A stretch of 64,000 bases of DNA from a virus (IMGVR_UViG_3300031867_000046:1255-65254), one strand, 5' to 3'. Counted from the first letter of the stretch, positions 1 to 64,000 are shown. Made by a program: numbers and translations. Notes: generated by a model from the letters alone, not told the origin.

Positions 1-298
1 TAGATGTAGCATACCCTGTATAGCTTTCAGGTGTGTCAGCTGCATATAGTGTTATGCTTCCAACTTTATTGTATAATCCTAGAACGTCTATATCTGTTAC
101 CCATGAATGTGGTGCAGCTTCGCGTGTATCATACAGAGTACCTGTTGATATGTCTCGTCTTATCTGTATAGCTTGTAAGTCGTCTGTATAAAATGTAAGA
201 ATCTCTGGCTTTGTTAATGTGTAGCCATACTGATGAGCTTCTTCATAAGTCACCCATCTATTTAGTGATTCTATATAGTATAGTCTTTCATTTTCCAT
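1..298 (-). CDS. Tail-fibre-associated protein, runs off the window edge (paralog of 6664-7485)
   Basis: Own translation from ATG at 298: MENERLYYIESLNRWVTYEEAHQYGYTLTKPEILTFYTDDL...LYNKVGSITLY. Shares the Tyr/Trp module and the KVGSIxL motif with neighbouring tail genes. Confidence 0.6.
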   Translation of the reverse strand, partial: MENERLYYIESLNRWVTYEEAHQYGYTLTKPEILTFYTDDLQAIQIRRDISTGTLYDTREAAPHSWVTDIDVLGLYNKVGSITLYAADTPESYTGYATS

Positions 299-331
299 AG
301 TCGCACCTTTACGTAGGTGTATGTATGATTT

Positions 332-358
332 TAGGGATTAGAAATTTTCTAATCCCTA
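332..358 (-). terminator. Intrinsic terminator-like hairpin
   Basis: tagggattagaa-att-ttctaatcccta, 12-bp perfect inverted repeat just downstream of 372-764. Confidence 0.7.
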
Positions 359-371
359 TTTGTTTGATATA

Positions 372-764
372 CTATAATGGAAACTTAGGAAACTCCACTG
401 ATAAAGGAAAGTTTTCCTGTTTAGTTATATCACGCAACGCTTGTCTGTAGTCGCGTATCAAAGTACGGTTATCATCTGATATTGGGTAGTCAGGTAACAT
501 ATATTTATCAGACTGTGATAAAAGTCTATCTCGTTTATTGCGTATCTCTTCAGCAAGATTTTCTTCACTTATCTTTGGTTCTTGATAATCTTCTATCTCA
601 AAAGCTTTTGCATTATACAGATCTATGATCTCGTTATAAATAGGTGCTTGATCGTCTGAGTCTAACACTACGCCGTATGGCATATTGTTATAAGTATCTG
701 AAGAAATCCATGCCGTGAAACATGTATGCTCTTTATCTTCCCATTGTGCTCTTTCTACTATCAT
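372..764 (-). CDS. Phage tail (fibre) assembly chaperone
   Basis: C-terminal EEIRNKRDRLLSQSDKYMLPDYP...YRQALRDITKQENFP..VEFPKFP is the typical Phage_tail_APC pattern; lies directly downstream of a tail fibre. Confidence 0.88.
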   Translation of the reverse strand: MIVERAQWEDKEHTCFTAWISSDTYNNMPYGVVLDSDDQAPIYNEIIDLYNAKAFEIEDYQEPKISEENLAEEIRNKRDRLLSQSDKYMLPDYPISDDNRTLIRDYRQALRDITKQENFPLSVEFPKFPL

Positions 765-765
765 A

Positions 766-3700
766 CTAAGCTATCCTTATTGCTAAAGCTACAAACATGT
801 TGCCTGAGCTAATGTTACCTATTTTATGAAGTACACGCCAAGTTCCTGAATATGCTGAATTTTTTAATGTAGTTTCAGCATTTATACGCAAATTGCAGCC
901 TGTATCATTGTTTTCAGTGCGTAAGTCTACAGGGCGTAAAAGTGATCCTGATATGTAAATATCTGTTGTCTTTTTAGTCCAATTGGCTGTAGTCTTAAAT
1001 GCGACTAGTCTAATCATTCCTACATCGTCTGAGTTGGATATAGTTCCTGCGACTGCAGCGGCTATTGACCTCGTGTATTTTGTTGCGAAATTATTATTGT
1101 TCTTAAGTAAAAGATTAGACGTAGGAACAGATACTGTTGACGATGTGGTGCCGCCTGCTGCAGTGTCATATACAGTAATAGATAATGGGTTTGTGGAAGT
1201 TGATATATCAGCTATATACGTTGTAAATATGGCGCTTCCTTTTGAGTCTTGTACTGCTTTACCAGCCTCTTCTGCGTATGACGCTGTGCCAGTCATATAA
1301 TCTATATAGGCTTCTGTAACTGTTGAAGTAGAAGACCCTATGCTTGTTGCAGATAAATTTGTAAAGTATCCGTTTGTGACTCTATTATTTGTTGCACCTA
1401 TAGTCGTTGCTGATATATAGTCTATATAAGCATTACTTATTGATGAGCCTGATGCTGATCCTAAGTTTGTTGCGTAAACATTTGTGGAGTACGTGTTTGT
1501 AACGTAATATGATGAAGCACCTAAGTTTGTAGCGTAAACAGTCGCTACTTTGTATGAAGAGCTACCTATATAGTTCGCGTAAACGTAGCCCCACTTATAT
1601 GATGAGCTACCAAGGTTTACATAAGCTGAAGTAGAGTAGTTTACAACTGGACGGAATGATCTGTTTGTTGCTGATGAGTATGAGTAAGTTGCAACGCTAT
1701 TTGTGGAAGTTGAGCCTACATATTGAGCGTAAGTACAGTTATCGACTGTGCCATGTATGTTTGTTATATAAGCGTCAGTAATGTATGCGTCAGTTACGTA
1801 AGTATTAGAATCACCTATGCGTGTAGGATATAAGCTGCTTATGTAGGCATACCCTATTTCACCGCCAATTTCACCTAAATTTGTAGCTGATATAGTATCA
1901 CTATAAAGATAATCTATGTATCCGCTATCTATAGTATCTGTGCTTGTGCCTATTTGATGTGTAAATAAGGTTCCCCATTTATACGTTGCCCTACCTAAAT
2001 CTACGTAGGCAGATGATGAGTAGTTCACGCTTGGGCGAAATGCTCTATCTGTAGCGGAAGAATATGAATAAGTTGCTATTGAATTATTAGACGGACCTAC
2101 GTTTGCGCTATACGATGTCGTTTGACAGCCGTAACAGTAATAGTGGAATCCAATCCACATAAAGTAATCATTTATAGCGTCATATATAATCCCGATCGTG
2201 CCGCCTGGACGCCACGCTATATATGCTTGTGGGCCTATATGATTTGACCCAAACGAGTTAAGATACTTTACAGGTGTAAGATCTGTATCCTCAGGGCCAT
2301 ATTTTATCTGCACTGTTGGGTTTGATACACTGTTCGTGTTTGCGAAGCTTACAAATATAAGTGCGCCGTCTTCTAATACAAAGTTAGGACATTCTATTAT
2401 CTTATTTACTACTTTCGCAGCAGTTGAGCATCTTCCGTAATTTACTGTTACGTTTCCACCGCGAAAGTGATTTGCATAAATGCTTTCCCATTTATTTGAA
2501 GTTGATCCTAAATTATATGCACTGTCAGGCACAAGATTACCTGATAACTCTAACGTATTATTTTCAGAAGTGCTTGCTTGTAACGATGATGCTGTATTTG
2601 TAGTATCACTACCGTCGCAAAATGTAAGTTGCCCGCTAACGATGTTTACATTATTATTGCTTGCGTTTGATTGGCCATCTGATGAAAAATACAAAGCATT
2701 CCCATCAGAGATATATTTATCTGCAACTATTGATTGCTCTGTGTTTAGTGTAACGTATAAGTTGCTTGCATATTCAGAAGTTACTTCTCTTATTCCTATG
2801 CTGGCTATATATTTGTATATAGGATGATGTACATCAAGCGTAAGCACAGATGTACTATACATAGAACCAAGATACACATAATAGTAGCCATCGTCGCTAT
2901 TAGGAAGTGACTGCGACCACCAATCTACGTTCTGATCAAAGTAAAATTTATTAGTCGTGCTGTTATACTTTACTTTTAAATATAGCGGCTGTGAAGCTGT
3001 CAATGATGTCGCGTTTACTGATCGAGAAGCAGTTACATCATTTGCACGATAAATCGTTAAATTTGATGTAGCATTTCCTGATGTAACGTTTATATTGTTA
3101 CTGTAGTATAAAATAGAGTCAAGATAAAACTCATCTTGTGTAGGTGATTTATCTGCAGCCGTTGAACTTGATGTACAGACAGATGTGTATGTATTTTCAC
3201 CTGTTCGTAAAATAAGGCTATATGCAAAAATTCCATTTGTAGATGCATAAACTGAGTTGTTTAGACGTAGTCTATCATAGTAGTTCGTGTCAGTTGGTGC
3301 GTATGAGACGTTTGCAAACCAGCCCGCTGCGATTGTGGTAGAGCCGATGACTACATTTTCCATGTAAGTCATCTGTATAATTGAGCCAGTTGGAAATTGA
3401 TTAGTACACCTTGATGAGGTTCTATAATATACAGGAATAGCTGATGTTGTAGTGCCATTTGCAAGTGTAAGAGTTAGTTGCGCGTATGATGAAGACACAC
3501 CTGCAAAAGGCAAAAAGTAGTTTATAACTAACCCGTCGTAAAGAGCACTTGCTCCTATGTTGCCTGTCCACGCATAAGTTGATGAAGACTGTGTGCCCTT
3601 AACAAAGTAATGTGCGTCTTTGACAGTCTGTGCAGCTAATGCGTCTGTCTGTGTTTTGCTATATACTGAGTAATCATCATCTGACTGTATTCCAGGGTTC

Positions 3701-4131
3701 TCTATATGTAGTAAGCCATCTGTATTATGTGAAGCAGTTGAATAACCCGCTTGTATTGAAGAAAATAAAAATCCATTTGTGAAGGCTGAAAAGTCAAGTG
3801 AAAGATATAAACTTAAAATATCAGTGTTCTTTTGTAGAATAGGTGCTGATTGTGAGTAGCCACCTAATATGCGCTTATTTGAGTCTACTACTTTGTAAAA
3901 TAGGATTGTCTTTGCTTGATATTCAGAACTTGATAAGTCACGTATGAAAACGTTACCTACATTATTTTTTAAGTTGCCGCATGCCTCTTCGTCAAGCTGT
4001 ACTGTATATCCTGATAGTGATGTGACTGATGAAATGTCAGCTATATAATCATATAATAATACTATGCCATCTATAATAACTAGGCTCGATATTTGTGATT
4101 GTCCGTAATCAGTTAGTGTAACTGTAAACAT
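766..4131 (-). CDS. Long tail fibre / receptor-binding protein
   Basis: Ser/Thr/Tyr/Asn-rich with internal repeats, N-terminal MFTVTLTDYG (start at 4131, GAGG SD), followed by a fibre chaperone. Confidence 0.8.
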   Translation of the reverse strand: MFTVTLTDYGQSQISSLVIIDGIVLLYDYIADISSVTSLSGYTVQLDEEACGNLKNNVGNVFIRDLSSSEYQAKTILFYKVVDSNKRILGGYSQSAPILQKNTDILSLYLSLDFSAFTNGFLFSSIQAGYSTASHNTDGLLHIENPGIQSDDDYSVYSKTQTDALAAQTVKDAHYFVKGTQSSSTYAWTGNIGASALYDGLVINYFLPFAGVSSSYAQLTLTLANGTTTSAIPVYYRTSSRCTNQFPTGSIIQMTYMENVVIGSTTIAAGWFANVSYAPTDTNYYDRLRLNNSVYASTNGIFAYSLILRTGENTYTSVCTSSSTAADKSPTQDEFYLDSILYYSNNINVTSGNATSNLTIYRANDVTASRSVNATSLTASQPLYLKVKYNSTTNKFYFDQNVDWWSQSLPNSDDGYYYVYLGSMYSTSVLTLDVHHPIYKYIASIGIREVTSEYASNLYVTLNTEQSIVADKYISDGNALYFSSDGQSNASNNNVNIVSGQLTFCDGSDTTNTASSLQASTSENNTLELSGNLVPDSAYNLGSTSNKWESIYANHFRGGNVTVNYGRCSTAAKVVNKIIECPNFVLEDGALIFVSFANTNSVSNPTVQIKYGPEDTDLTPVKYLNSFGSNHIGPQAYIAWRPGGTIGIIYDAINDYFMWIGFHYYCYGCQTTSYSANVGPSNNSIATYSYSSATDRAFRPSVNYSSSAYVDLGRATYKWGTLFTHQIGTSTDTIDSGYIDYLYSDTISATNLGEIGGEIGYAYISSLYPTRIGDSNTYVTDAYITDAYITNIHGTVDNCTYAQYVGSTSTNSVATYSYSSATNRSFRPVVNYSTSAYVNLGSSSYKWGYVYANYIGSSSYKVATVYATNLGASSYYVTNTYSTNVYATNLGSASGSSISNAYIDYISATTIGATNNRVTNGYFTNLSATSIGSSTSTVTEAYIDYMTGTASYAEEAGKAVQDSKGSAIFTTYIADISTSTNPLSITVYDTAAGGTTSSTVSVPTSNLLLKNNNNFATKYTRSIAAAVAGTISNSDDVGMIRLVAFKTTANWTKKTTDIYISGSLLRPVDLRTENNDTGCNLRINAETTLKNSAYSGTWRVLHKIGNISSGNMFVALAIRIA

Positions 4132-4219
4132 GCCGTTACCTCTATAAAATAATAGGTGAGATATTGATTTTAAAATTCGATATCTCACCTAAACGTTTAT
4201 TTGCTATATGTGATTAAGA

Positions 4220-6643
4220 TTATGAAAATACAGCGTCAACTTTTTGTGCCATAACAAGACATGGTTCTGTAGCTGTTCGCTTCATGGCAACAGAAAGCAA
4301 CTTCCATTTTCCTGATAATGTTGTAGACGCTTGCACTGACTTATATGAGATTTGACCTGACGTTGGAAGTGATATGCCTGCTGGTTTTAGATAAGCACCA
4401 TTTACAAACTCACCATATAGCTTTTGAGCGCCTATGCCCGTGCTTGAGTCGATCTCTGTATATATGAAAAGTCCAATTGAGCCAACTGCATTTACGTCAG
4501 ACGCATGAGTTAGTATATCTGTAGAAGCGTCAGATATAGCAGATTTTACAGACGATACTGTTGGGATTTCACTTGTTGCTGTTGACCAAGATGAAGATGA
4601 GTATGTATCGTAAACGCCCGTGCCTGTATATGAAGTGGCAGATACACCTGCGAATGTATTTGTAGTACCTGTAAAAGTGTTACTTGCGTCTAATTGAGCA
4701 AAGTTTGTGGTAGAAGGAACTAGGCTCTTAACATAATCCACTGTCGTTAGACGACCGTCTGTAACTGAAGAAGGTGGAGTAGGTGTTATAGCAGAATAGT
4801 TTGCTACTGCGTTTCCTGATACATTATTGTTTGACTCTATCTTTAATTTTAAGTCACCACCTATCTCAAGTGTTACGTGTTTAGAATACTGCTGATAAAC
4901 GTCTCTATAAAACTTCAAAGAAACATTTACAGTCCCAGACGATGAATTGCTTAACTCAGTATATGTATTATTAGACAATAATGCAAATTTGCTAACAGTA
5001 CTGTCTATAAATGGTGACGTTCCTATTAATTGATTTTGAATATACAGATTATCTATCTGACAATATCCTTGTGATGAGCTTCTTATAATAAGATTTGATG
5101 AAATAGTCTGAACGTCAGAAGAATTTAATTTAACATACCCACTACCTAATGAGGATAATGAGTTATAGACAGCTAAAGTAGAAGGCACGTTTGTGGTAGA
5201 AGATGTGGATGCTATTGTTTGGTCTAATCCTGACTTTGAAACAAATAGAGTATCTGATTCTGATTTAGTATATGAATCACTGCCATACTCACCGATGTAT
5301 TCCCAATAATACCCTGCTTTATTATAAGCAGCTATATCACGCGGATCAGGATATGGCGAAGACCCTTCTGTTAAAGAATAAACAGTTGATACTGTTGTTG
5401 TGCCTTGAGTTCCATCAGGAAGAGTACCATCGTGAAGAACTTGTACTTTATCGTTTTCGTCTATATACTGTGCATCAAGAGTTGCTAAATCAGATTTTGT
5501 GTCTACTATATCAGCTAAGTTCTGCCCTGCGTTAATAGCATCTATTTGAGATTGCAGTCCAGAATCCGCTGTTTGATAAGCTGTCGTAATATCTGAAGAT
5601 AAAGAAGTTAATGCTGAGTCTACTACTTCAACAGTAGGAAGTTTAGAATAATTAGCTGAATCATTCCAATTTGCAGTAGCCGATTGTACACCGTCCCCTG
5701 TATATGATGTGGAAACAACTCCGTCTGCAAAGGTTTTCGCGCCTGAGATAGATTCTGCGCCTGTAAGATGTACAAATACAGAGTTAAGATCAGAAACTTT
5801 TGACTCTACATACGATCTTACTGCGTGTGAAGTTACTAACTTCTGTGCAGCTGCAGTTTCTGTTGTAGCAACGTCTACAGAGTTTGAATATAACGCGGCT
5901 ATATAAGTTCCGTTTAAGACTTTCTCTGTATCTGTGATAGCACCTGATACGATTGTAGGTGAAGAAGCAACGGCTGTGCCTACGATATAGCCATCTACAC
6001 TTAAATGTGATACATCGCTTGATGCTGTTCCTGTGATAGAAAGAGTTACAAGTTGTTGATCAGATGTGCTTGAGTAATCATCTACGATTGAGATATTGTC
6101 AAAATGCGCCGATCCAGGTATAGATTCTTCTGTTGAGCTGTTTACATCCCATGGGACGTATTGATCTGTGCCACGTATGTAAGTTTCTATAACTGTCTTT
6201 GTGTCAGCAGCAGAGTACACTGTTGTGTTCTCGTGAAGCTCGTTCTCTAATTTTGCTAATCTTATAACGCCTTGTCTAAAGTTTGTTGCATAAGGCACGC
6301 CTATAACAGTGTTTGCAAATATGCACTTATATGCACCGTCAAATTGACAAGTAAGACGCATGTTTATAGGTTTATCTGCAGGCTTTATAATGTTTACAGG
6401 CTCTGACTCTGCGATAATCGCACTACCTGATTTTAGTTTAATCTGATCTACAGTGTAAGCAGTATTGCGGCTATCCATGAAGCTTATAACTACATAGTCA
6501 CCTACACCGCTTTCGTCTCTTACTGAGTTGCCTGAAAATTCAGATATAGTTGCAACGGGTAACTCTTCACTATAAAATACAACAGCGTCAATTAGAATTG
6601 GTGGTGCATCTAATGCGCCTTCACGCACTGTAAACGTTATCAT
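4220..6643 (-). CDS. Tail fibre-like structural protein
   Basis: 807 aa, Ser/Thr-rich, fibre-like motifs (FVHLTGAESISGAKTF, FAQLDASNTFTG), C-terminal domain shared with neighbours. Confidence 0.7.
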   Translation of the reverse strand: MITFTVREGALDAPPILIDAVVFYSEELPVATISEFSGNSVRDESGVGDYVVISFMDSRNTAYTVDQIKLKSGSAIIAESEPVNIIKPADKPINMRLTCQFDGAYKCIFANTVIGVPYATNFRQGVIRLAKLENELHENTTVYSAADTKTVIETYIRGTDQYVPWDVNSSTEESIPGSAHFDNISIVDDYSSTSDQQLVTLSITGTASSDVSHLSVDGYIVGTAVASSPTIVSGAITDTEKVLNGTYIAALYSNSVDVATTETAAAQKLVTSHAVRSYVESKVSDLNSVFVHLTGAESISGAKTFADGVVSTSYTGDGVQSATANWNDSANYSKLPTVEVVDSALTSLSSDITTAYQTADSGLQSQIDAINAGQNLADIVDTKSDLATLDAQYIDENDKVQVLHDGTLPDGTQGTTTVSTVYSLTEGSSPYPDPRDIAAYNKAGYYWEYIGEYGSDSYTKSESDTLFVSKSGLDQTIASTSSTTNVPSTLAVYNSLSSLGSGYVKLNSSDVQTISSNLIIRSSSQGYCQIDNLYIQNQLIGTSPFIDSTVSKFALLSNNTYTELSNSSSGTVNVSLKFYRDVYQQYSKHVTLEIGGDLKLKIESNNNVSGNAVANYSAITPTPPSSVTDGRLTTVDYVKSLVPSTTNFAQLDASNTFTGTTNTFAGVSATSYTGTGVYDTYSSSSWSTATSEIPTVSSVKSAISDASTDILTHASDVNAVGSIGLFIYTEIDSSTGIGAQKLYGEFVNGAYLKPAGISLPTSGQISYKSVQASTTLSGKWKLLSVAMKRTATEPCLVMAQKVDAVFS

Positions 6644-6663
6644 AGTATATATTCTCCAAATTA

Positions 6664-7485
6664 TTATAAGTCATACTGGATTATCTCTACAAAGTTAGAA
6701 GTGCCTGATGTGTTGTTCGTTGCTGCAGAAGATAATGAACCTGTGTAATTATCGTTTGAAACTTTTGTTGCAAGTATAACACATGGATCTGACACTGATG
6801 ATCTTTTAACAGGCGTTAGAATACGCCACGTTCCTGTTACTGCACTGTTTGGCGTAGACGTTGTATAATGTAGCTCACCTGATGTTGGAAGGTTTACACT
6901 AACAGGCTTTAGATAAACACCGTTTGTAAGTGCGCCGTACTGTACATTTTCTGCGTTTCGCATAAACAAGAATAATGCAACTGCGCCAACTTTATCTATA
7001 CTGTCTATGTCAAATGGATCGTCGCGATAGTCAGGTGCTTCGTCATACCAATGAGCTGTGTCTGTATCCCAATACTGATTTACATCTGCATTATACCAGC
7101 AACGGATAACTCCATTCTTAACGTAGTATACAGTAGATGAAGTCCATGTGATACCTTTTGTATTATGGAGATACTCAAAAGAGCTAAGGTGACTTTCATA
7201 TAACAATAAGTTTGACTCTCTACGTGAGTACACGTCTAATGAAAGTGGCTGATCTATAAAGTATACTGACGTTTGTATGTCTGTCTTTTTATAATATGGT
7301 AAGTCGCTATACGAGTACCATCTATTATCTGAAATTATCCAGGTGCTTTCGTTATATTCCCACCCGTCAAATGGTGTAAGATCAGTATCGTATAATGTAA
7401 CTAAATTAGGCGGTTCTAATGTTATTCCAAACTGCTGATATAGCTCTTCATAAGTATACCAGCCATCATTATAATAATATTTCAT
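6664..7485 (-). CDS. Tail-fibre-associated protein with shared C-terminal domain
   Basis: Likely start MKYYYNDGW at 7485 (GAGGA SD); C-terminal VGAVALF...YLKPVSVNLPTSG...GTWRIL aligns with the end of 4220-6643. Confidence 0.6.
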   Translation of the reverse strand: MKYYYNDGWYTYEELYQQFGITLEPPNLVTLYDTDLTPFDGWEYNESTWIISDNRWYSYSDLPYYKKTDIQTSVYFIDQPLSLDVYSRRESNLLLYESHLSSFEYLHNTKGITWTSSTVYYVKNGVIRCWYNADVNQYWDTDTAHWYDEAPDYRDDPFDIDSIDKVGAVALFLFMRNAENVQYGALTNGVYLKPVSVNLPTSGELHYTTSTPNSAVTGTWRILTPVKRSSVSDPCVILATKVSNDNYTGSLSSAATNNTSGTSNFVEIIQYDL

Positions 7486-7510
7486 ATCTGATTCCTCATA
7501 GATGTATAGC

Positions 7511-9919
7511 TCAATCTTCGTCGTTTTCGTCGTACACAAGAATGAGTTCAGTTTCACCACGATACAAAACTTGAGTGCCGTTTACAAATCTATATCCTAA
7601 ATCAGAGATATATGATTTCTCAACCCATGTGTGACAAATAGTTGGAATGCAGTATTCTTCTGAATAAGAGTCGTAGTAGCAAGGCAATAGTTGAAGTGTA
7701 TCGTCAGGCTTAAATACGAGCAGAGATTCTCGTATAATGCCATAATTTTCGTTAGCATAAAATTCTTCATAGCTTATGAAGCTGTGATCCATGTAGATTC
7801 TGTCATTTGACGAATCATCATAGACTTGCTTTGTAGATTCTAATTCAGAGTCGTACATATATGAGATATATCTGATAGGCTTATCTGATTGCCAAGCATA
7901 AGTATCATATAAGCTGTTCCAGTATAACGAAGTGCTATCGTCGTACCAAACGAGAGGGTTGCCGTGCTCATCAAGAAGTGAGTTTCCAAAATCGTCTTTG
8001 ATGATAATTTCACAAGGGTAAATGGTTATGCCTGCATACTCATAAAGATAGTCTAATGTGATAAAGCCGTGATTTACAGGCGCTAGAAAATCTACAGAGC
8101 CATCATTATATATGTAGTTTGAAATATCAGTTGCAAGTTGAGTGTAAGTTCTAGCAACGTCTATTATAGAAGCTGCTCTATATAGTGTTGTGTCTAACTT
8201 ATACTCATATATAGATGTATCAGTTATTTCTTGAATCCACGATTTAGGTGTGAAGTGTGACGACCAAAATCCGTAGTCTTCGTTATACCGTAAATCGTAA
8301 TCTGACAAAGTGCCATTATCATCTATGTAAGTTGCAAGTGCTGACGATGGTGTTGTTGTGTATCCAAAATTGCTAATATGAATAGGTGTATCACTACCGT
8401 CCCACATTAGCGAATTATCTTCATTATACACAAAAATGCTTATCTCTGTTTGTACATTATAATACTGTGTAAGTGTGTAATCATCAAGCACTATGTCTGT
8501 GTCGTACTGATATATGAAGTCAGTATCTGATAAAATGCTTATGAAATTTGCATTGTCTTTCACGTGTATAGTGCCATTAACTATTGAGTCTTCACTTGAA
8601 AGAATGCCATATAGATTACTCGTGTTATCCATGATACATCTATAATAGACGTATATTGAATTATCCGCTTTATTACGTGCGAAACTCAACAATGAGGGAT
8701 TTACTTTATCAAAGCCTAACGCAATAAGCGTAGGTGTTGGAATGTCATCTGAATGGTGTTTATATGAGTTTTCGTCAAAAGCAACCCATCCAAGATTCCC
8801 TGTATGTACAAAGTAAACGTCTTTCTTATTAGGCGATAAGTATTTATCTGAAGTATACTTGTAAGCTTTTGAAATCTGTATAGTATCATTTACTATGTAT
8901 CTTGTTATAGATGAGCTATTGTCAACGATGCCTTTTTTAGAATCTGCGTCAAGCACTGTGTTGTCAATCGGCTTCCATTGTATATCGTCTAACAAAGTGT
9001 AAGATCCTGGAAGTGAGCCTGTCGATTTAGAATATAGTAATGGGATACTCTGTACAGCGTTATCTTCTAAATATAAGCACGTACATAATACTTCATCTTG
9101 CTTTATAGCAGTTAGCTCATCTGAATTATCGTAGTTCCATATTTTATTAGTTTGTATTCCTTTGTACTTGTAAAACAGTCTGTTATCAGGATCAACAAAG
9201 CACACACGGCTATTATAATGAAATCTAAATGTTACCCATGCAGATTTGACTAAATCAAATTTATCGCCTTCATACCATGTGGAAGGATCAGTATGAAAGA
9301 CTGTGTTATAGTCGTATCCTACGCAAGTGCAGCCATATAAAACTCCTAATGCGTATGAATACATCGCTTTATAGTCTAATGCTTTATAAATTTGACTACA
9401 TTCTAATTTATCGTGGCTTTCACTGATAAGTTGTTTGTTTTGCGAGTCTATGAATTGTATAGTTTCATAGTCGTCTACGCCAAATTTGCCGTATAACTTT
9501 ATTTGATTATCTTTTAAGTGATAGCCTGCAAAGCTAAATATATTTTCTATAAATTGTAAATCTGTTACGTTGTTAGGAGCTGAAACTGTTGAGTCGTAAT
9601 CATGGAAAATTAGTGGCACAATTTTGCCATTACCCGATATCTCATTAAAGAATGCCTTCATTCCATCGCAAGGATATTCTATGTAGTCTAATTTGTAAAT
9701 AAGCGCAGTAGGGTAAAGATAATTTACTATACTATCAAACACACCTAACTCTGTGTACTCGTCAATATGCTTACTAATGTATATAACTGATGGGTCATCA
9801 TTTTCTGATATGATTTTCTCAAGCCCAAGAATAAATAGTAAGGATGGCTCGCATACGCGTGGACGATACAGAGTGCTATCATAATATGTAACAGTGCCTA
9901 GCCTAGATGTGTATTCCAT
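7511..9919 (-). CDS. Putative baseplate/tail structural protein with Tyr/Asp-rich C-terminal repeats
   Basis: 802-aa ORF in the tail module; no catalytic motifs; function inferred from context only. Confidence 0.45.
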   Translation of the reverse strand: MEYTSRLGTVTYYDSTLYRPRVCEPSLLFILGLEKIISENDDPSVIYISKHIDEYTELGVFDSIVNYLYPTALIYKLDYIEYPCDGMKAFFNEISGNGKIVPLIFHDYDSTVSAPNNVTDLQFIENIFSFAGYHLKDNQIKLYGKFGVDDYETIQFIDSQNKQLISESHDKLECSQIYKALDYKAMYSYALGVLYGCTCVGYDYNTVFHTDPSTWYEGDKFDLVKSAWVTFRFHYNSRVCFVDPDNRLFYKYKGIQTNKIWNYDNSDELTAIKQDEVLCTCLYLEDNAVQSIPLLYSKSTGSLPGSYTLLDDIQWKPIDNTVLDADSKKGIVDNSSSITRYIVNDTIQISKAYKYTSDKYLSPNKKDVYFVHTGNLGWVAFDENSYKHHSDDIPTPTLIALGFDKVNPSLLSFARNKADNSIYVYYRCIMDNTSNLYGILSSEDSIVNGTIHVKDNANFISILSDTDFIYQYDTDIVLDDYTLTQYYNVQTEISIFVYNEDNSLMWDGSDTPIHISNFGYTTTPSSALATYIDDNGTLSDYDLRYNEDYGFWSSHFTPKSWIQEITDTSIYEYKLDTTLYRAASIIDVARTYTQLATDISNYIYNDGSVDFLAPVNHGFITLDYLYEYAGITIYPCEIIIKDDFGNSLLDEHGNPLVWYDDSTSLYWNSLYDTYAWQSDKPIRYISYMYDSELESTKQVYDDSSNDRIYMDHSFISYEEFYANENYGIIRESLLVFKPDDTLQLLPCYYDSYSEEYCIPTICHTWVEKSYISDLGYRFVNGTQVLYRGETELILVYDENDED

Positions 9920-9930
9920 AGCGTGATTCC

Positions 9931-10794
9931 TTACGAGTACATTAAGTGTAGAATGATGTTGTTTATAAGTGACTCTGTCTTTGATTTTATAGACGCATTT
10001 AGCTTATTGATGATGTACTTCGCGTCAGAGTCAAGCAAAATATTAAACCCGTTCTTTTTCTGATCCATTAAAGTTAAAATGTTGTCTAATGAAGATAAGC
10101 GTCCTATAAATCTACCTGATAGTAATCTTGCGGCTGATTTAGAAAGATTTTTAAGAATTTCACTTGGATCTACTTTATCGTAAAACTCACTATCGACAAA
10201 CTTTGCGTCTTTTGTAGGACTTGAGTTTTTATAGTCGTAATATGCTTTATATAGTTTGTCACAAGCTGATCTAAAATCAGTAATAAGTTTTATGTCTGTC
10301 TCAGTGGATTCGTTACTATCTACGTTGTTTTTCGTGTCACTAAGTTGAGGTGTGTCACTACCCTTTGGCGGCTGTGACTTAAATAGATTGTATATAGCAT
10401 TGTAGTCTGACTTCATCTGTTCAAGTGCAACGAGAATGTGCTTGCATGCTATACCTTTTCTTTCAGGATTTGTTTTATCGGGTGCACGTGTTTCACGATC
10501 TATACCAGTATTACTTTTCCATGATATATATTTGTAGCCACGATACAAAAACGCAGGACAAGTGCAACTTATTTTTATATCGCCATTTAGAGCTGACCTA
10601 AGTGACTTTAATTTATTGCCTGTTAAGTCAAGAAGCTGTATTGTAACGAGATACTGCTTATCGCCTTTACTTGATTTAACTGTGTAAAGTATTTTGTTAT
10701 TCTCTACTTTGTAAAGTCTTGCAGGAATATTTTGCTTTGCAGCTTTTGACTTTGATCTATTATCTGATTTATTTACTATATCTACTGGGCGCAT
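9931..10794 (-). CDS. SWIM zinc-finger domain protein
   Basis: ISCTCPAFLYRG...GIACKHILVAL matches the CxC-xn-CxH SWIM signature. Confidence 0.7.
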   Translation of the reverse strand: MRPVDIVNKSDNRSKSKAAKQNIPARLYKVENNKILYTVKSSKGDKQYLVTIQLLDLTGNKLKSLRSALNGDIKISCTCPAFLYRGYKYISWKSNTGIDRETRAPDKTNPERKGIACKHILVALEQMKSDYNAIYNLFKSQPPKGSDTPQLSDTKNNVDSNESTETDIKLITDFRSACDKLYKAYYDYKNSSPTKDAKFVDSEFYDKVDPSEILKNLSKSAARLLSGRFIGRLSSLDNILTLMDQKKNGFNILLDSDAKYIINKLNASIKSKTESLINNIILHLMYS

Positions 10795-10853
10795 AATACA
10801 TACCTTAAATAAAGCTATAATACATATTTTGATATACGCACAAGCTCAAAAAT

Positions 10854-10889
10854 AAAATCCCATGATACTTAAAAATATCATGGGATTTT
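10854..10889 (-). terminator. Intrinsic terminator-like hairpin
   Basis: aaaatcccatgata / tatcatgggatttt 14-bp inverted repeat. Confidence 0.75.
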
Positions 10890-10894
10890 ACGTA

Positions 10895-11044
10895 TTAGCG
10901 ATTTCTGTAGCGTCTTACAAGTGATTCGTTACGTTTGCGACGTTCATTATCCATGTCTTCACGGATTAGTTTTTCAAGGCGTTCTAATCGTCTTTCGAGA
11001 AGCTCTTTACGTTTTTTATTTTCAAGAATTAGTTTCTTATTCAT
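10895..11044 (-). CDS. 49-aa basic/coiled-coil peptide carrying the shared leader motif (not in ORF track)
   Basis: Own translation MNKKLILENKKRKELLERRLERLEKLIREDMDNERRKRNESLVRRYRNR; GAGGTG SD upstream; followed by a terminator. Confidence 0.7.
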   Translation of the reverse strand: MNKKLILENKKRKELLERRLERLEKLIREDMDNERRKRNESLVRRYRNR

Positions 11045-11084
11045 TGTACACCTCATCTATGTTATTATGAAAATTACACATTAA

Positions 11085-12602
11085 CTATGCGTTAAAGTCA
11101 AAATTATCTTCGCTAGGTTCTTCTTCACCACCGCCCGATTCTTCAGATGATTCATCGGTTTGCTTCTGTATATATTGACTCAAGTTCAATGCATCAACTA
11201 TATCTTCGTCATTAGAAACTCTATTTAGCAAGGCTGCCATCAATTTAGCTTTATCAGAGTTCTCAACCGCATTCTCGTCGATTGACTTTATAAGCTCGAC
11301 GATAGAATTTGCAGTTTCTATTTCAGCTTTTTGAATATCGGATAGACGTGTATCTTCAGCTGTTAAAATACGTGGCATCTCAACTGTGAAGCTTGGCGGT
11401 AAGATGTTATGTATTGAGCAAAACCAATAAACAAGATCTTTAATGCCTGACTTAATAATACGTTGGCACCGCTTAACTGTGCGTGCGTATCTTATGTCCA
11501 ACTGTGTAAGTGTAGTATCGCCTATTCCGCCGGGTGCTTCATCAGACTGCCCTAAAAATTGTTTAGGAACTTTTAATGCTCCGTAATATCTGTCATCAAA
11601 GTAATCAATATCAGCAAGAGCACTAACGTTAACTTCGCCGCCAACTTCCTGAACAGTAACAGCGCCTTGTCCATTACGAGTTGGAAAATAAACGTTACCA
11701 CCTGTTAAGATAGGTGAAGAACGCGAGCTAAACACTTCAGTGCTAACATTGATTGATTGCTTTGAAGACACTGCTGTTTTTAACTCTCTCATCATACGCG
11801 CAGTATCTTGTGACGATGCCGCACCAACGTCTACAGAAAATAAACGATAAAATGATGAGCGTGTTAATCGTGCTAAAATTAAAAGATCGTCTAATAACTG
11901 ACGCTGCTTGTAATATGGGCGTGCAGCCTCTAAAAATGAAGCGCCATACTGTATATATGATGATCCATCGTCAGATAGATAATCCTTATTAGCTCTATCT
12001 GATATAAAGTGGATAAAAGATCTTTCAGGCAACAGCTTATTTCCATCTATTGACGGGTTATCTTTGCTCTGATCTTTATAAAGATAGCCTAATGGAACGC
12101 CAAATCTGTAAATGTGAACTACGTCCTCAGGTTCAGAGATTGTAAAGAAGTCACCGACGCTATACTCTTTACGATACTCTATATTAGAGTAGTTTGTGTT
12201 TAGAAAGCACTCACCGAATGCTACGATGTTAAAAGCAAGTGGATAAATAATATCGTTAATCCGTAACTTATTACGCAAAAAGTCGGTTACCATCTCTGCA
12301 AAGTCAGGATTATCGGCTGATTCAATCCATGCAGCTAATCCAGTATCAGCATCAATAAGAGATGAGTCTTCTGAAATAAGTTCTACTGCTGAGAGAGTGA
12401 CGCCATCATTTAGCATTTCACGATAATCTTTGATTCTTGAGAGCCTATCATTTGAAAAATCTCGCAACGAAGTTATTAAATTGTTCTCACGATTCTCAAA
12501 TAATTTCTCAAGCTTATCGTCTCGTGAATCGTTGCTATCTTTAACGACCTCTATCTTTTGACCTAAGCCAAATAAATTTTTAAAAAATGATTTTAGTGAC
12601 AT
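11085..12602 (-). CDS. Portal protein, T4 gp20-like
   Basis: LEAARPYYKQRQLLDDLLILARLTRSSFYRLFSVDVG and DIDYFDDRYYGALKVPKQFL correspond to conserved gp20 blocks; 505 aa. Confidence 0.9.
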   Translation of the reverse strand: MSLKSFFKNLFGLGQKIEVVKDSNDSRDDKLEKLFENRENNLITSLRDFSNDRLSRIKDYREMLNDGVTLSAVELISEDSSLIDADTGLAAWIESADNPDFAEMVTDFLRNKLRINDIIYPLAFNIVAFGECFLNTNYSNIEYRKEYSVGDFFTISEPEDVVHIYRFGVPLGYLYKDQSKDNPSIDGNKLLPERSFIHFISDRANKDYLSDDGSSYIQYGASFLEAARPYYKQRQLLDDLLILARLTRSSFYRLFSVDVGAASSQDTARMMRELKTAVSSKQSINVSTEVFSSRSSPILTGGNVYFPTRNGQGAVTVQEVGGEVNVSALADIDYFDDRYYGALKVPKQFLGQSDEAPGGIGDTTLTQLDIRYARTVKRCQRIIKSGIKDLVYWFCSIHNILPPSFTVEMPRILTAEDTRLSDIQKAEIETANSIVELIKSIDENAVENSDKAKLMAALLNRVSNDEDIVDALNLSQYIQKQTDESSEESGGGEEEPSEDNFDFNA

Positions 12603-12618
12603 AAGTATCCTGTTACTA

Positions 12619-12642
12619 AAACCCTAGCATAAGCTAGGGTTT
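12619..12642 (-). terminator. Intrinsic terminator-like hairpin
   Basis: aaaccctagc-ataa-gctagggttt. Confidence 0.7.
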
Positions 12643-12649
12643 ATTTACA

Positions 12650-14233
12650 TTAGTGAACAATTTCCATTGTAAGGCCACCTTTCCAAGGATCGTTGCCCAT
12701 TGCTTTTGTCTTGAATCTCCAATTACCAGTGTCCATGGCGGCAAATGAAAATACAATTTTTACTGATGAAGCATCTGATGAAATTGCAATCTTTGTATAA
12801 ATTTGCTTATGACTAAATGCGAGTCTAATGAATGCTGAAATAATGTCTACCTTGTTCTTGTTATTTTTATCAAGACCAAATTCCTGATTGATTGAGTCGA
12901 TGGCTGCCTTCACTAGAGGTACTAAGAACCAACCAATCTTTTGAAGCGATGACAGCTTGATAGCTTCTTCAGGAGATGAAAACGAAATATCAGTATCACG
13001 CCCGTTGCAGTTGTCTTTTATGCTAGTTTTTATTGCGAGAAGCTTTTTGAATTTTTTACTGTCACTGCAAACAGTATCGAACTTCTGTGAAAAATTCTTT
13101 TCAAGAGCACGAGGACCATCAGCCAATAAGTCTGAAAATTTACTTAACTCAAATAATTTGCAAAAGTCTTTAACAGTTTTATTACTTGAGCAGTATAATT
13201 CAACTAACTTGATAAGCTGCTCTTTCGTAGACATATCTGTTGTAGCTTCAAGAAACTCAAATAGCTCTCTTGCTCTAGCAGCACTAGGAGCATCGTCAAC
13301 ATAGTTTTGATTTAGAAGTTCAGTAAATGTTAAACCAGTGTCATTAATTTCAGCATCTGAAATTACGAAATCTTTAAGTGCTCTCATCGCAGGAGCAATA
13401 GATGGAGCGTTACCACCAGAGGAAGCTTTAGCTGAAATACCAATATCAGCACCGTCATCTGTCAAGATAGAATAGTCTATCATAGTGTCTGACATACCTT
13501 CATTATAAATAACGGCGTTGGCACCTTTCATGTAGTTTAACAAAAATACACCACCAATGATTTCACCAAAGTCTTTTGTAATTGCGTCTAGTGAATTTAC
13601 AAGTGCATCAGAATCCACCTTACTCTTTGGTAGGTCATACGTTAATACTGTTTTTGCGCCTTCGGCTAATAATTCATCAAGAGTTACTTTTTCTTTTGTA
13701 CCTTTATTTATTTGTGTACATATAAATATTAAGCTCTTTGCAAGTTCATGGGTAATTACATTACTGTCTGCTGAAGATGTAAGCCCTTCCTTGATGCTTT
13801 TTAGTAAAGATGATTTATTAAAAGTACCAGTGATACCGAGCTTTTGTGGTGACAATTCTTTTGACGCTAATTTAGTTGACTTTTCACCCCTAATTTCAGC
13901 TGACTTAAATATACTGGTCCACTTAAAACCGGCGCCACTAACTGCATTGTTAAAATCATCAACTGTAGTATTTTGAATGTTGTTAAGAAGATTACGAAGA
14001 CGATCTTTAACTTCATTTGACAGTGGGGAAGATGGTACTTCACCGTCTTTGCCACCTTTACCTAAATACAGTTTACCATCGTTTAATAATATGTTGATAA
14101 CATTTATAGCATATTTAAAGTTATGCCTTGTGTAATCACTCTTTGCACCAGTTCCCTGAAGAGTACCTTCATTGTTTATACTGCTTTCAAGAATCTTATG
14201 CAGAGATTCATATTTCTTGTTTATAAGTAGCAT
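12650..14233 (-). CDS. Hypothetical protein, possible PD-(D/E)xK nuclease fold
   Basis: DFGEIIG...MIDYSIL...IGISAKASSGG gives an E...D...SxK arrangement; otherwise unassigned. Confidence 0.35.
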   Translation of the reverse strand: MLLINKKYESLHKILESSINNEGTLQGTGAKSDYTRHNFKYAINVINILLNDGKLYLGKGGKDGEVPSSPLSNEVKDRLRNLLNNIQNTTVDDFNNAVSGAGFKWTSIFKSAEIRGEKSTKLASKELSPQKLGITGTFNKSSLLKSIKEGLTSSADSNVITHELAKSLIFICTQINKGTKEKVTLDELLAEGAKTVLTYDLPKSKVDSDALVNSLDAITKDFGEIIGGVFLLNYMKGANAVIYNEGMSDTMIDYSILTDDGADIGISAKASSGGNAPSIAPAMRALKDFVISDAEINDTGLTFTELLNQNYVDDAPSAARARELFEFLEATTDMSTKEQLIKLVELYCSSNKTVKDFCKLFELSKFSDLLADGPRALEKNFSQKFDTVCSDSKKFKKLLAIKTSIKDNCNGRDTDISFSSPEEAIKLSSLQKIGWFLVPLVKAAIDSINQEFGLDKNNKNKVDIISAFIRLAFSHKQIYTKIAISSDASSVKIVFSFAAMDTGNWRFKTKAMGNDPWKGGLTMEIVH

Positions 14234-14429
14234 TACTTACTCCTTCACTGCTTTAAATTCATCTGTTATATCTAAAGCAAACTTCCTATCAAGTATTCTT
14301 TGTCTATTACTTACATATTTATTATAATATGATTTATGGATTTGTTTGGTATTAAAGTTTATTCATTTCTACTGCCAAATGAGTTTTATTACTGTATCAT
14401 TTAGCATATACAAATTATTTTGATATAGT

Positions 14430-17000
14430 TTAACTATAGTCTAACACATAGGCCGTATATATGCGATCGGTATTATTTACTAAATCATACGTATCTGTTT
14501 CAGAGTTATATCTGAAATGATGACAGTCACTATATGTGTAGTCAAAGACGTCTTTAAATCCAACAACAACTTTATTGTTTAACCCTTCGTTTGTCCCATA
14601 CACAGTGTCGTCTATCTGTATATGATTATGTAAGTAGTCTAATGAAACACCAAATCCGCTAATTGAATCTGACAATATAGAATCTGCATTTACCCAACTT
14701 ATAGGCGAAATGCCAAATGAATTTAGATAAATGTCATCCCACGGAGTACCAGGTAGTGTGGTATACTGTATTTCTGGTAAAGATGATTTTAGCGAAGACG
14801 CATTTACTAATTTTAACCGACCTGACACTTCCTGTAAAGGTGAAGATTGTGTACCTACTTTACTTTTGTCAAAAATAGTTATAAACCATTCGTTGCTAGG
14901 GCCCCAATCATTTGGCCCGTTGAAGTCGTAGCGGCTAAAATTTGCTTCTGAAAAGTAATCTAGACTAAATGGTTCTAACACGTCATTACCTGAAACATCG
15001 GCTATACACGTACTTAATGTAGTGTTTATAGTATATAGCTCTTTAGGCACATATAAATAATATAGCTGTGTTTGTTGGTTGCCTGTAATAGCAGGCATAG
15101 AATCAGGCGCCCCAGGCTTACCATACTGTCGTGGGCATTTCTTAATGTACAACGCTTTTAAAACGTCTTTTTTATCAGAACAGTCACAGTGCTGAAATAC
15201 AAATTTCTGAATACTGAAGCTACTTACGTCGTACCGCGTATTCCTGCATACTATTAGGTTATCTTTTGAGTGCCTTATCAAGCCTTGAAGAAACAGTGAC
15301 TCTTCAAACTGATCTTTGACATACGCAGTATTACGCCTAATGTGAAATCTATATGGCGGAGTTGTTGAGTAATCTTCTACATGCGGATAAGATACTAAAA
15401 ATCGGTCTTTACTGTATTTACAGTTACTATTTACATCATTAAAGCAGCATCTTACTGATAAAGGTATAGCATATTGTTGCCAATTTAAGTTATGTAATCC
15501 TTCAACGTCGCCGTCTGCTAAATTATCAGGATCGTTATCAGCTACCCACATTACAAGCACAGTTTCGCAATCACTAAAAGGTGGCCTATCGTTTAATGAG
15601 TATCTTAATAAGTTATATGGTATTTGCAAAGGCGGTTTATCAATGTACTCTTGTGGTGGCTCAAATGACAACTCAGTTGCTTTTCCAAAACCTGATACTA
15701 TTATTGGGATATTCCCTAAAGAGGTACATCTATTTATATGAGTGCCGTCAGGATATTTTAGGCAAGGATCATGATGCTCACTACAATAATAAAGAATACG
15801 CCTTGTTGCTTCTAGGTCTATGTAGTCTTTTTTAAGATCGTCATGTATACCTTTATAAGTGGTTGCTAAATTAGGGCCTGGGTATATATAGTAAGGTAAA
15901 CCTATATGATCGCCTACATTCCACCAATTTTTACTTATTGCTAATTGCTGATAATTTAAATAATCTGCGTCATCGTCAATAGCGTCTTGTATAGCTACTT
16001 CACCGTTTGTCTTGCTAGGATCTGATGAGTTAGGATTTGGATCAGCATAAGCTATCCTATATTCTCTATTACTAATATCAGTGTATGCAGGATCACTTGC
16101 GTTAAGATGTAAATTTGATAAAGTGTCTACGCCACCGTCTCTCTTAACGGTGGAATTGTATTTGTAGACTATCTGCTCATACGTTGGATTTGAGATGCCC
16201 TCTTGAATTAACTGATCTCTTATATCTTTGTAAGTTGGGTAAAATTCGCCATACTCGTTTTTTAGATCAACGTATTTCATGCCAGGTGTTAAAACGTCGC
16301 CCTCTTCAAAGTAAATCTGATTAAATACACCTTTTTCTTTACCTGATGGAGCGTTGCGTCTTCTACCTACTGCAGGTGAATAGCCATAAAAATAATAATT
16401 ACGCTCTGTATTGTAATGGTATTGTGCTTCAGCAGGTCCATTTTTTAAGTACCAATTATGGTGAAACTTGTTAGCCACTATGCTATCTCGTAAACCTGAT
16501 TTTGCAAGAACAGTGTCAGGTAAGTTCCAACAATAAAAGAAGTCGCCTGATGATACAATTATAGAATAGTAAACGTACTTTGTAGTGCCATTATGAGTTA
16601 CTTGGCATTTTGTCCAATCGGTTGACGTAAATCCTATTTCAGGTGAGTGAAATACCATTAAAGACATACCGCCTTCTTGGCATGGTTTGTCGTCCCAATA
16701 GTTTCTAAGATCGAAGTATTTTGGAATGCTTAAATAGTGATCTACGTAATGCTTTATCTCGTTCTTTTTGCTGTCAGGCCATACAGAATTGTCAGCCCAT
16801 TCGTCAGGACCATCTAATGACTTTGTAACGTCTAATTGATCATACGTTATAACTCGCTCAGGACATGCGTTACATAAAGCTCTAACTTCGCCTAATTGAC
16901 TATCGCCATCACTTGTAGGCACGTAGTCGTCACCTGCAGAGTTGACGCTAAGTTTGCTATATCTTGGAAATATAAACTTATAATAGATTTCTGTGTTCAT
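14430..17000 (-). CDS. Large hypothetical protein (possibly virion structural)
   Basis: 856-aa ORF, Tyr/Asp/Pro-rich, no motif recognised. Confidence 0.4.
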   Translation of the reverse strand: MNTEIYYKFIFPRYSKLSVNSAGDDYVPTSDGDSQLGEVRALCNACPERVITYDQLDVTKSLDGPDEWADNSVWPDSKKNEIKHYVDHYLSIPKYFDLRNYWDDKPCQEGGMSLMVFHSPEIGFTSTDWTKCQVTHNGTTKYVYYSIIVSSGDFFYCWNLPDTVLAKSGLRDSIVANKFHHNWYLKNGPAEAQYHYNTERNYYFYGYSPAVGRRRNAPSGKEKGVFNQIYFEEGDVLTPGMKYVDLKNEYGEFYPTYKDIRDQLIQEGISNPTYEQIVYKYNSTVKRDGGVDTLSNLHLNASDPAYTDISNREYRIAYADPNPNSSDPSKTNGEVAIQDAIDDDADYLNYQQLAISKNWWNVGDHIGLPYYIYPGPNLATTYKGIHDDLKKDYIDLEATRRILYYCSEHHDPCLKYPDGTHINRCTSLGNIPIIVSGFGKATELSFEPPQEYIDKPPLQIPYNLLRYSLNDRPPFSDCETVLVMWVADNDPDNLADGDVEGLHNLNWQQYAIPLSVRCCFNDVNSNCKYSKDRFLVSYPHVEDYSTTPPYRFHIRRNTAYVKDQFEESLFLQGLIRHSKDNLIVCRNTRYDVSSFSIQKFVFQHCDCSDKKDVLKALYIKKCPRQYGKPGAPDSMPAITGNQQTQLYYLYVPKELYTINTTLSTCIADVSGNDVLEPFSLDYFSEANFSRYDFNGPNDWGPSNEWFITIFDKSKVGTQSSPLQEVSGRLKLVNASSLKSSLPEIQYTTLPGTPWDDIYLNSFGISPISWVNADSILSDSISGFGVSLDYLHNHIQIDDTVYGTNEGLNNKVVVGFKDVFDYTYSDCHHFRYNSETDTYDLVNNTDRIYTAYVLDYS

Positions 17001-17031
17001 GCTGTCACCAAAATGATGTTATAGTTAAAGG

Positions 17032-18369
17032 CTACTCTGTATAGATAAGTGAAAACGGCGGCTGTGGAACTTGTTGTCTAGTATATCCTTTACTTCTATC
17101 ATAAGTCTTTTCCCATTCTTGTCTTACATTAAGCTGTACGATTTTGCCATTTATTCTAGTGTCTATAGTGCTAGGGTCAGGATCAACTGCAAAAGTGTCT
17201 GTTACAAACGCGATAGTCCCAATTTCTTCATCAGGATCCATATTCCACCATGGCCATCCATCTAACTTGCTTCTATCAAGCACATTGTTGTAAACCGCGT
17301 TGCTTATTGCGTCTTTATTATGTTCTGCATTAGTAACTGTGATGCCATCTATCTTCAATACGAGCTTTTCTTGACTATACAATAAGTTTAACATATCGTA
17401 ATCTTTATCTGTTATCAAATCAGGATCATCGCCACCGCCTGTTACTAATTTTGCTGTGTAGGTTGTAACGCCTGCTATAACTTCTTTTGTTATAAAGTTT
17501 GTAACGTAAGTTGAGTATGATGCAAAAATTCTAAGTAGTCCGTTATCGTGAAGTGAGTCAGCTATATCGTATGCAGATTGATCTGAATCGTCCATGTCCA
17601 TGATCTTATCGTGCTTTTCGTATATAGCTTGCGTTGTATTATTGTTTGTTGAGTCTTTTCTTATACGCTCAAGTATAGTTTCTACGGCATCATAATTTTG
17701 TGCAGCCGTCGCCATCATTAGTGGCGTATAGTTATAAGCGTTAAAGTATTTTTCAGTTGCGTGGCCGTCTTCATAGTTAGGGCTATACAGTGGCCCACTA
17801 TAATTATTAATAAGGGCTTTAAGTATTTCTGTGTTTGGATTAGACGACGCGTCAAACACCATAAACTTTGTAGCTCTCAATGGAGACTTGAAATCAATAC
17901 CTATCTTAACAGTTACGTTTATATAATTGCCTTTTTCATCAAATACAGGTTTCCATCCTTTCTCATACTGAATCTCTTCTACGATAGCACCGTAATTTGT
18001 TTTAGTATAGCTTGTTACTTCTACACACTTATTGCCGAATAGAATTTTTATAGCATCGACATTACCTGCCATTATGGCTGTCTCTAAAGGTGACTTACCT
18101 TTATTACAAGCAAGCTCTATGTTAGCACCGAAGCCTGTGTATTTTGGCCATGCTTTACTATTATCACTGATAGGATTCGCATTATTACTTGTACATAATA
18201 AAACTATGTACAGTGGATCAACTTGATTAAGAATGGCAAAACATAAAGGTGTTAATCCGCTGTCGTCATTTTCGTCTACATCGCCTAAGTTACTTATTAA
18301 AGTCTCTAATGACTTGTAACTATCAAAGTCGCTAACTTCTATGTATCTTTTATTATCAACTAATTTCAT
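17032..18369 (-). CDS. Ankyrin-repeat protein
   Basis: DDSGLTPLCFAI, KGKSPLETAIMAGNVDAIKILF and YTPLMMATAAQNYDAVETIL are ankyrin TPLHxA-type repeats. Confidence 0.85.
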   Translation of the reverse strand: MKLVDNKRYIEVSDFDSYKSLETLISNLGDVDENDDSGLTPLCFAILNQVDPLYIVLLCTSNNANPISDNSKAWPKYTGFGANIELACNKGKSPLETAIMAGNVDAIKILFGNKCVEVTSYTKTNYGAIVEEIQYEKGWKPVFDEKGNYINVTVKIGIDFKSPLRATKFMVFDASSNPNTEILKALINNYSGPLYSPNYEDGHATEKYFNAYNYTPLMMATAAQNYDAVETILERIRKDSTNNNTTQAIYEKHDKIMDMDDSDQSAYDIADSLHDNGLLRIFASYSTYVTNFITKEVIAGVTTYTAKLVTGGGDDPDLITDKDYDMLNLLYSQEKLVLKIDGITVTNAEHNKDAISNAVYNNVLDRSKLDGWPWWNMDPDEEIGTIAFVTDTFAVDPDPSTIDTRINGKIVQLNVRQEWEKTYDRSKGYTRQQVPQPPFSLIYTE

Positions 18370-18509
18370 ATTCTATAGCCTGCTTAATATCAGACGACTT
18401 TGATAAGCCGCACGAAATGCTCAATCTAATAACTATCAAAAATTGATACTAATAAGCATAGTTTAAGTGTAAAGTCTTTTAAGATGTTTACGAATAAGCA
18501 CCTACAAAA

Positions 18510-18536
18510 AATCCCTCTATTTTTGATAGAGGGATT
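18510..18536 (-). terminator. Intrinsic terminator-like hairpin after recA
   Basis: aatccctctat / atagagggatt, with an A-run that reads as a U-tract on the minus strand. Confidence 0.75.
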
Positions 18537-18548
18537 AAGCTTTATTAA

Positions 18549-19634
18549 TTATTCAGTTTCGTCTACGTCATCAGAATCATACGATACACTGTCTGATAAC
18601 TCTGCAGCAGAATCTGTAACTTCTTCATCATCAGAATTAGGAATAAGTTTAATGCCACCTAATGTATCAGCAAGTGCACAATAGTATGCAAGTCGTTCTT
18701 TAATGAAATCGTCAAGCTCGTCTTTTGCGATTGTATATTCTTCACCTTCATACTGAACTTTCCATCCTCTTCGAGGAATACGTTCAACAATTCCATGATA
18801 CTCAAGCACGGATCGTACGGCACCTGCATTTGAGATGCCTTTTCCAAAATGAATAGTGATTACTTTTTTGAGTAACGGACGAGCATAACGATTTTTATCA
18901 GCCCAAATCGCAAGATCACATCCGTAAGGAACAGGTTTGTCATACCCAGGAAGGTTCTGCTCTAATTTTTTAACAACCTTCATCATTAATCGGATGTCCA
19001 TATAGTAACCTAATGCTTGACCGCCTGCCTGTGCAAGTTTAGTTACCTGTCCATAGCCCATTGCGATTTTAGTTCTCAACTGATTAATGAAAATAACCGT
19101 CTTGTTGGAATTTCTGAAACGAGCTTTAAACTTTTGCATGAAGTTTGATTGCAAACGGGCTGCAACGCCAGGCTCGTTCATTTCGTCTACGTTCTTCTCT
19201 GTTAAGCGCCCAGGTACTGTTGCTGTGATACTATCATAAATAATCAAAGCAACTTCAGGGTCCTCTAAAACTTTGCATAAAAAGTCATCAACCTCACCGT
19301 ATGTTTGCAAACGGACAGGAAGGAATAGCATTTCATCTACATACTCACGAAGGCCAAAACAGTCGATCTGATTTCCATTAACACCTGATTCGGTGTCAAT
19401 ATAAACTACACGTTTACCTTGTGAGCAATATTTCTTTGCAATATGAAAGCACATAGTTGATTTACCGCAACCTGATTCAGAAGCGATCTCGATAAAAGTA
19501 CCTTCAGGAATACCACGCCCATCAGAGATTACGGCGTCAAGAATAATACTGCCTGATGGATGAAAAACTTCTTCTTTTGTCGTTAAGTCGATTAATTCGG
19601 AATAGAATTTTTTGTAGTCAATGCGACCTGCCAT
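18549..19634 (-). CDS. recA: RecA/UvsX recombinase
   Basis: Walker A SESGCGKST, IIYDSITA, VIFINQLRTKI, GGQALGYYMDIRL. Confidence 0.95.
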   Translation of the reverse strand: MAGRIDYKKFYSELIDLTTKEEVFHPSGSIILDAVISDGRGIPEGTFIEIASESGCGKSTMCFHIAKKYCSQGKRVVYIDTESGVNGNQIDCFGLREYVDEMLFLPVRLQTYGEVDDFLCKVLEDPEVALIIYDSITATVPGRLTEKNVDEMNEPGVAARLQSNFMQKFKARFRNSNKTVIFINQLRTKIAMGYGQVTKLAQAGGQALGYYMDIRLMMKVVKKLEQNLPGYDKPVPYGCDLAIWADKNRYARPLLKKVITIHFGKGISNAGAVRSVLEYHGIVERIPRRGWKVQYEGEEYTIAKDELDDFIKERLAYYCALADTLGGIKLIPNSDDEEVTDSAAELSDSVSYDSDDVDETE

Positions 19635-19661
19635 ATAAGCTCCTAATATGTTAAGTAATAA

Positions 19662-20606
19662 TTAGTTTGTAATGTACATATACATGTCTATATTGCCAAG
19701 TTTAATCTCTTTTTGAAATTCGTTCCAAGATAAATTGCCACCTGACTCACGATAATTTTTAAAAGCTACCGATCGCTCACCTACGCATTTCTTTTGTGCT
19801 ATACTATAATTACGCTTTTGTTCGTCAGATCTATGCTTTCCTTTGTTAGACTCTGATATAGCGTCTTTCTGTGACTGAGGCATTATGTATCCTATATGTG
19901 AGTCGCGCATCTTTTTTCTTGATTCTTCTGATGCCTTTTTACCATAGCGAGGTGATTGATCACCCTTTTTACCGTACAACCAATGATTCTCTCCAACGTA
20001 ACCATAATTATTTCCTTTATGGGCGTCGCTAATCTTTTTTCTTGCCTCTTCAGAGTGGTGTTTACCATAAAGTGGATGCTTTTCGCCTGAAAGGTCAGCA
20101 TGATTCTCGATAAGATGTTGTCTATGTAAGTCTGATAATGGCTTACCTTTGCATCTATCGCTTATAGCTTGTTTTCTTTTTGGGTCTGAATAAGCTACTT
20201 TATTAGCTTTGCTAATTTTAAATCTTGTTAAATCAGAGACTGCGTGGCCTGTTAATGATCTTGATCTCTTTTTACGTGTTTCAACTGATGCACTGTGTAT
20301 TATATTATGCTCTTCTGGAGTAATAAACACAATATATTTTCCATATTCAAAGTGTTCGTTGCCGTCTTCGTCTATCTCGAATCCCCATAGCTCATAATGT
20401 TCATCATTATACTTTCTTTGTTCTTCTGTATCTCTTAAGTGGTGCCTATGAATAGCTTTTGGATCAGGATTATACTGTAATGACTTTTGAAGTCTTCTAC
20501 AAGCACCATCCCAATGATGATTAGCAGTTTTATTCTTACATGCTAATTTCCACTCATAATAATTCATATAACTTATCCTTATAGTAGCATGGCTGTATAA
20601 ATACAA
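19662..20606 (-). CDS. Free-standing HNH homing endonuclease with NUMOD3 repeats
   Basis: HRHH...FITPEEHNIIH nuclease motif followed by NUMOD3 repeats such as HPLYGKHHSEEARKKISDAHKG. Confidence 0.85.
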   Translation of the reverse strand: MYLYSHATIRISYMNYYEWKLACKNKTANHHWDGACRRLQKSLQYNPDPKAIHRHHLRDTEEQRKYNDEHYELWGFEIDEDGNEHFEYGKYIVFITPEEHNIIHSASVETRKKRSRSLTGHAVSDLTRFKISKANKVAYSDPKRKQAISDRCKGKPLSDLHRQHLIENHADLSGEKHPLYGKHHSEEARKKISDAHKGNNYGYVGENHWLYGKKGDQSPRYGKKASEESRKKMRDSHIGYIMPQSQKDAISESNKGKHRSDEQKRNYSIAQKKCVGERSVAFKNYRESGGNLSWNEFQKEIKLGNIDMYMYITN

Positions 20607-20774
20607 ACTGAATAGAATTTTTTATAGTCCAACTTCGCCATACTAATTATTATCTCCTATCATTTGTTTGTAAGTGTAACTGTTATTAACATAATACACA
20701 GAGCGTGGCTGTGATTTAACTAAATTTGCATTACGTGTTCTATAAATTATGTAAACTAAAAATTTATAATAAAC

Positions 20775-20800
20775 AACCCTCGTACATAAATACGAGGGTT
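20775..20800 (-). terminator. Intrinsic terminator-like hairpin
   Basis: aaccctcgta / tacgagggtt. Confidence 0.7.
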
Positions 20801-20810
20801 AACTTATATT

Positions 20811-21419
20811 TTACATATTGTCTAAATAGTCAACTGTTTCAGCAACTATCTGATCAATAGATGTGTCGATGTTGTCGTGAATCAGTGACGCATATTTTCT
20901 ACATCCGTTAAATTGACTATTCTTAGGATAGATAAGAACCATTTGATGGTGTGCAGGCGTTGGAGTTATCACAATCAAAGCTGATTTGCCATTCTTTGTT
21001 ACCTTCAAATCAACTGCATCTGTGCATGAGTATGTTAGAGCGTCATTGAATGTAAATTGTAAACCACTAATTTTTGATAAGGCTCTATCAAGAGCAAAGA
21101 AAAAGTAACGTCTATCTGACAAATAGTCAGAGCTATCTTTTTTAGACTCAATCTCTGTAATTAAAGCTTTAAACTTATTTAGAGATGCACAAAATCTATC
21201 TGCAAATGAGCTTGTCTGCTTTGCGACTTTTTGTAAATTTTCAAAATGCTCTAATGCGCAAGGCATAAGTGATTTGATTTCACCGGTGTCGTTGTCAAAG
21301 TCATCACTGTAAAAAACAAATCTTAAAAGCTTTGAAGCGTATTCTGACGTTGTTTGTAAAGAGTCTAACAAAGTATTAACTTCATTTTGAAGACTGCAAA
21401 ATTGATCTACTGTTGCCAT
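20811..21419 (-). CDS. Hypothetical protein
   Basis: 202-aa ORF with GGAG SD; no motif recognised. Confidence 0.6.
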   Translation of the reverse strand: MATVDQFCSLQNEVNTLLDSLQTTSEYASKLLRFVFYSDDFDNDTGEIKSLMPCALEHFENLQKVAKQTSSFADRFCASLNKFKALITEIESKKDSSDYLSDRRYFFFALDRALSKISGLQFTFNDALTYSCTDAVDLKVTKNGKSALIVITPTPAHHQMVLIYPKNSQFNGCRKYASLIHDNIDTSIDQIVAETVDYLDNM

Positions 21420-21530
21420 GTTACAATGTCTCCTATTATATGTTGGAACTTAAGTTATAGCAACCTATTTACTACACCATAAAATTCCACCGAATAGATT
21501 TTATATACACGTTTATGTAGAATAAGTTAA

Positions 21531-21842
21531 CTAAATACAGCTGCAAGGTGTAGAATCACTGATGATTAATCCATCATTATTGTTTCCTTCACCTGCTTTT
21601 ATGAAATCGACTTCGGCATACCTTGTTAAGTGAAGTGTATTATCTTCATCTGACGAAGCTGTTGCCATGTATAATCTATATTGGCCACAAGGTGTCTTTA
21701 ACAAAACAAGATCACCTTTTTCTATATCAGACGCTTCAACTTCAGATAGCTTATATATTTTACTGTATTTAGCTTTATTGTCAAGTAATGTGTGATTTGA
21801 GTAATCTGTTGAGAAATCTACAGACATAACTTTGTTCCCCAA
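21531..21842 (-). CDS. Hypothetical protein
   Basis: 103-aa ORF overlapping the end of the upstream gene. Confidence 0.5.
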   Translation of the reverse strand: MGNKVMSVDFSTDYSNHTLLDNKAKYSKIYKLSEVEASDIEKGDLVLLKTPCGQYRLYMATASSDEDNTLHLTRYAEVDFIKAGEGNNNDGLIISDSTPCSCI

Positions 21843-22573
21843 ATGTAAAAGTATATAAAAAATAACTTTATTCTATAATAAATCAAAAGTAAAATATCGT
21901 ATAAAGAATGCTTCATTTTTACAGGGACTAATGCATGTGATTGATTATTGTACATAGCAGGTCTCTGTCTATTGTAGTATTCTATTGAAGTAGCGAACTC
22001 TGTATTTAGAAATGAGTTTGAAAATTCAGCTTGCACTTTAACTGCATTATTATTTTTCACGTAGCATTGACAAGTTGAATTATTTACGGCATCACATATA
22101 TTTGTAAACGGAATTATTATTAGCCTATCTTCTAAACCTACGTGAAATGCAAGTGTGTAAAGTTTATTCTTAAATTTGTAATTGTCTATGTAGTCTAAAA
22201 TAACGATAGGCTTATGTGAAGCAAATAAAAGCAGATTCTCTAAAAGTCTTTTTGTATCATAGTCAATTTGATAAAACTTCATCCATAGCAAATAGTCAAG
22301 TCCAATAAATGATAAATAGCTCGATAATTTTGCAAAATCGACGTCTAATGAACTTTTTGCGTATGTGTACACAAACTCATAAGGATTATAAAATCGTCTT
22401 GTGTAAGCGATAATTTTATCGGATGATACGATAGACTTATTATGTACGTAGTCTGAATGCTTTAGCTTTCTAATAAAAGAATCAGTATACTCTTTATTTG
22501 TGGAGTATACTGACATCACATTTCTTGTTATTAGTCTTACGTCTAATTTGCTGTCAACGAGATCATATATCAT
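21818..22573 (-). CDS. Degenerate ABC-ATPase-fold protein (catalytic motifs lost)
   Basis: FIGLDYLLWMKFYQIDYDTKRLLENLLLFASHKPIVILD...LIIIPFTNICDA follows ABC NBD spacing, but lacks GxxGxGKS, LSGG and the Walker B Glu. Confidence 0.4.
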   Translation of the reverse strand: MIYDLVDSKLDVRLITRNVMSVYSTNKEYTDSFIRKLKHSDYVHNKSIVSSDKIIAYTRRFYNPYEFVYTYAKSSLDVDFAKLSSYLSFIGLDYLLWMKFYQIDYDTKRLLENLLLFASHKPIVILDYIDNYKFKNKLYTLAFHVGLEDRLIIIPFTNICDAVNNSTCQCYVKNNNAVKVQAEFSNSFLNTEFATSIEYYNRQRPAMYNNQSHALVPVKMKHSLYDILLLIYYRIKLFFIYFYIWGTKLCL

Positions 22574-23055
22574 TAGTTTGTATCTTCTTCATCTGAAGAA
22601 TCATCAGCTAGAGCCTCTTTTAACTGATCCAACGTTTCCGCTGACATACCCTTTAGTAAATTATAAATTTCATCCACTCGTGCAGTGTTATCAGTGTCAA
22701 CAGCTTGTTTAGAAACTTGACTGCATATACTCATGATTTCAGCTTGCGCACGTTTTGCTTCTTTATAACGTGCGTTTAGCTCTCTTGCGTCAAGCTTGTC
22801 TACATTAACGTTGTATAGTTTATCTTCGGCCTCTGCGATAAATTTGCTAAGTGTATTTAGTCGATTTAAGCTTGCAGCAGAGTAATATGAGAGAAAGGCT
22901 GTGAGTTTACGTGCCACTAACGTTAAATTATTTGCCAACTCAACTGGGATGTCTGCGATTACCGCTTGGTCAATCACGAGTTGAGCGTCTTTGCTTTTAT
23001 CTTTATTAGGGTCTACAACAGAAATATCAGTTGAAGCTGTTTTGTGTTTTGCCAT
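22573..23055 (-). CDS. Hypothetical helical/coiled-coil protein
   Basis: 160 aa, heptad-rich, acidic tail. Confidence 0.55.
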   Translation of the reverse strand: MAKHKTASTDISVVDPNKDKSKDAQLVIDQAVIADIPVELANNLTLVARKLTAFLSYYSAASLNRLNTLSKFIAEAEDKLYNVNVDKLDARELNARYKEAKRAQAEIMSICSQVSKQAVDTDNTARVDEIYNLLKGMSAETLDQLKEALADDSSDEEDTN

Positions 23056-23070
23056 GACTATACCTATATG

Positions 23071-23949
23071 CTATAAAATATCTTTAGAGCTTATAACGCG
23101 CTCTACAGTTTTTACAGGTTTATTATACTTTGTAGAAAGCTCTTCAACAGTTAAGCCGTTGTTATAATCTTCACAAATTGAAATGTCAAGGAGCATATTT
23201 TTAACAAGCGCAGTGGATGGAATGTTAAATTTGTCCTCTTGAAACACGTCAAGAAATGCGAGAAACTTATCGCCTAATAATTGATATAGCGTATTAAAAT
23301 AGTTAGAGCCGTTTATGGCGTCGAGTTTATCAGCAAGAATCTCAATCTGATCGTCTGTATAATTATTATAGTAGCTAATTAAGTCGCAAGGCGTTTTCAT
23401 ATTTTTAACCTCTGAATATGATTCCCAATCGTCAAGTTCGTCTTCACTGTCTGAAATAGCATAGTGTTGCTTTGCGCCGTTCGTTTTGAAAAGCATCCAC
23501 GTTTTCAGCGATACTGTCCTAAACGAGTCTATTGAGTTTATGCAAAGCCCATCAGCGTCAATTATATCGGAGTTTATCTCTGTTGTTTTTGGATAAACCA
23601 CTTGAGTGTCGAGAATATCATCTTCTGTACTTATTAGTTTGTTTGATCTGAATATGAAGTTAGACAAAGTGTTACGCATACGCGTAAATAATACGTTCCG
23701 TAAATTTATAATGTCATCATCATTATTCAGTGTAGAAAGCTTTATCGTAAAAGCGACAGCATCAGCTGTTGCTAATTGATAAAGATCTTCTTTATCAAAG
23801 TGCTCAAGATACTTTATGAAGCATTTTGCAACAACAGCTTTTGATAGGTTATAAGAGTATTCCCAACAAAATTGATTTGGTTTGCCGTTTGTAAAAAACT
23901 CACTTAATTTTGGAATTGGAATAGCAGGTTTTGTAGATTTTCTTGGCAT
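23071..23949 (-). CDS. Putative transcription factor: sigma region-2-like N-terminus plus Mor-like C-terminal HTH
   Basis: DKEDLYQLA...RNVLFTRMRNTLSNFI (sigma2-like); LLGDKFLAFLDVFQEDKFNIPS...YNNGLTVEELSTKYNKPVKTVERVI (Mor-like). Confidence 0.45.
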   Translation of the reverse strand: MPRKSTKPAIPIPKLSEFFTNGKPNQFCWEYSYNLSKAVVAKCFIKYLEHFDKEDLYQLATADAVAFTIKLSTLNNDDDIINLRNVLFTRMRNTLSNFIFRSNKLISTEDDILDTQVVYPKTTEINSDIIDADGLCINSIDSFRTVSLKTWMLFKTNGAKQHYAISDSEDELDDWESYSEVKNMKTPCDLISYYNNYTDDQIEILADKLDAINGSNYFNTLYQLLGDKFLAFLDVFQEDKFNIPSTALVKNMLLDISICEDYNNGLTVEELSTKYNKPVKTVERVISSKDIL

Positions 23950-24023
23950 ATATAATATAAAACTCCATAATATATAAAGTAAATTTATATTATATTATAT
24001 ACATGAGATTTCGTAATAATTAA

Positions 24024-24704
24024 CTATTCTATGTACAATAATGAGCCCTTTAACGAAGTAATATAAGCTTCGTAGTCACTCATGTTATGGCTATGTAAAC
24101 AATCAAGAATTTCGCCAAAATCTTTAAGTTCTTTGCCTTCAAAATTAGTTGGCGGCTTTAATCGTCTTATATGTATGCCTTTATCCATTCCTGAATGCTT
24201 TAACTGTAAACGCTTTGCTGCATCGTTGCCTGCGTTGTCGTTGTCAAATGCACAGTATAATGTTGAGCATGTCCCTAATAAAAATGATAGCACTGTATTT
24301 GAAACGGCTGTGCCGTTTGTAGCTATAACGTACGGATAAAAGTTTCTTAAAAAGTCAGAATCAAGCGCAGACTCAACAATAATCCAAGGTTTTGAGTATG
24401 GCTTATTGTTTACACCTGCACCGTACGGAATGTATTGACACTCATTATAGTATCTGAAAAGCTTATCGCCACATGATCTAAACATAATAGCTGTAACTTC
24501 GCCATTTACTATATTAGGCATAGCTATACATTTACCTTGTTCTGCGATAAACTGTTTTAGATATCCGTCTAATTTATCATAACGAAATGCGTCCATACTC
24601 GTTGCTAATCTATACGGATTATTGAATGCTAACGAATAGGACGCATATTTGTTATATGGCTGATCTATTTGTGGAAGTGAGTAAAAGTATTCAGTTAAAC
24701 TCAT
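24024..24704 (-). CDS. TOPRIM DNA primase-like protein
   Basis: IIVESALD, VIATNGT, LYCAFDNDNAG (DxD) and KDFGE motifs. Confidence 0.8.
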   Translation of the reverse strand: MSLTEYFYSLPQIDQPYNKYASYSLAFNNPYRLATSMDAFRYDKLDGYLKQFIAEQGKCIAMPNIVNGEVTAIMFRSCGDKLFRYYNECQYIPYGAGVNNKPYSKPWIIVESALDSDFLRNFYPYVIATNGTAVSNTVLSFLLGTCSTLYCAFDNDNAGNDAAKRLQLKHSGMDKGIHIRRLKPPTNFEGKELKDFGEILDCLHSHNMSDYEAYITSLKGSLLYIE

Positions 24705-24710
24705 AATAAC

Positions 24711-25388
24711 CTAATCAGCATCAGATTGATCTTGAAGTGTAAACTCACCTTTGTCAGCAACGTAAATTCTATCCCCGTACTCTATAAACTTCATGTCGTG
24801 TGTGATTAAAACAATCGACAGGCCTGTTTCAGCACACAAGGTTTTTAGAAACTCCATAAAGTTAGGCACATAAATCTTTGATAGCTGTGAAAGTTGCTCA
24901 TCAAGAAACAAGTATTTGTCTACATCAAGGTTGATTATGTAGAAAATTTGGATAATTGATGCGATAACTACAAGGACACCGCCTGCGACGTTAGAGTTCT
25001 TTACAGGAATCAAGTTGCCATTATCGTTAAGCAAAAGCTCTACGCATTTTGTGTTACGCTTATCGACTACTTTTATCTGTATAGAATAGTTACGGTCAAA
25101 AAATATTTTCTTTAATCCTATTGTGATTAGCTCTTCTAATTTCTTTAACAATGAATCAGAAAATTTGCTAATAATGTCGTCTATAATAGGTTTACAGTTT
25201 CTTAATGTGGCTTTTTCATTTTCTAATACGCTGATTCTGTTATCAACGTCTGCTATAGAAGCTTTTGTGTTCTCTATAGCAGACTGAATGCCGCGATATT
25301 TGATCAGTGTATCAGTTAAGCACTTTTCAAAATCAGCATTAAGCATATACTTATTCCCAATACACGTATGCTGATTTAGAGTCAACAT
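24711..25388 (-). CDS. SbcC/Rad50/gp46 C-terminal half
   Basis: Coiled coil, then signature-like VAGGV, Walker B LFLDEQ and H-loop LITHD; no Walker A. Confidence 0.85.
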   Translation of the reverse strand: MLTLNQHTCIGNKYMLNADFEKCLTDTLIKYRGIQSAIENTKASIADVDNRISVLENEKATLRNCKPIIDDIISKFSDSLLKKLEELITIGLKKIFFDRNYSIQIKVVDKRNTKCVELLLNDNGNLIPVKNSNVAGGVLVVIASIIQIFYIINLDVDKYLFLDEQLSQLSKIYVPNFMEFLKTLCAETGLSIVLITHDMKFIEYGDRIYVADKGEFTLQDQSDAD

Positions 25389-25503
25389 TAATCACAACTT
25401 TCGCAGCGTCCATGTTCATTACTTTTAAACCGGGCATATAAGACACAGTGAAATCTTTGTAAAAAGAGTTATTAGCAAAGTCAGAATAATTTACAGTAAA
25501 CAT
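25351..25503 (-). CDS. Small hypothetical protein
   Basis: MFTVNYSDFANN..., strong GGAGG SD before the ATG at 25503. Confidence 0.55.
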   Translation of the reverse strand: MFTVNYSDFANNSFYKDFTVSYMPGLKVMNMDAAKVVINVDSKSAYVYWE

Positions 25504-25671
25504 AAAATAACCTCCATAAAATGTGTTTGTAGTATTCGTATACATAGAATCACTTCAAAGTTAAACACTTTATGGAGGCTATTTTCAATTATGGTAAATT
25601 TGTTAAGACGGGCAAATGTTTGCAAGGATAACTAACAAAAGTTTGTCAGAAAGAATTCTAACTTGTCTAAA

Positions 25672-26202
25672 CTACGTTGTATGGCTATTTCTCATGTGAT
25701 ACTCATAAAAATCTGATGACGCGTAAGAAGCACCAATCGCAAACTCATCATCCATTATAGCATTAGGCTTAATACATTCTTCTGCTAAATAAGATGCACC
25801 TATCGTGAAGTCGTCAGGCTGATCTTTGTCTTTATAGTAATCATAATGATGAGTTCTTCCGTGAATTGTAAAGTCATCAAATTTTAAAGCGGGTGTCTGC
25901 GTGAAAATGCCATCACGTGTTCCATGCTTGCTATGTGATCTTCGTGTGCAAGTTTCGTAAGCATACTTATCGTCTGATACACGAGTTACTTTTATAGGAT
26001 GAGTGTTAACTTTATATCTGTGATTAAACTGCTCACATTTAGCTTTAGCTTTTTCTAATGTGTCATACTTTTTAACTATATACTCGTCGCCGTCGTCAAA
26101 TACAAATCGAACAGCAAAACAAGACTCACTAACTTTTAAATTGTAATGATACTTTGTAAGAGGATACGCGTTAAACACACGATGATTTTTCTCGAATAAC
26201 AT
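25672..26202 (-). CDS. Hypothetical protein
   Basis: 176-aa ORF; no motif recognised. Confidence 0.55.
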   Translation of the reverse strand: MLFEKNHRVFNAYPLTKYHYNLKVSESCFAVRFVFDDGDEYIVKKYDTLEKAKAKCEQFNHRYKVNTHPIKVTRVSDDKYAYETCTRRSHSKHGTRDGIFTQTPALKFDDFTIHGRTHHYDYYKDKDQPDDFTIGASYLAEECIKPNAIMDDEFAIGASYASSDFYEYHMRNSHTT

Positions 26203-26452
26203 ACTTAAGCTCTCTATATAATGTGGTTACTAAATTAACGAAATTACCTTTTATTATATAGATATTTAGACGAATTACAGTAGTATGAAAAATTCTGATG
26301 CTTATAAAGTTTGCGCGGCACTACATAGAAAATTCTTTTAAGCTGAATTAGCAGCGAGAAACTTTCAAAAAATTTCTTAATCTGAAAAAATCGCGCGGGA
26401 TTCTACATAAAATTCAGTTTAGTTGAATTAGACGGTACATGAAGATGGATAC

Positions 26453-26512
26453 TAATATATAAAATATAATATTATATATTAATATTAATAAAATATAATA
26501 TATTATATTTAT
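26453..26512. repeat. 60-bp A/T-only tract with a 19-bp perfect inverted repeat (origin-like unwinding element)
   Basis: Arms 26462-26480 aaatataatattatatatt and 26492-26510 aatatataatattatattt; no G/C from 26453 to 26512. Confidence 0.8.
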
Positions 26513-26562
26513 CTTTATTTTATGAAATGAAGATGTAGAATGTAGTGTTTATTCTACTATAT
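26509..26562. repeat. 54-bp direct repeat, copy 1 (double hairpin)
   Basis: ttatctt[t]attttatgaaatgaagatgtagaatgtagtgtttattctactatat; matches 27151-27204 with one mismatch. Confidence 0.9.
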
Positions 26563-27150
26563 ACAAATTTCTTTAGAATGTGCCGCGAATTTTGATAGAA
26601 GGCTCAAAAATTTTCTGCTTGATTAGAAATTTAGAAGCAAGACAGCGGCAGAAATTTTGATTAACAGTGAAAATTTCGCTTGATAGCTTTCAAAATTTTG
26701 TTTAATACTATAAAGAAGGTATACCAAATTGAAGCACATTTCCTTCGTAAAAAATAAAATAGAATATCCCTATAAGTACGCTACATTATTTTAAGAAAGT
26801 CTACGTTATGTACCATTTGCGTAGAAAGTTTATTAAATTTTAACACAGAGCTTTATTAGATGCGTCTTATTCAGCAAAGTGCTGTGAGAGAACATTATAG
26901 CATTCACGCGGTAGCCGTTTGTTACTAACTATAAAATGGCAAGCTCATTGACTAAATACAATGTTAAGCTTCCACCCTGTCGTATATCGTGTTACATCTC
27001 ACTAATTACAAGTTTCGCACTATGTGGTCGGTTATCTTGTAATTGATCATGGAAATCCTCGGTAGCCGTACAGATTCCACGCACAAGTCAAATATACTGA
27101 CCTGAATACAGCCCGCAGTCGCATAACATACGAGCAAACATGTCGGCAGC

Positions 27151-27204
27151 TTATCTTCATTTTATGAAATGAAGATGTAGAATGTAGTGTTTATTCTACT
27201 ATAT
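27151..27204. repeat. 54-bp direct repeat, copy 2 (double hairpin)
   Basis: atcttcattt-tatg-aaatgaagat (10-bp stem) immediately followed by gtagaat-N9-attctac (7-bp stem). Confidence 0.9.
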
Positions 27205-27540
27205 TCTGTTATGCTCAACTTTTTCAGTTTGCAGATAATACCATTTCTTTCAATGCTGCAAACCCTAATTACGTGATTTAATTAACAAATAATGGAAATT
27301 TAGCGATTCATTATTTGTTATCACGTATCAGGATGATCAATCGCTAATCTGATTTTGTTGTTTGTACACCCAATAGTCTGCTGTCATATCGCAGTTTGCT
27401 TATTCAGTTTTTGAACAGTTCATAACTACTAATTAGAGTAACTCTAACTGACGCCCCTACACAGGATGGGAAGTTAATCTCCAATGGTAATGCGATGTGT
27501 ACTACGTATCTTCCATCAGGACATAGGATCTAAATCAAGT
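27205..27540. ncRNA. Candidate structured non-coding RNA containing an H-type pseudoknot
   Basis: No ORF. S1 27284-27294/27309-27319 (11 bp) and S2 27300-27308/27339-27347 (9 bp), plus further stems gtttgcag/ctgcaaac and gatgg(g)aag/cttccatc. Confidence 0.45.
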
Positions 27541-27560
27541 ACATAAATTATATACAAACA

Positions 27561-27604
27561 AAAATCCCACTATTTAACCTGTTACGGAAAAATAGTGGGA
27601 TTTT
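27561..27604 (-). terminator. Intrinsic terminator-like hairpin
   Basis: aaaatcccactattt / aaatagtgggatttt. Confidence 0.75.
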
Positions 27605-27686
27605 ATAAAGAACATAGACAGTTTATTAGGTGATAAGTTCTGCTTTCACCATCTGTCTAATATATTGATATTGAGAAATTTTTAGC

Positions 27687-28613
27687 TTATCCAATTAATC
27701 GCCATCTTCCAAACTTATCTTGCTCAACTAACACATTTAGCACATTTCCGCGTGCAAATTTACCTGTGTTATAGTAAGTTAGAATACGTCCAGAGTTGTC
27801 TGCTATTATCTCTACAGGCGTTTGATGAGTGTGACCGCATATTATTGTATGGTAGATTCTTGGTTGCTTAGAAATGAAATCTAAGGCGCCATTTGCAACT
27901 CTACGATCTTCACTGTTTAATGAGTCTAATGTTACTTGTTTTGGTTTTTGATTAACTTTATTATCACTTGATTGATCTGTATAGTAATCTCTACCTCTCA
28001 ATAGATCTTCTAAATCAGGTGAGCAAACATTAGCAACTATATCACTTGCAAAAGTACCCATAAGACCTAAAAAGTTTTTTCCTGAGCACAGATAGTCAAA
28101 TTTGTGGCCATGCTCAAAAATAATTCCACACCTTGAAAACATATTATCTTCACGCGTGTTATATTTTACAGTCTCAACAAGCGATAGTCTAGGGAACCCA
28201 GCAACGTCAGAAAAAAATTTAGCGTCTTTATCGTGATTCCCTGCTACGTAAATAATGTTACTTGTATATAGCCACGGCTCTATTGATGATAGCAGGAGTC
28301 TATACGCGTATGAGTAGTAGCATGAAGTGTACCCATATTCTCCGTTTATAACGTCACCTAATAAAACTAACATGTGCTTATTATCGTTAAATAGACCTTG
28401 CTTTCCACTAATAATGATTTTATCACAGAATCTTTTTAGAGTATAAGCTTCGCCTGATAACGGACTTCCATCTGACGAAAACACATAATCGTTCCTGCCT
28501 GCACATTTGGGTGACGCGTCGTTACCTATATGCAAGTCACTAATTACACAAAATTCCGCTCGATTGTCGTCTAATTTAGTATAGTTAAAAATTCCAGATT
28601 GTACACTTTCCAT
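27687..28613 (-). CDS. Calcineurin-like metallophosphoesterase
   Basis: SDLHIG, LLGDVING, AGNHD, FEHGH and CGHTH motifs. Confidence 0.9.
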   Translation of the reverse strand: MESVQSGIFNYTKLDDNRAEFCVISDLHIGNDASPKCAGRNDYVFSSDGSPLSGEAYTLKRFCDKIIISGKQGLFNDNKHMLVLLGDVINGEYGYTSCYYSYAYRLLLSSIEPWLYTSNIIYVAGNHDKDAKFFSDVAGFPRLSLVETVKYNTREDNMFSRCGIIFEHGHKFDYLCSGKNFLGLMGTFASDIVANVCSPDLEDLLRGRDYYTDQSSDNKVNQKPKQVTLDSLNSEDRRVANGALDFISKQPRIYHTIICGHTHQTPVEIIADNSGRILTYYNTGKFARGNVLNVLVEQDKFGRWRLIG

Positions 28614-28640
28614 GTTGTTACCTCATAACTTACAATATAT

Positions 28641-28787
28641 AAAAGAAAAGCTACGCTTATTGGTGCGTAGCAAACCATCATACAATATCGCGAGTAGTAT
28701 GAGACAACTAAACCCGTTGTCATTAGGATAGCAGGACTTTAACCTACTTCTCTGTTAAGCGCTTTACACATATAAGCTATATCCTAA
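28641..28787 (-). ncRNA. Candidate small structured RNA ending in an intrinsic terminator
   Basis: Nested and tandem stems (28723-28732/28776-28787, ttaac/gttaa, gacaac/gttgtc, tcatac/gtatga), then gctacgc/gcgtagc plus a U-tract. Confidence 0.4.
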
Positions 28788-28802
28788 TCATATACTTAGA
28801 TA

Positions 28803-28949
28803 TTAACTGCCCTTTTTCTTAAACCCATGAATTTTGTAGTCAGAAAAGTCCTCATGGACATGTTCTTCCTTTATTTGGATTTTGCGTCGTTTAAAATCGT
28901 TTGATTTGTTTCGTTCAGAGCAGTTATTTTTCTTGTAAGATTTTCCCAT
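28803..28949 (-). CDS. 48-aa basic hypothetical protein (not in ORF track)
   Basis: Own translation MGKSYKKNNCSERNKSNDFKRRKIQIKEEHVHEDFSDYKIHGFKKKGS; starts 10 nt after the clamp-like gene. Confidence 0.5.
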   Translation of the reverse strand: MGKSYKKNNCSERNKSNDFKRRKIQIKEEHVHEDFSDYKIHGFKKKGS

Positions 28950-28958
28950 ATTTAAAGA

Positions 28959-30071
28959 TTACCTATTGTAAATATTGATTATCGCCTGTGTGCTATCATC
29001 GAAGATTAAGATGTTATTTTGTGAGCTAACCATCTTATCGTTTATATAGATATGTAAATCACGACAGTGTTTATCCTGAAACAACTTTAATGATTTAAGC
29101 AAACTATGCGACGGAACTTCATACTCTTTCTCTGTGTCCTCAACGTTGCCTACTTGTGTAGACTTCACAGTAGAGCAATGTTTAGCAGCCAATACATTTT
29201 TGATACTGACGTTTAGCTCTTTATTCTTTACAGAGATTCCAATCACATGCTTTGACGCTGAATACTCTTCAGCAAACACAACAAGCTTGTATAGCTCGTT
29301 ACAGTCAACTGTTATATAGTCAGTGATGTTGTCTAAATAAGTAACGTTTGACTGATCAATGCTATTTTCAATAGTTACAAACTTAAATTTAGGCCCTGCA
29401 AACATTATCTTCTTTGCAGTATCACCTGTAACTCTACTAATAATAAGATCAAAGTTATCTTTTAATAGCGACTTCAACATAGCCGCGTCATCTCTATGTA
29501 ATGTCATATCGACAAACTTATCAGATATAACAACACCTGACAACCTTGAAGTTACTGCCATTTGCGACTTACTGAATCTAATAAATTTGTCACGTGCGTA
29601 AGTATACTCTTGAGTATAACCCAAAACTGTGCTAATCGCATTCCTTAACTTAACAGAATTAATGTCACCTATATTTTCAATAGTGCCATTTACTTCAAAT
29701 TTAGTTAGATCACAGTTTGAAGTTCTAAAAGGCATCCATCCGCCGCCAACAACTTTAAACTCGTATTGCCCGAACGCCTTGCGTATGATAAACTTGTCAG
29801 TGTCAGCACTACTTTTTACTAATGCATATAAGTCTGACACTGATGCAGCACAAGGCTCAATTATTGTATTATCACCTTCGCAAAGTCCAACGTAATACTC
29901 GATTAAATTAAATGCATCATCAATCGATCTGCAGACAAGCTTGCCATTCTCAATATGAAGACTAACGATTCTTGAAAACTTTGTCTTATCACGTGAGCTC
30001 ATCGACTTAACAAACGAAATAAAATCTGTAAAGTCTTTACCATTAAATGTTAAGTATAACGTTTTGTCCAT
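28959..30071 (-). CDS. DNA sliding clamp, beta (DnaN)-like
   Basis: 370 aa with three repeated alpha/beta domains (LRNAISTV..., ELYKLVVFA...IGISVKNKELNVS); replication context and a DnaX-like loader in the same genome. Confidence 0.6.
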   Translation of the reverse strand: MDKTLYLTFNGKDFTDFISFVKSMSSRDKTKFSRIVSLHIENGKLVCRSIDDAFNLIEYYVGLCEGDNTIIEPCAASVSDLYALVKSSADTDKFIIRKAFGQYEFKVVGGGWMPFRTSNCDLTKFEVNGTIENIGDINSVKLRNAISTVLGYTQEYTYARDKFIRFSKSQMAVTSRLSGVVISDKFVDMTLHRDDAAMLKSLLKDNFDLIISRVTGDTAKKIMFAGPKFKFVTIENSIDQSNVTYLDNITDYITVDCNELYKLVVFAEEYSASKHVIGISVKNKELNVSIKNVLAAKHCSTVKSTQVGNVEDTEKEYEVPSHSLLKSLKLFQDKHCRDLHIYINDKMVSSQNNILIFDDSTQAIINIYNR

Positions 30072-30074
30072 ATT

Positions 30075-30965
30075 TTAAGCTCCGATTGAGTCAAGATACT
30101 TTACGATCTTTTCTCTGCACTCATACGGAATAGTAAGACTGTTGAAGTAGTCTCTAACGTTCATATCCGCTGATGAGTATGAAGTAGTTATAAATTGAAT
30201 CAGATCTTTCATAGTTAGATTTTTGTCACTGCTTTTGTCGATTTGATTAACAAATACTTCTTCAGCAGGCTTACATGCCACATTTATGTATAGCCCATTA
30301 TGTGTTACACAGTTAAACACTAATATACGAGGCACACGTGTTTTGTTATATACTTCAGACGTGCACCGTGACAACGACCCAGGCATATATAATTCAGTGT
30401 TACCTACGATACGTGTATCACAAGGTGCATGATAATGGCCCAAAATCATAGCATCGTAGTTAAGATTTATCAAATCGCTTTCGTGTAACGAGTCAAATGC
30501 AACGCCAAACTCAAAATACCTATGTGCAACGCACACTTCGTATTTATTTGTTTTCTTTGACTCTATTTCTTCAGGGTAATTATAGCATCTGAATATAGTG
30601 TTGTCGATTTCCAATTCAGAAGGTGCTAATTTTAAGTATCCTGTTGCAATAAGAATCCCAAGAGCTGTGTTAGGCAAACTATCCATGCGATTATTTTTAA
30701 TATCGTGATTGCCTACAATCGTGTAAACAGTGATACCTTTTTCAGTTATCTTCTTAAAAGTATTTATCACAGTAGCAAGGTACTGTATAGAAGTTATTGG
30801 TGAGTCAAACACATCACCTAACATTATAAATGTGTTACATCGTCTTACATTTACTGTGTTAGCTATTGATTCAAGCTTTGCTAAAATAGTATTAGGGTAG
30901 TCGTCAACTCGTGATATAGGCGACGTTCCCTTTAAGTGAGTATCACCTATAAATATAACGTTCAT
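30075..30965 (-). CDS. sbcD: SbcD/Mre11/gp47 nuclease
   Basis: FIGDTHL, MLGDVFD, IVGNHDI, VAH, LGHYH and PGSL motifs; flanked by the SbcC halves. Confidence 0.9.
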   Translation of the reverse strand: MNVIFIGDTHLKGTSPISRVDDYPNTILAKLESIANTVNVRRCNTFIMLGDVFDSPITSIQYLATVINTFKKITEKGITVYTIVGNHDIKNNRMDSLPNTALGILIATGYLKLAPSELEIDNTIFRCYNYPEEIESKKTNKYEVCVAHRYFEFGVAFDSLHESDLINLNYDAMILGHYHAPCDTRIVGNTELYMPGSLSRCTSEVYNKTRVPRILVFNCVTHNGLYINVACKPAEEVFVNQIDKSSDKNLTMKDLIQFITTSYSSADMNVRDYFNSLTIPYECREKIVKYLDSIGA

Positions 30966-31213
30966 TGGGCTGCCTTTATTTTATCATATTGCTCACTAAT
31001 CTTTTTAAGCTCGTTTTCTAATTGATTAGTAAGTGTCTTTATAATCTTGTCAACCGATTTTACAGTCGATAGATCATAGGAAGTGTACTTTGATTGAATG
31101 TTCTCGATTTCGGATTTTAGCTGCTCACGTCGTGCTTCGTACTTTACGCGTTCTGCGATAAGTTCAGTATGCTTATTTTTTAATTCTTGAAATTTTGCAA
31201 CAAGGTCGTCCAT
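30962..31213 (-). CDS. Small coiled-coil protein
   Basis: MDDLVAKFQELKNKHTELIAERVKYEARREQLKSEIENI... continuous heptads; GAGG SD. Confidence 0.65.
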   Translation of the reverse strand: MDDLVAKFQELKNKHTELIAERVKYEARREQLKSEIENIQSKYTSYDLSTVKSVDKIIKTLTNQLENELKKISEQYDKIKAAQ

Positions 31214-31313
31214 AATATGCCTCATAAAGATATAAAAAATCCCAAACACTCATCATGTTTGGGATTGAATGTTTCATATAGTTTATATACACAAACTATA
31301 TTATATTTTGGAA

Positions 31314-31592
31314 CTATCCATTTACAGATTTCTTAAATTTGCTCGAAACTTTGAACTTAACAAATTTCTTTGCAGGCACATTTACAGTTTCACCTGTTTT
31401 AGGATTTCTGCATGTACGAGCAGCACGCTCATTTACGCAGAATCGTCCAATTTCGCCTAACGAGATTTCTTCACCTGACGTAACAAGCTCAACAACCAAA
31501 GCACTAAGTTTATCTACAACGTCTTTTGCTACGTCAATAGAACGAAGATTGAGAGCTTCTTTTACTTTCTTTGCAAAATCATCTTTAAGCAT
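31314..31592 (-). CDS. hup: HU/IHF-family DNA-binding protein
   Basis: GEEISLGEIGRF..ERAARTCRNPKTGETVNVPAKKFVKFKVSSKFK. Confidence 0.95.
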   Translation of the reverse strand: MLKDDFAKKVKEALNLRSIDVAKDVVDKLSALVVELVTSGEEISLGEIGRFCVNERAARTCRNPKTGETVNVPAKKFVKFKVSSKFKKSVNG

Positions 31593-31619
31593 ACTAAGTC
31601 TCCTTATAATGTATAGTAG

Positions 31620-32078
31620 TTAAATCCACTCTTCATAGGCATAGCCGTGATTTGTGGAGTAAAATATTTTATGTATTCCTAAATTTTTTATGTATTGAGA
31701 GCATGCAACACACGGCCGTGCTAATCCAAAATTACCGTCACGTCTTATCCTAACGATATATAACTCAATATCCTTATAATTGATATTTTGATATCTGAGC
31801 GAGTTAAGACAAGCAATTTCAGCGTGGAGGCTATGCATATTTTTTAACTCACTTCTACAGTTAAACTCACGATATGAATCGTACATTTTTTGTAGCGGGT
31901 GAGTTTTTAGTTTGTTTGGCGAAGCTGCTATAATCTTATTCTTTAATACTGCAACACATCCAAGATGGTATACATCAAATTTAGAATCCATAGCGATCTT
32001 TGCAGCATGATCAAAAAACTTAAGTTGCTGTTTAGAAAATTGCATATCGTTTCCCACGTTTACGAACGGTTTAGACAT
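31620..32078 (-). CDS. Cytidine/dCMP deaminase-family protein
   Basis: HAE and PCxxC zinc motifs (LHAEIACL, RPCVACSQYI). Confidence 0.9.
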   Translation of the reverse strand: MSKPFVNVGNDMQFSKQQLKFFDHAAKIAMDSKFDVYHLGCVAVLKNKIIAASPNKLKTHPLQKMYDSYREFNCRSELKNMHSLHAEIACLNSLRYQNINYKDIELYIVRIRRDGNFGLARPCVACSQYIKNLGIHKIFYSTNHGYAYEEWI

Positions 32079-32098
32079 ATTTAGTATACATAGAAAAA

Positions 32099-32130
32099 GG
32101 AAGGCATTTAACTATATTTATGCCTTCCTT
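32099..32130 (-). terminator. Intrinsic terminator-like hairpin
   Basis: aaggaaggcat / atgccttcctt. Confidence 0.7.
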
Positions 32131-32135
32131 AATTT

Positions 32136-33392
32136 TTATGTGTGTATTCTATTTCCGCATAGTGGGCATACGTCAAATTTTGACATTTCTTTATGAATAG
32201 CATTTTGCGAGTTTTCTATTTCCTTTATTGATTTCTCAACATTAGAAAGAGTATCGAATTTTGATTTTACCACAAATGCGTCTTCCATAAACGATATGAT
32301 GTCTTCATTTTGAATCGATAGTGTATTTACGATTTTATCACACTTATTATAAGCTAATAAAAGATTTCTCTGTCTTATTAAATCTTTTACAAGTGATTCT
32401 TTGCTTATATAGTCATTACATACAGAATCGCACTCAACGTTTTTAGCAATCGCACTATCAATTTTAGCAAGCTCTTGCTTTGACTTTGATAGCTTGTCTA
32501 ATTGACTTATGTTTTGGATAATAGATAAAGCGTTTTCTAAATGTATTATAGCTTCATCGTAATATGATAATCGTAAATTGATAGTATTATATGACTCACA
32601 TAAGCTTTTGTACTTTGTTAAGTCAGTTAAGTAGTTTGTAATTTCGCACGCGTGCTCAACTGCGCATATTGACTTTGATAAGTTTGATAACTCGTCAATA
32701 ACTGAATCAAGCTGCTTCAAATCATCGCATAGTAATTTAAAATCATCTATCATAGATGATTTATGCTTACATGCCATATAGCTGCTATATACATTTTCTA
32801 TATCCTGCATTTGATCCGCTTGTTTAGTTAGAGAGTTTAGATTTGATTCTAACTGCTCTTTAAGCTTTTCAGACGCAGCTGTTTCAGAAGCATTGTTACG
32901 AATATCAGCTGTATAGAAGTCATTTATAGACGATATATCGAATGTGCTTCTGTATGTAAGCACATTGTATAGCGTAGACTGATTTCCTAAAATAAGAAAA
33001 GGCGAAGAAAATTGAAGATTAAAGTTAAAGTTAATGTCATCACCATTAACATCACGACTTCCTATCTTTAACGCATTTGTTACAGCAGGAAGCGGTTGTC
33101 TACCTAACTTCACATACTGTTCTCCATTTACGTTATAGAAGCATTTTTCGCCTTTTGTCTTTATGCTTCTACTATACTGAACGACGTTATCGCCATTTTC
33201 TATCTCAATAGACATAGTGTTTTGTCCAAAAGAGATATCACTATCTGCAAACTCATTTGCAGCCATATTATAGATACACCGCATAAGAGTGGATTTGCCT
33301 GAACCCGATGATCCTATAATAAGATTAACGCCTGGCACGAACTCCACTTCACACTTATCTATAATTCCAACATTAGATAGCTTTACTTTCAT
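32136..33392 (-). CDS. SbcC/Rad50/gp46 N-terminal half
   Basis: Walker A GSSGSGKST, Q-loop FNLQFSSPF, long coiled coil ending at the zinc hook CPLCG. Confidence 0.88.
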   Translation of the reverse strand: MKVKLSNVGIIDKCEVEFVPGVNLIIGSSGSGKSTLMRCIYNMAANEFADSDISFGQNTMSIEIENGDNVVQYSRSIKTKGEKCFYNVNGEQYVKLGRQPLPAVTNALKIGSRDVNGDDINFNFNLQFSSPFLILGNQSTLYNVLTYRSTFDISSINDFYTADIRNNASETAASEKLKEQLESNLNSLTKQADQMQDIENVYSSYMACKHKSSMIDDFKLLCDDLKQLDSVIDELSNLSKSICAVEHACEITNYLTDLTKYKSLCESYNTINLRLSYYDEAIIHLENALSIIQNISQLDKLSKSKQELAKIDSAIAKNVECDSVCNDYISKESLVKDLIRQRNLLLAYNKCDKIVNTLSIQNEDIISFMEDAFVVKSKFDTLSNVEKSIKEIENSQNAIHKEMSKFDVCPLCGNRIHT

Positions 33393-33700
33393 ACCTTGCC
33401 CAACATTGATTTAAGCTCTTCGGCCAATCTTGTTTTATTATCATCAGCAAATAGAAGTCTATCGTATAGATTAGAAAGCAACGGCTCGACGTTACCTCGC
33501 TTGTATTGACTAATCATGGTATTATAATGATCAACCATGCCCTCGCTTAATGTGTGCATCGTATCTTTTATGTGCTTGACGTATAGATTCATAGTTTTCT
33601 TTTCTTTATATTCGTTTACAAATGACTCATACATAGCACATCTATCAATCGCAGATTTTAATGATTTCTTTTTCTTGTCAAGATTCTCAACATCACACAT
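33389..33700 (-). CDS. Hypothetical protein
   Basis: 103-aa ORF overlapping the SbcC-N start. Confidence 0.55.
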   Translation of the reverse strand: MCDVENLDKKKKSLKSAIDRCAMYESFVNEYKEKKTMNLYVKHIKDTMHTLSEGMVDHYNTMISQYKRGNVEPLLSNLYDRLLFADDNKTRLAEELKSMLGKV

Positions 33701-33703
33701 AGC

Positions 33704-34048
33704 TTATTTCCTTACCTTTGTTTTAAATGGACTATCAAACGTACTAATATATAGAATATAATTATACGCCTTTTGAATTTTAGATGCAAGTGATTTGTAC
33801 TTTTTAAGTGTATCAATTTCCAAACCGCTTGGGTTTATAACAGAGTCACTGTTTATCATCATTATATAATCATTATACATAGTTTCATAAAATGATGTTA
33901 CCACTCTGTAAGCGTTTTCAAGTTTAGTTAGTAAATTGCGAAGCTCTTTTGTATTAGTTACATTTTTTAATGATATAGACTCTAAAAACTCATCATTATC
34001 GTACAAGCTTATCTGTTCAGCTACATTTAGTTGTTTTTGTTTAGCCAT
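33704..34048 (-). CDS. Hypothetical protein
   Basis: 114-aa ORF with GGAG SD. Confidence 0.55.
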   Translation of the reverse strand: MAKQKQLNVAEQISLYDNDEFLESISLKNVTNTKELRNLLTKLENAYRVVTSFYETMYNDYIMMINSDSVINPSGLEIDTLKKYKSLASKIQKAYNYILYISTFDSPFKTKVRK

Positions 34049-34067
34049 ACGTATACTCCAAATAATA

Positions 34068-34102
34068 AAATAACCTATATAGACATTCTATATAGGTTAT
34101 TT
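34068..34102 (-). terminator. Intrinsic terminator-like hairpin
   Basis: aaataacctatataga / tctatataggttattt 16-bp inverted repeat. Confidence 0.75.
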
Positions 34103-34128
34103 ATACATAATATTTTCATATTGTTTAA

Positions 34129-34821
34129 TCAGTGCCATACTATAGAAATCTTATTTTCCATATTTATGTACACTTTACCGTAATCAAGCGGGCTATACTT
34201 CTCAGTATTTTCTTTTATAATAAGCCCAACAGGCACTGACTCTTCAGTTTCACGTCTAACGTTTATCATTTTAAAGTCTTTTGATTTTAAGAAGTCAGAG
34301 CTTTGAAGTTTTGCAGTTAAATCATATTTTGACGAAGTAAACGTAGCGTCTTGCAAATTATGGCGCTCAAGTTGGCACTGCTTCACTGTGTAATCGTTAA
34401 ACAGCGTTAGGTAAAATCTATATTCATTTATAGAAAGATCTTCATTAAACGCAGGTAATCCACTAACATCTACTAAACAAGTAGCACTACTTATTTTGTT
34501 ACCATACTTTTTAGTGTCTATCTGCGTTACACAGTGTAGCCTCTTATTTTTCTTGCACGGCACAAACTTGCTTCCAACGTTTAGCACATGCTTAGGAAAC
34601 CAATCTGCAACTGTGCTTAGATCCTCTGTAGTGTAAAAGAATTTTCCATCTTTACATTTTATGTGACTGATAGGAACAGCTGTTATACAGAAACCCTCGC
34701 ACCTTCCAAAGTTATCACTTGAGTAAAAGCACTCAACACCTTCGTCAAGTGGCTGACGACTATATACTCTATATTTGCTATCCTTTAAGGTGTCTAAATT
34801 TTCTTTAGTTATTGTTAGCAT
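34129..34821 (-). CDS. Hypothetical protein
   Basis: 230-aa ORF; no motif recognised. Confidence 0.55.
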   Translation of the reverse strand: MLTITKENLDTLKDSKYRVYSRQPLDEGVECFYSSDNFGRCEGFCITAVPISHIKCKDGKFFYTTEDLSTVADWFPKHVLNVGSKFVPCKKNKRLHCVTQIDTKKYGNKISSATCLVDVSGLPAFNEDLSINEYRFYLTLFNDYTVKQCQLERHNLQDATFTSSKYDLTAKLQSSDFLKSKDFKMINVRRETEESVPVGLIIKENTEKYSPLDYGKVYINMENKISIVWH

Positions 34822-35001
34822 ATTATCACCTTTACAAAAATACCCACTATATAACTATATAGATACATAGTGGGTTAGGAGCTTTAGTATGAACCGCACT
34901 ATCAAAAGATAGTGAACTTAATCTCTGTCTTAAATCAGATAGAGAACAAATCATAGCACTCATGTTTCACAACGTTAGCACTATAATCAATCAGTCAATA
35001 A

Positions 35002-35274
35002 TTAGATATTAACTTCGTTGCTAAATATGATTAAGTTTTCAAAGTCAGATGAGAATTGAGTATCTTGTGACATATAGAAATCCCACGATACAGGATACTT
35101 TTCTATTTCCTGCATTATATGATCAACTTCACATATTCTAGGATCAGCTATATAGTCCTCATACGTGTTTTCCAGTGCTATTTTTAATGCATGCTTGTAT
35201 CGCGAGTATAACTTACATAGCGTTTTATAATGATACATATTTAGTATATCATAAGAACTTGAGCTTTGATACAT
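35002..35274 (-). CDS. Hypothetical protein
   Basis: 90-aa ORF coupled to the upstream gene. Confidence 0.45.
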   Translation of the reverse strand: MYQSSSSYDILNMYHYKTLCKLYSRYKHALKIALENTYEDYIADPRICEVDHIMQEIEKYPVSWDFYMSQDTQFSSDFENLIIFSNEVNI

Positions 35275-35869
35275 TTGTTTGCTTCACTTCATTATAGGTG
35301 TTTAATTTAGATACAGTTGCAGTTGCCTGTTTTGAGTGCGTAAACTCAAACTCGCAATCGTGATCCGCAAAGTAAGTTATAATGTTGTGATTATCATCTT
35401 TTATGCTATACAGATACCATTTGCCGCTACCAAACTTTGAAGCACCTGTTTTGACGAGTCGATATTCAGATATATTGAAAGTTACTTTGTCACCTTCTTC
35501 ACCTAAAAATTCAGACTGTTTATCAATATCGTTTCTTGCTTTAAAGTTTTTATGTCTATCAAACGAAGCAAATGAGCTTGCAATAAGACCTATTTTCATC
35601 TCATCAATCATAGGCTTGCAAATTTCAGATCTCAAATTGATAAAGTATTCGGTGTTTTGAGATTCATCATTTACATACTCCAACCACTTTTCTACTCTAT
35701 CTTTTGTATCGTCTAATAAATCGTGATCTATAGAGTCTGATTCAATAGCGTCTAATATTTTATCAGCTGTACAAGTTACACTTTTATCATCTGATCGTTT
35801 TACATAACCATCTTGCTCTGTAATATAGGCTGAATACCTTATAACGTCTTTCGTAAAAACTTTTGACAT
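35249..35869 (-). CDS. Hypothetical protein with OB-fold-like C-terminus (paralog of 62369-63673)
   Basis: SEFLGEEGDKVTF...IKDDNHNIITYF...YNEVKQTNVSKLK aligns with SNYVGKVGDKIS...FVDDDGNIFKW...YNNQKQTVLTRCK. Confidence 0.6.
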   Translation of the reverse strand: MSKVFTKDVIRYSAYITEQDGYVKRSDDKSVTCTADKILDAIESDSIDHDLLDDTKDRVEKWLEYVNDESQNTEYFINLRSEICKPMIDEMKIGLIASSFASFDRHKNFKARNDIDKQSEFLGEEGDKVTFNISEYRLVKTGASKFGSGKWYLYSIKDDNHNIITYFADHDCEFEFTHSKQATATVSKLNTYNEVKQTNVSKLKFL

Positions 35870-35943
35870 AACACCTCATAATTATTTGCTAATGTAGATT
35901 TATTATAATAATATACACAGCACTAACAAAATTATTATACAGA

Positions 35944-35971
35944 TTTAGCGGTACTTTAAGGTACCGCTAAA
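35944..35971 (-). terminator. Intrinsic terminator-like hairpin
   Basis: tttagcggtac / gtaccgctaaa. Confidence 0.75.
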
Positions 35972-35974
35972 CGT

Positions 35975-36202
35975 TTATAGCTCATCAGTTATATCTGATG
36001 TATCAGGACTTGATTCTTTTATAAACTCAACACCCAATTTCAGCACAGTCTGAAATTCCGTGTAAGTCATATTATCACTTTCTGTGAACGATATTTTAAG
36101 ACTTTTGCTCAGAAGAATCTGATTCTTTAGAAGTGCCTGCCAAATTGCCAACCTTGCTTGTAACGCCTGTAACGATATTTCTGTCGGGGCGAAAAAAATC
36201 AC
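35975..36202 (-). CDS. Small baseplate/tail assembly chaperone extension, probably expressed by frameshift from 36096-36899
   Basis: SFTESDNMTYTEFQTVL resembles the small ORF found after gp26-like genes; no ATG/SD start before the internal Met; overlaps at a T7 tract. Confidence 0.5.
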   Translation of the reverse strand: MIFFAPTEISLQALQARLAIWQALLKNQILLSKSLKISFTESDNMTYTEFQTVLKLGVEFIKESSPDTSDITDEL

Positions 36203-36899
36203 TTCCGATGCTTATATATGTAAAGTATCGTCTATCACACTCAGGACACACAACTTCACGCGTCATTTTAACGCCAAACATTCCATTTAGCTCAGCAATA
36301 GCAGAGTCAATGTAGATAGCGTCACGCGGATTTAACCCCTCATACCATTCAGCCTTTTCTACAATATCTTTGCCACCAACGTCGAGTAGTGCAACAGTAT
36401 TGTACATTTGAAGATACTCGTCTTCTTTTTTACCAAACATATTAGCACGTCGTTTAGCTTCTTGTTCAGCCTTTCTTGTGTCAGCTCCTGTTTGGAATCT
36501 AATTTTAATTTCCTGACCACAAGGTAACGTTACAGGAATAGGGTATTTGTCAGTGTATAGATAGTTAACCTCTATGTCATTTAAGTCATACTCAATAGTT
36601 TCTGATTTTTCGCAATCAGGGCACACAGTTTTTGACTTAAGTGTATTACCCAATGTCATAATACGTGTCTTAAACAACACGGCTAACAAATCTTCCTGAT
36701 TCATATCCTTTGCTTTAACAGGGCAATTAACAAGGCATCCTTCAATAAGTTGACGTAATCCTGACTCTGACGCATTAGACGCAAGTAAATCTTTATATAG
36801 ACGTGTTGTAAACGGCTTAACATGCACAACGCCGTCGAAGTCAGGAATACGATAGATAATTCCTCTTGACGGTAACGTAAGATCTTCAGTAAAACTCAT
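36096..36899 (-). CDS. Baseplate hub assembly chaperone, T4 gp26-like
   Basis: LTLPSRGIIY, VKPFTT, DLLAVLFKTRIMTLG, two CPxC motifs, ending ...SDFF. Confidence 0.75.
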   Translation of the reverse strand: MSFTEDLTLPSRGIIYRIPDFDGVVHVKPFTTRLYKDLLASNASESGLRQLIEGCLVNCPVKAKDMNQEDLLAVLFKTRIMTLGNTLKSKTVCPDCEKSETIEYDLNDIEVNYLYTDKYPIPVTLPCGQEIKIRFQTGADTRKAEQEAKRRANMFGKKEDEYLQMYNTVALLDVGGKDIVEKAEWYEGLNPRDAIYIDSAIAELNGMFGVKMTREVVCPECDRRYFTYISIGSDFFRPDRNIVTGVTSKVGNLAGTSKESDSSEQKS

Positions 36900-36950
36900 A
36901 TCAGCTCCTAATTTGTAAATAGTTGATTTAACTATATAGCATAATATAGA

Positions 36951-36956
36951 TATACA
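36951..36956 (-). promoter_or_regulatory. TGTATA motif (representative of a recurrent intergenic element, candidate phage promoter core)
   Basis: The same hexamer sits in intergenic gaps, often just downstream of terminators, at 14407, 21504, 23998, 25539, 27551, 31286, 32085, 35912, 40445, 41616, 44998, 54000, 56148, 57340. Confidence 0.5.
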
Positions 36957-36973
36957 CAGGCATAAGGCAAAAT

Positions 36974-37006
36974 AAAATCCCCATTAGTTATAACTAATGG
37001 GATTTT
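36974..37006 (-). terminator. Intrinsic terminator-like hairpin
   Basis: aaaatccccattagtt / aactaatgggatttt (one bulge). Confidence 0.7.
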
Positions 37007-37022
37007 ATAATTTTGTTATACA

Positions 37023-37562
37023 TTAAGCAAACTCAGGATTTAGATCGCCAAGTATTAAATCTGATAGGTAATCCCTTATTTCAGCCTCAGACGTATCATA
37101 GAAAGACACAGGCGATATGTCTATATCACTTGGCATGATAACTATTTCTTCACGCTTATCATCATAGAATAGCTTTGCCACTTCGTCACCTTTATAGAAC
37201 AAGTCAACATACTTATCTGTATAGTGGTCGAAATATAGTGTGTGGCCAAATATTTTTATTAGAAAACTCTGCAAGTTTCTAATAAGATCTTTACCTACGT
37301 CACTTAAAAATCCTTCAATGATTATTTTACCATGCTGATCTTTACACTCATGCTTATTAGCCCAATATGCTCTTAACGCAGCTTCAGCATCTGCTTTAGT
37401 ATCATATTCTGCATCCCAATAGTCTTTTCTATTCTTTTTCAGAATACGCCATTTATTTCCTACTTTACGAATAACACCCTTGTCTTTAGACTCGTATAGT
37501 TTACGCGCTAAAGATTCTAAACGTGCGACTCTATATTCTAGTTTATCCATAAATTTGCTCAC
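37023..37562 (-). CDS. Leader-motif protein (putative head/internal protein)
   Basis: N-terminus KLEYRVARLESLARKLYE; followed by an IRKVGNKWRI...YDTKADAEAALR domain. Confidence 0.6.
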   Translation of the reverse strand: MSKFMDKLEYRVARLESLARKLYESKDKGVIRKVGNKWRILKKNRKDYWDAEYDTKADAEAALRAYWANKHECKDQHGKIIIEGFLSDVGKDLIRNLQSFLIKIFGHTLYFDHYTDKYVDLFYKGDEVAKLFYDDKREEIVIMPSDIDISPVSFYDTSEAEIRDYLSDLILGDLNPEFA

Positions 37563-38320
37563 TAAATAATTATGCCAATATTTCTATATTCAGCTACTTT
37601 TAATTTAAAAACTTCCCATTTCTTATCGCCTACTTCAGGCGGCCATGCGAAAGGCTGAGGGCATAACTTACCAGTGCAGTCTCCATGCCGTACTATATGT
37701 GATAGCTCAATACTATATTTATTAGCTAAGTATGCAACAAGCTTTGCAGTATTATCAACAGCTGCGTCTTCAAAGTACCAGTCAGTGTCAGTAGCTTTAT
37801 TTTTACCTTTACTAGATTTTTTCTTTACGCATATATCGACGCCTATTGAGCATTTATTTCCTAAAAAGTCGTTGCCTTCGCTTTGCCATTTCAGATGATT
37901 CTTTGCAGCTAAATCATATCGCCAATCGTCGCATTTGAAATTGACTAATTCTTCTAACGACTTTTTCTCATAAGCGTTTGGTTGTTTGCATTTACCGTCG
38001 CCAACGTGCCAAGCTACATACTCTAAAGGTACCGCACTGCATATATCGTGCTCGTCTACATAAAAATGTGATGACGCACTTTCATTTTTACGCATAGCTC
38101 TGCACATACTTCTTGCGCCTACATTTATACAGGCTGTGTAATGTACAACTATCCATGTAGGACTTGTTTTAAACTTACTACCATGCGCGTATGTGTACTC
38201 AGGCTCTCTAATCGATATTTTTATAGGTTCAGGTTTAGACTCTTCTGTACACACAGTTGCCTGTTTAGCATGTACAATATTTCTAAAGATATTCCCTAGC
38301 TTGTTACATAGTCCAATCAT
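37562..38320 (-). CDS. N-acetylmuramoyl-L-alanine amidase (Amidase_2) endolysin
   Basis: WIVVHYTA, ASSHFYVD, VAWHVG, SIGVDIC, IVRH...KLCP; hydrophobic N-terminus. Confidence 0.9.
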   Translation of the reverse strand: MIGLCNKLGNIFRNIVHAKQATVCTEESKPEPIKISIREPEYTYAHGSKFKTSPTWIVVHYTACINVGARSMCRAMRKNESASSHFYVDEHDICSAVPLEYVAWHVGDGKCKQPNAYEKKSLEELVNFKCDDWRYDLAAKNHLKWQSEGNDFLGNKCSIGVDICVKKKSSKGKNKATDTDWYFEDAAVDNTAKLVAYLANKYSIELSHIVRHGDCTGKLCPQPFAWPPEVGDKKWEVFKLKVAEYRNIGIII

Positions 38321-38336
38321 AGACTCACCTCATTGT

Positions 38337-38714
38337 CTATTGACTGTTTAGTATTTGTAGAATAAACTTTGCAACAGTATTTAGATCATTATACAGATGA
38401 AACTTATTTAGTTTGCCAATAAGCTTTCCATTCTTATAAGCTTTACACATCATCTCATCTCTATCGTCATTTGTGTAGATCACAAACTTTATAGAGCCGT
38501 CGTGAGTAGATAGCTCAACATGAAACATATCATCAGTTTCTTTGTTTTCAAGTTTCTTTAACAAAGATCTTAATGAAGTGTATCTATTACATAGCTTATT
38601 TACCCACGCGTTCTCTTCTTCATGTGAAGGATTATCAAGCAGATCAAAAAACTCGTCGCTTCTGTATAATGCTCTTTCTAACTTGCAAATTCTGTATTCT
38701 AAATCTCTAAACAT
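38337..38714 (-). CDS. Leader-motif protein
   Basis: N-terminus DLEYRICKLERALY. Confidence 0.6.
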   Translation of the reverse strand: MFRDLEYRICKLERALYRSDEFFDLLDNPSHEEENAWVNKLCNRYTSLRSLLKKLENKETDDMFHVELSTHDGSIKFVIYTNDDRDEMMCKAYKNGKLIGKLNKFHLYNDLNTVAKFILQILNSQ

Positions 38715-38720
38715 GACAGA

Positions 38721-39068
38721 TTATCCGAAGTTTTCACCATAATGTTTCGCTATAGCTTTACCTACATTATTGTAAGAGTCGGCTGTCGAGAACTTTTTAT
38801 CATCATGTAGAATTTCAAATTTATTGTAGTCAGCTACAACTATATCATAGTCAGTAACAAACTTGCCATCGCCATCATAAATTCCAACGTTTACAAAACC
38901 ATAGTCTGAATTGTCGTCAGCCATATCTGCTGTGCAGTCATATCGTTTTAGATTTAAGTCTATAACTTTTTTAAGTCTTTCACAGTCAAGATTAGTCATA
39001 GACGTATTTTCGTTATATAGTAAACTCTCTAATCTACGAACGCGCATTTCTAATGATAGTTTTTTCAT
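38721..39068 (-). CDS. Leader-motif protein
   Basis: N-terminus SLEMRVRRLESLLYNE. Confidence 0.6.
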   Translation of the reverse strand: MKKLSLEMRVRRLESLLYNENTSMTNLDCERLKKVIDLNLKRYDCTADMADDNSDYGFVNVGIYDGDGKFVTDYDIVVADYNKFEILHDDKKFSTADSYNNVGKAIAKHYGENFG

Positions 39069-39070
39069 AA

Positions 39071-39325
39071 TCAAATCTGTGCCCTTTTAAGATCTTTTAT
39101 AACTTTTTGTAATCGGTTAACTGCAAATAGCACTTCTGCAACAGCTTTATTTAGCCTATCGTTACTAACTTGTGCTGATGTATTTTGCAAGTTGTAAACG
39201 TCAAGCTTATTCAAAATATGCTCTGTATTTTCTAAACAGCTAATATCAGGATCAGAGTCAGGCTCATCTTTATTTGATAGAAGCCTTTCTATTTTATACA
39301 CGCGAGACTCTAAATTTTGACTCAT
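39071..39325 (-). CDS. Leader-motif protein
   Basis: N-terminus NLESRVYKIERLLSNKDE. Confidence 0.6.
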   Translation of the reverse strand: MSQNLESRVYKIERLLSNKDEPDSDPDISCLENTEHILNKLDVYNLQNTSAQVSNDRLNKAVAEVLFAVNRLQKVIKDLKRAQI

Positions 39326-39326
39326 T

Positions 39327-40382
39327 TTATATCCCAATAATTATTCTTTGATAAATTGATAGTAATGCTGTCTGAAATCTTATATCAGACTCAAAAGAAT
39401 CCATTGTAAAGTCATCAATAGCAACCTTGTATAGATTCATAATTGACTTTGAATCATAAGCTTTTACCAATGCTTCAACGATAGGTTCAGCCACATAATC
39501 AGGATTAAATATTTTGCGTGCAAGATCAAGAAATAGATTTTGATAGTCGTCTTTTAATAAAGCGATAGGTATTCTCATTAGTCTATCAACTATTTCAAGC
39601 ATTAAGTCTTTATGCTTTTTTATATCCTCTTTTGTAGCACGCGTATTTTTAATTAGCCATAAAACATGTGCAAAGTATTTAGCAAAGTAAACGTAGCCTG
39701 ATTCCTCAAGGTTTAAGAAGTCATCTTCGCCTATTAGCATATACTTTTCAAGAAGCTTATGAGCGTCTCGCATGTGACCTTTTGATCGTAGTGCGATAAG
39801 ATTTGCAACTGCATCAGATAATTTGATATTTTTATCAATAGCAATTTTTTGCAAATTAGCTATAACTTCTTCTTTTGACTTTGTATTAAAGTTTAGTGTA
39901 AGCGCGCGTGATACGATAGGCTGAATAATTGATCGCGGATCAGTTGTACAAAGAATATAGTATATATTAGGCGGTGCTTCTTCAAACAATTTAAGTAACG
40001 ACGACTGTGCAGCACGCGAAGTTAAGTGAAATTCATCAAGAGTTATAACTCTCTTCTTTCCTGAAGGCACCCAAGTTAGATCATCATATAGCTCTCTAAT
40101 ATTTTCTACACGGTTAACAAGAGAAGAGTCAAACTCTGAATAGCATGGATCATTATCATAACTTGCTAAACAGCTACTGCAGCATCCGCATATATCATTA
40201 GTAAGATTTTCACAGTTAACAGCTTTAGCAAATATACGGGCAGACGTAGTTTTTCCACACCCATAGGCGCCCGAAAAAATATACACCGAAGGGCCCCCGT
40301 TTTTTGCAACAGCCATTAACAGTTTATTATTTACTTCGCTGCCGACTATTTCACAAAACCTTTTAGGTCTAAAATCGCTCAT
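39327..40382 (-). CDS. dnaX: DNA polymerase III gamma/tau-like clamp loader
   Basis: FRPKRFCEIVG, GAYGCGKTTSARIFAKAVNC, Zn CGCCSSC, LDEFH, LLKLFEE, SRA, GHMRDA. Confidence 0.92.
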   Translation of the reverse strand: MSDFRPKRFCEIVGSEVNNKLLMAVAKNGGPSVYIFSGAYGCGKTTSARIFAKAVNCENLTNDICGCCSSCLASYDNDPCYSEFDSSLVNRVENIRELYDDLTWVPSGKKRVITLDEFHLTSRAAQSSLLKLFEEAPPNIYYILCTTDPRSIIQPIVSRALTLNFNTKSKEEVIANLQKIAIDKNIKLSDAVANLIALRSKGHMRDAHKLLEKYMLIGEDDFLNLEESGYVYFAKYFAHVLWLIKNTRATKEDIKKHKDLMLEIVDRLMRIPIALLKDDYQNLFLDLARKIFNPDYVAEPIVEALVKAYDSKSIMNLYKVAIDDFTMDSFESDIRFQTALLSIYQRIIIGI

Positions 40383-40478
40383 ACTTAACTCTTTATAAAT
40401 AGCATATACAAATAAAGCTATACAGCATTTCACTGTATAGCTAATATACATAGTAATTACTTAAATTTTAATCGCCTA

Positions 40479-41564
40479 TTACTCAACAGCGCCAGCCTTC
40501 TCTAATAAACGTCTAACTCTATTATCAGTAGCAAGTGATAATGCAGTTTGATTTCTGTTGTCACGCACATTGACGTAAGCTCCAGCTTTTAATAAAGCTT
40601 TTACAGAGTCAACACTATCTGCCTCAGCTGCGTGCATGAGTGGTGTTTTGCCGATAGGATCTTTAGCGTTTACGTTAGCACCGGCATCAATAAATTGCTT
40701 TGCAATAGTATCGCACATACAGTCAATCGTATATGAAAGCAGCGGTGATCCATTTTTAACTTTTATATTTGGATTTGCACCTGCGTCTAATAACATCTGA
40801 ATGATATCTGAGCTGCTGTCGTCTTCACAGTAATACTCGAGTGGATATCCATCTGCGCCACTTCTCATATTTACGTCTGCACCTGCGTCGATAGCTTCTT
40901 CAATTTCATCTTCATCATAAGAGAATAGCATCTCTTGTTTGCTTTGATCGTCAAGCCACTTATCTAGAATCTTTAGAACATCTTTAAGAGATGAGCCATC
41001 AGGTAATCCAAGATCGGCGCCACGCCCACGAATAAACCTATAATAAACAAGATCTTTTAGAGTTTTCTTTTTACGTTTTAGAATGCCAATGTCAGACTCC
41101 TGAGTAAGATCATGCTGTGCAGCTATGTCGAATCTAACCTCTTTTATGTATTTAGAGATGTTTTTGATTGGACCTCTTACACACTCTTCCATTTCACGCT
41201 TTCTAAAGTCATCCTCTTTCGCTTCGCCATCTTCGCCAAATGCAAAATCGTTGTAAGGTCTAACTATGTAGTTTTCGGATAGCTTATCGCCGTCAACGAC
41301 TAATTGGACTAATACTGTGTCATCATCACGCGACTCTAACACGAATCCTTTGTCACGTGTAAAAGATACAAAGTCGTCACCGCCGTATGCGTAATTGTAA
41401 TACTTACCTGAAGCTCTAAGTTCGTCATTTGGTAAAATGTATTTTAAGTAGTCTTTTAATGAGCACACATGATATATAGTGCCAACTTGTTTAGCTTCAT
41501 ATACTTTTCGCTCTGCACTTCTAAGCCTACTTTCTAATAATGTAAGTCTTTGTTTTATATTCAT
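40479..41564 (-). CDS. Leader-motif protein with ART-like N-domain and C-terminal ankyrin repeats
   Basis: Leader LLESRLRSAERKVYE; IYHVCS..YLKYIL..DELRAS...FVSFTRD; ankyrins GADVN...GYPL, GANPN...GSPLL, GANVNAKDPIGKTPLMHAA. Ankyrin call firm, ART call weak. Confidence 0.7.
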   Translation of the reverse strand: MNIKQRLTLLESRLRSAERKVYEAKQVGTIYHVCSLKDYLKYILPNDELRASGKYYNYAYGGDDFVSFTRDKGFVLESRDDDTVLVQLVVDGDKLSENYIVRPYNDFAFGEDGEAKEDDFRKREMEECVRGPIKNISKYIKEVRFDIAAQHDLTQESDIGILKRKKKTLKDLVYYRFIRGRGADLGLPDGSSLKDVLKILDKWLDDQSKQEMLFSYDEDEIEEAIDAGADVNMRSGADGYPLEYYCEDDSSSDIIQMLLDAGANPNIKVKNGSPLLSYTIDCMCDTIAKQFIDAGANVNAKDPIGKTPLMHAAEADSVDSVKALLKAGAYVNVRDNRNQTALSLATDNRVRRLLEKAGAVE

Positions 41565-41624
41565 TAGTATACCTCAAATCGATTTAAGATAAATTTATCG
41601 CGATATTATTATAGATATACATAA

Positions 41625-41646
41625 AGGCCATCGTTAATGATGGCCT
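41625..41646 (-). terminator. Intrinsic terminator-like hairpin
   Basis: aggccatc / gatggcct. Confidence 0.65.
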
Positions 41647-41662
41647 ATTAAAATTTACATTA

Positions 41663-42979
41663 TTATAGTTTTAGAAGTTTCTTTAGTTTCTGATACGCAG
41701 CCATATCATTATCGTCTATATAGTCGATTACCATGTCCTTTTTATTATCAGAGACGTCGTTAAGAGCTGTCCTAACTGCTTTGTTATTTCCACTGTTCAA
41801 GCACATAATAACAAAGTCACCAATTAGTCTAGAGTTAAGTTTCTTAACGTTAAGGTGTTCAGCGATACGCGTTATTATATTTTTTGGAATATCGTTAAAG
41901 CCTTTAACGCGTGTAAGTAAACCACGTGCGCCAGTTATAAATCCTTCATCAAATTGTACACCATCTAACTCATCAAGTAAGAAGTCTGCGACTTGATATA
42001 AATGTCTTATCATAGCACCTCTAAAGTATAGAGGAATGATCGGTAAATTGCACCACGACTTCAGAAAATCTATAACGTTCATGCACTTTATCTGATCATC
42101 AGGTGAACAAGATACAATCGCATTTGGAATAAGTCCGTATGTATTGTTAGCGCCTGTTAAAGAGCTAGCAATTTTCTTAAATCGTTCAAGAGCGTCTTTA
42201 ATGTCATCACGGTCAATAAAACCTAGTTGCTTTTCTTTTGCAGTTAATGCAACACGCATGTCACCGCACATAGCTTTTAAGCACTCGAGATTTAATTTAA
42301 TAGCATGATTTAAAAGTATCTCTTTAATTTCGTCAACGTCTTTTATATCTGCCGCATAGCGTTTAATCATAGCTTTAACAATTCTAGGATCATCGCTTTT
42401 TAGTGCAGTATATACGTCATCAATAGATGCTGTTAACTTTGATGTGTCAATGTCACTATCATAGTCAAGCGCACCAATTGCGCCTATGTTAGACGCTTTT
42501 TGTTTGACATCTTTACCTTTTTCGTCAAGATCGAGCTCGATAGCGTCATCACCGCCGTCTTTAACTTTAACAGTTTTACCTTTATCGTCAAGATCTAGTT
42601 CACGGACAGGGTCCACCTTGCTTCTAGCATCAGCCTGTTGCTTTGCTAAATCTCTAAGTACAGCATTTGCACGTGCTCTTCGGCCTAATGGTAGCGAGCT
42701 TGGTTCATCTTTCTTTTTAGGCTCATCATCTAAGTCAAGTAATCTAAGTTTGCCATCACTATCAACATCAACATCACCTGCACCGGTTTTTACGGCAGCG
42801 TCATCAAAGATATCGAGCTCACGAACAGCTGAGTCAACTTCGCCTTGTGTTGGAATATCGACACTTGAAGTTACATCGTCAAGGTCAAGATCATCAAAAC
42901 GACCTTCAAACTTACGTGATCTCGATAGCCGATCAATATATTTTTCAAAAGACTCGTTTGTGAAAACTATGTGTTTCAT
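41663..42979 (-). CDS. Hypothetical protein with acidic LDLDD repeats and a helical C-terminus
   Basis: Repeats DDLDLDD, LLDLDDEPKK, RELDLDDKGKTVK, IELDLDEKGKDVK. Confidence 0.6.
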   Translation of the reverse strand: MKHIVFTNESFEKYIDRLSRSRKFEGRFDDLDLDDVTSSVDIPTQGEVDSAVRELDIFDDAAVKTGAGDVDVDSDGKLRLLDLDDEPKKKDEPSSLPLGRRARANAVLRDLAKQQADARSKVDPVRELDLDDKGKTVKVKDGGDDAIELDLDEKGKDVKQKASNIGAIGALDYDSDIDTSKLTASIDDVYTALKSDDPRIVKAMIKRYAADIKDVDEIKEILLNHAIKLNLECLKAMCGDMRVALTAKEKQLGFIDRDDIKDALERFKKIASSLTGANNTYGLIPNAIVSCSPDDQIKCMNVIDFLKSWCNLPIIPLYFRGAMIRHLYQVADFLLDELDGVQFDEGFITGARGLLTRVKGFNDIPKNIITRIAEHLNVKKLNSRLIGDFVIMCLNSGNNKAVRTALNDVSDNKKDMVIDYIDDNDMAAYQKLKKLLKL

Positions 42980-42996
42980 ATTTGCCTCTCTTATAA

Positions 42997-44940
42997 TTAG
43001 AAATCGTAAGTATCTTTTACTTCATCAGGTCTAACTCTGTCTGCCTGAATCCTTAACTGTCGTGCAGTGATGTTATCAGGATCGGCTTCATCTATAGCTT
43101 CTTGTACACGTGGATCAAGAAGTGCATTTGGATAAGATCTTATCTTATCTTGTAATTGAATATTCATTCTGTCTGCAGATATAGCATCAATTATTGATGA
43201 TACAAGCTCGTTAAAGGATCTTTTATCATCTATAGCCGTACGTTCTTCCTGAGACTTATCATCTGCAGATGTTATATTTGCATCATTCAAAGCGTCGATA
43301 CACTCATTAGATTTATCGCCTCTACAATCAGCGAGCTCTTGACCGAATCCATGGTCAATCATAAAGTCAATTAAGAATCTGTTATTGCTTTTTGTGATAC
43401 TACTTAGCGTGTAATGATTGATTCTAGGATGAAGTGATAAAGAGTTTATGTACTTTGACAAAAGCTTACAAACTTGTCTAGTAATTGCTTTACTAGAGCT
43501 ATTCGCTAAAAATTCAGACTCAGTCAAGCTTATTAAAATGTTACGTATAATATCAGGCGATGGCTTTTTATACTTTAATTTTAGCATATCGTTTACGCTG
43601 CTAGAGCCATCGCTTATTGCATTGTCTAGTAAACTCCATGCCCATTTATTTGGCATAGAATCAATTACATTTTGATTTAAAACTTCGCCAACAAGTGATG
43701 GTCTATTTAGAGCTGCACAAGCGTCACCTAAGTACTGTAAAAATGTTGAGAACGACGAAGTAGAAAGTGTGTTTGTAATTTTCCCACTTATAAGATCCCG
43801 TGCTATATCATAAATTTCTTGCTCGTTACCTGATACAACATCACGACGATAAGTGTTGCCTAAGAACGGCATATACCCAGCGTCTCTAATTGCATTTCTA
43901 AAGTATTTTCCAATACTTTTATTTTTATCGCTGTATAAACCAGTGATGCTTGACATATTTGACACTGCAATCTCTTTATCAGACTCAGAATTTAAATGTG
44001 TATTTATACAGTGATTAACAAAAGCCTGTTTTTCGGCAGGGTTGCTGTCTTTATAGTATGTTCCTAACACGTTAGACAATAGTTCATAAGCCCACGCACT
44101 ATTAAAGAATCCAGGTCGTATAAGTAACGGTAGATCTTTTAATGGCCATCCATTCTGTGCAGCCACCTCAAGCAAGCTTGTCCTACCTCGCCCAGCGCCA
44201 ATGTAAGACAATCTTGAGTTGATTCGCCGCGCCAAATCTTCATCGTCGTGATCAAACATGTATCTTACAATATTTGGATGGTTATATTTTACAGCATAAC
44301 TAATTGTAGCCATGTTGCGTGAGTCACTCATATTTACTTTAGCACCATGGTCAATTAGATACCGTGCAATCTCTTCAGCTTCAGGCTTATTAGACGTTAA
44401 AGCCCACATTAAAGGTGTTTTGCCGTTATCATTTTTTTGGTTTACGTCTTCACCATCATCAACAGCTTGCTTTACTTCAGCAAACTTGCGTGAAAATAGA
44501 TTAGGTGTAACAGCTCGTGCAGGTCGTGGCTGTCTAGGTGCTCTTGTAGCTCTACCTCTACTACGTGTACTTGGTTGCTCGTCACCAAAATCGCCATTAT
44601 TTGCGTCTTGCATAGCCGCTGCTATTTCAGCAGCAGATGGTCCAGCACTACCTCTATTTATAACACCAACGTCATCCCAAATATAGTTAGGGTTTGCAAC
44701 ATATTGGTTACCATGTTTTACAATAAGCCCGGGCTTTACCCAAGAATTTAACGCAGTGGTATTTGAATAGCGACTACCTAATGCAGAGTCAATCTCTTCT
44801 TTAGTAGCTGGCCCATGATCCATTAAGAAAGACCATATATTCATAGCAATCGATTGCCCACCGCGTCCAACTGATCGCTCAAGCATTAACTTTTCTAATT
44901 TTGCAACACGTTGTATTAATCTATATCGTTTATTAAACAT
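42997..44940 (-). CDS. Leader-motif protein with wHTH-like segment and ankyrin repeats
   Basis: Leader LIQRVAKLEKLMLE; IWSFLMDHGPATKEEI...GLIVKHGNQY (wHTH-like); GEDVNQKNDNGKTPLMWA, HGAKVNMSD ankyrins. Confidence 0.7.
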   Translation of the reverse strand: MFNKRYRLIQRVAKLEKLMLERSVGRGGQSIAMNIWSFLMDHGPATKEEIDSALGSRYSNTTALNSWVKPGLIVKHGNQYVANPNYIWDDVGVINRGSAGPSAAEIAAAMQDANNGDFGDEQPSTRSRGRATRAPRQPRPARAVTPNLFSRKFAEVKQAVDDGEDVNQKNDNGKTPLMWALTSNKPEAEEIARYLIDHGAKVNMSDSRNMATISYAVKYNHPNIVRYMFDHDDEDLARRINSRLSYIGAGRGRTSLLEVAAQNGWPLKDLPLLIRPGFFNSAWAYELLSNVLGTYYKDSNPAEKQAFVNHCINTHLNSESDKEIAVSNMSSITGLYSDKNKSIGKYFRNAIRDAGYMPFLGNTYRRDVVSGNEQEIYDIARDLISGKITNTLSTSSFSTFLQYLGDACAALNRPSLVGEVLNQNVIDSMPNKWAWSLLDNAISDGSSSVNDMLKLKYKKPSPDIIRNILISLTESEFLANSSSKAITRQVCKLLSKYINSLSLHPRINHYTLSSITKSNNRFLIDFMIDHGFGQELADCRGDKSNECIDALNDANITSADDKSQEERTAIDDKRSFNELVSSIIDAISADRMNIQLQDKIRSYPNALLDPRVQEAIDEADPDNITARQLRIQADRVRPDEVKDTYDF

Positions 44941-45032
44941 TTTACCACCCTTTGCTATTATAAGTAAAAAGTATTTACAATGTACACTATTTAGATATAT
45001 ACATCGTAAATACTTTTTGTGAATACAGCGCT

Positions 45033-46991
45033 CTATTGAATATCTGTTTGCTTTGCTTTTAACGCGTACACATCGTCAAGCTTGTCAAGCGAAATCTGCT
45101 TTATACCGTTAAAGTCAGATTCGTCGTTGTAATCATATATGCTATCCGAATTGTACTGTGCAAGATTTAGAATATCAGAAGGATCATACACAGCTTCTTT
45201 TGAAGTTTTGGCATTATATAAAGAGCCAACCACGCCGTCCATGATATCCTTAGTCCCGCCGTGTTTAGTGTCTAATGGGTGGTCGATTTTCCTTTTTGAT
45301 CTATACCAAATTAGATCAAATAGTTCTTTGTGTATCATATCAGCAAAGTCTTTACTAAAATGTACACAATTTTTATACATACAATCTACAAAGTAAAGAT
45401 ACTGTTCATCAGTTTTATCGACAGACTGATAAGCTACAGGTATTCCAATCTCTTCAAGATATTGACGAGACGCCATTGATTGAAATTGGTCAAACGTTAC
45501 AAGGCCAATTCTCAATCCTAATACGTCTCTCATGTACTTTATAAACTCGTGACATCTTGCAATAGATACTCGTTTAGGCGCAGGTGGTGGTACAATCCTT
45601 AAAGCGAAGTCATAGTAGAACTCAGGTGTCTCTACACCGTCAACTATCTTGCTGCCATTTTTATAACAACATGCTAAACCATACGCGTCAGTGCTAACGC
45701 CGATGTCTATATGCAAATAGCGAGGGCATTCTTTATGTGGAAACTCTATACCGTTAAGATAATACTGAATACAGTTAGACGGGTCATCGTTCATAGTCTC
45801 AACCGTGAACTCATGTTTAGAAAATAATGGCTGTATAGTTTCGTCTATACATGATTCAAAAGTTGATCTTGAAGAGAATAGTTTACCTGTACTTGCAACT
45901 GATAAACCTGAGAAATCCTGAAGACCTTGTATGATGTTACTATTGTATATGTTAAAGAAATCAATAGGCACTTCATCAATTAGTAATCTGTATTCTTGTG
46001 ACAGTCTTGCAACAGCTTCTTTTACAGATAAGCTTGGGTCTAGACTTATGCCTAATTTGACGCATAGAGTTGAAGCGCTATCTATAATAAATGGATCAAA
46101 CTTATCGTTTCCTGCAAATACAAAAAATGTCTCATCAGAGTATGTGCCTTTTGGCTTAATATCCCATAATCTTGCACGTGCGTACTTTATGGATGGATCA
46201 GTTAGAGATTTCTCATATAGTTGTTGTGTGTATGAAGACTGAAACGTAGATGACGATATAACTACAGATAGAGAGTGATTCACACCATTTTTAGTGTAAC
46301 GAGATGACTGTCTTGACATGATCGAGTCATGTAATTTAGCAACGTCACCATAGTTTACATCAGACCCTGAACTATCACCAAAGAAGTTGGCTTCGTCGAG
46401 AATGCTAGAAATTACATTCATTCCGATCATATCCCCAGTAGAACTTCCGTAAAACATTCTAACATTTTCAGGAAAGTCCAATGTGGAATTTCTATATTTA
46501 TTTCTACAGAAGTGCTCATTAAAGTATGGTATACCATCAATGATTGATCTCATTTGTCCATACCCAGTACGCTCGGCCTGAAACTTTGTCAAAGAAAAGT
46601 AAAGGAATGCCGTAAATGAGTTAGACATCATACCGAACAAGCCGGCTATATTTTTATAACATGAAAGTTCGTAAAGCTTTCTAAGAAGGATATACAGTCC
46701 GCACGTAGATTTACCAGTACCAATCCCGCCAGTCAAAACAACGGTGGTATATTTCTGACCGCCATCAAATATATCGCAAATAAGATCCTTCCAAAAAGGG
46801 TATAGCTTAGAGTTCCCATCACGCCCTATATAGTAGTCGTCAGACACCCATTTTTTACATGGTACAATCTCTCGTATCTGTTCGCTTTCTTTTACAGATA
46901 TCTTATCAATTACGTTTGCTATTTGCTCAATCTTTTTGTCGCCTGATAATATTTTTACTAACTTTGCAATTTTAGCGTCTCTTTTTGCCAT
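45033..46991 (-). CDS. terL: Terminase large subunit
   Basis: Walker A LTGGIGTGKST, Walker B ILDEANF, nuclease LHIDIG, VTFDQFQS, KIDHP...KDIMDGVVG. Confidence 0.92.
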   Translation of the reverse strand: MAKRDAKIAKLVKILSGDKKIEQIANVIDKISVKESEQIREIVPCKKWVSDDYYIGRDGNSKLYPFWKDLICDIFDGGQKYTTVVLTGGIGTGKSTCGLYILLRKLYELSCYKNIAGLFGMMSNSFTAFLYFSLTKFQAERTGYGQMRSIIDGIPYFNEHFCRNKYRNSTLDFPENVRMFYGSSTGDMIGMNVISSILDEANFFGDSSGSDVNYGDVAKLHDSIMSRQSSRYTKNGVNHSLSVVISSSTFQSSYTQQLYEKSLTDPSIKYARARLWDIKPKGTYSDETFFVFAGNDKFDPFIIDSASTLCVKLGISLDPSLSVKEAVARLSQEYRLLIDEVPIDFFNIYNSNIIQGLQDFSGLSVASTGKLFSSRSTFESCIDETIQPLFSKHEFTVETMNDDPSNCIQYYLNGIEFPHKECPRYLHIDIGVSTDAYGLACCYKNGSKIVDGVETPEFYYDFALRIVPPPAPKRVSIARCHEFIKYMRDVLGLRIGLVTFDQFQSMASRQYLEEIGIPVAYQSVDKTDEQYLYFVDCMYKNCVHFSKDFADMIHKELFDLIWYRSKRKIDHPLDTKHGGTKDIMDGVVGSLYNAKTSKEAVYDPSDILNLAQYNSDSIYDYNDESDFNGIKQISLDKLDDVYALKAKQTDIQ

Positions 46992-47063
46992 AACTAACAA
47001 CTCCAAATAAATTATTATGTAAAGTTAATTATTTAGATATTGCTATATAGCAGATAAAATAAA

Positions 47064-47089
47064 AGCGAGTATACTAACGTATACTCGCT
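47064..47089 (-). terminator. Intrinsic terminator-like hairpin
   Basis: agcgagtatac / gtatactcgct. Confidence 0.75.
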
Positions 47090-47113
47090 AATTTTGTTAA
47101 TTACAATTCATGC

Positions 47114-47611
47114 TTACCAGTTCATTTCTTTCTGTGACTGTGCAGCATCCGCACTATGGCGCATATCCTGGAAGTCAGGGTCTTCCCACATAGCGTCATC
47201 GCTGTTATCATAAGCTGCATTACCAGTTGTAATAGTAATCATTACTTTACCTGTAGGATTTGTAATGGTAGCATCTTCAAATCCACGCTTGTTGATATAG
47301 CGATTAAGTATGTTATACATTTTAGCAAGAGTGTTTTCATCAAGATCTTCACCAGTGTAAGATCCTAGTTTATCGCTGAATACAACAATCACACCAGTTG
47401 GATTTTTTGTTGTGCGAGCGCGTAACGGGTAGCTGTACCCACGTGTGTAGCGACCACTGACATCAAAGTAATCTTGCAAATCAGGATGCCGTGCGATAAG
47501 ATTGAATACTTCGTTAGCCACCTTGTCTAAATCAGTTTTAGACATTTTCTTTTCATTAACTAATAATTTTTCTAAACGAGCAATTCTCTGTTCAAGTGTA
47601 AGTTTACGCAT
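47114..47611 (-). CDS. Leader-motif protein
   Basis: Start at 47611 (GAGGAG SD): MRKLTLEQRIARLEKLLVNE. Confidence 0.65.
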   Translation of the reverse strand: MRKLTLEQRIARLEKLLVNEKKMSKTDLDKVANEVFNLIARHPDLQDYFDVSGRYTRGYSYPLRARTTKNPTGVIVVFSDKLGSYTGEDLDENTLAKMYNILNRYINKRGFEDATITNPTGKVMITITTGNAAYDNSDDAMWEDPDFQDMRHSADAAQSQKEMNW

Positions 47612-47885
47612 TATAACTCCTCTTATACTCTTTAGGGTTAGGATACATATAGAAAAACTCTTTTTTACCGACATCTGTTAAAAGATCATAGTCCCACACG
47701 CCTGACTCATCGCAGAAGTAAATTCTGTTGAGATCACCAGATAAAATGAAGCTCTTATCTTCGATCTTTAAAAGCGAAGCGCTCATCTTTGCGCCAGATA
47801 GAGAGTCGAATTCTCCATATATTTCGCCGCTACCTTCTTTATTTAATCTGTATAGATAATAACTTGTATGCATAAGTGATCTCAT
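47604..47885 (-). CDS. Hypothetical protein
   Basis: 93-aa ORF between coupled genes. Confidence 0.5.
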   Translation of the reverse strand: MRSLMHTSYYLYRLNKEGSGEIYGEFDSLSGAKMSASLLKIEDKSFILSGDLNRIYFCDESGVWDYDLLTDVGKKEFFYMYPNPKEYKRSYNA

Positions 47886-47894
47886 TACGTGATA

Positions 47895-48932
47895 CTATAG
47901 ATGCATGTGTCCACATTCTGAACAGCTATCGTGCTTCATAACAAGTGCAAATCCAATCAAGCAACCTAACTGATCAAAAAGTTTCCGCTTTTTAGCAGGC
48001 TTCATTTGCGATCCAACTCGTGAAGCTTCATTTAAGATATCTCTGATCGGCTGATTAAGATTTAACGTGCTATCTGTCAATATATTTGATATGAAATTTT
48101 TAACAGCCATCGGAGCTTCATCAGAAGAAGCTAATATATTTACCTCCCTAAATATAAAGTCGTCTAAATCAGTAGTTTCGTAAATGTGTAAAGCTTTATT
48201 CCACATATTAGAGAACGCATCAGGGTTATGCACATTTCCGTAGTTCATTGGAAGTGTGATCATAATATCGTGTTCTGTATCATACATAGATGGGTGAATC
48301 TCTGTAAAGCCACTCATATTTGAAAACTTGCTGCTAAATGTAAGCATTGGCTGCAGTATATTTCCACTCATTTGTTTAAACAAGTTTAGCACAACTTGTT
48401 TATTTTTACGATATACGTCATCAGCTTTTAACAAAATATTAGTATCAGCGTCAGTGATAGTATAGCTTTCCATAAAATTGGCAAAGCATGTAAACATTTC
48501 AGGATTTTTTCCAACGTCAATCTTCCAAGGACTTGGGCCATTTTCATACTTTGTTCCTTCAGGTCCTCTAACCGCATTAACGTTTAGATCAATAACGACA
48601 TTAGGATCTTCAGACGTATGATAAAATACAAAGCAATCAGCAAAGCACTTAAATAGTTTATTTAGTGCTGGCAAGATCAAATCATACACGTCAGCTTCTG
48701 AATCAGATACGGATGATAATAGTTTTACTTTTACGCCTAATGCGTCAACAAGCTTCTTAAGTGTGTTCTTCGCAATTTCGTAAGACTCTTGCTTTGTCTT
48801 TATAACATACATCTCTGTTTCAGAATTTAATGTTAGTGATACAACGTCTTCGCATTTTAAGACAAACGGCTGAGGAATAACCTTCTTAATAAAATCAAAA
48901 TGCTCAACTAAACTAATACTTTCTAATGACAT
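47895..48932 (-). CDS. Hypothetical protein with C-terminal CxxC-H
   Basis: 345-aa ORF, GGAG SD, ends CSECGHMHL. Confidence 0.6.
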   Translation of the reverse strand: MSLESISLVEHFDFIKKVIPQPFVLKCEDVVSLTLNSETEMYVIKTKQESYEIAKNTLKKLVDALGVKVKLLSSVSDSEADVYDLILPALNKLFKCFADCFVFYHTSEDPNVVIDLNVNAVRGPEGTKYENGPSPWKIDVGKNPEMFTCFANFMESYTITDADTNILLKADDVYRKNKQVVLNLFKQMSGNILQPMLTFSSKFSNMSGFTEIHPSMYDTEHDIMITLPMNYGNVHNPDAFSNMWNKALHIYETTDLDDFIFREVNILASSDEAPMAVKNFISNILTDSTLNLNQPIRDILNEASRVGSQMKPAKKRKLFDQLGCLIGFALVMKHDSCSECGHMHL

Positions 48933-48953
48933 AATTACTCCAAAATAATAAAT

Positions 48954-48981
48954 TAGCTATATAGGGATCCCTATATAGCTA
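48954..48981. repeat. 28-bp perfect palindrome (terminator or protein-binding site)
   Basis: tagctatatagggatccctatatagcta. Confidence 0.75.
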
Positions 48982-48987
48982 TATACA

Positions 48988-49500
48988 TTACATTACTACA
49001 AATAGTAACCGTATTTCGTCATCATAGTTATCGCACATACTATACAGAATATCGCCAAGTGCAAGCATACGTTCGGCTTTCCAATAATTCTCAAACCTAA
49101 TGCTCAAATCATCAATAAGTCTTTTGTTTACAGGGAAGGTCATGTACTTTACCCATGGGCAATCTTTTTCAGTATAATATGGATCTTCACAGACATCGCT
49201 TTCGTCTAATCCTAATGCAAGATGCACTGAACTTTGTAAGGCTATATAGTTTTCAGCTACTTCATTATAATGACGCGTAAAATCCTTCAGGCTACAGCAT
49301 TTAATTATTTGCTGTCCGTCAAGAAACTCTTTTACAGAGTCTATTGATACTTCACTTAAATCAATAGAGCCTATCTCATTATCATAAAACTCATCTCGAT
49401 ATTCTTTGAAGAAATCATGCACAGGCCTATTTGTAAGAGGCTTCCATGCATCAGTATTTTTTGATTTTACTTCAGCATAAATGTATATGTTCCACGACAT
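48988..49500 (-). CDS. Hypothetical phage protein
   Basis: N-terminus MSWNIYIYAEVK...W resembles the common MGxDIHxYxE phage family. Confidence 0.55.
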   Translation of the reverse strand: MSWNIYIYAEVKSKNTDAWKPLTNRPVHDFFKEYRDEFYDNEIGSIDLSEVSIDSVKEFLDGQQIIKCCSLKDFTRHYNEVAENYIALQSSVHLALGLDESDVCEDPYYTEKDCPWVKYMTFPVNKRLIDDLSIRFENYWKAERMLALGDILYSMCDNYDDEIRLLFVVM

Positions 49501-49512
49501 GTTTACAGCTCC

Positions 49513-50373
49513 CTACAAATCACAGTTGTTAAAAGCAAAAGTTTCACCAACCGATTCAGCTTCTTTATTTAGAAGCTCTGCGATATGCGTAAGTGTTTGT
49601 TTGTAAAACTTGTTAAAGATTTGATTGCTAACTGTTTTCCCATTTGTAGTGTTGTATAGCATTTTAGACAGCTCTTTCTTACCTAACTGATGCACGATAA
49701 ACAACTTCGCAAGAGTAAACTCACTAAACGGGATTACTGTGTCATTGGCTTTAAACACGAGTCGATTGTTTGGCGTTTTGTCCATTTCAGATAAAATCCA
49801 CTCAATACGAGTATCAGCGTCAGCACTGTTACCGACATCTTCAGAGTCGTCTTTTAACATCAAGTCGCCTACTGTTGTGTCAGTATCATCGTTACACGGC
49901 TTATCTAAAATACAGACTTCATCAGCGACTGATACCTTCCTATGAGTTTGCCACATAGCAGTTCGCATAAGCCAACAATGGACAGCAGGTTCAAGTTTAT
50001 AATTAGCATTAAATCGAAGAATGCCATCATTAAGCAACAGCTTATAGGCACAGATTTGATAGAAGTCGTTGTATGACATAAGCCAACGCAATCGTGCTTC
50101 ACACGGTTTATAATAGATACTTTTTGACTTCCGTTTAAGTATATCGAGGACTTCTTCAGTGGACATCACGAGATATTTAAGGTTAGCTCGCTCAATGTCA
50201 GACATGTTGTCGATGTCAAACTGTTTAGTTTCAAGCATAAGATCAGATAACTTATGCACAAGCTTATTCTTACCTGACGTTAGTAAATCTAACTGTGCCT
50301 TTGTACAGGTTGACATATTGAGATTATACTTTTTCTCAATGTCGCGGATAGATTTAGATTTGCTTTGTACCAT
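49513..50373 (-). CDS. Phage sigma70-family transcription factor
   Basis: Region-2-like SYNDFYQICAYKLL...RFN...AVHCWLMR and region-3.2-like ILDKPCNDDTDTTVGDLM. Confidence 0.6.
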   Translation of the reverse strand: MVQSKSKSIRDIEKKYNLNMSTCTKAQLDLLTSGKNKLVHKLSDLMLETKQFDIDNMSDIERANLKYLVMSTEEVLDILKRKSKSIYYKPCEARLRWLMSYNDFYQICAYKLLLNDGILRFNANYKLEPAVHCWLMRTAMWQTHRKVSVADEVCILDKPCNDDTDTTVGDLMLKDDSEDVGNSADADTRIEWILSEMDKTPNNRLVFKANDTVIPFSEFTLAKLFIVHQLGKKELSKMLYNTTNGKTVSNQIFNKFYKQTLTHIAELLNKEAESVGETFAFNNCDL

Positions 50374-50415
50374 ACTAATGCAAGCCTCCTATGCTTAATG
50401 TTATTATGTGCTATC

Positions 50416-50444
50416 ATAATAACACGGTTACTGTTGCATGTCAA
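50416..50444 (-). promoter_or_regulatory. Sigma70-type promoter P1
   Basis: TTGACA-N17-TATTAT on the minus strand. Confidence 0.8.
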
Positions 50445-50516
50445 CTAAAATTTTAAGATTTTTCTTATCAAACTTCAGCATAAAATCGGTTCCGTTTTGA
50501 TCGATTTTGTGAGCAC

Positions 50517-50545
50517 ATTCTATCAAAGGCTGTGGCATTTGTCAA
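50517..50545 (-). promoter_or_regulatory. Sigma70-type promoter P2
   Basis: TTGACA-N17-TAGAAT with TGn extension. Confidence 0.8.
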
Positions 50546-50626
50546 TAGAAAAACTCTTTGTAATCAAAAATTTTCCTATTCAGTTTTGAAAGAAATCTGA
50601 ACAGTTTTTGTTCAGATTATGAGCGT

Positions 50627-50655
50627 ATAGTATCACAGTCGACTATGCCTGTCAA
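50627..50655 (-). promoter_or_regulatory. Sigma70-type promoter P3
   Basis: TTGACA-N17-TACTAT with TGn extension. Confidence 0.75.
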
Positions 50656-50666
50656 CTAAAAAATTT

Positions 50667-50692
50667 AGCGCACTAAAAATATTTTAGTGCGC
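50667..50692 (-). terminator. Intrinsic terminator-like hairpin after the spanins
   Basis: gcgcactaaaa / ttttagtgcgc. Confidence 0.7.
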
Positions 50693-50697
50693 ATTTT

Positions 50698-51036
50698 TCA
50701 TTTTTCATAATATGAAGAAGAGTCGGACTTATATATACTTTCGTTTGATAAAAGAATCATTCTTATTGAATTAACTTTTGCAGCACAAGTTGCATACATA
50801 GACTGTAATGTTATGTAAGACATTAGTAACTCGCCATTTGTTTTAAGATTTCCAATGGGCATATCTTCGCACTGCGATAGTATATTGTCAGGGATTTCTG
50901 GCTTTACATATTCTATTTTAGTTTCAGTTACTGTCTTCACACAGCCCGCCACTGTTACGCAAAAGCACGTCAATAAGAGCACTAGGCAACTCTTCGTCAT
51001 ACCACGACTTAACAAGTGGGTCATTGATAACCTCAT
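50698..51036 (-). CDS. o-spanin (Rz1-like outer-membrane lipoprotein)
   Basis: Signal peptide with lipobox VAGC, then VKTVTETKIEYVKPEIPDNILSQC; overlaps the 3' end of the i-spanin. Confidence 0.85.
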   Translation of the reverse strand: MRLSMTHLLSRGMTKSCLVLLLTCFCVTVAGCVKTVTETKIEYVKPEIPDNILSQCEDMPIGNLKTNGELLMSYITLQSMYATCAAKVNSIRMILLSNESIYKSDSSSYYEK

Positions 51037-51325
51037 TATAAATTTCTTGTTTTGTGCTTATTTCATTTTCACGGATCTTTTCTATGCTTGATATGTAGTT
51101 ATTAGTTATGTTTATAGTCTCATTTAACGAGTCTATATTTTTCTCAAGCGAATCTATTTGACATCGAAGTGAAGCTATTTCGTTCTTTTGTTCTGCAATC
51201 GTTACAGATAGATCAGTTATCTTTGTGTTAAGATGCTTTATATAGCAAATCACGCCGACAACTGATCCTATAACAAAAAGCAACACTATAGCTACAGCTA
51301 TAATCTTTACTTTTAAACTAATCAT
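50924..51325 (-). CDS. i-spanin (Rz-like)
   Basis: N-terminal TM helix IIAVAIVLLFVIGSVVGVICYI, periplasmic coiled coil, W..E.LP..LIDVL tail. Confidence 0.85.
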   Translation of the reverse strand: MISLKVKIIAVAIVLLFVIGSVVGVICYIKHLNTKITDLSVTIAEQKNEIASLRCQIDSLEKNIDSLNETINITNNYISSIEKIRENEISTKQEIYNEVINDPLVKSWYDEELPSALIDVLLRNSGGLCEDSN

Positions 51326-51501
51326 ACTACATAGTTAACATCATGGAATACTTCTGTGCCATCGTAATCTTTTACGACTTTACATGCACACATGATTTCA
51401 GGAACAGGTAACACACAGTCGCTATTACTAACGTCTAATGAAAGTGTAACGTTGTCATTAGAATCAGTCGCTTCAATTACTTTGCAATTATAATTTTCCA
51501 T
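51322..51501 (-). CDS. 59-aa hypothetical protein (not in ORF track)
   Basis: Own translation MENYNCKVIEATDSNDNVTLSLDVSNSDCVLPVPEIMCACKVVKDYDGTEVFHDVNYVV; GGAGG SD; ATGA overlap with the i-spanin. Confidence 0.6.
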   Translation of the reverse strand: MENYNCKVIEATDSNDNVTLSLDVSNSDCVLPVPEIMCACKVVKDYDGTEVFHDVNYVV

Positions 51502-51502
51502 T

Positions 51503-52111
51503 TTAGTCCTCCTTACCAGACATTAGAAGCTTTTCTCGTTGCTTTAGATTTTTCATACGTTGTTTATATGCTGCTATATCTTCAGAGTTGTCAAATTGAA
51601 AATCAGAATTGCCTAACTCATGTAAATACAGCCAGCTGTATAATAGCGCTTCGCAGCAATCATGGGGAATTTTCTTTTTAATACCCAAATCAGAAATTAT
51701 GCTATAACCTTCTTTTGCAAGATTTGCAAGATACTTTGCAGCTAACTTTTGAGAATCAGACTTATCATATTTATGGCCATGTATTTTAGACCTAAGCGTT
51801 GCTGGATTATATGTGCGTTTTATATGCGACTCAAAAGTATGATAGATTAGTGTGTCTAAACTATATAATGCAGAAGACATCGACGACATTGGCAAAGGGG
51901 ATTCATGTATCAAGTCGTATTCAGTGTATTTTGCAAATATATCCTTTAATTGATTTACAACTGACTGTGCAGCATGCACAACGTTCTCAAATTGCTTTTC
52001 GCCTATTTTACATGACGCTGTGTAAAACTCGATTGTCTTATTTGACAAATCAATAATGCAAATACCTGTTCTTGTAAAAGAAGGATCTAACGATATTAGT
52101 ATATTACTCAT
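51503..52111 (-). CDS. ruvC: RuvC-like Holliday junction resolvase
   Basis: ILISLDPSFTRTG, IHESP, KSDS, HDCCEALL. Confidence 0.8.
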   Translation of the reverse strand: MSNILISLDPSFTRTGICIIDLSNKTIEFYTASCKIGEKQFENVVHAAQSVVNQLKDIFAKYTEYDLIHESPLPMSSMSSALYSLDTLIYHTFESHIKRTYNPATLRSKIHGHKYDKSDSQKLAAKYLANLAKEGYSIISDLGIKKKIPHDCCEALLYSWLYLHELGNSDFQFDNSEDIAAYKQRMKNLKQREKLLMSGKED

Positions 52112-52602
52112 AATCCACTCGACAGCAAAACTACGCCATTTGTATATACATTAGTCCCGTTTAATTTTACACATAAAAGATCTTTTGTGAAATTAAAATC
52201 AATGCCATTAAGATCAGCATCATCAAATGATTTGCCATACAGACTTTGTAAGGTTTCTAATAAGCAGTCAAATATAACAACAAGCCTACTTACTTCATTT
52301 ATTTTCTCATGTTTATTTATATACTCACGAGCTAACAAAGTCTTATCGATTTTGTCTGAAATAAATTTAGTGACATCTTTGTAGTCAACGTTAAGTTTCT
52401 CAACTTCTGATACAGATACACTTGAAAATATGCCTAAGTCGTTTGGTTGTAAATTGTACCCATTAGAAAATAAAAATGTTAGCTTGTCGTTATTATCAGG
52501 AAATGTAACATCACCTAAATAGACAGACTTCCAATCTTTAACTCTGTTGCACACATTAAACAGGGCTATTCTATATGATTTTATAAAAGTTATAAGTTTC
52601 AT
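52108..52602 (-). CDS. Hypothetical protein
   Basis: 164-aa ORF coupled to ruvC. Confidence 0.55.
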   Translation of the reverse strand: MKLITFIKSYRIALFNVCNRVKDWKSVYLGDVTFPDNNDKLTFLFSNGYNLQPNDLGIFSSVSVSEVEKLNVDYKDVTKFISDKIDKTLLAREYINKHEKINEVSRLVVIFDCLLETLQSLYGKSFDDADLNGIDFNFTKDLLCVKLNGTNVYTNGVVLLSSGL

Positions 52603-52610
52603 ACTATTAC

Positions 52611-53969
52611 CTATTTGCTATACACGTCAGACTCATTATTAAAATTATATACACTAAAAAATTCATCAATCATATTAGTTTTTGAAATTGGCTCTAATTT
52701 TTCATTTGGTATATACGGTGAACATTTATCATGCTCGTCTTTTTTAGCTCTATCGTATTGTTGCTTGTATGATAGTCTGCCTTGCATATTAGCCGCAGCA
52801 CTTATTGAAAAATCTGGTTTAAGCATATCGTATGGGCGCATCGGTAAACCTCCGTCTAAATAATGCCAATGTACCCTGCTTCTAAAGACGGGCCATGTAC
52901 ATGAGTTCTCATCAGCTACAGAGCAGTAAAAGTTATACGGCGAAAATCCAAATCGATAAATATCACGATTTGTATTTTTATGCGAAGTATGATTCAGTGC
53001 ATCTTCTACACAAAAGTCCCATATATAATAGCGTGTATAAGCCGTTGGGAACGTTACACCTTTACCGTGGCCATCCTCATACTTTTTAGCTAAACACAAG
53101 CTGTCTAAAACAAGATCAATATTTTTTCCATTATGGATATCTTTTTCAGTAACAACGTAACAGTTGTCAGGGCTATAGCCAAACTTTTTATTTTTACGTA
53201 TCAAATAGTCCTTGTACATTCCTAACTTTGAAGTTAATCCGTATCGCAAACACCACGCACAAAATGTACGGCCATCAAGAAACTCCTTTGACATAGTAAG
53301 ACCTTTACCACCTATAAATGGGTAGTATATATAGTCTTTATCGTAACAGCTTTTTATCAGATGAGCCCATCTATTATATATGTAAGGATACACTTCATCA
53401 AAGCCAACAAACGATATAGGGTGAACTATTTTACCTTCAAGCTCTACGTCTAATAAAATAAAGCCTTGATTAATGTATCCGTTTGAGATAGGCCTTCTTT
53501 TCAAAAACTCAAGATGTCGCATCAAAAGAGCTTTATTTTCAGACACATATTTAAGATCCTTATTGTCGTTCTCAAAAAGAATCTTTACAGCTTTTTCTAT
53601 GCACGTGTATTTTGTTCTATAGTTACCGCGCTTTTTATGATATGTTTTCTTTTTGCGAGCTTTCTTTTTAATAGGCTTTGCGGGTTTTATAGGCTCAGGT
53701 TTTACAACTGGCTTTTTAGGTTTCTTTTTCTTTTTAGGGCCTCGTTTTTGCTCAGGATAAGTTCCTACTGCAAATATATCGTTCTGCAAAACACGCTTTT
53801 TCCTTCGTTTGTATTTTTTACGTGGCTTTTTCTCTACAATAGTCTCTTCTATTTTAGGTTTTGGGCCACGCTTTTTCTTTGGCCCTCTTTTATGACCTTT
53901 CTTTCTTCGCCCTATTTTAAATATATCCCTAGGCTTTTCTTTTACAGGTTCCATAGTATATGCTCGCAA
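52611..53969 (-). CDS. Lys-rich protein with a degenerate HNH-like domain
   Basis: N-terminal KRGPKKK repeats; IYNRWAHLIKSCYD...YPFIGGKGLTMSKEF...GYSPDNCYVVT follows the phage YGGRGI-type HNH family. Confidence 0.6.
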   Translation of the reverse strand: MRAYTMEPVKEKPRDIFKIGRRKKGHKRGPKKKRGPKPKIEETIVEKKPRKKYKRRKKRVLQNDIFAVGTYPEQKRGPKKKKKPKKPVVKPEPIKPAKPIKKKARKKKTYHKKRGNYRTKYTCIEKAVKILFENDNKDLKYVSENKALLMRHLEFLKRRPISNGYINQGFILLDVELEGKIVHPISFVGFDEVYPYIYNRWAHLIKSCYDKDYIYYPFIGGKGLTMSKEFLDGRTFCAWCLRYGLTSKLGMYKDYLIRKNKKFGYSPDNCYVVTEKDIHNGKNIDLVLDSLCLAKKYEDGHGKGVTFPTAYTRYYIWDFCVEDALNHTSHKNTNRDIYRFGFSPYNFYCSVADENSCTWPVFRSRVHWHYLDGGLPMRPYDMLKPDFSISAAANMQGRLSYKQQYDRAKKDEHDKCSPYIPNEKLEPISKTNMIDEFFSVYNFNNESDVYSK

Positions 53970-54024
53970 AGATAGTGGCTATAATGCCACACTATTTAGT
54001 ATACATCAATTTGTATTACAAATA

Positions 54025-54047
54025 AAACCACCTCATAGAGGTGGTTT
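54025..54047 (-). terminator. Intrinsic terminator-like hairpin
   Basis: aaaccacctc / gaggtggttt. Confidence 0.75.
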
Positions 54048-54052
54048 ATCGT

Positions 54053-55240
54053 TTATTTTGAGTGATAGTCTTTAACGTCAGATGTAATAATCTCATCAGC
54101 AAAATCAGTTAGAGTCATATAGATAAAATCATTATTCTTATATTTCCTTAATGGGTAATCACGCGTAATTTTGTAGTCAGACTTTCTATACTCAATGTTG
54201 TATTGTATTTCTTGATTATACTTTAGATTTCTCTTAGGCCCGATCCATAATCTACATACACATGGATTTCTATCATCATAATAGTCAACCATAACACCTT
54301 CTGTGTTAGCATCTACTCCACAGTAGTTGTATATGTATTCAGTAAGATCTTTGATCTTCTTTTTAAACTTCATTCCAGAACTTATACCATCGACACAAGT
54401 CATCACGTCGTCTTCAATACGATCAACGAGCTCGTCTAATGAATTAATCCATGCAGACCATCGTTTTTCCTTACGTTCGTCTGCATAGTATGGATAGCTT
54501 TCTTTAAACTCGTCACCCGAGTTCATTTTTATAATATACCTTAAATAAGGCACCTTATTGTCACGGTCTACAATACTTACTTCAGCAAATCCTTCATCTC
54601 TATCTTGCTTGCAAATAACTTCATGCCATTTTGGAGTAATAAACTTTCTGATTTTATCACATAGCTTATCAACTTCTACACTGAAATCGTATCTGCACCG
54701 ATCAAGATCATACTTTACTTCTTTTTCTTTAGCTTTTAACGCTTTTACGAGTCTGTAATTAGCACGTATAGAAGACATATCACTTATTTCTTCTATTTCG
54801 CCTTGCAACTCATTTGTTTTATCTAATCCAAATCTTGACGCACCTACACCTAAGTTGTCAAGGTCTTCACGTATAAGATCAAGGGCTTGTGCTAAAGTAA
54901 CATGATTACGTTTATCAAATTTACCTTTAAATAAATAATCAGCTAGCCAATCATCTATAGTACTATACTTAAATCGTCTATGACTTTTTGCCATATCATT
55001 AGAGATATCGTCTAATTCGTCATCCAAATTCTTATGCTTGTCATTTTTTAAGATAGCATTTGCTTCGTCGTCTAACTCGTCGTCAAAAGACTTATATCCT
55101 TTTAGCAATTCAGCTGCTGCATTGTCCAACTCACTGTCTAAGTCAGACGCTTCATAGTACTTTTTACGAAGTGCTCTTTTCTCTAAAATTCTTAAACGTT
55201 TATCAAGTCGATTTAATCTTTCTAACGTTTTATAACGCAT
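54053..55240 (-). CDS. Leader-motif protein with acidic LDDELD repeats
   Basis: Start at 55240: MRYKTLERLNRLDKRLRILEKRALRKKYYE; repeats LDSELDNAAAELLK, FDDELDDEANAILK, LDDELDDISNDMAK. Confidence 0.6.
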   Translation of the reverse strand: MRYKTLERLNRLDKRLRILEKRALRKKYYEASDLDSELDNAAAELLKGYKSFDDELDDEANAILKNDKHKNLDDELDDISNDMAKSHRRFKYSTIDDWLADYLFKGKFDKRNHVTLAQALDLIREDLDNLGVGASRFGLDKTNELQGEIEEISDMSSIRANYRLVKALKAKEKEVKYDLDRCRYDFSVEVDKLCDKIRKFITPKWHEVICKQDRDEGFAEVSIVDRDNKVPYLRYIIKMNSGDEFKESYPYYADERKEKRWSAWINSLDELVDRIEDDVMTCVDGISSGMKFKKKIKDLTEYIYNYCGVDANTEGVMVDYYDDRNPCVCRLWIGPKRNLKYNQEIQYNIEYRKSDYKITRDYPLRKYKNNDFIYMTLTDFADEIITSDVKDYHSK

Positions 55241-55310
55241 AGCTATACCTTTATATAAGTTGTATAATTGCAGTAAACTAATATTTAGATATGATTCTAT
55301 ACTTACAAAA

Positions 55311-55336
55311 ATAGGGCCTAAACGTTTAGGCCCTAT
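55311..55336 (-). terminator. Intrinsic terminator-like hairpin
   Basis: atagggcctaaa / tttaggccctat. Confidence 0.75.
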
Positions 55337-55361
55337 CATAATTAGATTATTTCACGTTGTG

Positions 55362-56072
55362 TTAGACTTTATAAATATCAGCAAGTGCGTCAGCAGATAA
55401 CGCTTTCTGTTCAGCGATAGGTGCATTCGGATCGCCGATTTTCGTAGCAAGCTCATCAGCCGTATAAGTACGCCCCATAGCGTCAAGAATCTTATCACCG
55501 TTATTGTTCATATAATCAGTGACGTATGCTGTCATAGCTTCATTAGCCATCCATGAAGCGGGGCCTGCCTGCGTTACCTGACACTTCTGATACTGTGCCG
55601 AAGTACAAGAGAATAGCAAATCCATATTTGAAATAGATCCACCAATCTCTGAAAGCAACGAGATCTGATCGTACATTTCGCCGCCTAGCACAAGAAGCTT
55701 TAACTCAACACGAGGTGAAACAATGCGACCTGCGTTGTCAGTTTCGTACATGACAACAGGATAACAGTATTTTACACTAACTTTATCACAGTATTTGCAA
55801 CAGGCGCCTCCATCGCAAATAATGTATCCTGCATCAGGATGATAGTGTAGTTTTAGCATGATTACGTCTTCTGTTAAAATTGAAACACGGCAGCGACGAC
55901 CTTCTTCAAATTTAACTTTCGGGAAAGCATGCTTTGATAATTTAGCACCCGTCGATGCAACTACAACGGCAGGGCATTTCTCTGCAAGGTTTAGAGATTT
56001 AAGTGAAAAGCGAGGGGCATTATCTGCGCGAGCGATTGTGCCATTTGCCATTACGTCAATTTCATTTGCCAT
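55362..56072 (-). CDS. Single-stranded DNA-binding protein, gp32-like
   Basis: KFEEGRRCRVSIL, LHYH..GYIIC...CCKYC, KYCYPVVMY, MYDQI, DLLFSC; acidic tail. Confidence 0.6.
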   Translation of the reverse strand: MANEIDVMANGTIARADNAPRFSLKSLNLAEKCPAVVVASTGAKLSKHAFPKVKFEEGRRCRVSILTEDVIMLKLHYHPDAGYIICDGGACCKYCDKVSVKYCYPVVMYETDNAGRIVSPRVELKLLVLGGEMYDQISLLSEIGGSISNMDLLFSCTSAQYQKCQVTQAGPASWMANEAMTAYVTDYMNNNGDKILDAMGRTYTADELATKIGDPNAPIAEQKALSADALADIYKV

Positions 56073-56174
56073 AAAAATGTTCCTTTATAAAAGAGTTGTT
56101 TGTGAACGACGTTGGATACGTGATCCGTGTCAGGTTTATAGATATTATATACATGTATATAAATTTGAGTTTAA

Positions 56175-57322
56175 CTAATAAAGCAAATCATCAGAAGATT
56201 TTTTATCAGAATAATTTCTAACACGCACCTTTTCGTCAGTGCCTTTTGCATCTTTATATTTTACATACTTATAAAACTCACATAGCCACATCTCAATCTG
56301 ATTTAATGTGAAATTAAACTTTGTATGCTTATACTTATTAGCATCTTTATCCCATGCAACGTAGTAGAACCCGTCTGTATCAGGGAACTTTTCGTCGTGC
56401 ATTTTATTTAATGAGTCTTCAGCTATATCACGCAAATACTTTATAGCGTCAATGACATCTTTATTAGTTTTTACATTTTTGAAGATGTATTTACTGCCTG
56501 CTGACGAACCAGGTCCAGAGTTTGTAGCTGAATTAGCGTCGTAGCTCATCAAGTCAAGTCCTGCATACTCTTTTATGTAGCACATGTCTTGGAAAACTCA
56601 TGAGCCATAAATCGTCCGCAGCCATCGAGAGTGTCACTCATCCAATCAATGAAATCGTCAGCCGTTTTATCACTATCGTGAGATTGCTTCATCCAATCGT
56701 AAATTTCTTTTATATGACCGTGCAATCTCTTAAGCGAGTACTTTGCAAAATACTCACCCATATCTGCAAATTTAATTTTCTTACCAGATTCATCAACAAC
56801 TTCATGCTGCGAAAATTGACAGAACGCTCCATGTGCGATCGGAATATCTTTGCTAATAATGTTTTTCTTTAAATAAGAATAGAACTTTGCAGGGCTGTAG
56901 TCATTGTAATCAGCAATAGCGTCAACAGTCTCAAATACGTTAGGATTGTTTATTAGTCTAAAGAATAGCATTTTCCAAATTAGATTTATATAGTTATCAT
57001 CATCTGACTTGTACTTATGCCAGCAATCCTTGTTTAGAATTATGTTCTTGATAAGATACTGTGAAACCCTGTCTAATTCTCTATATACATTTGTGAAACG
57101 ATATTTTGAATAGAACTTATCTTTTGTCCATTCTTCTTGTGGGAGGTGTTCGATAAACCTTCTATACCAAATGTTTTGTCGTTCGTACATCGTATAGAAA
57201 AATAGCTCAAGTCTTTTCTTATATGGTTTGAACCGATTATCTTCTAATTTCTTAACCTTTGACTCTAATACAGAAAGTCTATCGCATATATTTCTAATAA
57301 AAGCTTCATTCATTTGCTGCAC
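56175..57322 (-). pseudogene. aGPT-Pplase1 / 5-hmdU DNA kinase helical-domain family gene split by a 1-nt frameshift
   Basis: ERQNIW...EWTKDKFYSKYRFTNVYRELDRVS in 56573-57322; GPGS...QIEMWLCEFYKY in 56175-56585; one extra T in GAGTTTTCC restores ...MAHEFFQDMCYIKEY. Confidence 0.8.
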
Positions 57323-57368
57323 CTATACAGATAAGTGATTATACACAGCAAATTAGATATTAAAGAAA

Positions 57369-57632
57369 TCATGATCTATTTCTTCGCATGTCCATTATAA
57401 GATCTTTTAACTCATCAGTGATTCTATCTTCTATAGAGTCAACTATATCAGATACTTCACACCATCTATCATAAGGACTGCATTGTATTCTTTCGCCATT
57501 ACGTGTGTACCAATATGAGTTACAGTATTCCCATACGCCTGCAACAGGCTTCTTGTTATGTCCTACATAATGTGCAACTACACATTTAGAACCATAATAT
57601 GGACTTCCATTTTTAAGAATCTTCCACTGCAT
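57369..57632 (-). CDS. Hypothetical protein
   Basis: 87-aa Trp-rich ORF. Confidence 0.5.
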   Translation of the reverse strand: MQWKILKNGSPYYGSKCVVAHYVGHNKKPVAGVWEYCNSYWYTRNGERIQCSPYDRWCEVSDIVDSIEDRITDELKDLIMDMRRNRS

Positions 57633-57647
57633 AGCTAACTCGATAGG

Positions 57648-58019
57648 CTAATTAAAGTTATAGCTATTAGGATTTAGGGCGTCACCTAAATGTATGTTCT
57701 CAATTGGAACACCTAATGGAACTAACCGCTCGTGTGCTATATTTAGTATATCGCTGTCTATCTCTATTCCGTATACCTTTGTTGGATCAAACCCCGCTTT
57801 TATAGCTGCGGCTAATAAGTTACCTGCGCCACAACACGGATCAAGAATAGTCCCATCCGTGTTTTCAAATTTTTCCAACATTAGAATTGATAGCTCAGGC
57901 GGCGTGAAAAATTGTCCAAAATCCTTTCTACGTGATAAACTGTTGTCAGCGTACATTTTATCTTTCCACTGAGTGTACTCTTCTTTTATCGCGTTTATCT
58001 GACTATCTGTTAATTTCAT
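57648..58019 (-). CDS. Stand-alone SAM-binding half of an N6-adenine DNA methyltransferase
   Basis: GQFFTPPEL, ILDPCCGAGNLL, YGIEID, IHLGDAL; ends before any NPPY/DPPY motif. Confidence 0.8.
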   Translation of the reverse strand: MKLTDSQINAIKEEYTQWKDKMYADNSLSRRKDFGQFFTPPELSILMLEKFENTDGTILDPCCGAGNLLAAAIKAGFDPTKVYGIEIDSDILNIAHERLVPLGVPIENIHLGDALNPNSYNFN

Positions 58020-61000
58020 TTATTTCACTCTCTATAGTAGCAATCTCTTCAGGCGTTAAATTAAAATACTCATATAAATCTTTGTCAGTCCAAGGATGGG
58101 TGTAATCTGGTAACCAAATAAAGCTTTCTTTACGCACACCCTGATTTATAGCTGACTTATCATAGAACCATATACCTAATTTGCTATTTTGAATATTAAT
58201 CCAATTATTGGCTTCAGATTCAGTTGCGAATTTAATACTCGTTGTTATAGTGTCTGTTGTCTTTGTATACTGATTCCTCATATAATGAGTGTACCAAAGT
58301 CTTCCATCGCGCATACCATCATAAAATACAAGCAACTTTTGTTTAGCAAATTTGCATTTTCTACGTCCGCCACCAAGACGGCCACCACTTATTAAAGATA
58401 TGCGTACTCGCCAGCCATCCTTCATATCTTGATCAAAGTTCATAGCTAAGCATTTTGACTTAGCTAGCACTTTACAAAATGTGCTGTCAACAATGGAATT
58501 GAAATCAAAGCCACCTTTTTCAGACAAACGATAAATACCTATAGCTGATGCAAGGTCAATATTAAACGCATTTTTTGCGTATTCAATAGGAATAACTTCA
58601 AGACTTGCAATTCTATCCCTTATAGATTCAAACTTTTTCCAGTCACTATTCTTTTTATATTCTGCAAGAGGATCCTGTAACCATCTAATAGGACTCAAAT
58701 TAACTATATCGTCACTGTAACAGATAGCTTCATTTAAAATCTTAAGATGTAGATTTCTACAATATGGAGGATTCATTATAATATGATCAAACTTCATTTT
58801 CTTAGTATTCCTATTTAGCAAATCAATTAGAGTTTCCCAAGTTTTAGGATCAGTCGCATCACCTTGGATAACATTGCGATAACCAAGTTTGTGACACACT
58901 TTTACATTTATAGACTCAAGCTCAATGCCGTAAAGATTCTTCTTTGGTATATGGTGTTTATTATGTGCATACTCTAACATAGCGCCACAACCACAGCACG
59001 GATCACAAATAACACCTTTTACATTGGATAATTTAGAGAACATCTTTTCCAATAAGCTATCGGGTGTCTTCATATCGGTGCTATTGCTATTTGATAGCCC
59101 CATTAAAAAATCTTTGCGATTATTAGCCTCTCTGTATCTAATGTCTTCAATCATTTGATTAATGCGTGTCTTATTATCGCTTAATAACTGAATGAAATTA
59201 CTTTTAAACTTACTTACGTTGCTAGGCCACAGAGACTCCAAATCTTTGTACGTTTTTATTTTACTATATACAAAGATCCACTTATCCATGTTAACTAGAA
59301 TTTTTCCGATTTGTCGTTTAACCTTTTCAGACACATCTAATTGGTCTGAGCTATTAGAGTCTTTAGAACTACGTGAAAGTAACTTCCTAATAGTGTTGTT
59401 GCGCTCACAGTTTCCACGTATAGCTTCATTCTTAGGCTTTACAACGATTAAGTCTTTTTCATTTATCTCTTCAGTGCCTATATCAGTGATGCCGTCAAAA
59501 GCATGATAATTTGTTACAGTGCCTACAATGCTATGATTAAATGGAAGTTTATGCGCTTTTATGAAGTAACTATCAACAGTCTCCTGTACAAACTCAAGCT
59601 TATCGTTAAGACACATAAAATTAAAGCAGCTTAAAATATCTTCGATTATACGCTTTACTGTATCGTTTTCTTCATCTCTTGTAACAGCTGTTGAGTTAAG
59701 ATCCTGTCTAATTGCAGCATACTCTCGTACAACTTTTAATGTAGCTTCAGTGTCAAAGCAGAACATAGAAACTTCGTCTTTACCTTCGCATGGAGTCATA
59801 GTTCTAAAAAGAATCTGAATGAACTGCTCAGCTGAAGACGTATTTTTGAAATACCAAACAGTGTCTAACTTTGGCAACGTTACACCAGTTGTTAATTTGC
59901 CACATGTTAGAATCAGAACATGCTCGTTACTGTCAAACAGATTATTTATATCTTGCTCGTTTGTATCACGGAACTCTTTATCAGCTGCAACCCCAGAAAT
60001 TGGAATAACTGTATCTTTACCGAAAGGCCAAACTCTATCAAGTGCTTTCTTTGCGATCTCAACTTCTGTATTGTCATTAAAGAATGCTATGATGTGCTTT
60101 TGCTTATCTAAATTAAACCATCTTGGCTTATTTAAGACACAGTCAAGCGTCTCAATCGGCTGAAGCAACCATTTGAAAAATGACTCAGCATGAAGCTCAT
60201 TAGAAAATATAACTCTATAGTCAAACGCGTCAGCTTTGCTAAAAATATCTTTGTCTAATGAAGACATTTTGCTCTGAAGAAATAGCGTATTGTCAATAGT
60301 TTTCACATATAATTTAGGAAGTGAGATCTCGTCAGGATGCTCTTTTGCATACTTTATAAAATCTATAAAGTCAAAGGTAACAGCTTCGTCTTTGCTAAAA
60401 TAGCCAGAGTATATATCATTAAACGGCGTGCCACTCATGTACACCAGTTTATTATATTTTAGATTATTAAGAATGACATTTGCAGTGCGTGCAGAATCAG
60501 ATGTATTGTGGCACTCATCAAGTATAACAACATCAAAGTGCATAGACGACAGAGTATCTTTTACAGCTTGCTTATCGTTGTCATAAAATTGGTAAGAGCA
60601 AAATATAATGTTCTTATCACACAACTCTGCCTTGTCAGTTTTTGCTTCTAAGTGAATATACTTGTAACCGCTAAACTCAACGTTACGTTCACCTAACTTC
60701 CTAAAAGAATCTTCAGCTTTTGGGAAAGGCGTAAGTATAAGTATATTTTTAGCACCTAATTCTTTACAAATCTTTAATGAGATATAAGACTTTCCTGCAC
60801 GCGTGGATATATTTAAAAGCACGCGATTTAATCTGTTTAAGATAGACACTGCACTGTTAATCACATTAGCTTGGTAAGTGCGTGGCACTAAAGCAGACTC
60901 GCCACATCTAGATCTGTAAAAATCAGGACCGACTTTCTTTTGCGTAACTATATCAGTTACAGCTTTAATGAAGTCAGCGATCTCTTTTGCAGAGTGCATA

Positions 61001-61323
61001 ATATAGACTTCTTTTGAGTGTAGTGGATTTTGATTTGCTTTGCCGGCCCACTTAAATTGAGTTCTTAGAACTTCATGTATAGGCGTATCTCGCACAGCAG
61101 ACTTCCATACATAAATCATTTCGTTATGTTGAGAACATCCAGTGCTGTTATACCTATCCCAGATAGACTGATCAAAAGCTTCGCCGAACTTTACGTACAC
61201 CACTTTGTTAATAACACGAGCAAATAAATACAGAGTATTATTCCGATCCCGCTGATCTGCTTCGCTAACAATGCTAAATTTTTTGCCAAACAGTTTTATA
61301 GATTCAATAGTATTTTGTACCAT
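58003..61323 (-). CDS. Fused restriction-modification enzyme: GIY-YIG-like + SF2 helicase + N6-adenine MTase (Eco57I-like) + TRD
   Basis: LYLF...YVKFGE; STRAGKS, ILDECHN, SGTPF, GVTLP, QILFR; KTPDSL, DPCCGCG, IMNPPY; C-terminal WTDKDLYEYFNLTPEEIATIE. N-terminal nuclease call is the weakest part. Confidence 0.8.
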   Translation of the reverse strand: MVQNTIESIKLFGKKFSIVSEADQRDRNNTLYLFARVINKVVYVKFGEAFDQSIWDRYNSTGCSQHNEMIYVWKSAVRDTPIHEVLRTQFKWAGKANQNPLHSKEVYIMHSAKEIADFIKAVTDIVTQKKVGPDFYRSRCGESALVPRTYQANVINSAVSILNRLNRVLLNISTRAGKSYISLKICKELGAKNILILTPFPKAEDSFRKLGERNVEFSGYKYIHLEAKTDKAELCDKNIIFCSYQFYDNDKQAVKDTLSSMHFDVVILDECHNTSDSARTANVILNNLKYNKLVYMSGTPFNDIYSGYFSKDEAVTFDFIDFIKYAKEHPDEISLPKLYVKTIDNTLFLQSKMSSLDKDIFSKADAFDYRVIFSNELHAESFFKWLLQPIETLDCVLNKPRWFNLDKQKHIIAFFNDNTEVEIAKKALDRVWPFGKDTVIPISGVAADKEFRDTNEQDINNLFDSNEHVLILTCGKLTTGVTLPKLDTVWYFKNTSSAEQFIQILFRTMTPCEGKDEVSMFCFDTEATLKVVREYAAIRQDLNSTAVTRDEENDTVKRIIEDILSCFNFMCLNDKLEFVQETVDSYFIKAHKLPFNHSIVGTVTNYHAFDGITDIGTEEINEKDLIVVKPKNEAIRGNCERNNTIRKLLSRSSKDSNSSDQLDVSEKVKRQIGKILVNMDKWIFVYSKIKTYKDLESLWPSNVSKFKSNFIQLLSDNKTRINQMIEDIRYREANNRKDFLMGLSNSNSTDMKTPDSLLEKMFSKLSNVKGVICDPCCGCGAMLEYAHNKHHIPKKNLYGIELESINVKVCHKLGYRNVIQGDATDPKTWETLIDLLNRNTKKMKFDHIIMNPPYCRNLHLKILNEAICYSDDIVNLSPIRWLQDPLAEYKKNSDWKKFESIRDRIASLEVIPIEYAKNAFNIDLASAIGIYRLSEKGGFDFNSIVDSTFCKVLAKSKCLAMNFDQDMKDGWRVRISLISGGRLGGGRRKCKFAKQKLLVFYDGMRDGRLWYTHYMRNQYTKTTDTITTSIKFATESEANNWINIQNSKLGIWFYDKSAINQGVRKESFIWLPDYTHPWTDKDLYEYFNLTPEEIATIESEINEINR

Positions 61324-61344
61324 ACAAATATACTCCTTTGTAAA

Positions 61345-61791
61345 TTATTGATTACGAGAAAACTCTTTTACTTCGATCCCGTGCAATCCGAACCACTCAA
61401 CTAATGTTGCTCGTTCGGAACATGGATTATCTGGCTTTTCATAAACCATCAAGCAAATATCTGATCCATTAAATTTTTGCGATACGCTACACAGATAGCC
61501 ATACACATCTTCAAAATTAAGAGAGAATATGTAGTTGTGATATAACTTAATAAATGAGCAAACAGATGTATCTTTGTTTGATTTGCAGTTTGTGCATTCA
61601 CAGTTGTCTATCTTATAAGGCGATAGCATGTACGCTCGTAAACCGTTAACTATACCTCGCTTATCTCTAAACACATAATCAGACGACTTAAAATCGTGAT
61701 ACCATTTCGGATCCCAAACAGCCGTAGACAACGGGATTAGATTATCAGGAAAGAATCGTATATTATAGAAGTAAGAGATATAAATTTGCAT
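61345..61791 (-). CDS. DUF488-like protein
   Basis: MQIYISYF...PKWY...LSP...DICLMVYEKPDNPCSER...WF...GIEVKE pattern (canonical CHR appears as CSER). Confidence 0.55.
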   Translation of the reverse strand: MQIYISYFYNIRFFPDNLIPLSTAVWDPKWYHDFKSSDYVFRDKRGIVNGLRAYMLSPYKIDNCECTNCKSNKDTSVCSFIKLYHNYIFSLNFEDVYGYLCSVSQKFNGSDICLMVYEKPDNPCSERATLVEWFGLHGIEVKEFSRNQ

Positions 61792-61792
61792 A

Positions 61793-62350
61793 TCAGATCT
61801 TATCCCAAAACGCAGCTTGACAGTCAGCCGTCTGAAGCTTTAGCACTAATCTATACATGCCTAATGCCTGACTCAACGCTTGAGCTTCAGCAGGATTAGC
61901 ACTATAGTAGCCGCCCATGTGCCATCGTATGGCTAGAATTTCTTCATCAGTTAATTGCATATAGCGCAGTATCATAATAACTGATTTCTCGCCATGCCCT
62001 AAAGGTAACGGATCATCCTGTCTATATTCGTAATAAGGAACTTTTATCCACCTACCGTCTTCGTCTTTTACGTTACGGGTCGACTCTTTATAAAAGTTAA
62101 CCTTGCAAAGATCATGGAACAATGCAACGATAGCAATAGTCTCATCGGGCTCGTTGTCTTGCATTGATTTGAGTCTGTTATACACAGCGATTGAGTGATC
62201 ACATAATCCACCAGGATATGCAGCATGATACCTTGCTGAAGACGGTGCACTGTAAAAATCGGTAGATTCAAGCCACTGCATTAGCGCGTCTATTCCATCA
62301 CGACTAATGTATTCTTTAACGATTGACTTAAAAGTTTCTTTGCTATCCAT
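61793..62350 (-). CDS. HD-domain phosphohydrolase
   Basis: YHAAYPGGLCDHS, ALFHDLCK, LGHGEKS, AIRWHMG, QTAD. Confidence 0.9.
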   Translation of the reverse strand: MDSKETFKSIVKEYISRDGIDALMQWLESTDFYSAPSSARYHAAYPGGLCDHSIAVYNRLKSMQDNEPDETIAIVALFHDLCKVNFYKESTRNVKDEDGRWIKVPYYEYRQDDPLPLGHGEKSVIMILRYMQLTDEEILAIRWHMGGYYSANPAEAQALSQALGMYRLVLKLQTADCQAAFWDKI

Positions 62351-62368
62351 AATAGTTACCTCAAATAG

Positions 62369-63673
62369 TTATGCAGTATGTTCCCACGCGTCCATTACTT
62401 TGTGGAGATCTTCGTCAAATGGAGGTTTATTATACTTTGCATATTCCTCTTCCAATTCAGCTAATCGCTGATCACGTTCTTTAGATTCTAACACCTCATA
62501 TTTGCAACGCGTTAAGACTGTTTGCTTTTGATTGTTATACTCGCTATGCTCTTTTATCTTTCCTGTTAGTTTAATCACTGCACCTTTATCAAGAGCATGT
62601 CTTGTAACTATATTAGCTGTATCATAGATCAAATCGTACAGCATCGCTTGAGATGTTGTCCATTTGAAGATATTTCCATCGTCATCAACAAACAAATGTA
62701 TATATGAATATCCGAATCTTGTGTCATACGAGTATGAGTTAAGATAAGTTACTTTTGCTGATATCTTGTCGCCGACTTTACCGACGTAGTTGCTTACTTT
62801 TGAAGTTCCACGCTTCTCGTCAAGAAGTCTTTTGTACTCACTTTTACGATATGCAGGAATCAGTGAAGCAAGAAATCCAAAGTGTCTTGCTGTGCAGTAA
62901 CCTGCGTCAATGATCTGCTTAAGATTAAACAAATAGCTTGACTTTGCAACTTCGTCTTCTGATAATGACTTAATCCACTCTACGGCGTCAACAGCTTCAT
63001 CCTCTTTCTTTGTTCTATCGTACTCGTCAAGTATATACTTCCATGTAGCATTGTAGCTATTTGACGGCTCAAACCCATATTTGTCAATAAGTCTTTTTGC
63101 GGCTGATACCGTTATAGCTATATCATAAGTTCTAACTCCATGCGATCCAAAGAAAGTGTCATCGTTTTCTTCGCCTTTCATTAGGCAATTTAATTCAGCG
63201 TCTTTCATTTTGAGAAAGCGCATATAGTCATTTACTTCAGCGATAAGATTACCATCTAGTCCTGACGTAAACTCTTTTACGCATGAAGTGCCAACAACTT
63301 TCCTTTCGCCGTTGTCATGCTCCAATATAACAACTGAATTACGGTGCACCTTTTTGTGGCAGTGATCACAGTGGAAATCAGTGTCTTTATACTGTGTAAG
63401 TAAGCAAGGATCATCAAAGTAGCATTGAACGATCCCATCATTTCTCTGAACCATACCCAATGAGTGCCAACCATTAAATCTGAACGCAACGTCAAGATTT
63501 AAGTCATTTAGCGTTACTTCAAAAGACTTACTATTGACTTCGACTAATTTAGTGTATGGCTTACTTACGCTAAACGTGTAGTCAATGTGATTTTTCTCGC
63601 ACTTCTTAACGATACGTGTAATCTTTTTACAGATCTCATCCGTCATGCTATTAAGAATAGTGTAAGTTGCCAT
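62369..63673 (-). CDS. Conserved phage protein with Zn-finger-like CDHC..VGTSC and OB-like C-terminus
   Basis: CDHCHKKVHR...VGTSC; C-terminal domain paralogous to 35249-35869. Confidence 0.6.
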   Translation of the reverse strand: MATYTILNSMTDEICKKITRIVKKCEKNHIDYTFSVSKPYTKLVEVNSKSFEVTLNDLNLDVAFRFNGWHSLGMVQRNDGIVQCYFDDPCLLTQYKDTDFHCDHCHKKVHRNSVVILEHDNGERKVVGTSCVKEFTSGLDGNLIAEVNDYMRFLKMKDAELNCLMKGEENDDTFFGSHGVRTYDIAITVSAAKRLIDKYGFEPSNSYNATWKYILDEYDRTKKEDEAVDAVEWIKSLSEDEVAKSSYLFNLKQIIDAGYCTARHFGFLASLIPAYRKSEYKRLLDEKRGTSKVSNYVGKVGDKISAKVTYLNSYSYDTRFGYSYIHLFVDDDGNIFKWTTSQAMLYDLIYDTANIVTRHALDKGAVIKLTGKIKEHSEYNNQKQTVLTRCKYEVLESKERDQRLAELEEEYAKYNKPPFDEDLHKVMDAWEHTA

Positions 63674-63710
63674 ATTAGCCTCCTGTAATGATTTAAGTCA
63701 AGCTAATCAG

Positions 63711-63881
63711 TTAGTAATCATACCCTGCAAGATCACAAAGATCTTCGTATGCAAGCTCACAGTCATCACACATAGATTCCATATTATCTTCGTAATCTAT
63801 GTAACAATCATCACAGAGATGGGTTCCTGATTCAGTAACGTGGGTTGCTTCGTTCCAACAAAAATCACAAGTATGCGTCAT
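63711..63881 (-). CDS. 56-aa acidic Cys-rich peptide (not in ORF track)
   Basis: Own translation MTHTCDFCWNEATHVTESGTHLCDDCYIDYEDNMESMCDDCELAYEDLCDLAGYDY; AAGGAG SD. Confidence 0.7.
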   Translation of the reverse strand: MTHTCDFCWNEATHVTESGTHLCDDCYIDYEDNMESMCDDCELAYEDLCDLAGYDY

Positions 63882-63939
63882 GGCAAAGCTCCTTTATTTT
63901 TGTGAAAGGATCCATTCCTTTCATTCATTTTGTGAGTAC

Positions 63940-63968
63940 ATTCTATCAAAAAGATTCTGATCTGTCAA
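63940..63968 (-). promoter_or_regulatory. Sigma70-type early promoter
   Basis: TTGACA-N17-TAGAAT; its -10/downstream flank is nearly identical to P2 at 50517. Confidence 0.8.
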
Positions 63969-64000
63969 CAAGAATTTTCAGAATTTTCTGACTCAGTTTT

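What the first reader, a model, noticed from the sequence alone, without database searches (positions are those of the whole stretch)
27205..27540. Candidate large structured ncRNA with a clean H-type pseudoknot
Seen: ORF-free segment in which aacaaataatg (27284-94) pairs with cattatttgtt (27309-19), and ttagcgatt (27300-08) pairs with aatcgctaa (27339-47). Loops are 5/0/19 nt, the canonical H-type topology. Other stems: gtttgcag/ctgcaaac, ctgc/gcag, ttagag/ctctaa, gatgg(g)aag/cttccatc. It follows a terminator (27561-27604) and a TGTATA motif (27551). Known: large phages encode tmRNA, RNase P and ornate large RNAs (ROOL, GOLLD). I could not match any of these by eye, so it may be a new class. 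Strand is uncertain because the G.U wobble evidence is mixed.
Basis: partly seen in the sequence, partly recalled or inferred. Interest (0 to 1): 0.7.

Follow-up and report, generated by a model that had tools for sequence, protein, structure and literature searches.

The report
New knotted RNA gene, rumen phage
A giant phage from the cow rumen carries a gene for a folded, protein-free RNA of about 300 bases, kept in shape across a dozen related phages and matching no catalogued RNA family; it always sits directly in front of a repeat-rich, A+T-rich stretch that looks like a DNA replication start site.

Summary
Both interleaved stems are in the sequence exactly as described, and such a pair arose in only 4 of 200 shuffles.

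I found 11 further distinct copies in rumen and gut jumbo-phage contigs, 47-80% identical to each other apart from one near-identical pair. They keep the same fold through compensatory changes:
- 25 of 46 pairs in the 5' domain;
- 30 of 33 pairs in stems S1, S2 and a newly found stem S3.

G.U against A.C counts (76:11) put the RNA on the window's minus strand, the gene strand. The conserved core is 27520 to 27227, about 294 nt.

The knot therefore sits at the tip of a bulged rod of about 27 bp, not in a simple H-type fold.

No Rfam 15 family matches, in the window or in five relatives. Contigs from four rumen metatranscriptome runs cover this RNA at 100% identity.

In all eleven lineages with downstream sequence the RNA runs, without a terminator, into G-less repeats and then a block of 0-12% G+C. 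Its function is unknown. My best guess, at about one in three, is a role at a replication origin.

Earlier scan notes describe other orphan RNAs in rumen jumbo phages. None shares this sequence.

The parts
27561..27604 (-). Intrinsic terminator of the upstream phosphoesterase gene (27687-28613): 15-bp perfect stem, 14-nt loop, T-run on the minus strand.
   Evidence: The stem is kept with different letters in L007. A similar terminator precedes the RNA in L018 and L019.
27539..27552 (-). Candidate promoter and start region: TATAAT at 27552-27547, then the ATGTAC box at 27544-27539. The box corresponds to a TGTAG box 20-25 nt before helix 1 in most relatives.
   Evidence: This is inferred; no 5' end has been mapped.
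27227..27520 (-). Conserved core of the RNA (called RNA-B here), about 294 nt and 14 helices.
   Evidence: nhmmer hits at E 1e-82 and 4e-70; alignments A3 and A4; covariation; strand.
27479..27520 (-). Helices 1 and 2: the 5' hairpin, with near-invariant strands and a variable tip.
   Evidence: 97% of cells paired; 4 pairs have changes on both sides.
27367..27470 (-). Multi-helix junction domain (helices 3-9).
   Evidence: helices 3-8 have 20 of 27 pairs with changes on both sides.
27397..27423 (-). Nearly invariant 27-nt motif: a 5-bp hairpin with a pentaloop set in an invariant internal loop. One Y-R pair always changes on both sides together.
   Evidence: pair 143-155: CG 8, UA 4, none broken.
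27359..27366 (-). Invariant single-stranded junction (UACAARCA) between the two domains.
27339..27347 (-). S2 5' arm. It pairs with 27300-27308 in the apical loop of S1.
   Evidence: 7 of 9 pairs changed on both sides. S2 was not part of the model that made the alignment; combined p about 1e-6.
27300..27308 (-). S2 3' arm, inside the apical loop.
27309..27320 (-). S1 5' arm in RNA sense. It pairs with 27283-27294.
   Evidence: 11 of 12 pairs changed on both sides.
27283..27294 (-). S1 3' arm in RNA sense.
27321..27334 (-). It pairs with 27262-27276.
   Evidence: the same extended hairpin is the minimum-energy fold in 11 of 12 sequences; 12 of 12 pairs changed on both sides.
27262..27276 (-). 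S3 3' arm, with one bulged A.
27277..27282 (-). Bulge on the 3' side between S1 and S3, present at 5-9 nt in every homolog. It is a candidate hinge.
   Evidence: The hinge role is inferred.
27227..27263 (-).
   Evidence: inner helix 100% paired. The outer stem is replaced by a shorter one with different letters in the distant clade.
27151..27204 (.). 54-nt repeat, copy B, directly after the RNA. It holds degenerate G-less repeat units and two hairpins, and is homologous in position to the tandem 12-nt repeats of relatives.
26563..27150 (-). Unit A: a second conserved, G+C-richer, ORF-free segment lodged between the two repeat copies. It is a likely second structured RNA.
26509..26562 (.). 54-nt repeat, copy A.
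26449..26520 (.). Extremely A+T-rich, partly palindromic block (about 10-12% G+C over 100 nt). It is a candidate DNA-unwinding element.

Best explanation
The segment is a real gene for a structured non-coding RNA of a family that is not in Rfam. It is read from the minus strand. The conserved core is 27520 to 27227, and transcription probably starts near 27541, behind a TATAAT that follows the upstream gene's terminator.

The RNA has two domains. The first is a 5' domain of nine helices around invariant junction letters. The second is a 3' domain in which a bulged rod of about 27 bp (S3 plus S1) carries an apical loop. That loop pairs with the strand just 5' of the rod (S2).

Shown:
- the fold;
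- its conservation;
- the strand;
- the absence of a terminator at the 3' end;
- the invariable neighbourhood.

Inferred function, about one chance in three: the RNA is the structured head of the transcript that enters the adjacent origin-like DNA. That DNA consists of G-less tandem repeats, then a 0-12% G+C block, then further repeated boxes, upstream of the SbcC-like ATPase and Toprim primase genes. The RNA would act there in cis on replication initiation or its control, for instance by bringing a phage replication protein or by setting the fate of the origin transcript.

My confidence that it is a genuine conserved structured RNA is about 0.95. The figure below is for the whole statement, function included.
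For: Fold and conservation:
- There are 12 distinct sequences, 47-80% identical apart from L018 and L019, which are 96% alike.
- In the 5' domain 92.9% of cells are paired against 80.2% in shuffles (0 of 500 shuffles reach it). 25 of 46 pairs have changes on both sides. Slid controls give 32-42% paired.
- In the 3' domain 75.8% are paired against 59.2% (0 of 500). 33 of 45 pairs have changes on both sides. Slid controls give 39-49%.
- In the near clade the RNA is better conserved (79-80% nt) than the flanking gene (69% nt).

Strand:
- G.U to A.C cells are 76:11 in the 5' domain.
- Consensus folding energy is -35.8 on the minus strand against -21.3 on the plus strand.

Not a known family:
- cmscan against Rfam 15 found nothing at gathering score, and nothing at E up to 10 that recurs at the RNA's place in homologs.
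- ARAGORN found no tmRNA.

Expression hint:
- Contigs from four rumen metatranscriptome runs lie on 27143-27603 at 100% identity.
- None lies on unit A or the A+T-rich part of the query.
- One contig runs from inside the RNA across its 3' hairpin and through repeat copy B.

Neighbourhood:
- In every locus with downstream sequence, an A-rich linker, tandem or hairpin repeats and a 0-12% G+C block follow the RNA.
- This includes both copies in one 204-kb phage, which lie in different gene neighbourhoods.
- The syntenic copy sits between SbcD and a clamp-like gene on one side and the SbcC-like ATPase and Toprim genes on the other.
Against: - No origin has been mapped. GC skew in the 204-kb relative simply follows gene orientation.
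- The repeats are G-less on the RNA-like strand, which does not favour a stable RNA-DNA hybrid of the ColE1 type (the rule is from my own knowledge).
- In four lineages an insert of 190-840 nt separates the RNA from the A+T-rich block.
- A strongly invariant core is more typical of an RNA that binds a conserved partner than of a primer transcript.
- The RNA contigs cannot show strand, ends or level, and RNA libraries can hold DNA.
- The RNA was not found within 6-7 kb of the phosphoesterase gene in seven more distant relatives.
Confidence: 0.35

Rival explanations
1. It is a free-standing, trans-acting RNA whose position next to the repeats is incidental. It could be the RNA part of a phage ribonucleoprotein, a ribozyme, a decoy for a host factor, or a self-assembling RNA in which S2 forms between two molecules.
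For: - Invariant junction and loop letters with freely varying, covarying peripheral helices are the pattern of ribozymes and RNP scaffolds.
- A conserved 95-aa ORF lies directly upstream in five relatives.
- Two tRNA genes lie directly upstream on the same strand in L035.
- The S2 5' arm is tethered only 4-8 nt from the base of a 27-bp rod while its partner is in the apical loop. This is awkward within one molecule (geometry is inferred).
- Homo-oligomers held by covarying intermolecular contacts are documented for ROOL, GOLLD and OLE (10.1101/2024.12.08.627333).
Against: - There is no terminator or other defined 3' end, and one RNA-library contig reads through into the repeat.
- The 95-aa gene is absent from the window, and the upstream gene differs between lineages.
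- No catalytic or ligand-binding motif was recognised.
Confidence: 0.3
2. It is a cis-acting leader of the downstream operon (small genes, SbcC-like ATPase, Toprim primase). It could be a processive antitermination element or a sensor that decides whether RNA polymerase reads through the repeats and hairpins.
For: - It lies just after a terminator and at the head of a new transcription unit, co-oriented with the downstream genes.
- No terminator lies between it and those genes.
- The downstream ATPase and Toprim genes are syntenic in the window, L009, L035 and L059.
Against: - 460-1300 nt of non-coding DNA separate it from the next ORF. In relatives a ribosome-binding site, and what looks like a separate promoter, lie just before that ORF.
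- The second copy in the 204-kb phage is followed by unrelated genes.
- No expression platform such as a terminator/antiterminator pair is conserved.
Confidence: 0.2
3. The conserved pairings act in DNA, not RNA. They would be single-stranded DNA hairpins at an origin or packaging site, or palindromic protein-binding sites.
For: - The element adjoins repeats and an A+T-rich block.
- Several assemblies break here.
- Weinberg et al. noted that plasmid replication motifs might work as ssDNA (PMC5737381).
Against: - The pairing is strongly strand-specific, with many invariant G.U pairs that would be A.C on the other strand. Double-stranded palindromes would not show this.
- The fold has 14 helices and multi-helix junctions, far beyond known ssDNA origin hairpins.
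- RNA-library contigs cover it.
- The assembly breaks fall at the tandem repeats, as short-read assemblers would produce.
Confidence: 0.07
4. It is a short protein-coding region or has no function: the pairings are chance, or the conservation reflects a tiny ORF.
For: A 7-codon frame with an NUG start and a UAA stop overlaps the invariant hairpin in all 12 sequences. Its two variable third positions are synonymous.
Against: - Those two positions always change together (12 of 12), which a helix requires and a reading frame does not.
- Stop codons fill all frames.
- No ribosome-binding site precedes the frame.
- 58 pairs show changes on both sides.
Confidence: 0.03

Closest known systems
ROOL and GOLLD RNAs (large ornate RNAs of bacteria and phages; PMC5737381, 10.1101/2024.12.08.627333)
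   Same: All are orphan, complex-folded, pseudoknotted RNAs. ROOL was first found in cow rumen data and both are often phage-borne, sometimes next to tRNA genes. Their conservation shows up as covariation rather than as sequence identity.
   Different: There is no match to their Rfam models in the window or in five relatives. This RNA is about 300 nt, against 581 nt for ROOL and longer still for GOLLD. Its fixed position in front of repeats and an A+T-rich block is not described for them.
ARRPOF motif and the other plasmid-associated structured motifs of 223-349 nt (Weinberg et al. 2017, PMC5737381)
   Same: ARRPOF is a mid-sized structured motif inside a gene-free region of about 1 kb that suffices for replication of a Fusobacterium plasmid. 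It has a similar size and the same kind of setting: a structured element inside a replication control region.
   Different: There is no Rfam match to ARRPOF. The replicon here is a jumbo phage, not a plasmid. A replication role is shown for neither RNA itself.
Origin transcripts: ColE1 RNA II pre-primer and the T4 oriF/oriG R-loop transcripts (from my own knowledge)
   Same: In both, a promoter-driven transcript runs without termination into an origin or unwinding element. In ColE1 the upstream folding of the RNA decides what happens at the origin.
   Different: Those RNAs have no deeply conserved knotted core. ColE1 relies on a G-rich RNA stretch, whereas the repeats here are G-less. Nothing here shows RNase H processing or priming.
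Classical H-type pseudoknot
   Same: S1 and S2 interleave in the H-type order with no nucleotide at the junction.
   Different: The long 'loop' is base-paired (S3). The second stem is therefore about 27 bp with a conserved bulge. The 4-8-nt connector cannot span that length unless the rod bends sharply or the pairing is between two molecules (geometry is inferred).
Other orphan RNAs of rumen and gut jumbo phages noted earlier in this scan (e1-5666216, e1-5674043, e1-5635660 and others)
   Same: Same habitat and kind of phage, similar size (255-335 nt), pseudoknots, and no Rfam match. One is described as 'a pseudoknot and a long hairpin'.
   Different: Look-ups by sequence with the window's copy and two distant copies found no shared words with any of them. 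I could not read their sequences, so the relationship is untested.

Membership tests
Any Rfam 15 family (including ROOL, GOLLD, ARRPOF, HEARO, RNase P, tmRNA, group I/II introns, riboswitches) | Score at or above the family's gathering threshold against its covariance model. | tested here: not met
   There were 0 matches at gathering score in the whole window. At E up to 10 only scattered sub-threshold hits to unrelated small RNAs appeared, and none recurs at the RNA in five homolog loci.
tmRNA | A tRNA-like domain formed by the 5' and 3' ends, plus a tag reading frame. | tested here: not met
   ARAGORN found no tmRNA in the window or in 11 homolog loci. The 7-codon frame in the invariant hairpin has no tRNA-like partner.
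Classical H-type pseudoknot | Two stems with interleaved arms. | tested here: met
   S1 and S2 interleave in the window and in the homologs.
Classical H-type pseudoknot | Connecting loops are single-stranded and long enough to cross the grooves of the stacked stems. | tested here: not met
   The long loop is paired as S3, with 12 of 12 pairs covarying. The remaining connector is 4-8 nt against a rod of about 27 bp.
Origin pre-primer or origin-activating transcript (ColE1 RNA II / T4 oriF type) | The transcript runs without termination into a replication origin. | tested here: inconclusive
   No terminator follows the RNA, and repeats plus an A+T-rich block follow in all loci. One RNA-library contig bridges the RNA and the repeat. 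That the block is an origin is not shown.
Origin pre-primer or origin-activating transcript (ColE1 RNA II / T4 oriF type) | A persistent RNA-DNA hybrid is formed and processed into a primer. | not testable with these tools
   This needs biochemistry. The G-less composition of the repeats argues against a ColE1-like hybrid there.
Riboswitch or cis-regulatory leader | An aptamer directly followed by an expression platform and the regulated ORF. | tested here: not met
   The next ORF is 460-1300 nt away, and no conserved terminator/antiterminator pair is present.
Guide RNA of TnpB/IscB (omega RNA) | It lies at the 3' end of, or next to, a tnpB or iscB gene. | tested here: not met
   No such gene lies next to any of the 12 copies. 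The TnpB genes seen in other relatives have no copy of this RNA nearby.

The most novel reading that the evidence does not exclude
RNA-B marks and licenses replication origins. On this reading a conserved knotted RNA, made at the origin itself, recruits or positions the phage's initiation machinery on the adjoining repeats. Alternatively it pairs head-to-tail with a second copy through S2 to bridge DNA-bound complexes. The two oppositely oriented copies in the 204-kb relative would then mark two origins. The repeat-flanked slot behind the RNA, which holds unit A here and other inserts elsewhere, would be a site where further structured RNAs are added to the same transcript.
Probability: 0.2. 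Interest if true: 0.8.

Novelty: new variant of a known kind. Interest (0 to 1): 0.62.

Why it matters
Complex-folded RNAs with invariant cores are rare, and those whose function has been established turned out to be ribozymes, sensors or scaffolds of central machines.

This one is well defined: 14 helices, 58 pairs with compensatory changes, and a settled strand. It is small enough for probing, cryo-EM and synthesis. It also comes with a testable context, because it always heads a repeat-rich and A+T-rich region inside the replication gene module of uncultured rumen jumbo phages, and one phage has two copies.

If it acts at an origin, it would be a new way for a phage to start or control DNA replication. 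If it acts in trans or self-assembles, it adds a compact member to the small set of ornate phage RNAs. Either way it gives a seed alignment for a new RNA family, and a second candidate (unit A) lies next to it.

Tried and rejected
- **Phage records.** megablast, blastn and tblastn of the gap and of the phosphoesterase against 50,697 phage records found no match.
- **IMG/VR.** The search for related loci with the single protein and two exact-pattern scans found nothing. A looser helix-1 pattern gave 84 loci, of which only L016, L035 and L059 are true.
- **Bacterial genomes.** A scan of 185,579 species genomes for the invariant 24-mer gave one hit, in a Longimicrobium MAG. It matches only the motif (nhmmer E 0.006 over 33 nt; no CM hit), so I treat it as chance.
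- **Distant relatives.** Seven relatives that carry the phosphoesterase (L020, L022, L024, L025, L110, L113, L115) have no copy within the fetched flanks.
- **Promoter scans.** The sigma-70 scan was at the chance level (17 found, 15.9 expected). The TATAAT-plus-ATGTA pattern is not enriched in the window. The start site therefore stays an inference.
- **GC skew.** As an origin test in the 204-kb relative it follows gene orientation and is uninformative.
- **Neighbouring small proteins.** Pfam and PHROGs gave only sub-threshold hits.
- **Long-range pairing.** Complementarity between the invariant junction and the T-run after the terminator (I18) is not kept in the distant clade, so I dropped it.
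- **RNA contigs.** They cannot rank expression or show strand. Parts without cover say nothing.
- **Full-length model.** I did not attempt a full-length covariance model because of the calibration limit. Only the 144-position 3' domain was modelled.
- **Literature.** A search for a described phage RNA of this kind found nothing specific.

Full report
**Setting.** The window is 64 kb of a 65-kb IMG/VR virus contig judged about 30% complete, so the phage is probably jumbo-sized. Every ORF of 100 codons or more that is not nested in a longer one is on the minus strand. The finding lies in the largest non-coding gap of the window, 26203-27686. This gap sits between a calcineurin-like phosphoesterase gene (27687-28613) and a 176-codon gene (25672-26202). 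All three stop codons occur in all six frames of the gap, and no frame stays open for more than 53 codons. Recoding therefore does not rescue a gene.

**The observation.**
- S1 is in fact 12 perfect pairs (27283-94 with 27309-20). S2 is 9 perfect pairs (27300-08 with 27339-47).
- In 200 dinucleotide-preserving shuffles of the window, inverted repeats of 12 bp or more were expected 0.23 times. An interleaved pair of stems of 9 bp or more appeared in 4 shuffles.
- Folding energy alone would not have flagged the region: z = -0.38 on the plus strand and -1.84 on the minus strand.
- Rfam 15 gives nothing at gathering score in the window, and only noise at E up to 10 in the gap.

**Relatives.** Public phage records hold nothing similar. 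The flanking phosphoesterase, however, has 51 relatives in metagenome protein collections. Their contigs came mostly from cattle, goat and other gut metagenomes, and with them came the neighbouring DNA.
- In L007 the protein is 65% identical, and the same 1483-nt gap is present and alignable almost throughout.
- In more distant phages, extra genes have been inserted after the phosphoesterase. A segment of about 300 nt homologous to 27219-27527 persists further downstream.
- A nearly invariant 26-mer from it retrieved four more loci from IMG/VR and JGI metagenomes. A helix-1 pattern retrieved two more.
- In all there are 12 distinct sequences. They are 47-80% identical to one another, except L018 and L019, which are 96% alike.
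- Within the near clade the segment is more conserved (79-80% nt) than the protein-coding gene beside it (69% nt).

**The fold.**
- *First pass.* RNAalifold on ten sequences predicted 53 pairs, of which 26 had compensatory changes.
- *5' domain.* I used the plain MAFFT alignment of twelve sequences. The nine helices have 92.9% of cells paired, against 80.2% when partners are shuffled (0 of 500 shuffles reach it). 25 of 46 pairs show changes on both sides. Sliding the partners by 1-3 columns drops pairing to 32-42%.
- *3' domain, each sequence folded alone.* The same extended hairpin was the minimum-energy fold in 11 of 12 sequences.
- *S2.* In 10 of the 12 sequences the apical loop is complementary over 6-9 pairs to the strand that starts 10-13 nt after the invariant junction UACAARCA. 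L035 keeps only 4 G-C pairs, and L019's lowest-energy fold was a different one. The arm letters differ between lineages. The combined p is about 1e-6, which is not corrected for relatedness.
- *3' domain, model-based alignment.* A covariance model of this domain, built without S2, realigned the sequences. On that alignment S2 has 7 of 9 pairs with changes on both sides, S3 has 12 of 12, and S1 has 11 of 12. Overall 75.8% of cells pair, against 59.2% in shuffles (0 of 500) and 39-49% when slid.
- *Caveat.* This alignment was fitted to S1 and S3 but not to S2, so S2's support is independent of the fitting.

The pseudoknot is real.

1. *Strand.* The 5' domain has 76 G.U cells against 11 A.C cells. 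Several G.U pairs are invariant and would be A.C on the other strand. The consensus folding energy is -35.8 on the minus strand against -21.3 on the plus strand. The RNA is read from the minus strand, like the genes.
2. *The 19-nt 'loop'.* It is the 5' strand of S3. In RNA sense the order is S2a, S3a, S1a, S2b, S1b, S3b.
   - By ordinary A-form geometry (my inference), a 4-8-nt connector at the base of a 27-bp rod cannot reach its tip.
   - So either the conserved bulge (27277-27282) folds S1 back along S3, which is of similar length, or S2 forms between two molecules lying head to tail.
   - Covarying intermolecular contacts of that kind are documented for ROOL, GOLLD and OLE (10.1101/2024.12.08.627333).
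3. *The four extra stems.* Two are conserved: the outer 3' hairpin and the variable hairpin at 27432-27448. The other two are replaced by covarying alternatives.
4. *Extent.* The conserved core is 27520-27227, about 294 nt.

**Ends and expression.**
- The hairpin at 27561-27604 is the terminator of the upstream gene. Its T-run is on the minus strand, and L007 keeps the stem with different letters.
- A TATAAT lies at 27552-27547. A box that reads TGTAG in most relatives lies 20-25 nt before helix 1.
- L018 and L019 also have a terminator immediately before this box. This argues for a separate start, but generic promoter scans were at the chance level.
- At the 3' end there is no terminator in any lineage. 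The last hairpin is followed by an A-rich linker.
- Logan contigs from four rumen metatranscriptome runs of four studies lie at 27143-27400, 27369-27603, 27342-27578 and 27371-27527 with no mismatches.
  - In two of the runs this is the only piece on the 6.5 kb laid.
  - None covers unit A or the A+T-rich part, although those belonged to the search query.
  - One piece bridges the RNA's 3' hairpin and the following repeat.
- This is a weak hint of an abundant RNA. Contigs show neither strand nor ends, and RNA libraries can contain DNA.

**Neighbourhood.**
- *Downstream elements.* In every locus with downstream sequence the order is the same.
  - First come tandem 12-nt repeats of 3-9 units, without G on the RNA-like strand. 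In some lineages a repeated hairpin element stands in their place.
  - Then comes a block of 0-12% G+C.
  - Then come scattered repeated boxes, which are CCGC-containing in most phages.
  - Last come a ribosome-binding site and small genes.
- *The window.* Here the element is the 54-nt repeat (27151-27204). It contains degenerate copies of the same G-less unit.
- *Syntenic genes.* In the window, L009, L035 and L059 the next conserved genes are an SbcC-like ATPase (24711-25388, 77-79% identical in protein) and a Toprim protein (24024-24704). SbcD, a clamp-like protein, HU and dCMP deaminase lie upstream.
- *Two copies in one phage.* The 204-kb, 95%-complete relative has two copies of the RNA, at 84.6 kb (minus) and 146.1 kb (plus). 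They lie in different gene neighbourhoods, and each is followed by repeats and an A+T-rich block.
- *Other neighbours.* The upstream neighbour varies: phosphoesterase, a conserved 95-aa protein, tRNA genes, or unrelated small genes.
- *Reading.* The one constant partner of the RNA is therefore the repeat and A+T-rich region. That region has the anatomy of a replication origin, with iterons and an unwinding element next to primase and recombination genes. GC skew cannot confirm this, because it follows gene orientation.

**Mechanism.**
- *Shown:* a conserved, knotted, minus-strand RNA fold with an invariant core, no terminator behind it, and a fixed position in front of an origin-like region.
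- *Inferred, about one in three:* the RNA is the structured head of the transcript that enters this region, and it acts there in cis on initiation of replication or its control.
- *Known parallels.*
  - ColE1 RNA II and the T4 oriF/oriG transcripts (from my own knowledge).
  - The ARRPOF motif, a structured element inside a 1-kb gene-free region that suffices for replication of a Fusobacterium plasmid (PMC5737381).
- *Against this reading.*
  - The repeats are G-less, which is unfavourable for a ColE1-like hybrid.
  - In four lineages an insert of 190-840 nt separates the RNA from the A+T-rich block.
  - The degree of core conservation points instead to a conserved binding partner.
- *Rivals.* A trans-acting RNP, ribozyme or self-assembling RNA (about 0.3). 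A cis-acting leader or antitermination element for the downstream replication genes (about 0.2). A single-stranded DNA structure (below 0.1). A tiny ORF or chance (about 0.03).
- *The tiny frame.* A 7-codon frame overlaps the invariant hairpin. Its two synonymous positions always change together, as a helix requires.

**Comparison and novelty.**
- The RNA fails the membership test for every Rfam 15 family, including ROOL, GOLLD, ARRPOF, tmRNA and RNase P.
- It is not next to any TnpB or IscB gene.
- In kind it resembles the orphan ornate RNAs of phages and rumen bacteria.
- Earlier notes of this scan describe several other orphan RNAs in rumen jumbo phages. Look-ups by sequence with three divergent copies found none that shares this sequence.
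- I therefore class it as a new family within a known kind, with a distinctive and testable genomic context.

**Beside it.** Unit A (26563-27150) lies between the two 54-nt repeats. It is also conserved in L007, L005 and, with a large insertion, L016. It shows 33 compensatory pairs of 62 on the same strand, with G.U to A.C cells of 43:1. It is probably a second structured RNA lodged in a repeat-flanked slot that holds other inserts in other lineages.

Noticed in passing
window 26563-27150 (minus-strand sense): Unit A, the 588 nt between the two 54-nt repeats, looks like a second structured RNA. It is conserved in L007, L005 and L016. RNAalifold gives 62 pairs, 33 of them with compensatory change. 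G.U to A.C cells are 43:1 in this sense and 22:10 in antisense. It has no Rfam match.
   Followed up: partly
window 26509-27204; L016:8725-9660; L018:6060-6620; L059:733-1030: In four lineages the repeat element that follows the RNA is duplicated around an insert of 190-840 nt. It acts as a repeat-flanked slot with different contents in different lineages.
   Followed up: partly
G001 (contig of L016 and L035), about 84.6 kb (-) and 146.1 kb (+): One 204-kb, 95%-complete relative carries two diverged copies of the RNA (about 51% identical), 61 kb apart and in opposite orientation. Each is co-oriented with its neighbouring genes and each is followed by repeats and an A+T-rich block.
   Followed up: partly
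L009:6234-6530, L013:7135-7434, L008:7657-7974, L017:722-1030 (-), L059:93-380: A conserved protein of about 95 aa (68-86% identical, no significant Pfam family) lies directly upstream of the RNA in five relatives. It is not found in the window.
   Followed up: partly
L035:3639-3894 (-): Two tRNA genes lie directly upstream of the RNA on the same strand in this relative. ARAGORN reads one of them with an odd anticodon loop.
   Followed up: no
window 27397-27423 (minus strand): A 7-codon frame (NUG start, UAA stop) overlaps the invariant hairpin in all 12 sequences. Its two variable third positions always change together, which fits a helix and not a coding constraint.
   Followed up: yes
window 26306-26431 and 26449-26520: There are two 46-nt direct repeats (72% alike) with GCGCGG cores, and a palindromic block of about 10-12% G+C. 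Relatives have CCGC-containing boxes in the same relative position.
   Followed up: partly
ends of L004, L005, L006, L011, L014: Five independent assemblies end inside or just after the RNA or its repeats. This is most simply an assembly break at the repeats rather than a genome end.
   Followed up: no
L110:14547+, L113:10097-11623, L115:11812-13338: TnpB-like genes (OrfB_IS605 / Cas12f1-like) with about 650 nt of non-coding DNA behind them occur in more distant relatives of this phage group. There is no copy of the RNA there.
   Followed up: no

Follow-up and report, generated by a model that had tools for sequence, protein, structure and literature searches.

A short heptad tag on diverse proteins of a T4-like rumen jumbo phage: a candidate label for loading into the phage head

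Diverse proteins of an uncultured T4-like giant (jumbo) phage from the rumen carry a common tag that recurs in related phages, where it also occurs in the prohead protease, and that is bounded by a Glu site of a type also present in the propeptide region of the capsid protein, a candidate site for that protease. From comparison of the sequences, we consider it fairly probable that the tag represents the T4 capsid-targeting system in a new sequence variant, i.e. a "load into head, then clip" label. The window, by which we mean the whole stretch of 64,000 nucleotides analysed here, lies on a contig that holds ~30% of a T4-like jumbo phage genome.

The tag and its cargo in the window

An earlier note on this DNA had proposed that about ten ORFs share an N-terminal leader. 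The heptad motif L-E-x-R-[IVL]-x-x-L-E-x-x-L is present in nine of the ten, starting in every case 2–19 residues past the likely start codon, and the observation is thereby confirmed. The features concerned are as follows; a slash stands behind the Glu.

10895..11044, minus strand: tag-only ORF (49 aa), immediately downstream of the portal gene; motif core 10964-10999; Glu sites I-R-E/D and R-N-E/S
11085..12602, minus strand: portal gene (context); phrog_213, E 2.3e-34
37023..37550, minus strand: tagged gene; motif core 37506-37541; candidate cut L-Y-E/S, Glu codon 37491-37493
38337..38714, minus strand: tagged small gene; motif core 38667-38702; first post-tag Glu 38652-38654 (S-D-E/F)
38721..39068, minus strand: tagged small gene; motif core 39018-39053; candidate cut Y-N-E/N at 39009-39011
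39071..39325, minus strand: tagged small gene; motif core 39278-39313; first post-tag Glu 39263-39265 (K-D-E/P)
40479..41564, minus strand: tagged gene with a probable ART-fold domain and ankyrin repeats; motif core 41502-41537; candidate cut V-Y-E/A, Glu codon 41496-41498
42997..44940, minus strand: tagged 647-aa ankyrin-repeat gene; motif core 44884-44919; candidate cut M-L-E/R at 44878-44880
45033..47006, minus strand: large terminase gene (context), the query for fetching relatives
47114..47611, minus strand: tagged gene, immediately upstream of the terminase gene; motif core 47561-47596; candidate cut V-N-E/K at 47552-47554
54053..55240, minus strand: tagged gene outside the range shown; motif core 55172-55207; candidate cut Y-Y-E/A at 55151-55153
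56573..57322, minus strand: 5-hmdU DNA kinase helical-domain protein, rejected as a member

The last of these, which had been listed as a weak member, matches PF18723 (E 1.6e-20) and reaches a motif-HMM score of just 0.9 bits.

The tag is 12–13 residues long, and its fuller consensus is [KR]-[KR]-L-[ST]-L-E-x-R-I-x-R-L-E-[KR]-L-L. A regular expression for the motif, run on all six reading frames of the window, finds 8 matches; each is on the coding (minus) strand, 7–49 residues past the preceding stop. The ninth member, at 42997, carries I where the motif has its first E. The gene at 54053, with a likely start at 55240, has D at that position, and the likely start of the gene at 47114 is the ATG at 47611, with a GAGGAG box in front. 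When 12-mers from the first 50 residues of every ORF were compared by BLOSUM score in an unbiased way, real N-termini were joined by 30 edges with a largest cluster of 17, as against 4–15 edges and clusters never above 6 in 30 shuffles, and 7 edges among internal segments. The core of the cluster consists of the ORFs at 10895, 37023, 38337, 38721, 39071, 40479, 42997, 47114 and 54053. The conserved Arg codons alternate between CGN and AGR and the conserved Leu codons between TTR and CTN, and mean pairwise identity of the motif codons is 0.44/0.66/0.43 at positions 1/2/3; what is conserved is therefore a peptide, not a DNA repeat.

Past the leader, most of the sequences are unrelated at the BLASTP level, as had been claimed. 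The exceptions are the proteins at 40479 and 42997, which share ankyrin repeats (BLASTP E 8e-8), and those at 38337 and 38721, whose cargo is homologous to domains 1 and 2 and to domain 3, respectively, of one protein (97527-98648) of the related record G001. No homologue of the 39071 product was found in G001; the 54053 product has a weak homologue there (191120-192856), likewise tagged. In relatives, both paralogues and orthologues of the 42997 product keep a Glu followed by [KR]-[ST]-x-G-R-G. The tag-only ORF at 10895 occupies the position held in T4 by small core-protein genes, and its positional counterpart in G001 (72421-72588) also adjoins the portal gene. The cargo at 37023 opens with an AP2/Arm-like DNA-binding-type module, and many of its 99 homologues are tagged, while some have short basic leaders ending in Phi-x-E.

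The protein at 40479 agrees with the proposal of an ART-like and ankyrin cargo. It consists of a tag helix (residues 3-21), a loop with V-Y-E/A, a probable ADP-ribosyltransferase (ART)-fold domain (~residues 24-190) and ankyrin repeats; the repeats were assigned by Pfam, and the ART-fold domain has no Pfam or PDB sequence match and was proposed from structural similarity. In the AF2 model (pLDDT 89.6) the candidate-cut Glu lies in the loop that joins the tag helix to the first strand, and this residue, Glu23, is invariant before [AGS]-K-Q-V-G in 42 aligned homologues. Among the structural matches listed, nearly all are ART-fold or related proteins, with moderate Z scores: Tpt1 at Z 8.4 (rmsd 2.8, 98 aligned) and DarT at Z 7.8 (134 aligned). 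ART cores have conserved H / S-x-T / E-x-E-type positions, and H32, S67-F-T69 and E124/E126/E127 are invariant here. By analogy, the protein looks like a counterpart of T4 Alt.

Divergence is faster in the tagged genes than in the genes beside them: the median of identity times coverage to G001 is 30 vs. 56 (one-sided p 0.027). The internal-protein loci of T4 likewise diverge fast (PMC3012670, PMC9026906). Tagged genes and replication genes could not be told apart by their promoter motifs.

Tags, head genes and Glu sites in related phages

Relatives were fetched with the large terminase; their terminases are 72-84% identical and the records measure 91-204 kb. Each record has 5-16 tagged proteins, and the motif is kept in orthologues across relatives. 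A second-round HMM (at least 8 bits) gave 51 matches in five related records and 0 in 10 shuffled proteomes. Fifty of the 51 are terminal, in zones that make up only ~41% of the residues: 40 are N-terminal, 10 stand at the extreme C-terminus and 1 is internal. The description of the tag as an N-terminal leader thus fits 40 of 51 matches and has to be widened for the C-terminal ones and for some tags placed between two domains. A 30-aa tag query had no match in 50,697 cultured phage records. One cargo family carries the coiled-coil tag, or short basic leaders ending in Phi-x-E, or stands behind other domains at x-N-E joints; tag and cargo are therefore separable. Cargo in the relatives includes nucleotidyltransferases. 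An NMNAT-like enzyme, also among the cargo, has no obvious reason to need a location in the capsid.

A strict regular expression has 12 matches in G001 vs. 0.13 in shuffles, and the sole internal one lies at residue 203 of the prohead protease. In the records G002 and G003 the internal match is again the protease, joined in G002 by a second copy within a tagged protein. The protease copy stands just behind the catalytic domain, in a segment with few or no differences between the three. In these relatives the motif and a basic tail also form the C-terminal end of two head-module proteins, one an acidic protein of 154 aa, the other a protein of 315 aa downstream of the capsid gene, and each keeps K-N-E. 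No gp22-type scaffold gene was recognizable beside the protease and capsid genes.

The earlier note had named the proteases of both T4 (gp21) and phiKZ/SPN3US as models, and it is the former that applies: the enzyme exceeds the Pfam cut-off for Peptidase_S77 (PF03420) in G001, G002 and G003, it also matches phrog_207, and a gp23-type capsid protein (phrog_138/PF07068) adjoins it; PF07068 is recorded on all of the 120 capsid homologues listed. In the window's own contig (~30% complete) a search for PF03420 found none, and the protease and capsid genes are absent; the link to them was therefore read in the relatives.

N-terminal tags are followed by K-N-E or Phi-Y-E at variable distance, and the site takes the form Phi-[KR]-N-E or Phi-[YFL]-E with a small residue next. 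K-N-E occurs in 19 of 54 segments past N-terminal tags vs. 0.46 expected (~40-fold; maximum 4 in 2000 draws), 0-10 residues from the tag. In 120 capsid proteins (65-100% identity) N-E is invariant while the flanking columns vary, with K/R at P3 in 107 of 120, M/V/I at P4 and S/G/A/N at P1', and it lies ~9 residues from the mapped position of T4 gp23 Glu65/Ala66. This supports the earlier note in the recurrent Glu that it had placed behind the leader. Among the nine window members, three have x-N-E, three Phi-Y-E and three less typical Glu contexts (M-L-E, S-D-E, K-D-E). A Glu within 10 residues of the tag is common by chance. Leader and K-N-E could partly have been inherited as a single duplicated cassette, and the invariance of the capsid N-E could be structural in origin. 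C-terminal tags lack a clear site towards the cargo, and those proteins may therefore keep the tag.

Alternative readings

An unlikely alternative is that the tag is a general-purpose short leucine zipper, which mediates dimerization, trimerization or mutual pairing in the infected cell and loads nothing into capsids, the Glu behind it simply filling the following heptad position or capping the helix. The canonical a/d pattern with its R4-E9 spacing, the presence of the motif at either terminus and sometimes between domains, and its attachment to NMNAT-like and nucleotidyltransferase enzymes, which are often oligomeric, would all suit a zipper. Pfam gives no coiled-coil match for the window members and sub-threshold similarity for a double-tag protein of G001 (TolA_bind_tri, PF16331, 17.0 bits vs. 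a cut-off of 30.1; Gal4_dimer, PF03902, 15.3 vs. 22). However, a coiled coil that is stable by itself takes more than twelve residues; K-N-E is not a continuation of the heptads, because its distance from the tag varies, and the same element is invariant in the capsid protein; the strict-pattern internal matches in three relatives fall in the protease each time, apart from the second G002 copy; and orthologous cargo carries quite different short leaders, so that a zipper would be dispensable for cargo function.

Rather improbable is a virion-assembly tag that serves another site, such as the portal/neck, the tail or a socket on the capsid surface, or that stays attached uncleaved. The basic tails of C-terminal tags, which lack a clear Glu site towards the cargo, would agree with it, as would the tag-only ORF between portal and tail-like genes and the tagged cluster between terminase and baseplate-hub genes; ankyrin repeats could serve as displayed binding modules. 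Yet the motif lies inside the prohead protease, which acts within the prohead, and the tightly linked Glu site is common to the capsid propeptide boundary; an ART-fold enzyme is also more plausibly injected than borne on the surface, T4 Alt being the precedent (PMC5694885).

That the tag is there to be recognized by an enzyme which modifies or degrades the protein, as a RiPP-like leader or a degron would be, is very improbable: no radical-SAM/SPASM gene exceeds the cut-off in five relatives (only 18.9 bits in a 159-aa ORF), and the sole enzyme co-occurring with the tag that itself bears the motif is the prohead protease. A chance product of Lys/Glu/Leu-rich composition or a DNA repeat at gene starts, for which the AT-rich genome and some high-scoring 12-mer pairs in shuffled N-termini might speak, is refuted by the 12-mer clustering, the synonymous variation with its codon-family switches, the HMM result on shuffled proteomes and the conservation in orthologues.

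Known systems and a possible mechanism

In T4, a 10-residue capsid-targeting sequence (CTS) suffices for packaging, cleavage by gp21 follows a Glu, and both ends of Alt are trimmed (PMC9026906, PMC5694885). The CTS of IPI, IPII, IPIII and Alt, which gp21 removes, resembles the tag in being the only short terminal peptide shared by diverse, fast-evolving proteins (PMC9026906, PMC5694885, PMC3012670). Common to both systems are the S77 protease family, the gp23-type capsid protein, a post-Glu site with an upstream hydrophobic residue and a probable ART-fold cargo, and the trimming of Alt at both ends matches the tags at either terminus here. The tag consensus shows no resemblance to the 10-residue T4 CTS given in PMC9026906; we therefore regard it as an analogue and not a homologue. 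The T4 peptide ends in its site, whereas here a heptad helix of 12-13 residues and a site at variable distance are separate, the preferred site is Phi-[KR]-N-E, the tag also occurs C-terminally, between domains and inside the protease, and 5-16 proteins per record are tagged vs. a handful in T4.

The giant phages phiKZ, 201phi2-1 and SPN3US likewise process many head-internal proteins after Glu by a gp21-related protease (PMC5694885): propeptides of inner-body/ejection proteins are cut by gp175/gp245, paralogues share N-terminal propeptide ends and the protease trims its own C-terminus (PMC5694885). Their propeptides, in contrast, mostly exceed 100 residues, have no single short motif in common and are cut at S/A/G-x-E or A-x-E and not at Phi-[KR]-N-E or Phi-Y-E, and it is the relatives studied here that match Pfam Peptidase_S77 and Gp23 directly. 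Short terminal peptides also direct proteins into HK97-fold shells in the case of the C-terminal tail of the HK97 protease, where the protease itself carries the targeting element, and of encapsulin cargo-loading peptides; these dock straight onto the inside of the shell, form no heptad helix and are not cut off at a Glu.

In the head-loading reading that we favour, the amphipathic tag would be a terminal address that draws unrelated proteins into the assembling prohead core. It would fold as a short helix with a hydrophobic face at positions 1, 5, 8 and 12 and charges E2, R4 and E9, and would pair with like helices through that face and the conserved charges; R4 and E9 are five residues apart, which is the g-e' salt-bridge spacing of a parallel coiled coil. 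Partner helices would be those behind the catalytic domain of the protease and at the C-terminal ends of the two head-module proteins. Once the shell is assembled, the gp21-type (S77) protease would cut behind the Glu in the flexible stretch beside the tag, at a site of the same type as that at the end of the capsid propeptide. The cut would release the cargo inside the head: the ART-fold/ankyrin protein, other ankyrin proteins and small DNA-binding-type modules, and in relatives also nucleotidyltransferases. The freed cargo could then exit the head with the DNA. The modular capsid address label of the earlier note is partly supported, by the S77 protease, the capsid protein, the Glu site, the tagged head proteins and the probable ART-fold cargo; we infer the binding partner, cleavage, packaging and ejection of the tagged proteins.

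It is conceivable, if on balance doubtful, that the tags go beyond an address read by a separate scaffold and themselves make up the scaffold. If so, self-complementary zippers on the protease, on the two acidic head-module proteins and, at either end, on 5-16 cargo proteins would come together in one coiled-coil core, which would give the prohead its shape and determine its cargo, and which the protease would dissolve at the N-E and Y-E joints.

A shared heptad tag in the window and its relatives

The contig is AT-rich (about 35% GC) and carries every gene on the minus strand; the window is 64 kb out of one 65.2-kb record whose completeness CheckV puts at about 30%. Together with a UvsX-like recombinase, it encodes three landmark genes:

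45033-47006, minus strand, large terminase
11085-12602, minus strand, portal
36096-36899, minus strand, T4-type baseplate hub protein

A regular expression for the tag, L-E-x-R-[IVL]-x-x-L-E-x-x-L, matched eight times in the six-frame translation, always on the coding strand and 7–49 residues past the preceding stop; given likely start codons, the motif begins 2–19 residues from the first Met. A ninth tagged gene, 42997 (genes are named by left coordinate), deviates at one motif position. Compared with one another in an unbiased way, 50-residue N-terminal segments formed one large cluster, the core of which is precisely the nine tagged genes (10895, 37023, 38337, 38721, 39071, 40479, 42997, 47114 and 54053), with 30 edges in the real set vs. 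4–15 in shuffles and 7 among internal segments. The common N-terminal leader proposed in the earlier note is thus confirmed for these nine genes. The codons of the conserved Arg and Leu are drawn from both codon families, and selection therefore acts on the peptide; segment clustering, codon variation and the HMM scan of shuffled proteomes (below) together exclude chance or a DNA repeat as the source of the motif.

The weak tenth member that the note had listed, 56573, was dropped: it scores 0.9 bits with the tag HMM and is a 5-hmdU DNA kinase helical-domain protein. This domain (PF18723, E 1.6e-20), at 56573-57322 and also at 56175-56585, lies outside the tag family, and its presence points to thymidine hypermodification. 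The complete divergence claimed for the sequences behind the leader holds in the main, as the proteins are mostly unrelated by BLASTP, but 40479 and 42997 both carry ankyrin repeats. PHROG and Pfam searches with most of the tagged cargo and two head-module proteins returned only ankyrin and a nucleotidyltransferase domain. Between the two tagged ankyrin genes lies an untagged, well-conserved gene (41663-42979; 64% to the related record G001) for a 438-residue product with D/K-rich repeats in its N-terminal half and no family match.

With the terminase as query, we retrieved ten related IMG/VR loci (72–84% identity, contigs up to 204 kb), four of which were read whole: G001 (204 kb, 95% complete; its positions 58–118 kb are syntenic with the window), G002 (156 kb), G003 (112 kb) and G004 (91 kb). 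Homologues occur on contigs as long as 290 kb. An HMM built from the nine window tags found many additional matches in the relatives, and a second-round HMM gave 51 matches of at least 8 bits across five records, compared with no match in ten shuffled proteomes. The N-terminal 45 residues hold 40 of these matches and the C-terminal 25 residues hold 10; the remaining match is internal. Certain proteins carry a tandem pair of tags, or one at each end. Head-module proteins and the prohead protease of relatives also carry the motif. A tblastn search with a 30-residue tag query against 50,697 cultured phage records returned nothing at E values up to 10, a result to which the low-complexity filter may contribute. 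Tagged genes have diverged further from G001 than their neighbours in the window have (median 30 vs. 56, p 0.027); T4 internal-protein loci are likewise variable (PMC3012670, PMC9026906).

A TGTATATA-like box resembling an extended −10 element lies upstream of most operon starts (e.g. in the gaps 36900-37022, 41565-41662, 44941-45032 and 47007-47113), often after the GC-rich hairpin and T-run terminator of the preceding gene. It does not discriminate among tagged, replication and baseplate genes and so does not inform on late expression; the T4-type TATAAATA shows no coding-strand enrichment (6 vs. 8).

Protease, capsid protein and the candidate Glu site

Four independent lines of sequence evidence suggest that the tag is tied to head maturation. 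A Peptidase_S77 protease (the T4 gp21 family) scores above the Pfam cut-off in G001 (56488-57501), G002 and G003, and its gene adjoins that of a gp23-family capsid protein. The strict motif matches 12 times in G001, against 0.13 in shuffles, and the only internal match falls in this protease, immediately behind the catalytic domain; all three relatives keep the segment, with K-R-E after it. (A further internal strict match, in G002, is a second copy within a tagged protein.) In each of these relatives, the motif and a basic tail also form the C-terminus of two head-module proteins, a very acidic one of 154 residues and one of 315 residues whose gene lies downstream of that for the capsid protein. 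These head genes come from the relatives' records, not from the window contig.

The candidate cleavage site provides the fourth line. K-N-E occurs 0–10 residues past the N-terminal tag in 19 of 54 cases (0.46 expected; at most 4 in 2000 random draws), and most of the remaining N-terminal tags are accompanied by Phi-Y-E or a similar site. Outside tags, K-N-E takes conserved positions in precisely the head proteins named above. In the capsid protein it comprises residues 52–54, and among the matches listed, 120 homologues at 65–100% identity, the N and the E do not vary, K or R occupies P3 in 107, P4 is M, V or I and P1' is S, G, A or N, with neighbouring columns variable. Alignment to mature T4 gp23 (PDB 5vf3) puts the T4 cut, Glu65|Ala66, about nine residues N-terminal to the capsid N-E; the candidate propeptide would therefore span about 54 residues, compared with 65 in T4 (PMC5694885). 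No tag-like motif was seen by eye in that propeptide, nor was a gp22-type scaffold gene recognisable near the protease and capsid genes (G001 50238-58310). Besides the reading of head genes from relatives, three points count against the link: the Glu contexts are atypical in three of the nine window members, no obvious candidate site lies toward the cargo in proteins with a C-terminal tag, and the tag and K-N-E may partly have been duplicated together as a cassette.

The C-terminal extension of the G001 protease is helical, spans about 130 residues and has a conserved F-N-E-S and a terminal Y-E. Directly downstream of the G001 capsid gene, a homing/HNH-type endonuclease gene (PHROG match) and an adjoining unannotated plus-strand ORF are inserted (52848-54946).

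Cargo modules and their settings

Comparison across the 37023 family (99 homologues) indicates that tag and cargo are separable. Its AP2/Arm-like module is found in three settings, namely after the coiled-coil tag, after a short basic leader ending in Phi-x-E, and at the C-terminus of other proteins, with an acidic x-N-E or x-x-E joint ahead of it in all three. The module itself (roughly 45 residues, G-V-I-R-K-V-G-N-K-W..., about residues 27-70 of 37023-37550; also in proteins P0185-P0219) is mobile: it is 80–93% identical in otherwise differing proteins, whether N- or C-terminal, always with a Glu-rich acidic joint ahead. In the G001 homologue of this cargo, a nucleotidyltransferase domain precedes an internal tag. 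G001 97527-98648 encodes one tag and then three small domains, two of which are the separate, singly tagged window genes 38337 and 38721; set against window 38337-39074, this arrangement reads as gene fission or fusion at domain joints.

The cargo of 40479 (186 homologues, contigs up to 255 kb) has a probable fold. The 42 aligned homologues have L-E-x-R-I-x-x-L-E-K as their tag consensus and an invariant Glu ahead of [AGS]-K-Q-V-G; the AF2 model (pLDDT 89.6) places a helix at 3–21, a loop with the candidate cut at 22–28 and the first strand of a globular domain from 29. With the ART-like domain as query, a profile search against PDB sequences yielded chance matches only, and ankyrin repeats dominated the fold search with the whole protein; the domain was therefore refolded alone. 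Among the matches then listed for residues 24–190, almost all are ADP-ribosyltransferase-fold and related proteins, with Tpt1 (Z 8.4) and DarT (Z 7.8) followed by pertussis, cholera and scabin-type enzymes. Because these Z values are moderate, we describe the predicted domain as an ART fold and not as a proven enzyme. T4 Alt, which bears a capsid targeting sequence (CTS) and is trimmed at both ends by gp21 (PMC5694885), resembles this tagged ART-fold protein.

Two further proteins concern NAD: G001 179818-180435 is an NMNAT-like (GRFQPF..GH) enzyme with a C-terminal tag, and metagenome protein P0038 is a single chain of NMNAT, tag, ART-like domain and ankyrin repeats, uniting NAD-making and NAD-using modules. 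The terms looked for are absent from PMC11662467, which treats NAD+ systems of gut jumbo phages.

Proposed role of the tag

We consider it probable that the tag is a head-loading label that is then clipped by the S77 protease. The tag would form a short helix, amphipathic and with its a and d positions hydrophobic, in which the spacing of R4 and E9 would suit a g-e' pair; pairing with similar helices in the protease extension and the acidic head-module proteins would draw the tagged protein into the prohead core, where the protease would cut at the neighbouring Glu site and free the cargo. Receptor, cut, packaging and ejection are all predicted from sequence.

A coiled-coil zipper with no capsid role is an unlikely alternative: it accommodates the heptad pattern and the coiled-coil Pfam matches, all sub-threshold, but leaves unexplained the K-N-E at variable distance, the capsid N-E site and the motif match in the protease. 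Slightly less likely still is anchoring at another place in the virion without cleavage, which would apply mainly to the C-terminal tags. That the tag is a leader for a modifying enzyme is very improbable, as a search of five relatives for radical-SAM/SPASM genes gave only a sub-threshold match.

The head-loading reading likens the tag to the CTS and internal proteins of T4, whose protease and capsid families are encoded in the relatives. In contrast to the T4 CTS, the tag is unrelated in sequence and a heptad helix, can be N- or C-terminal, is present in far greater numbers and occurs also in the protease. If the reading is correct, jumbo phages of a clade that is widespread in rumen and gut fill their heads with a large and fast-changing protein set (an ART-fold/ankyrin enzyme, several ankyrin proteins, nucleotidyltransferases and small DNA-binding-type modules) by means of one helical tag, and the tagged genes would provide a list of candidate injected host-takeover or anti-defence proteins in an uncultured group. 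Phi-[KR]-N-E would be the predicted specificity of a prohead protease from the T4 family. The system would also be a second, sequence-unrelated case of the T4 capsid-targeting principle, usable for loading foreign proteins into capsids, and tags that function from either terminus and are common to the protease would bear on the organisation of T4-like prohead cores.
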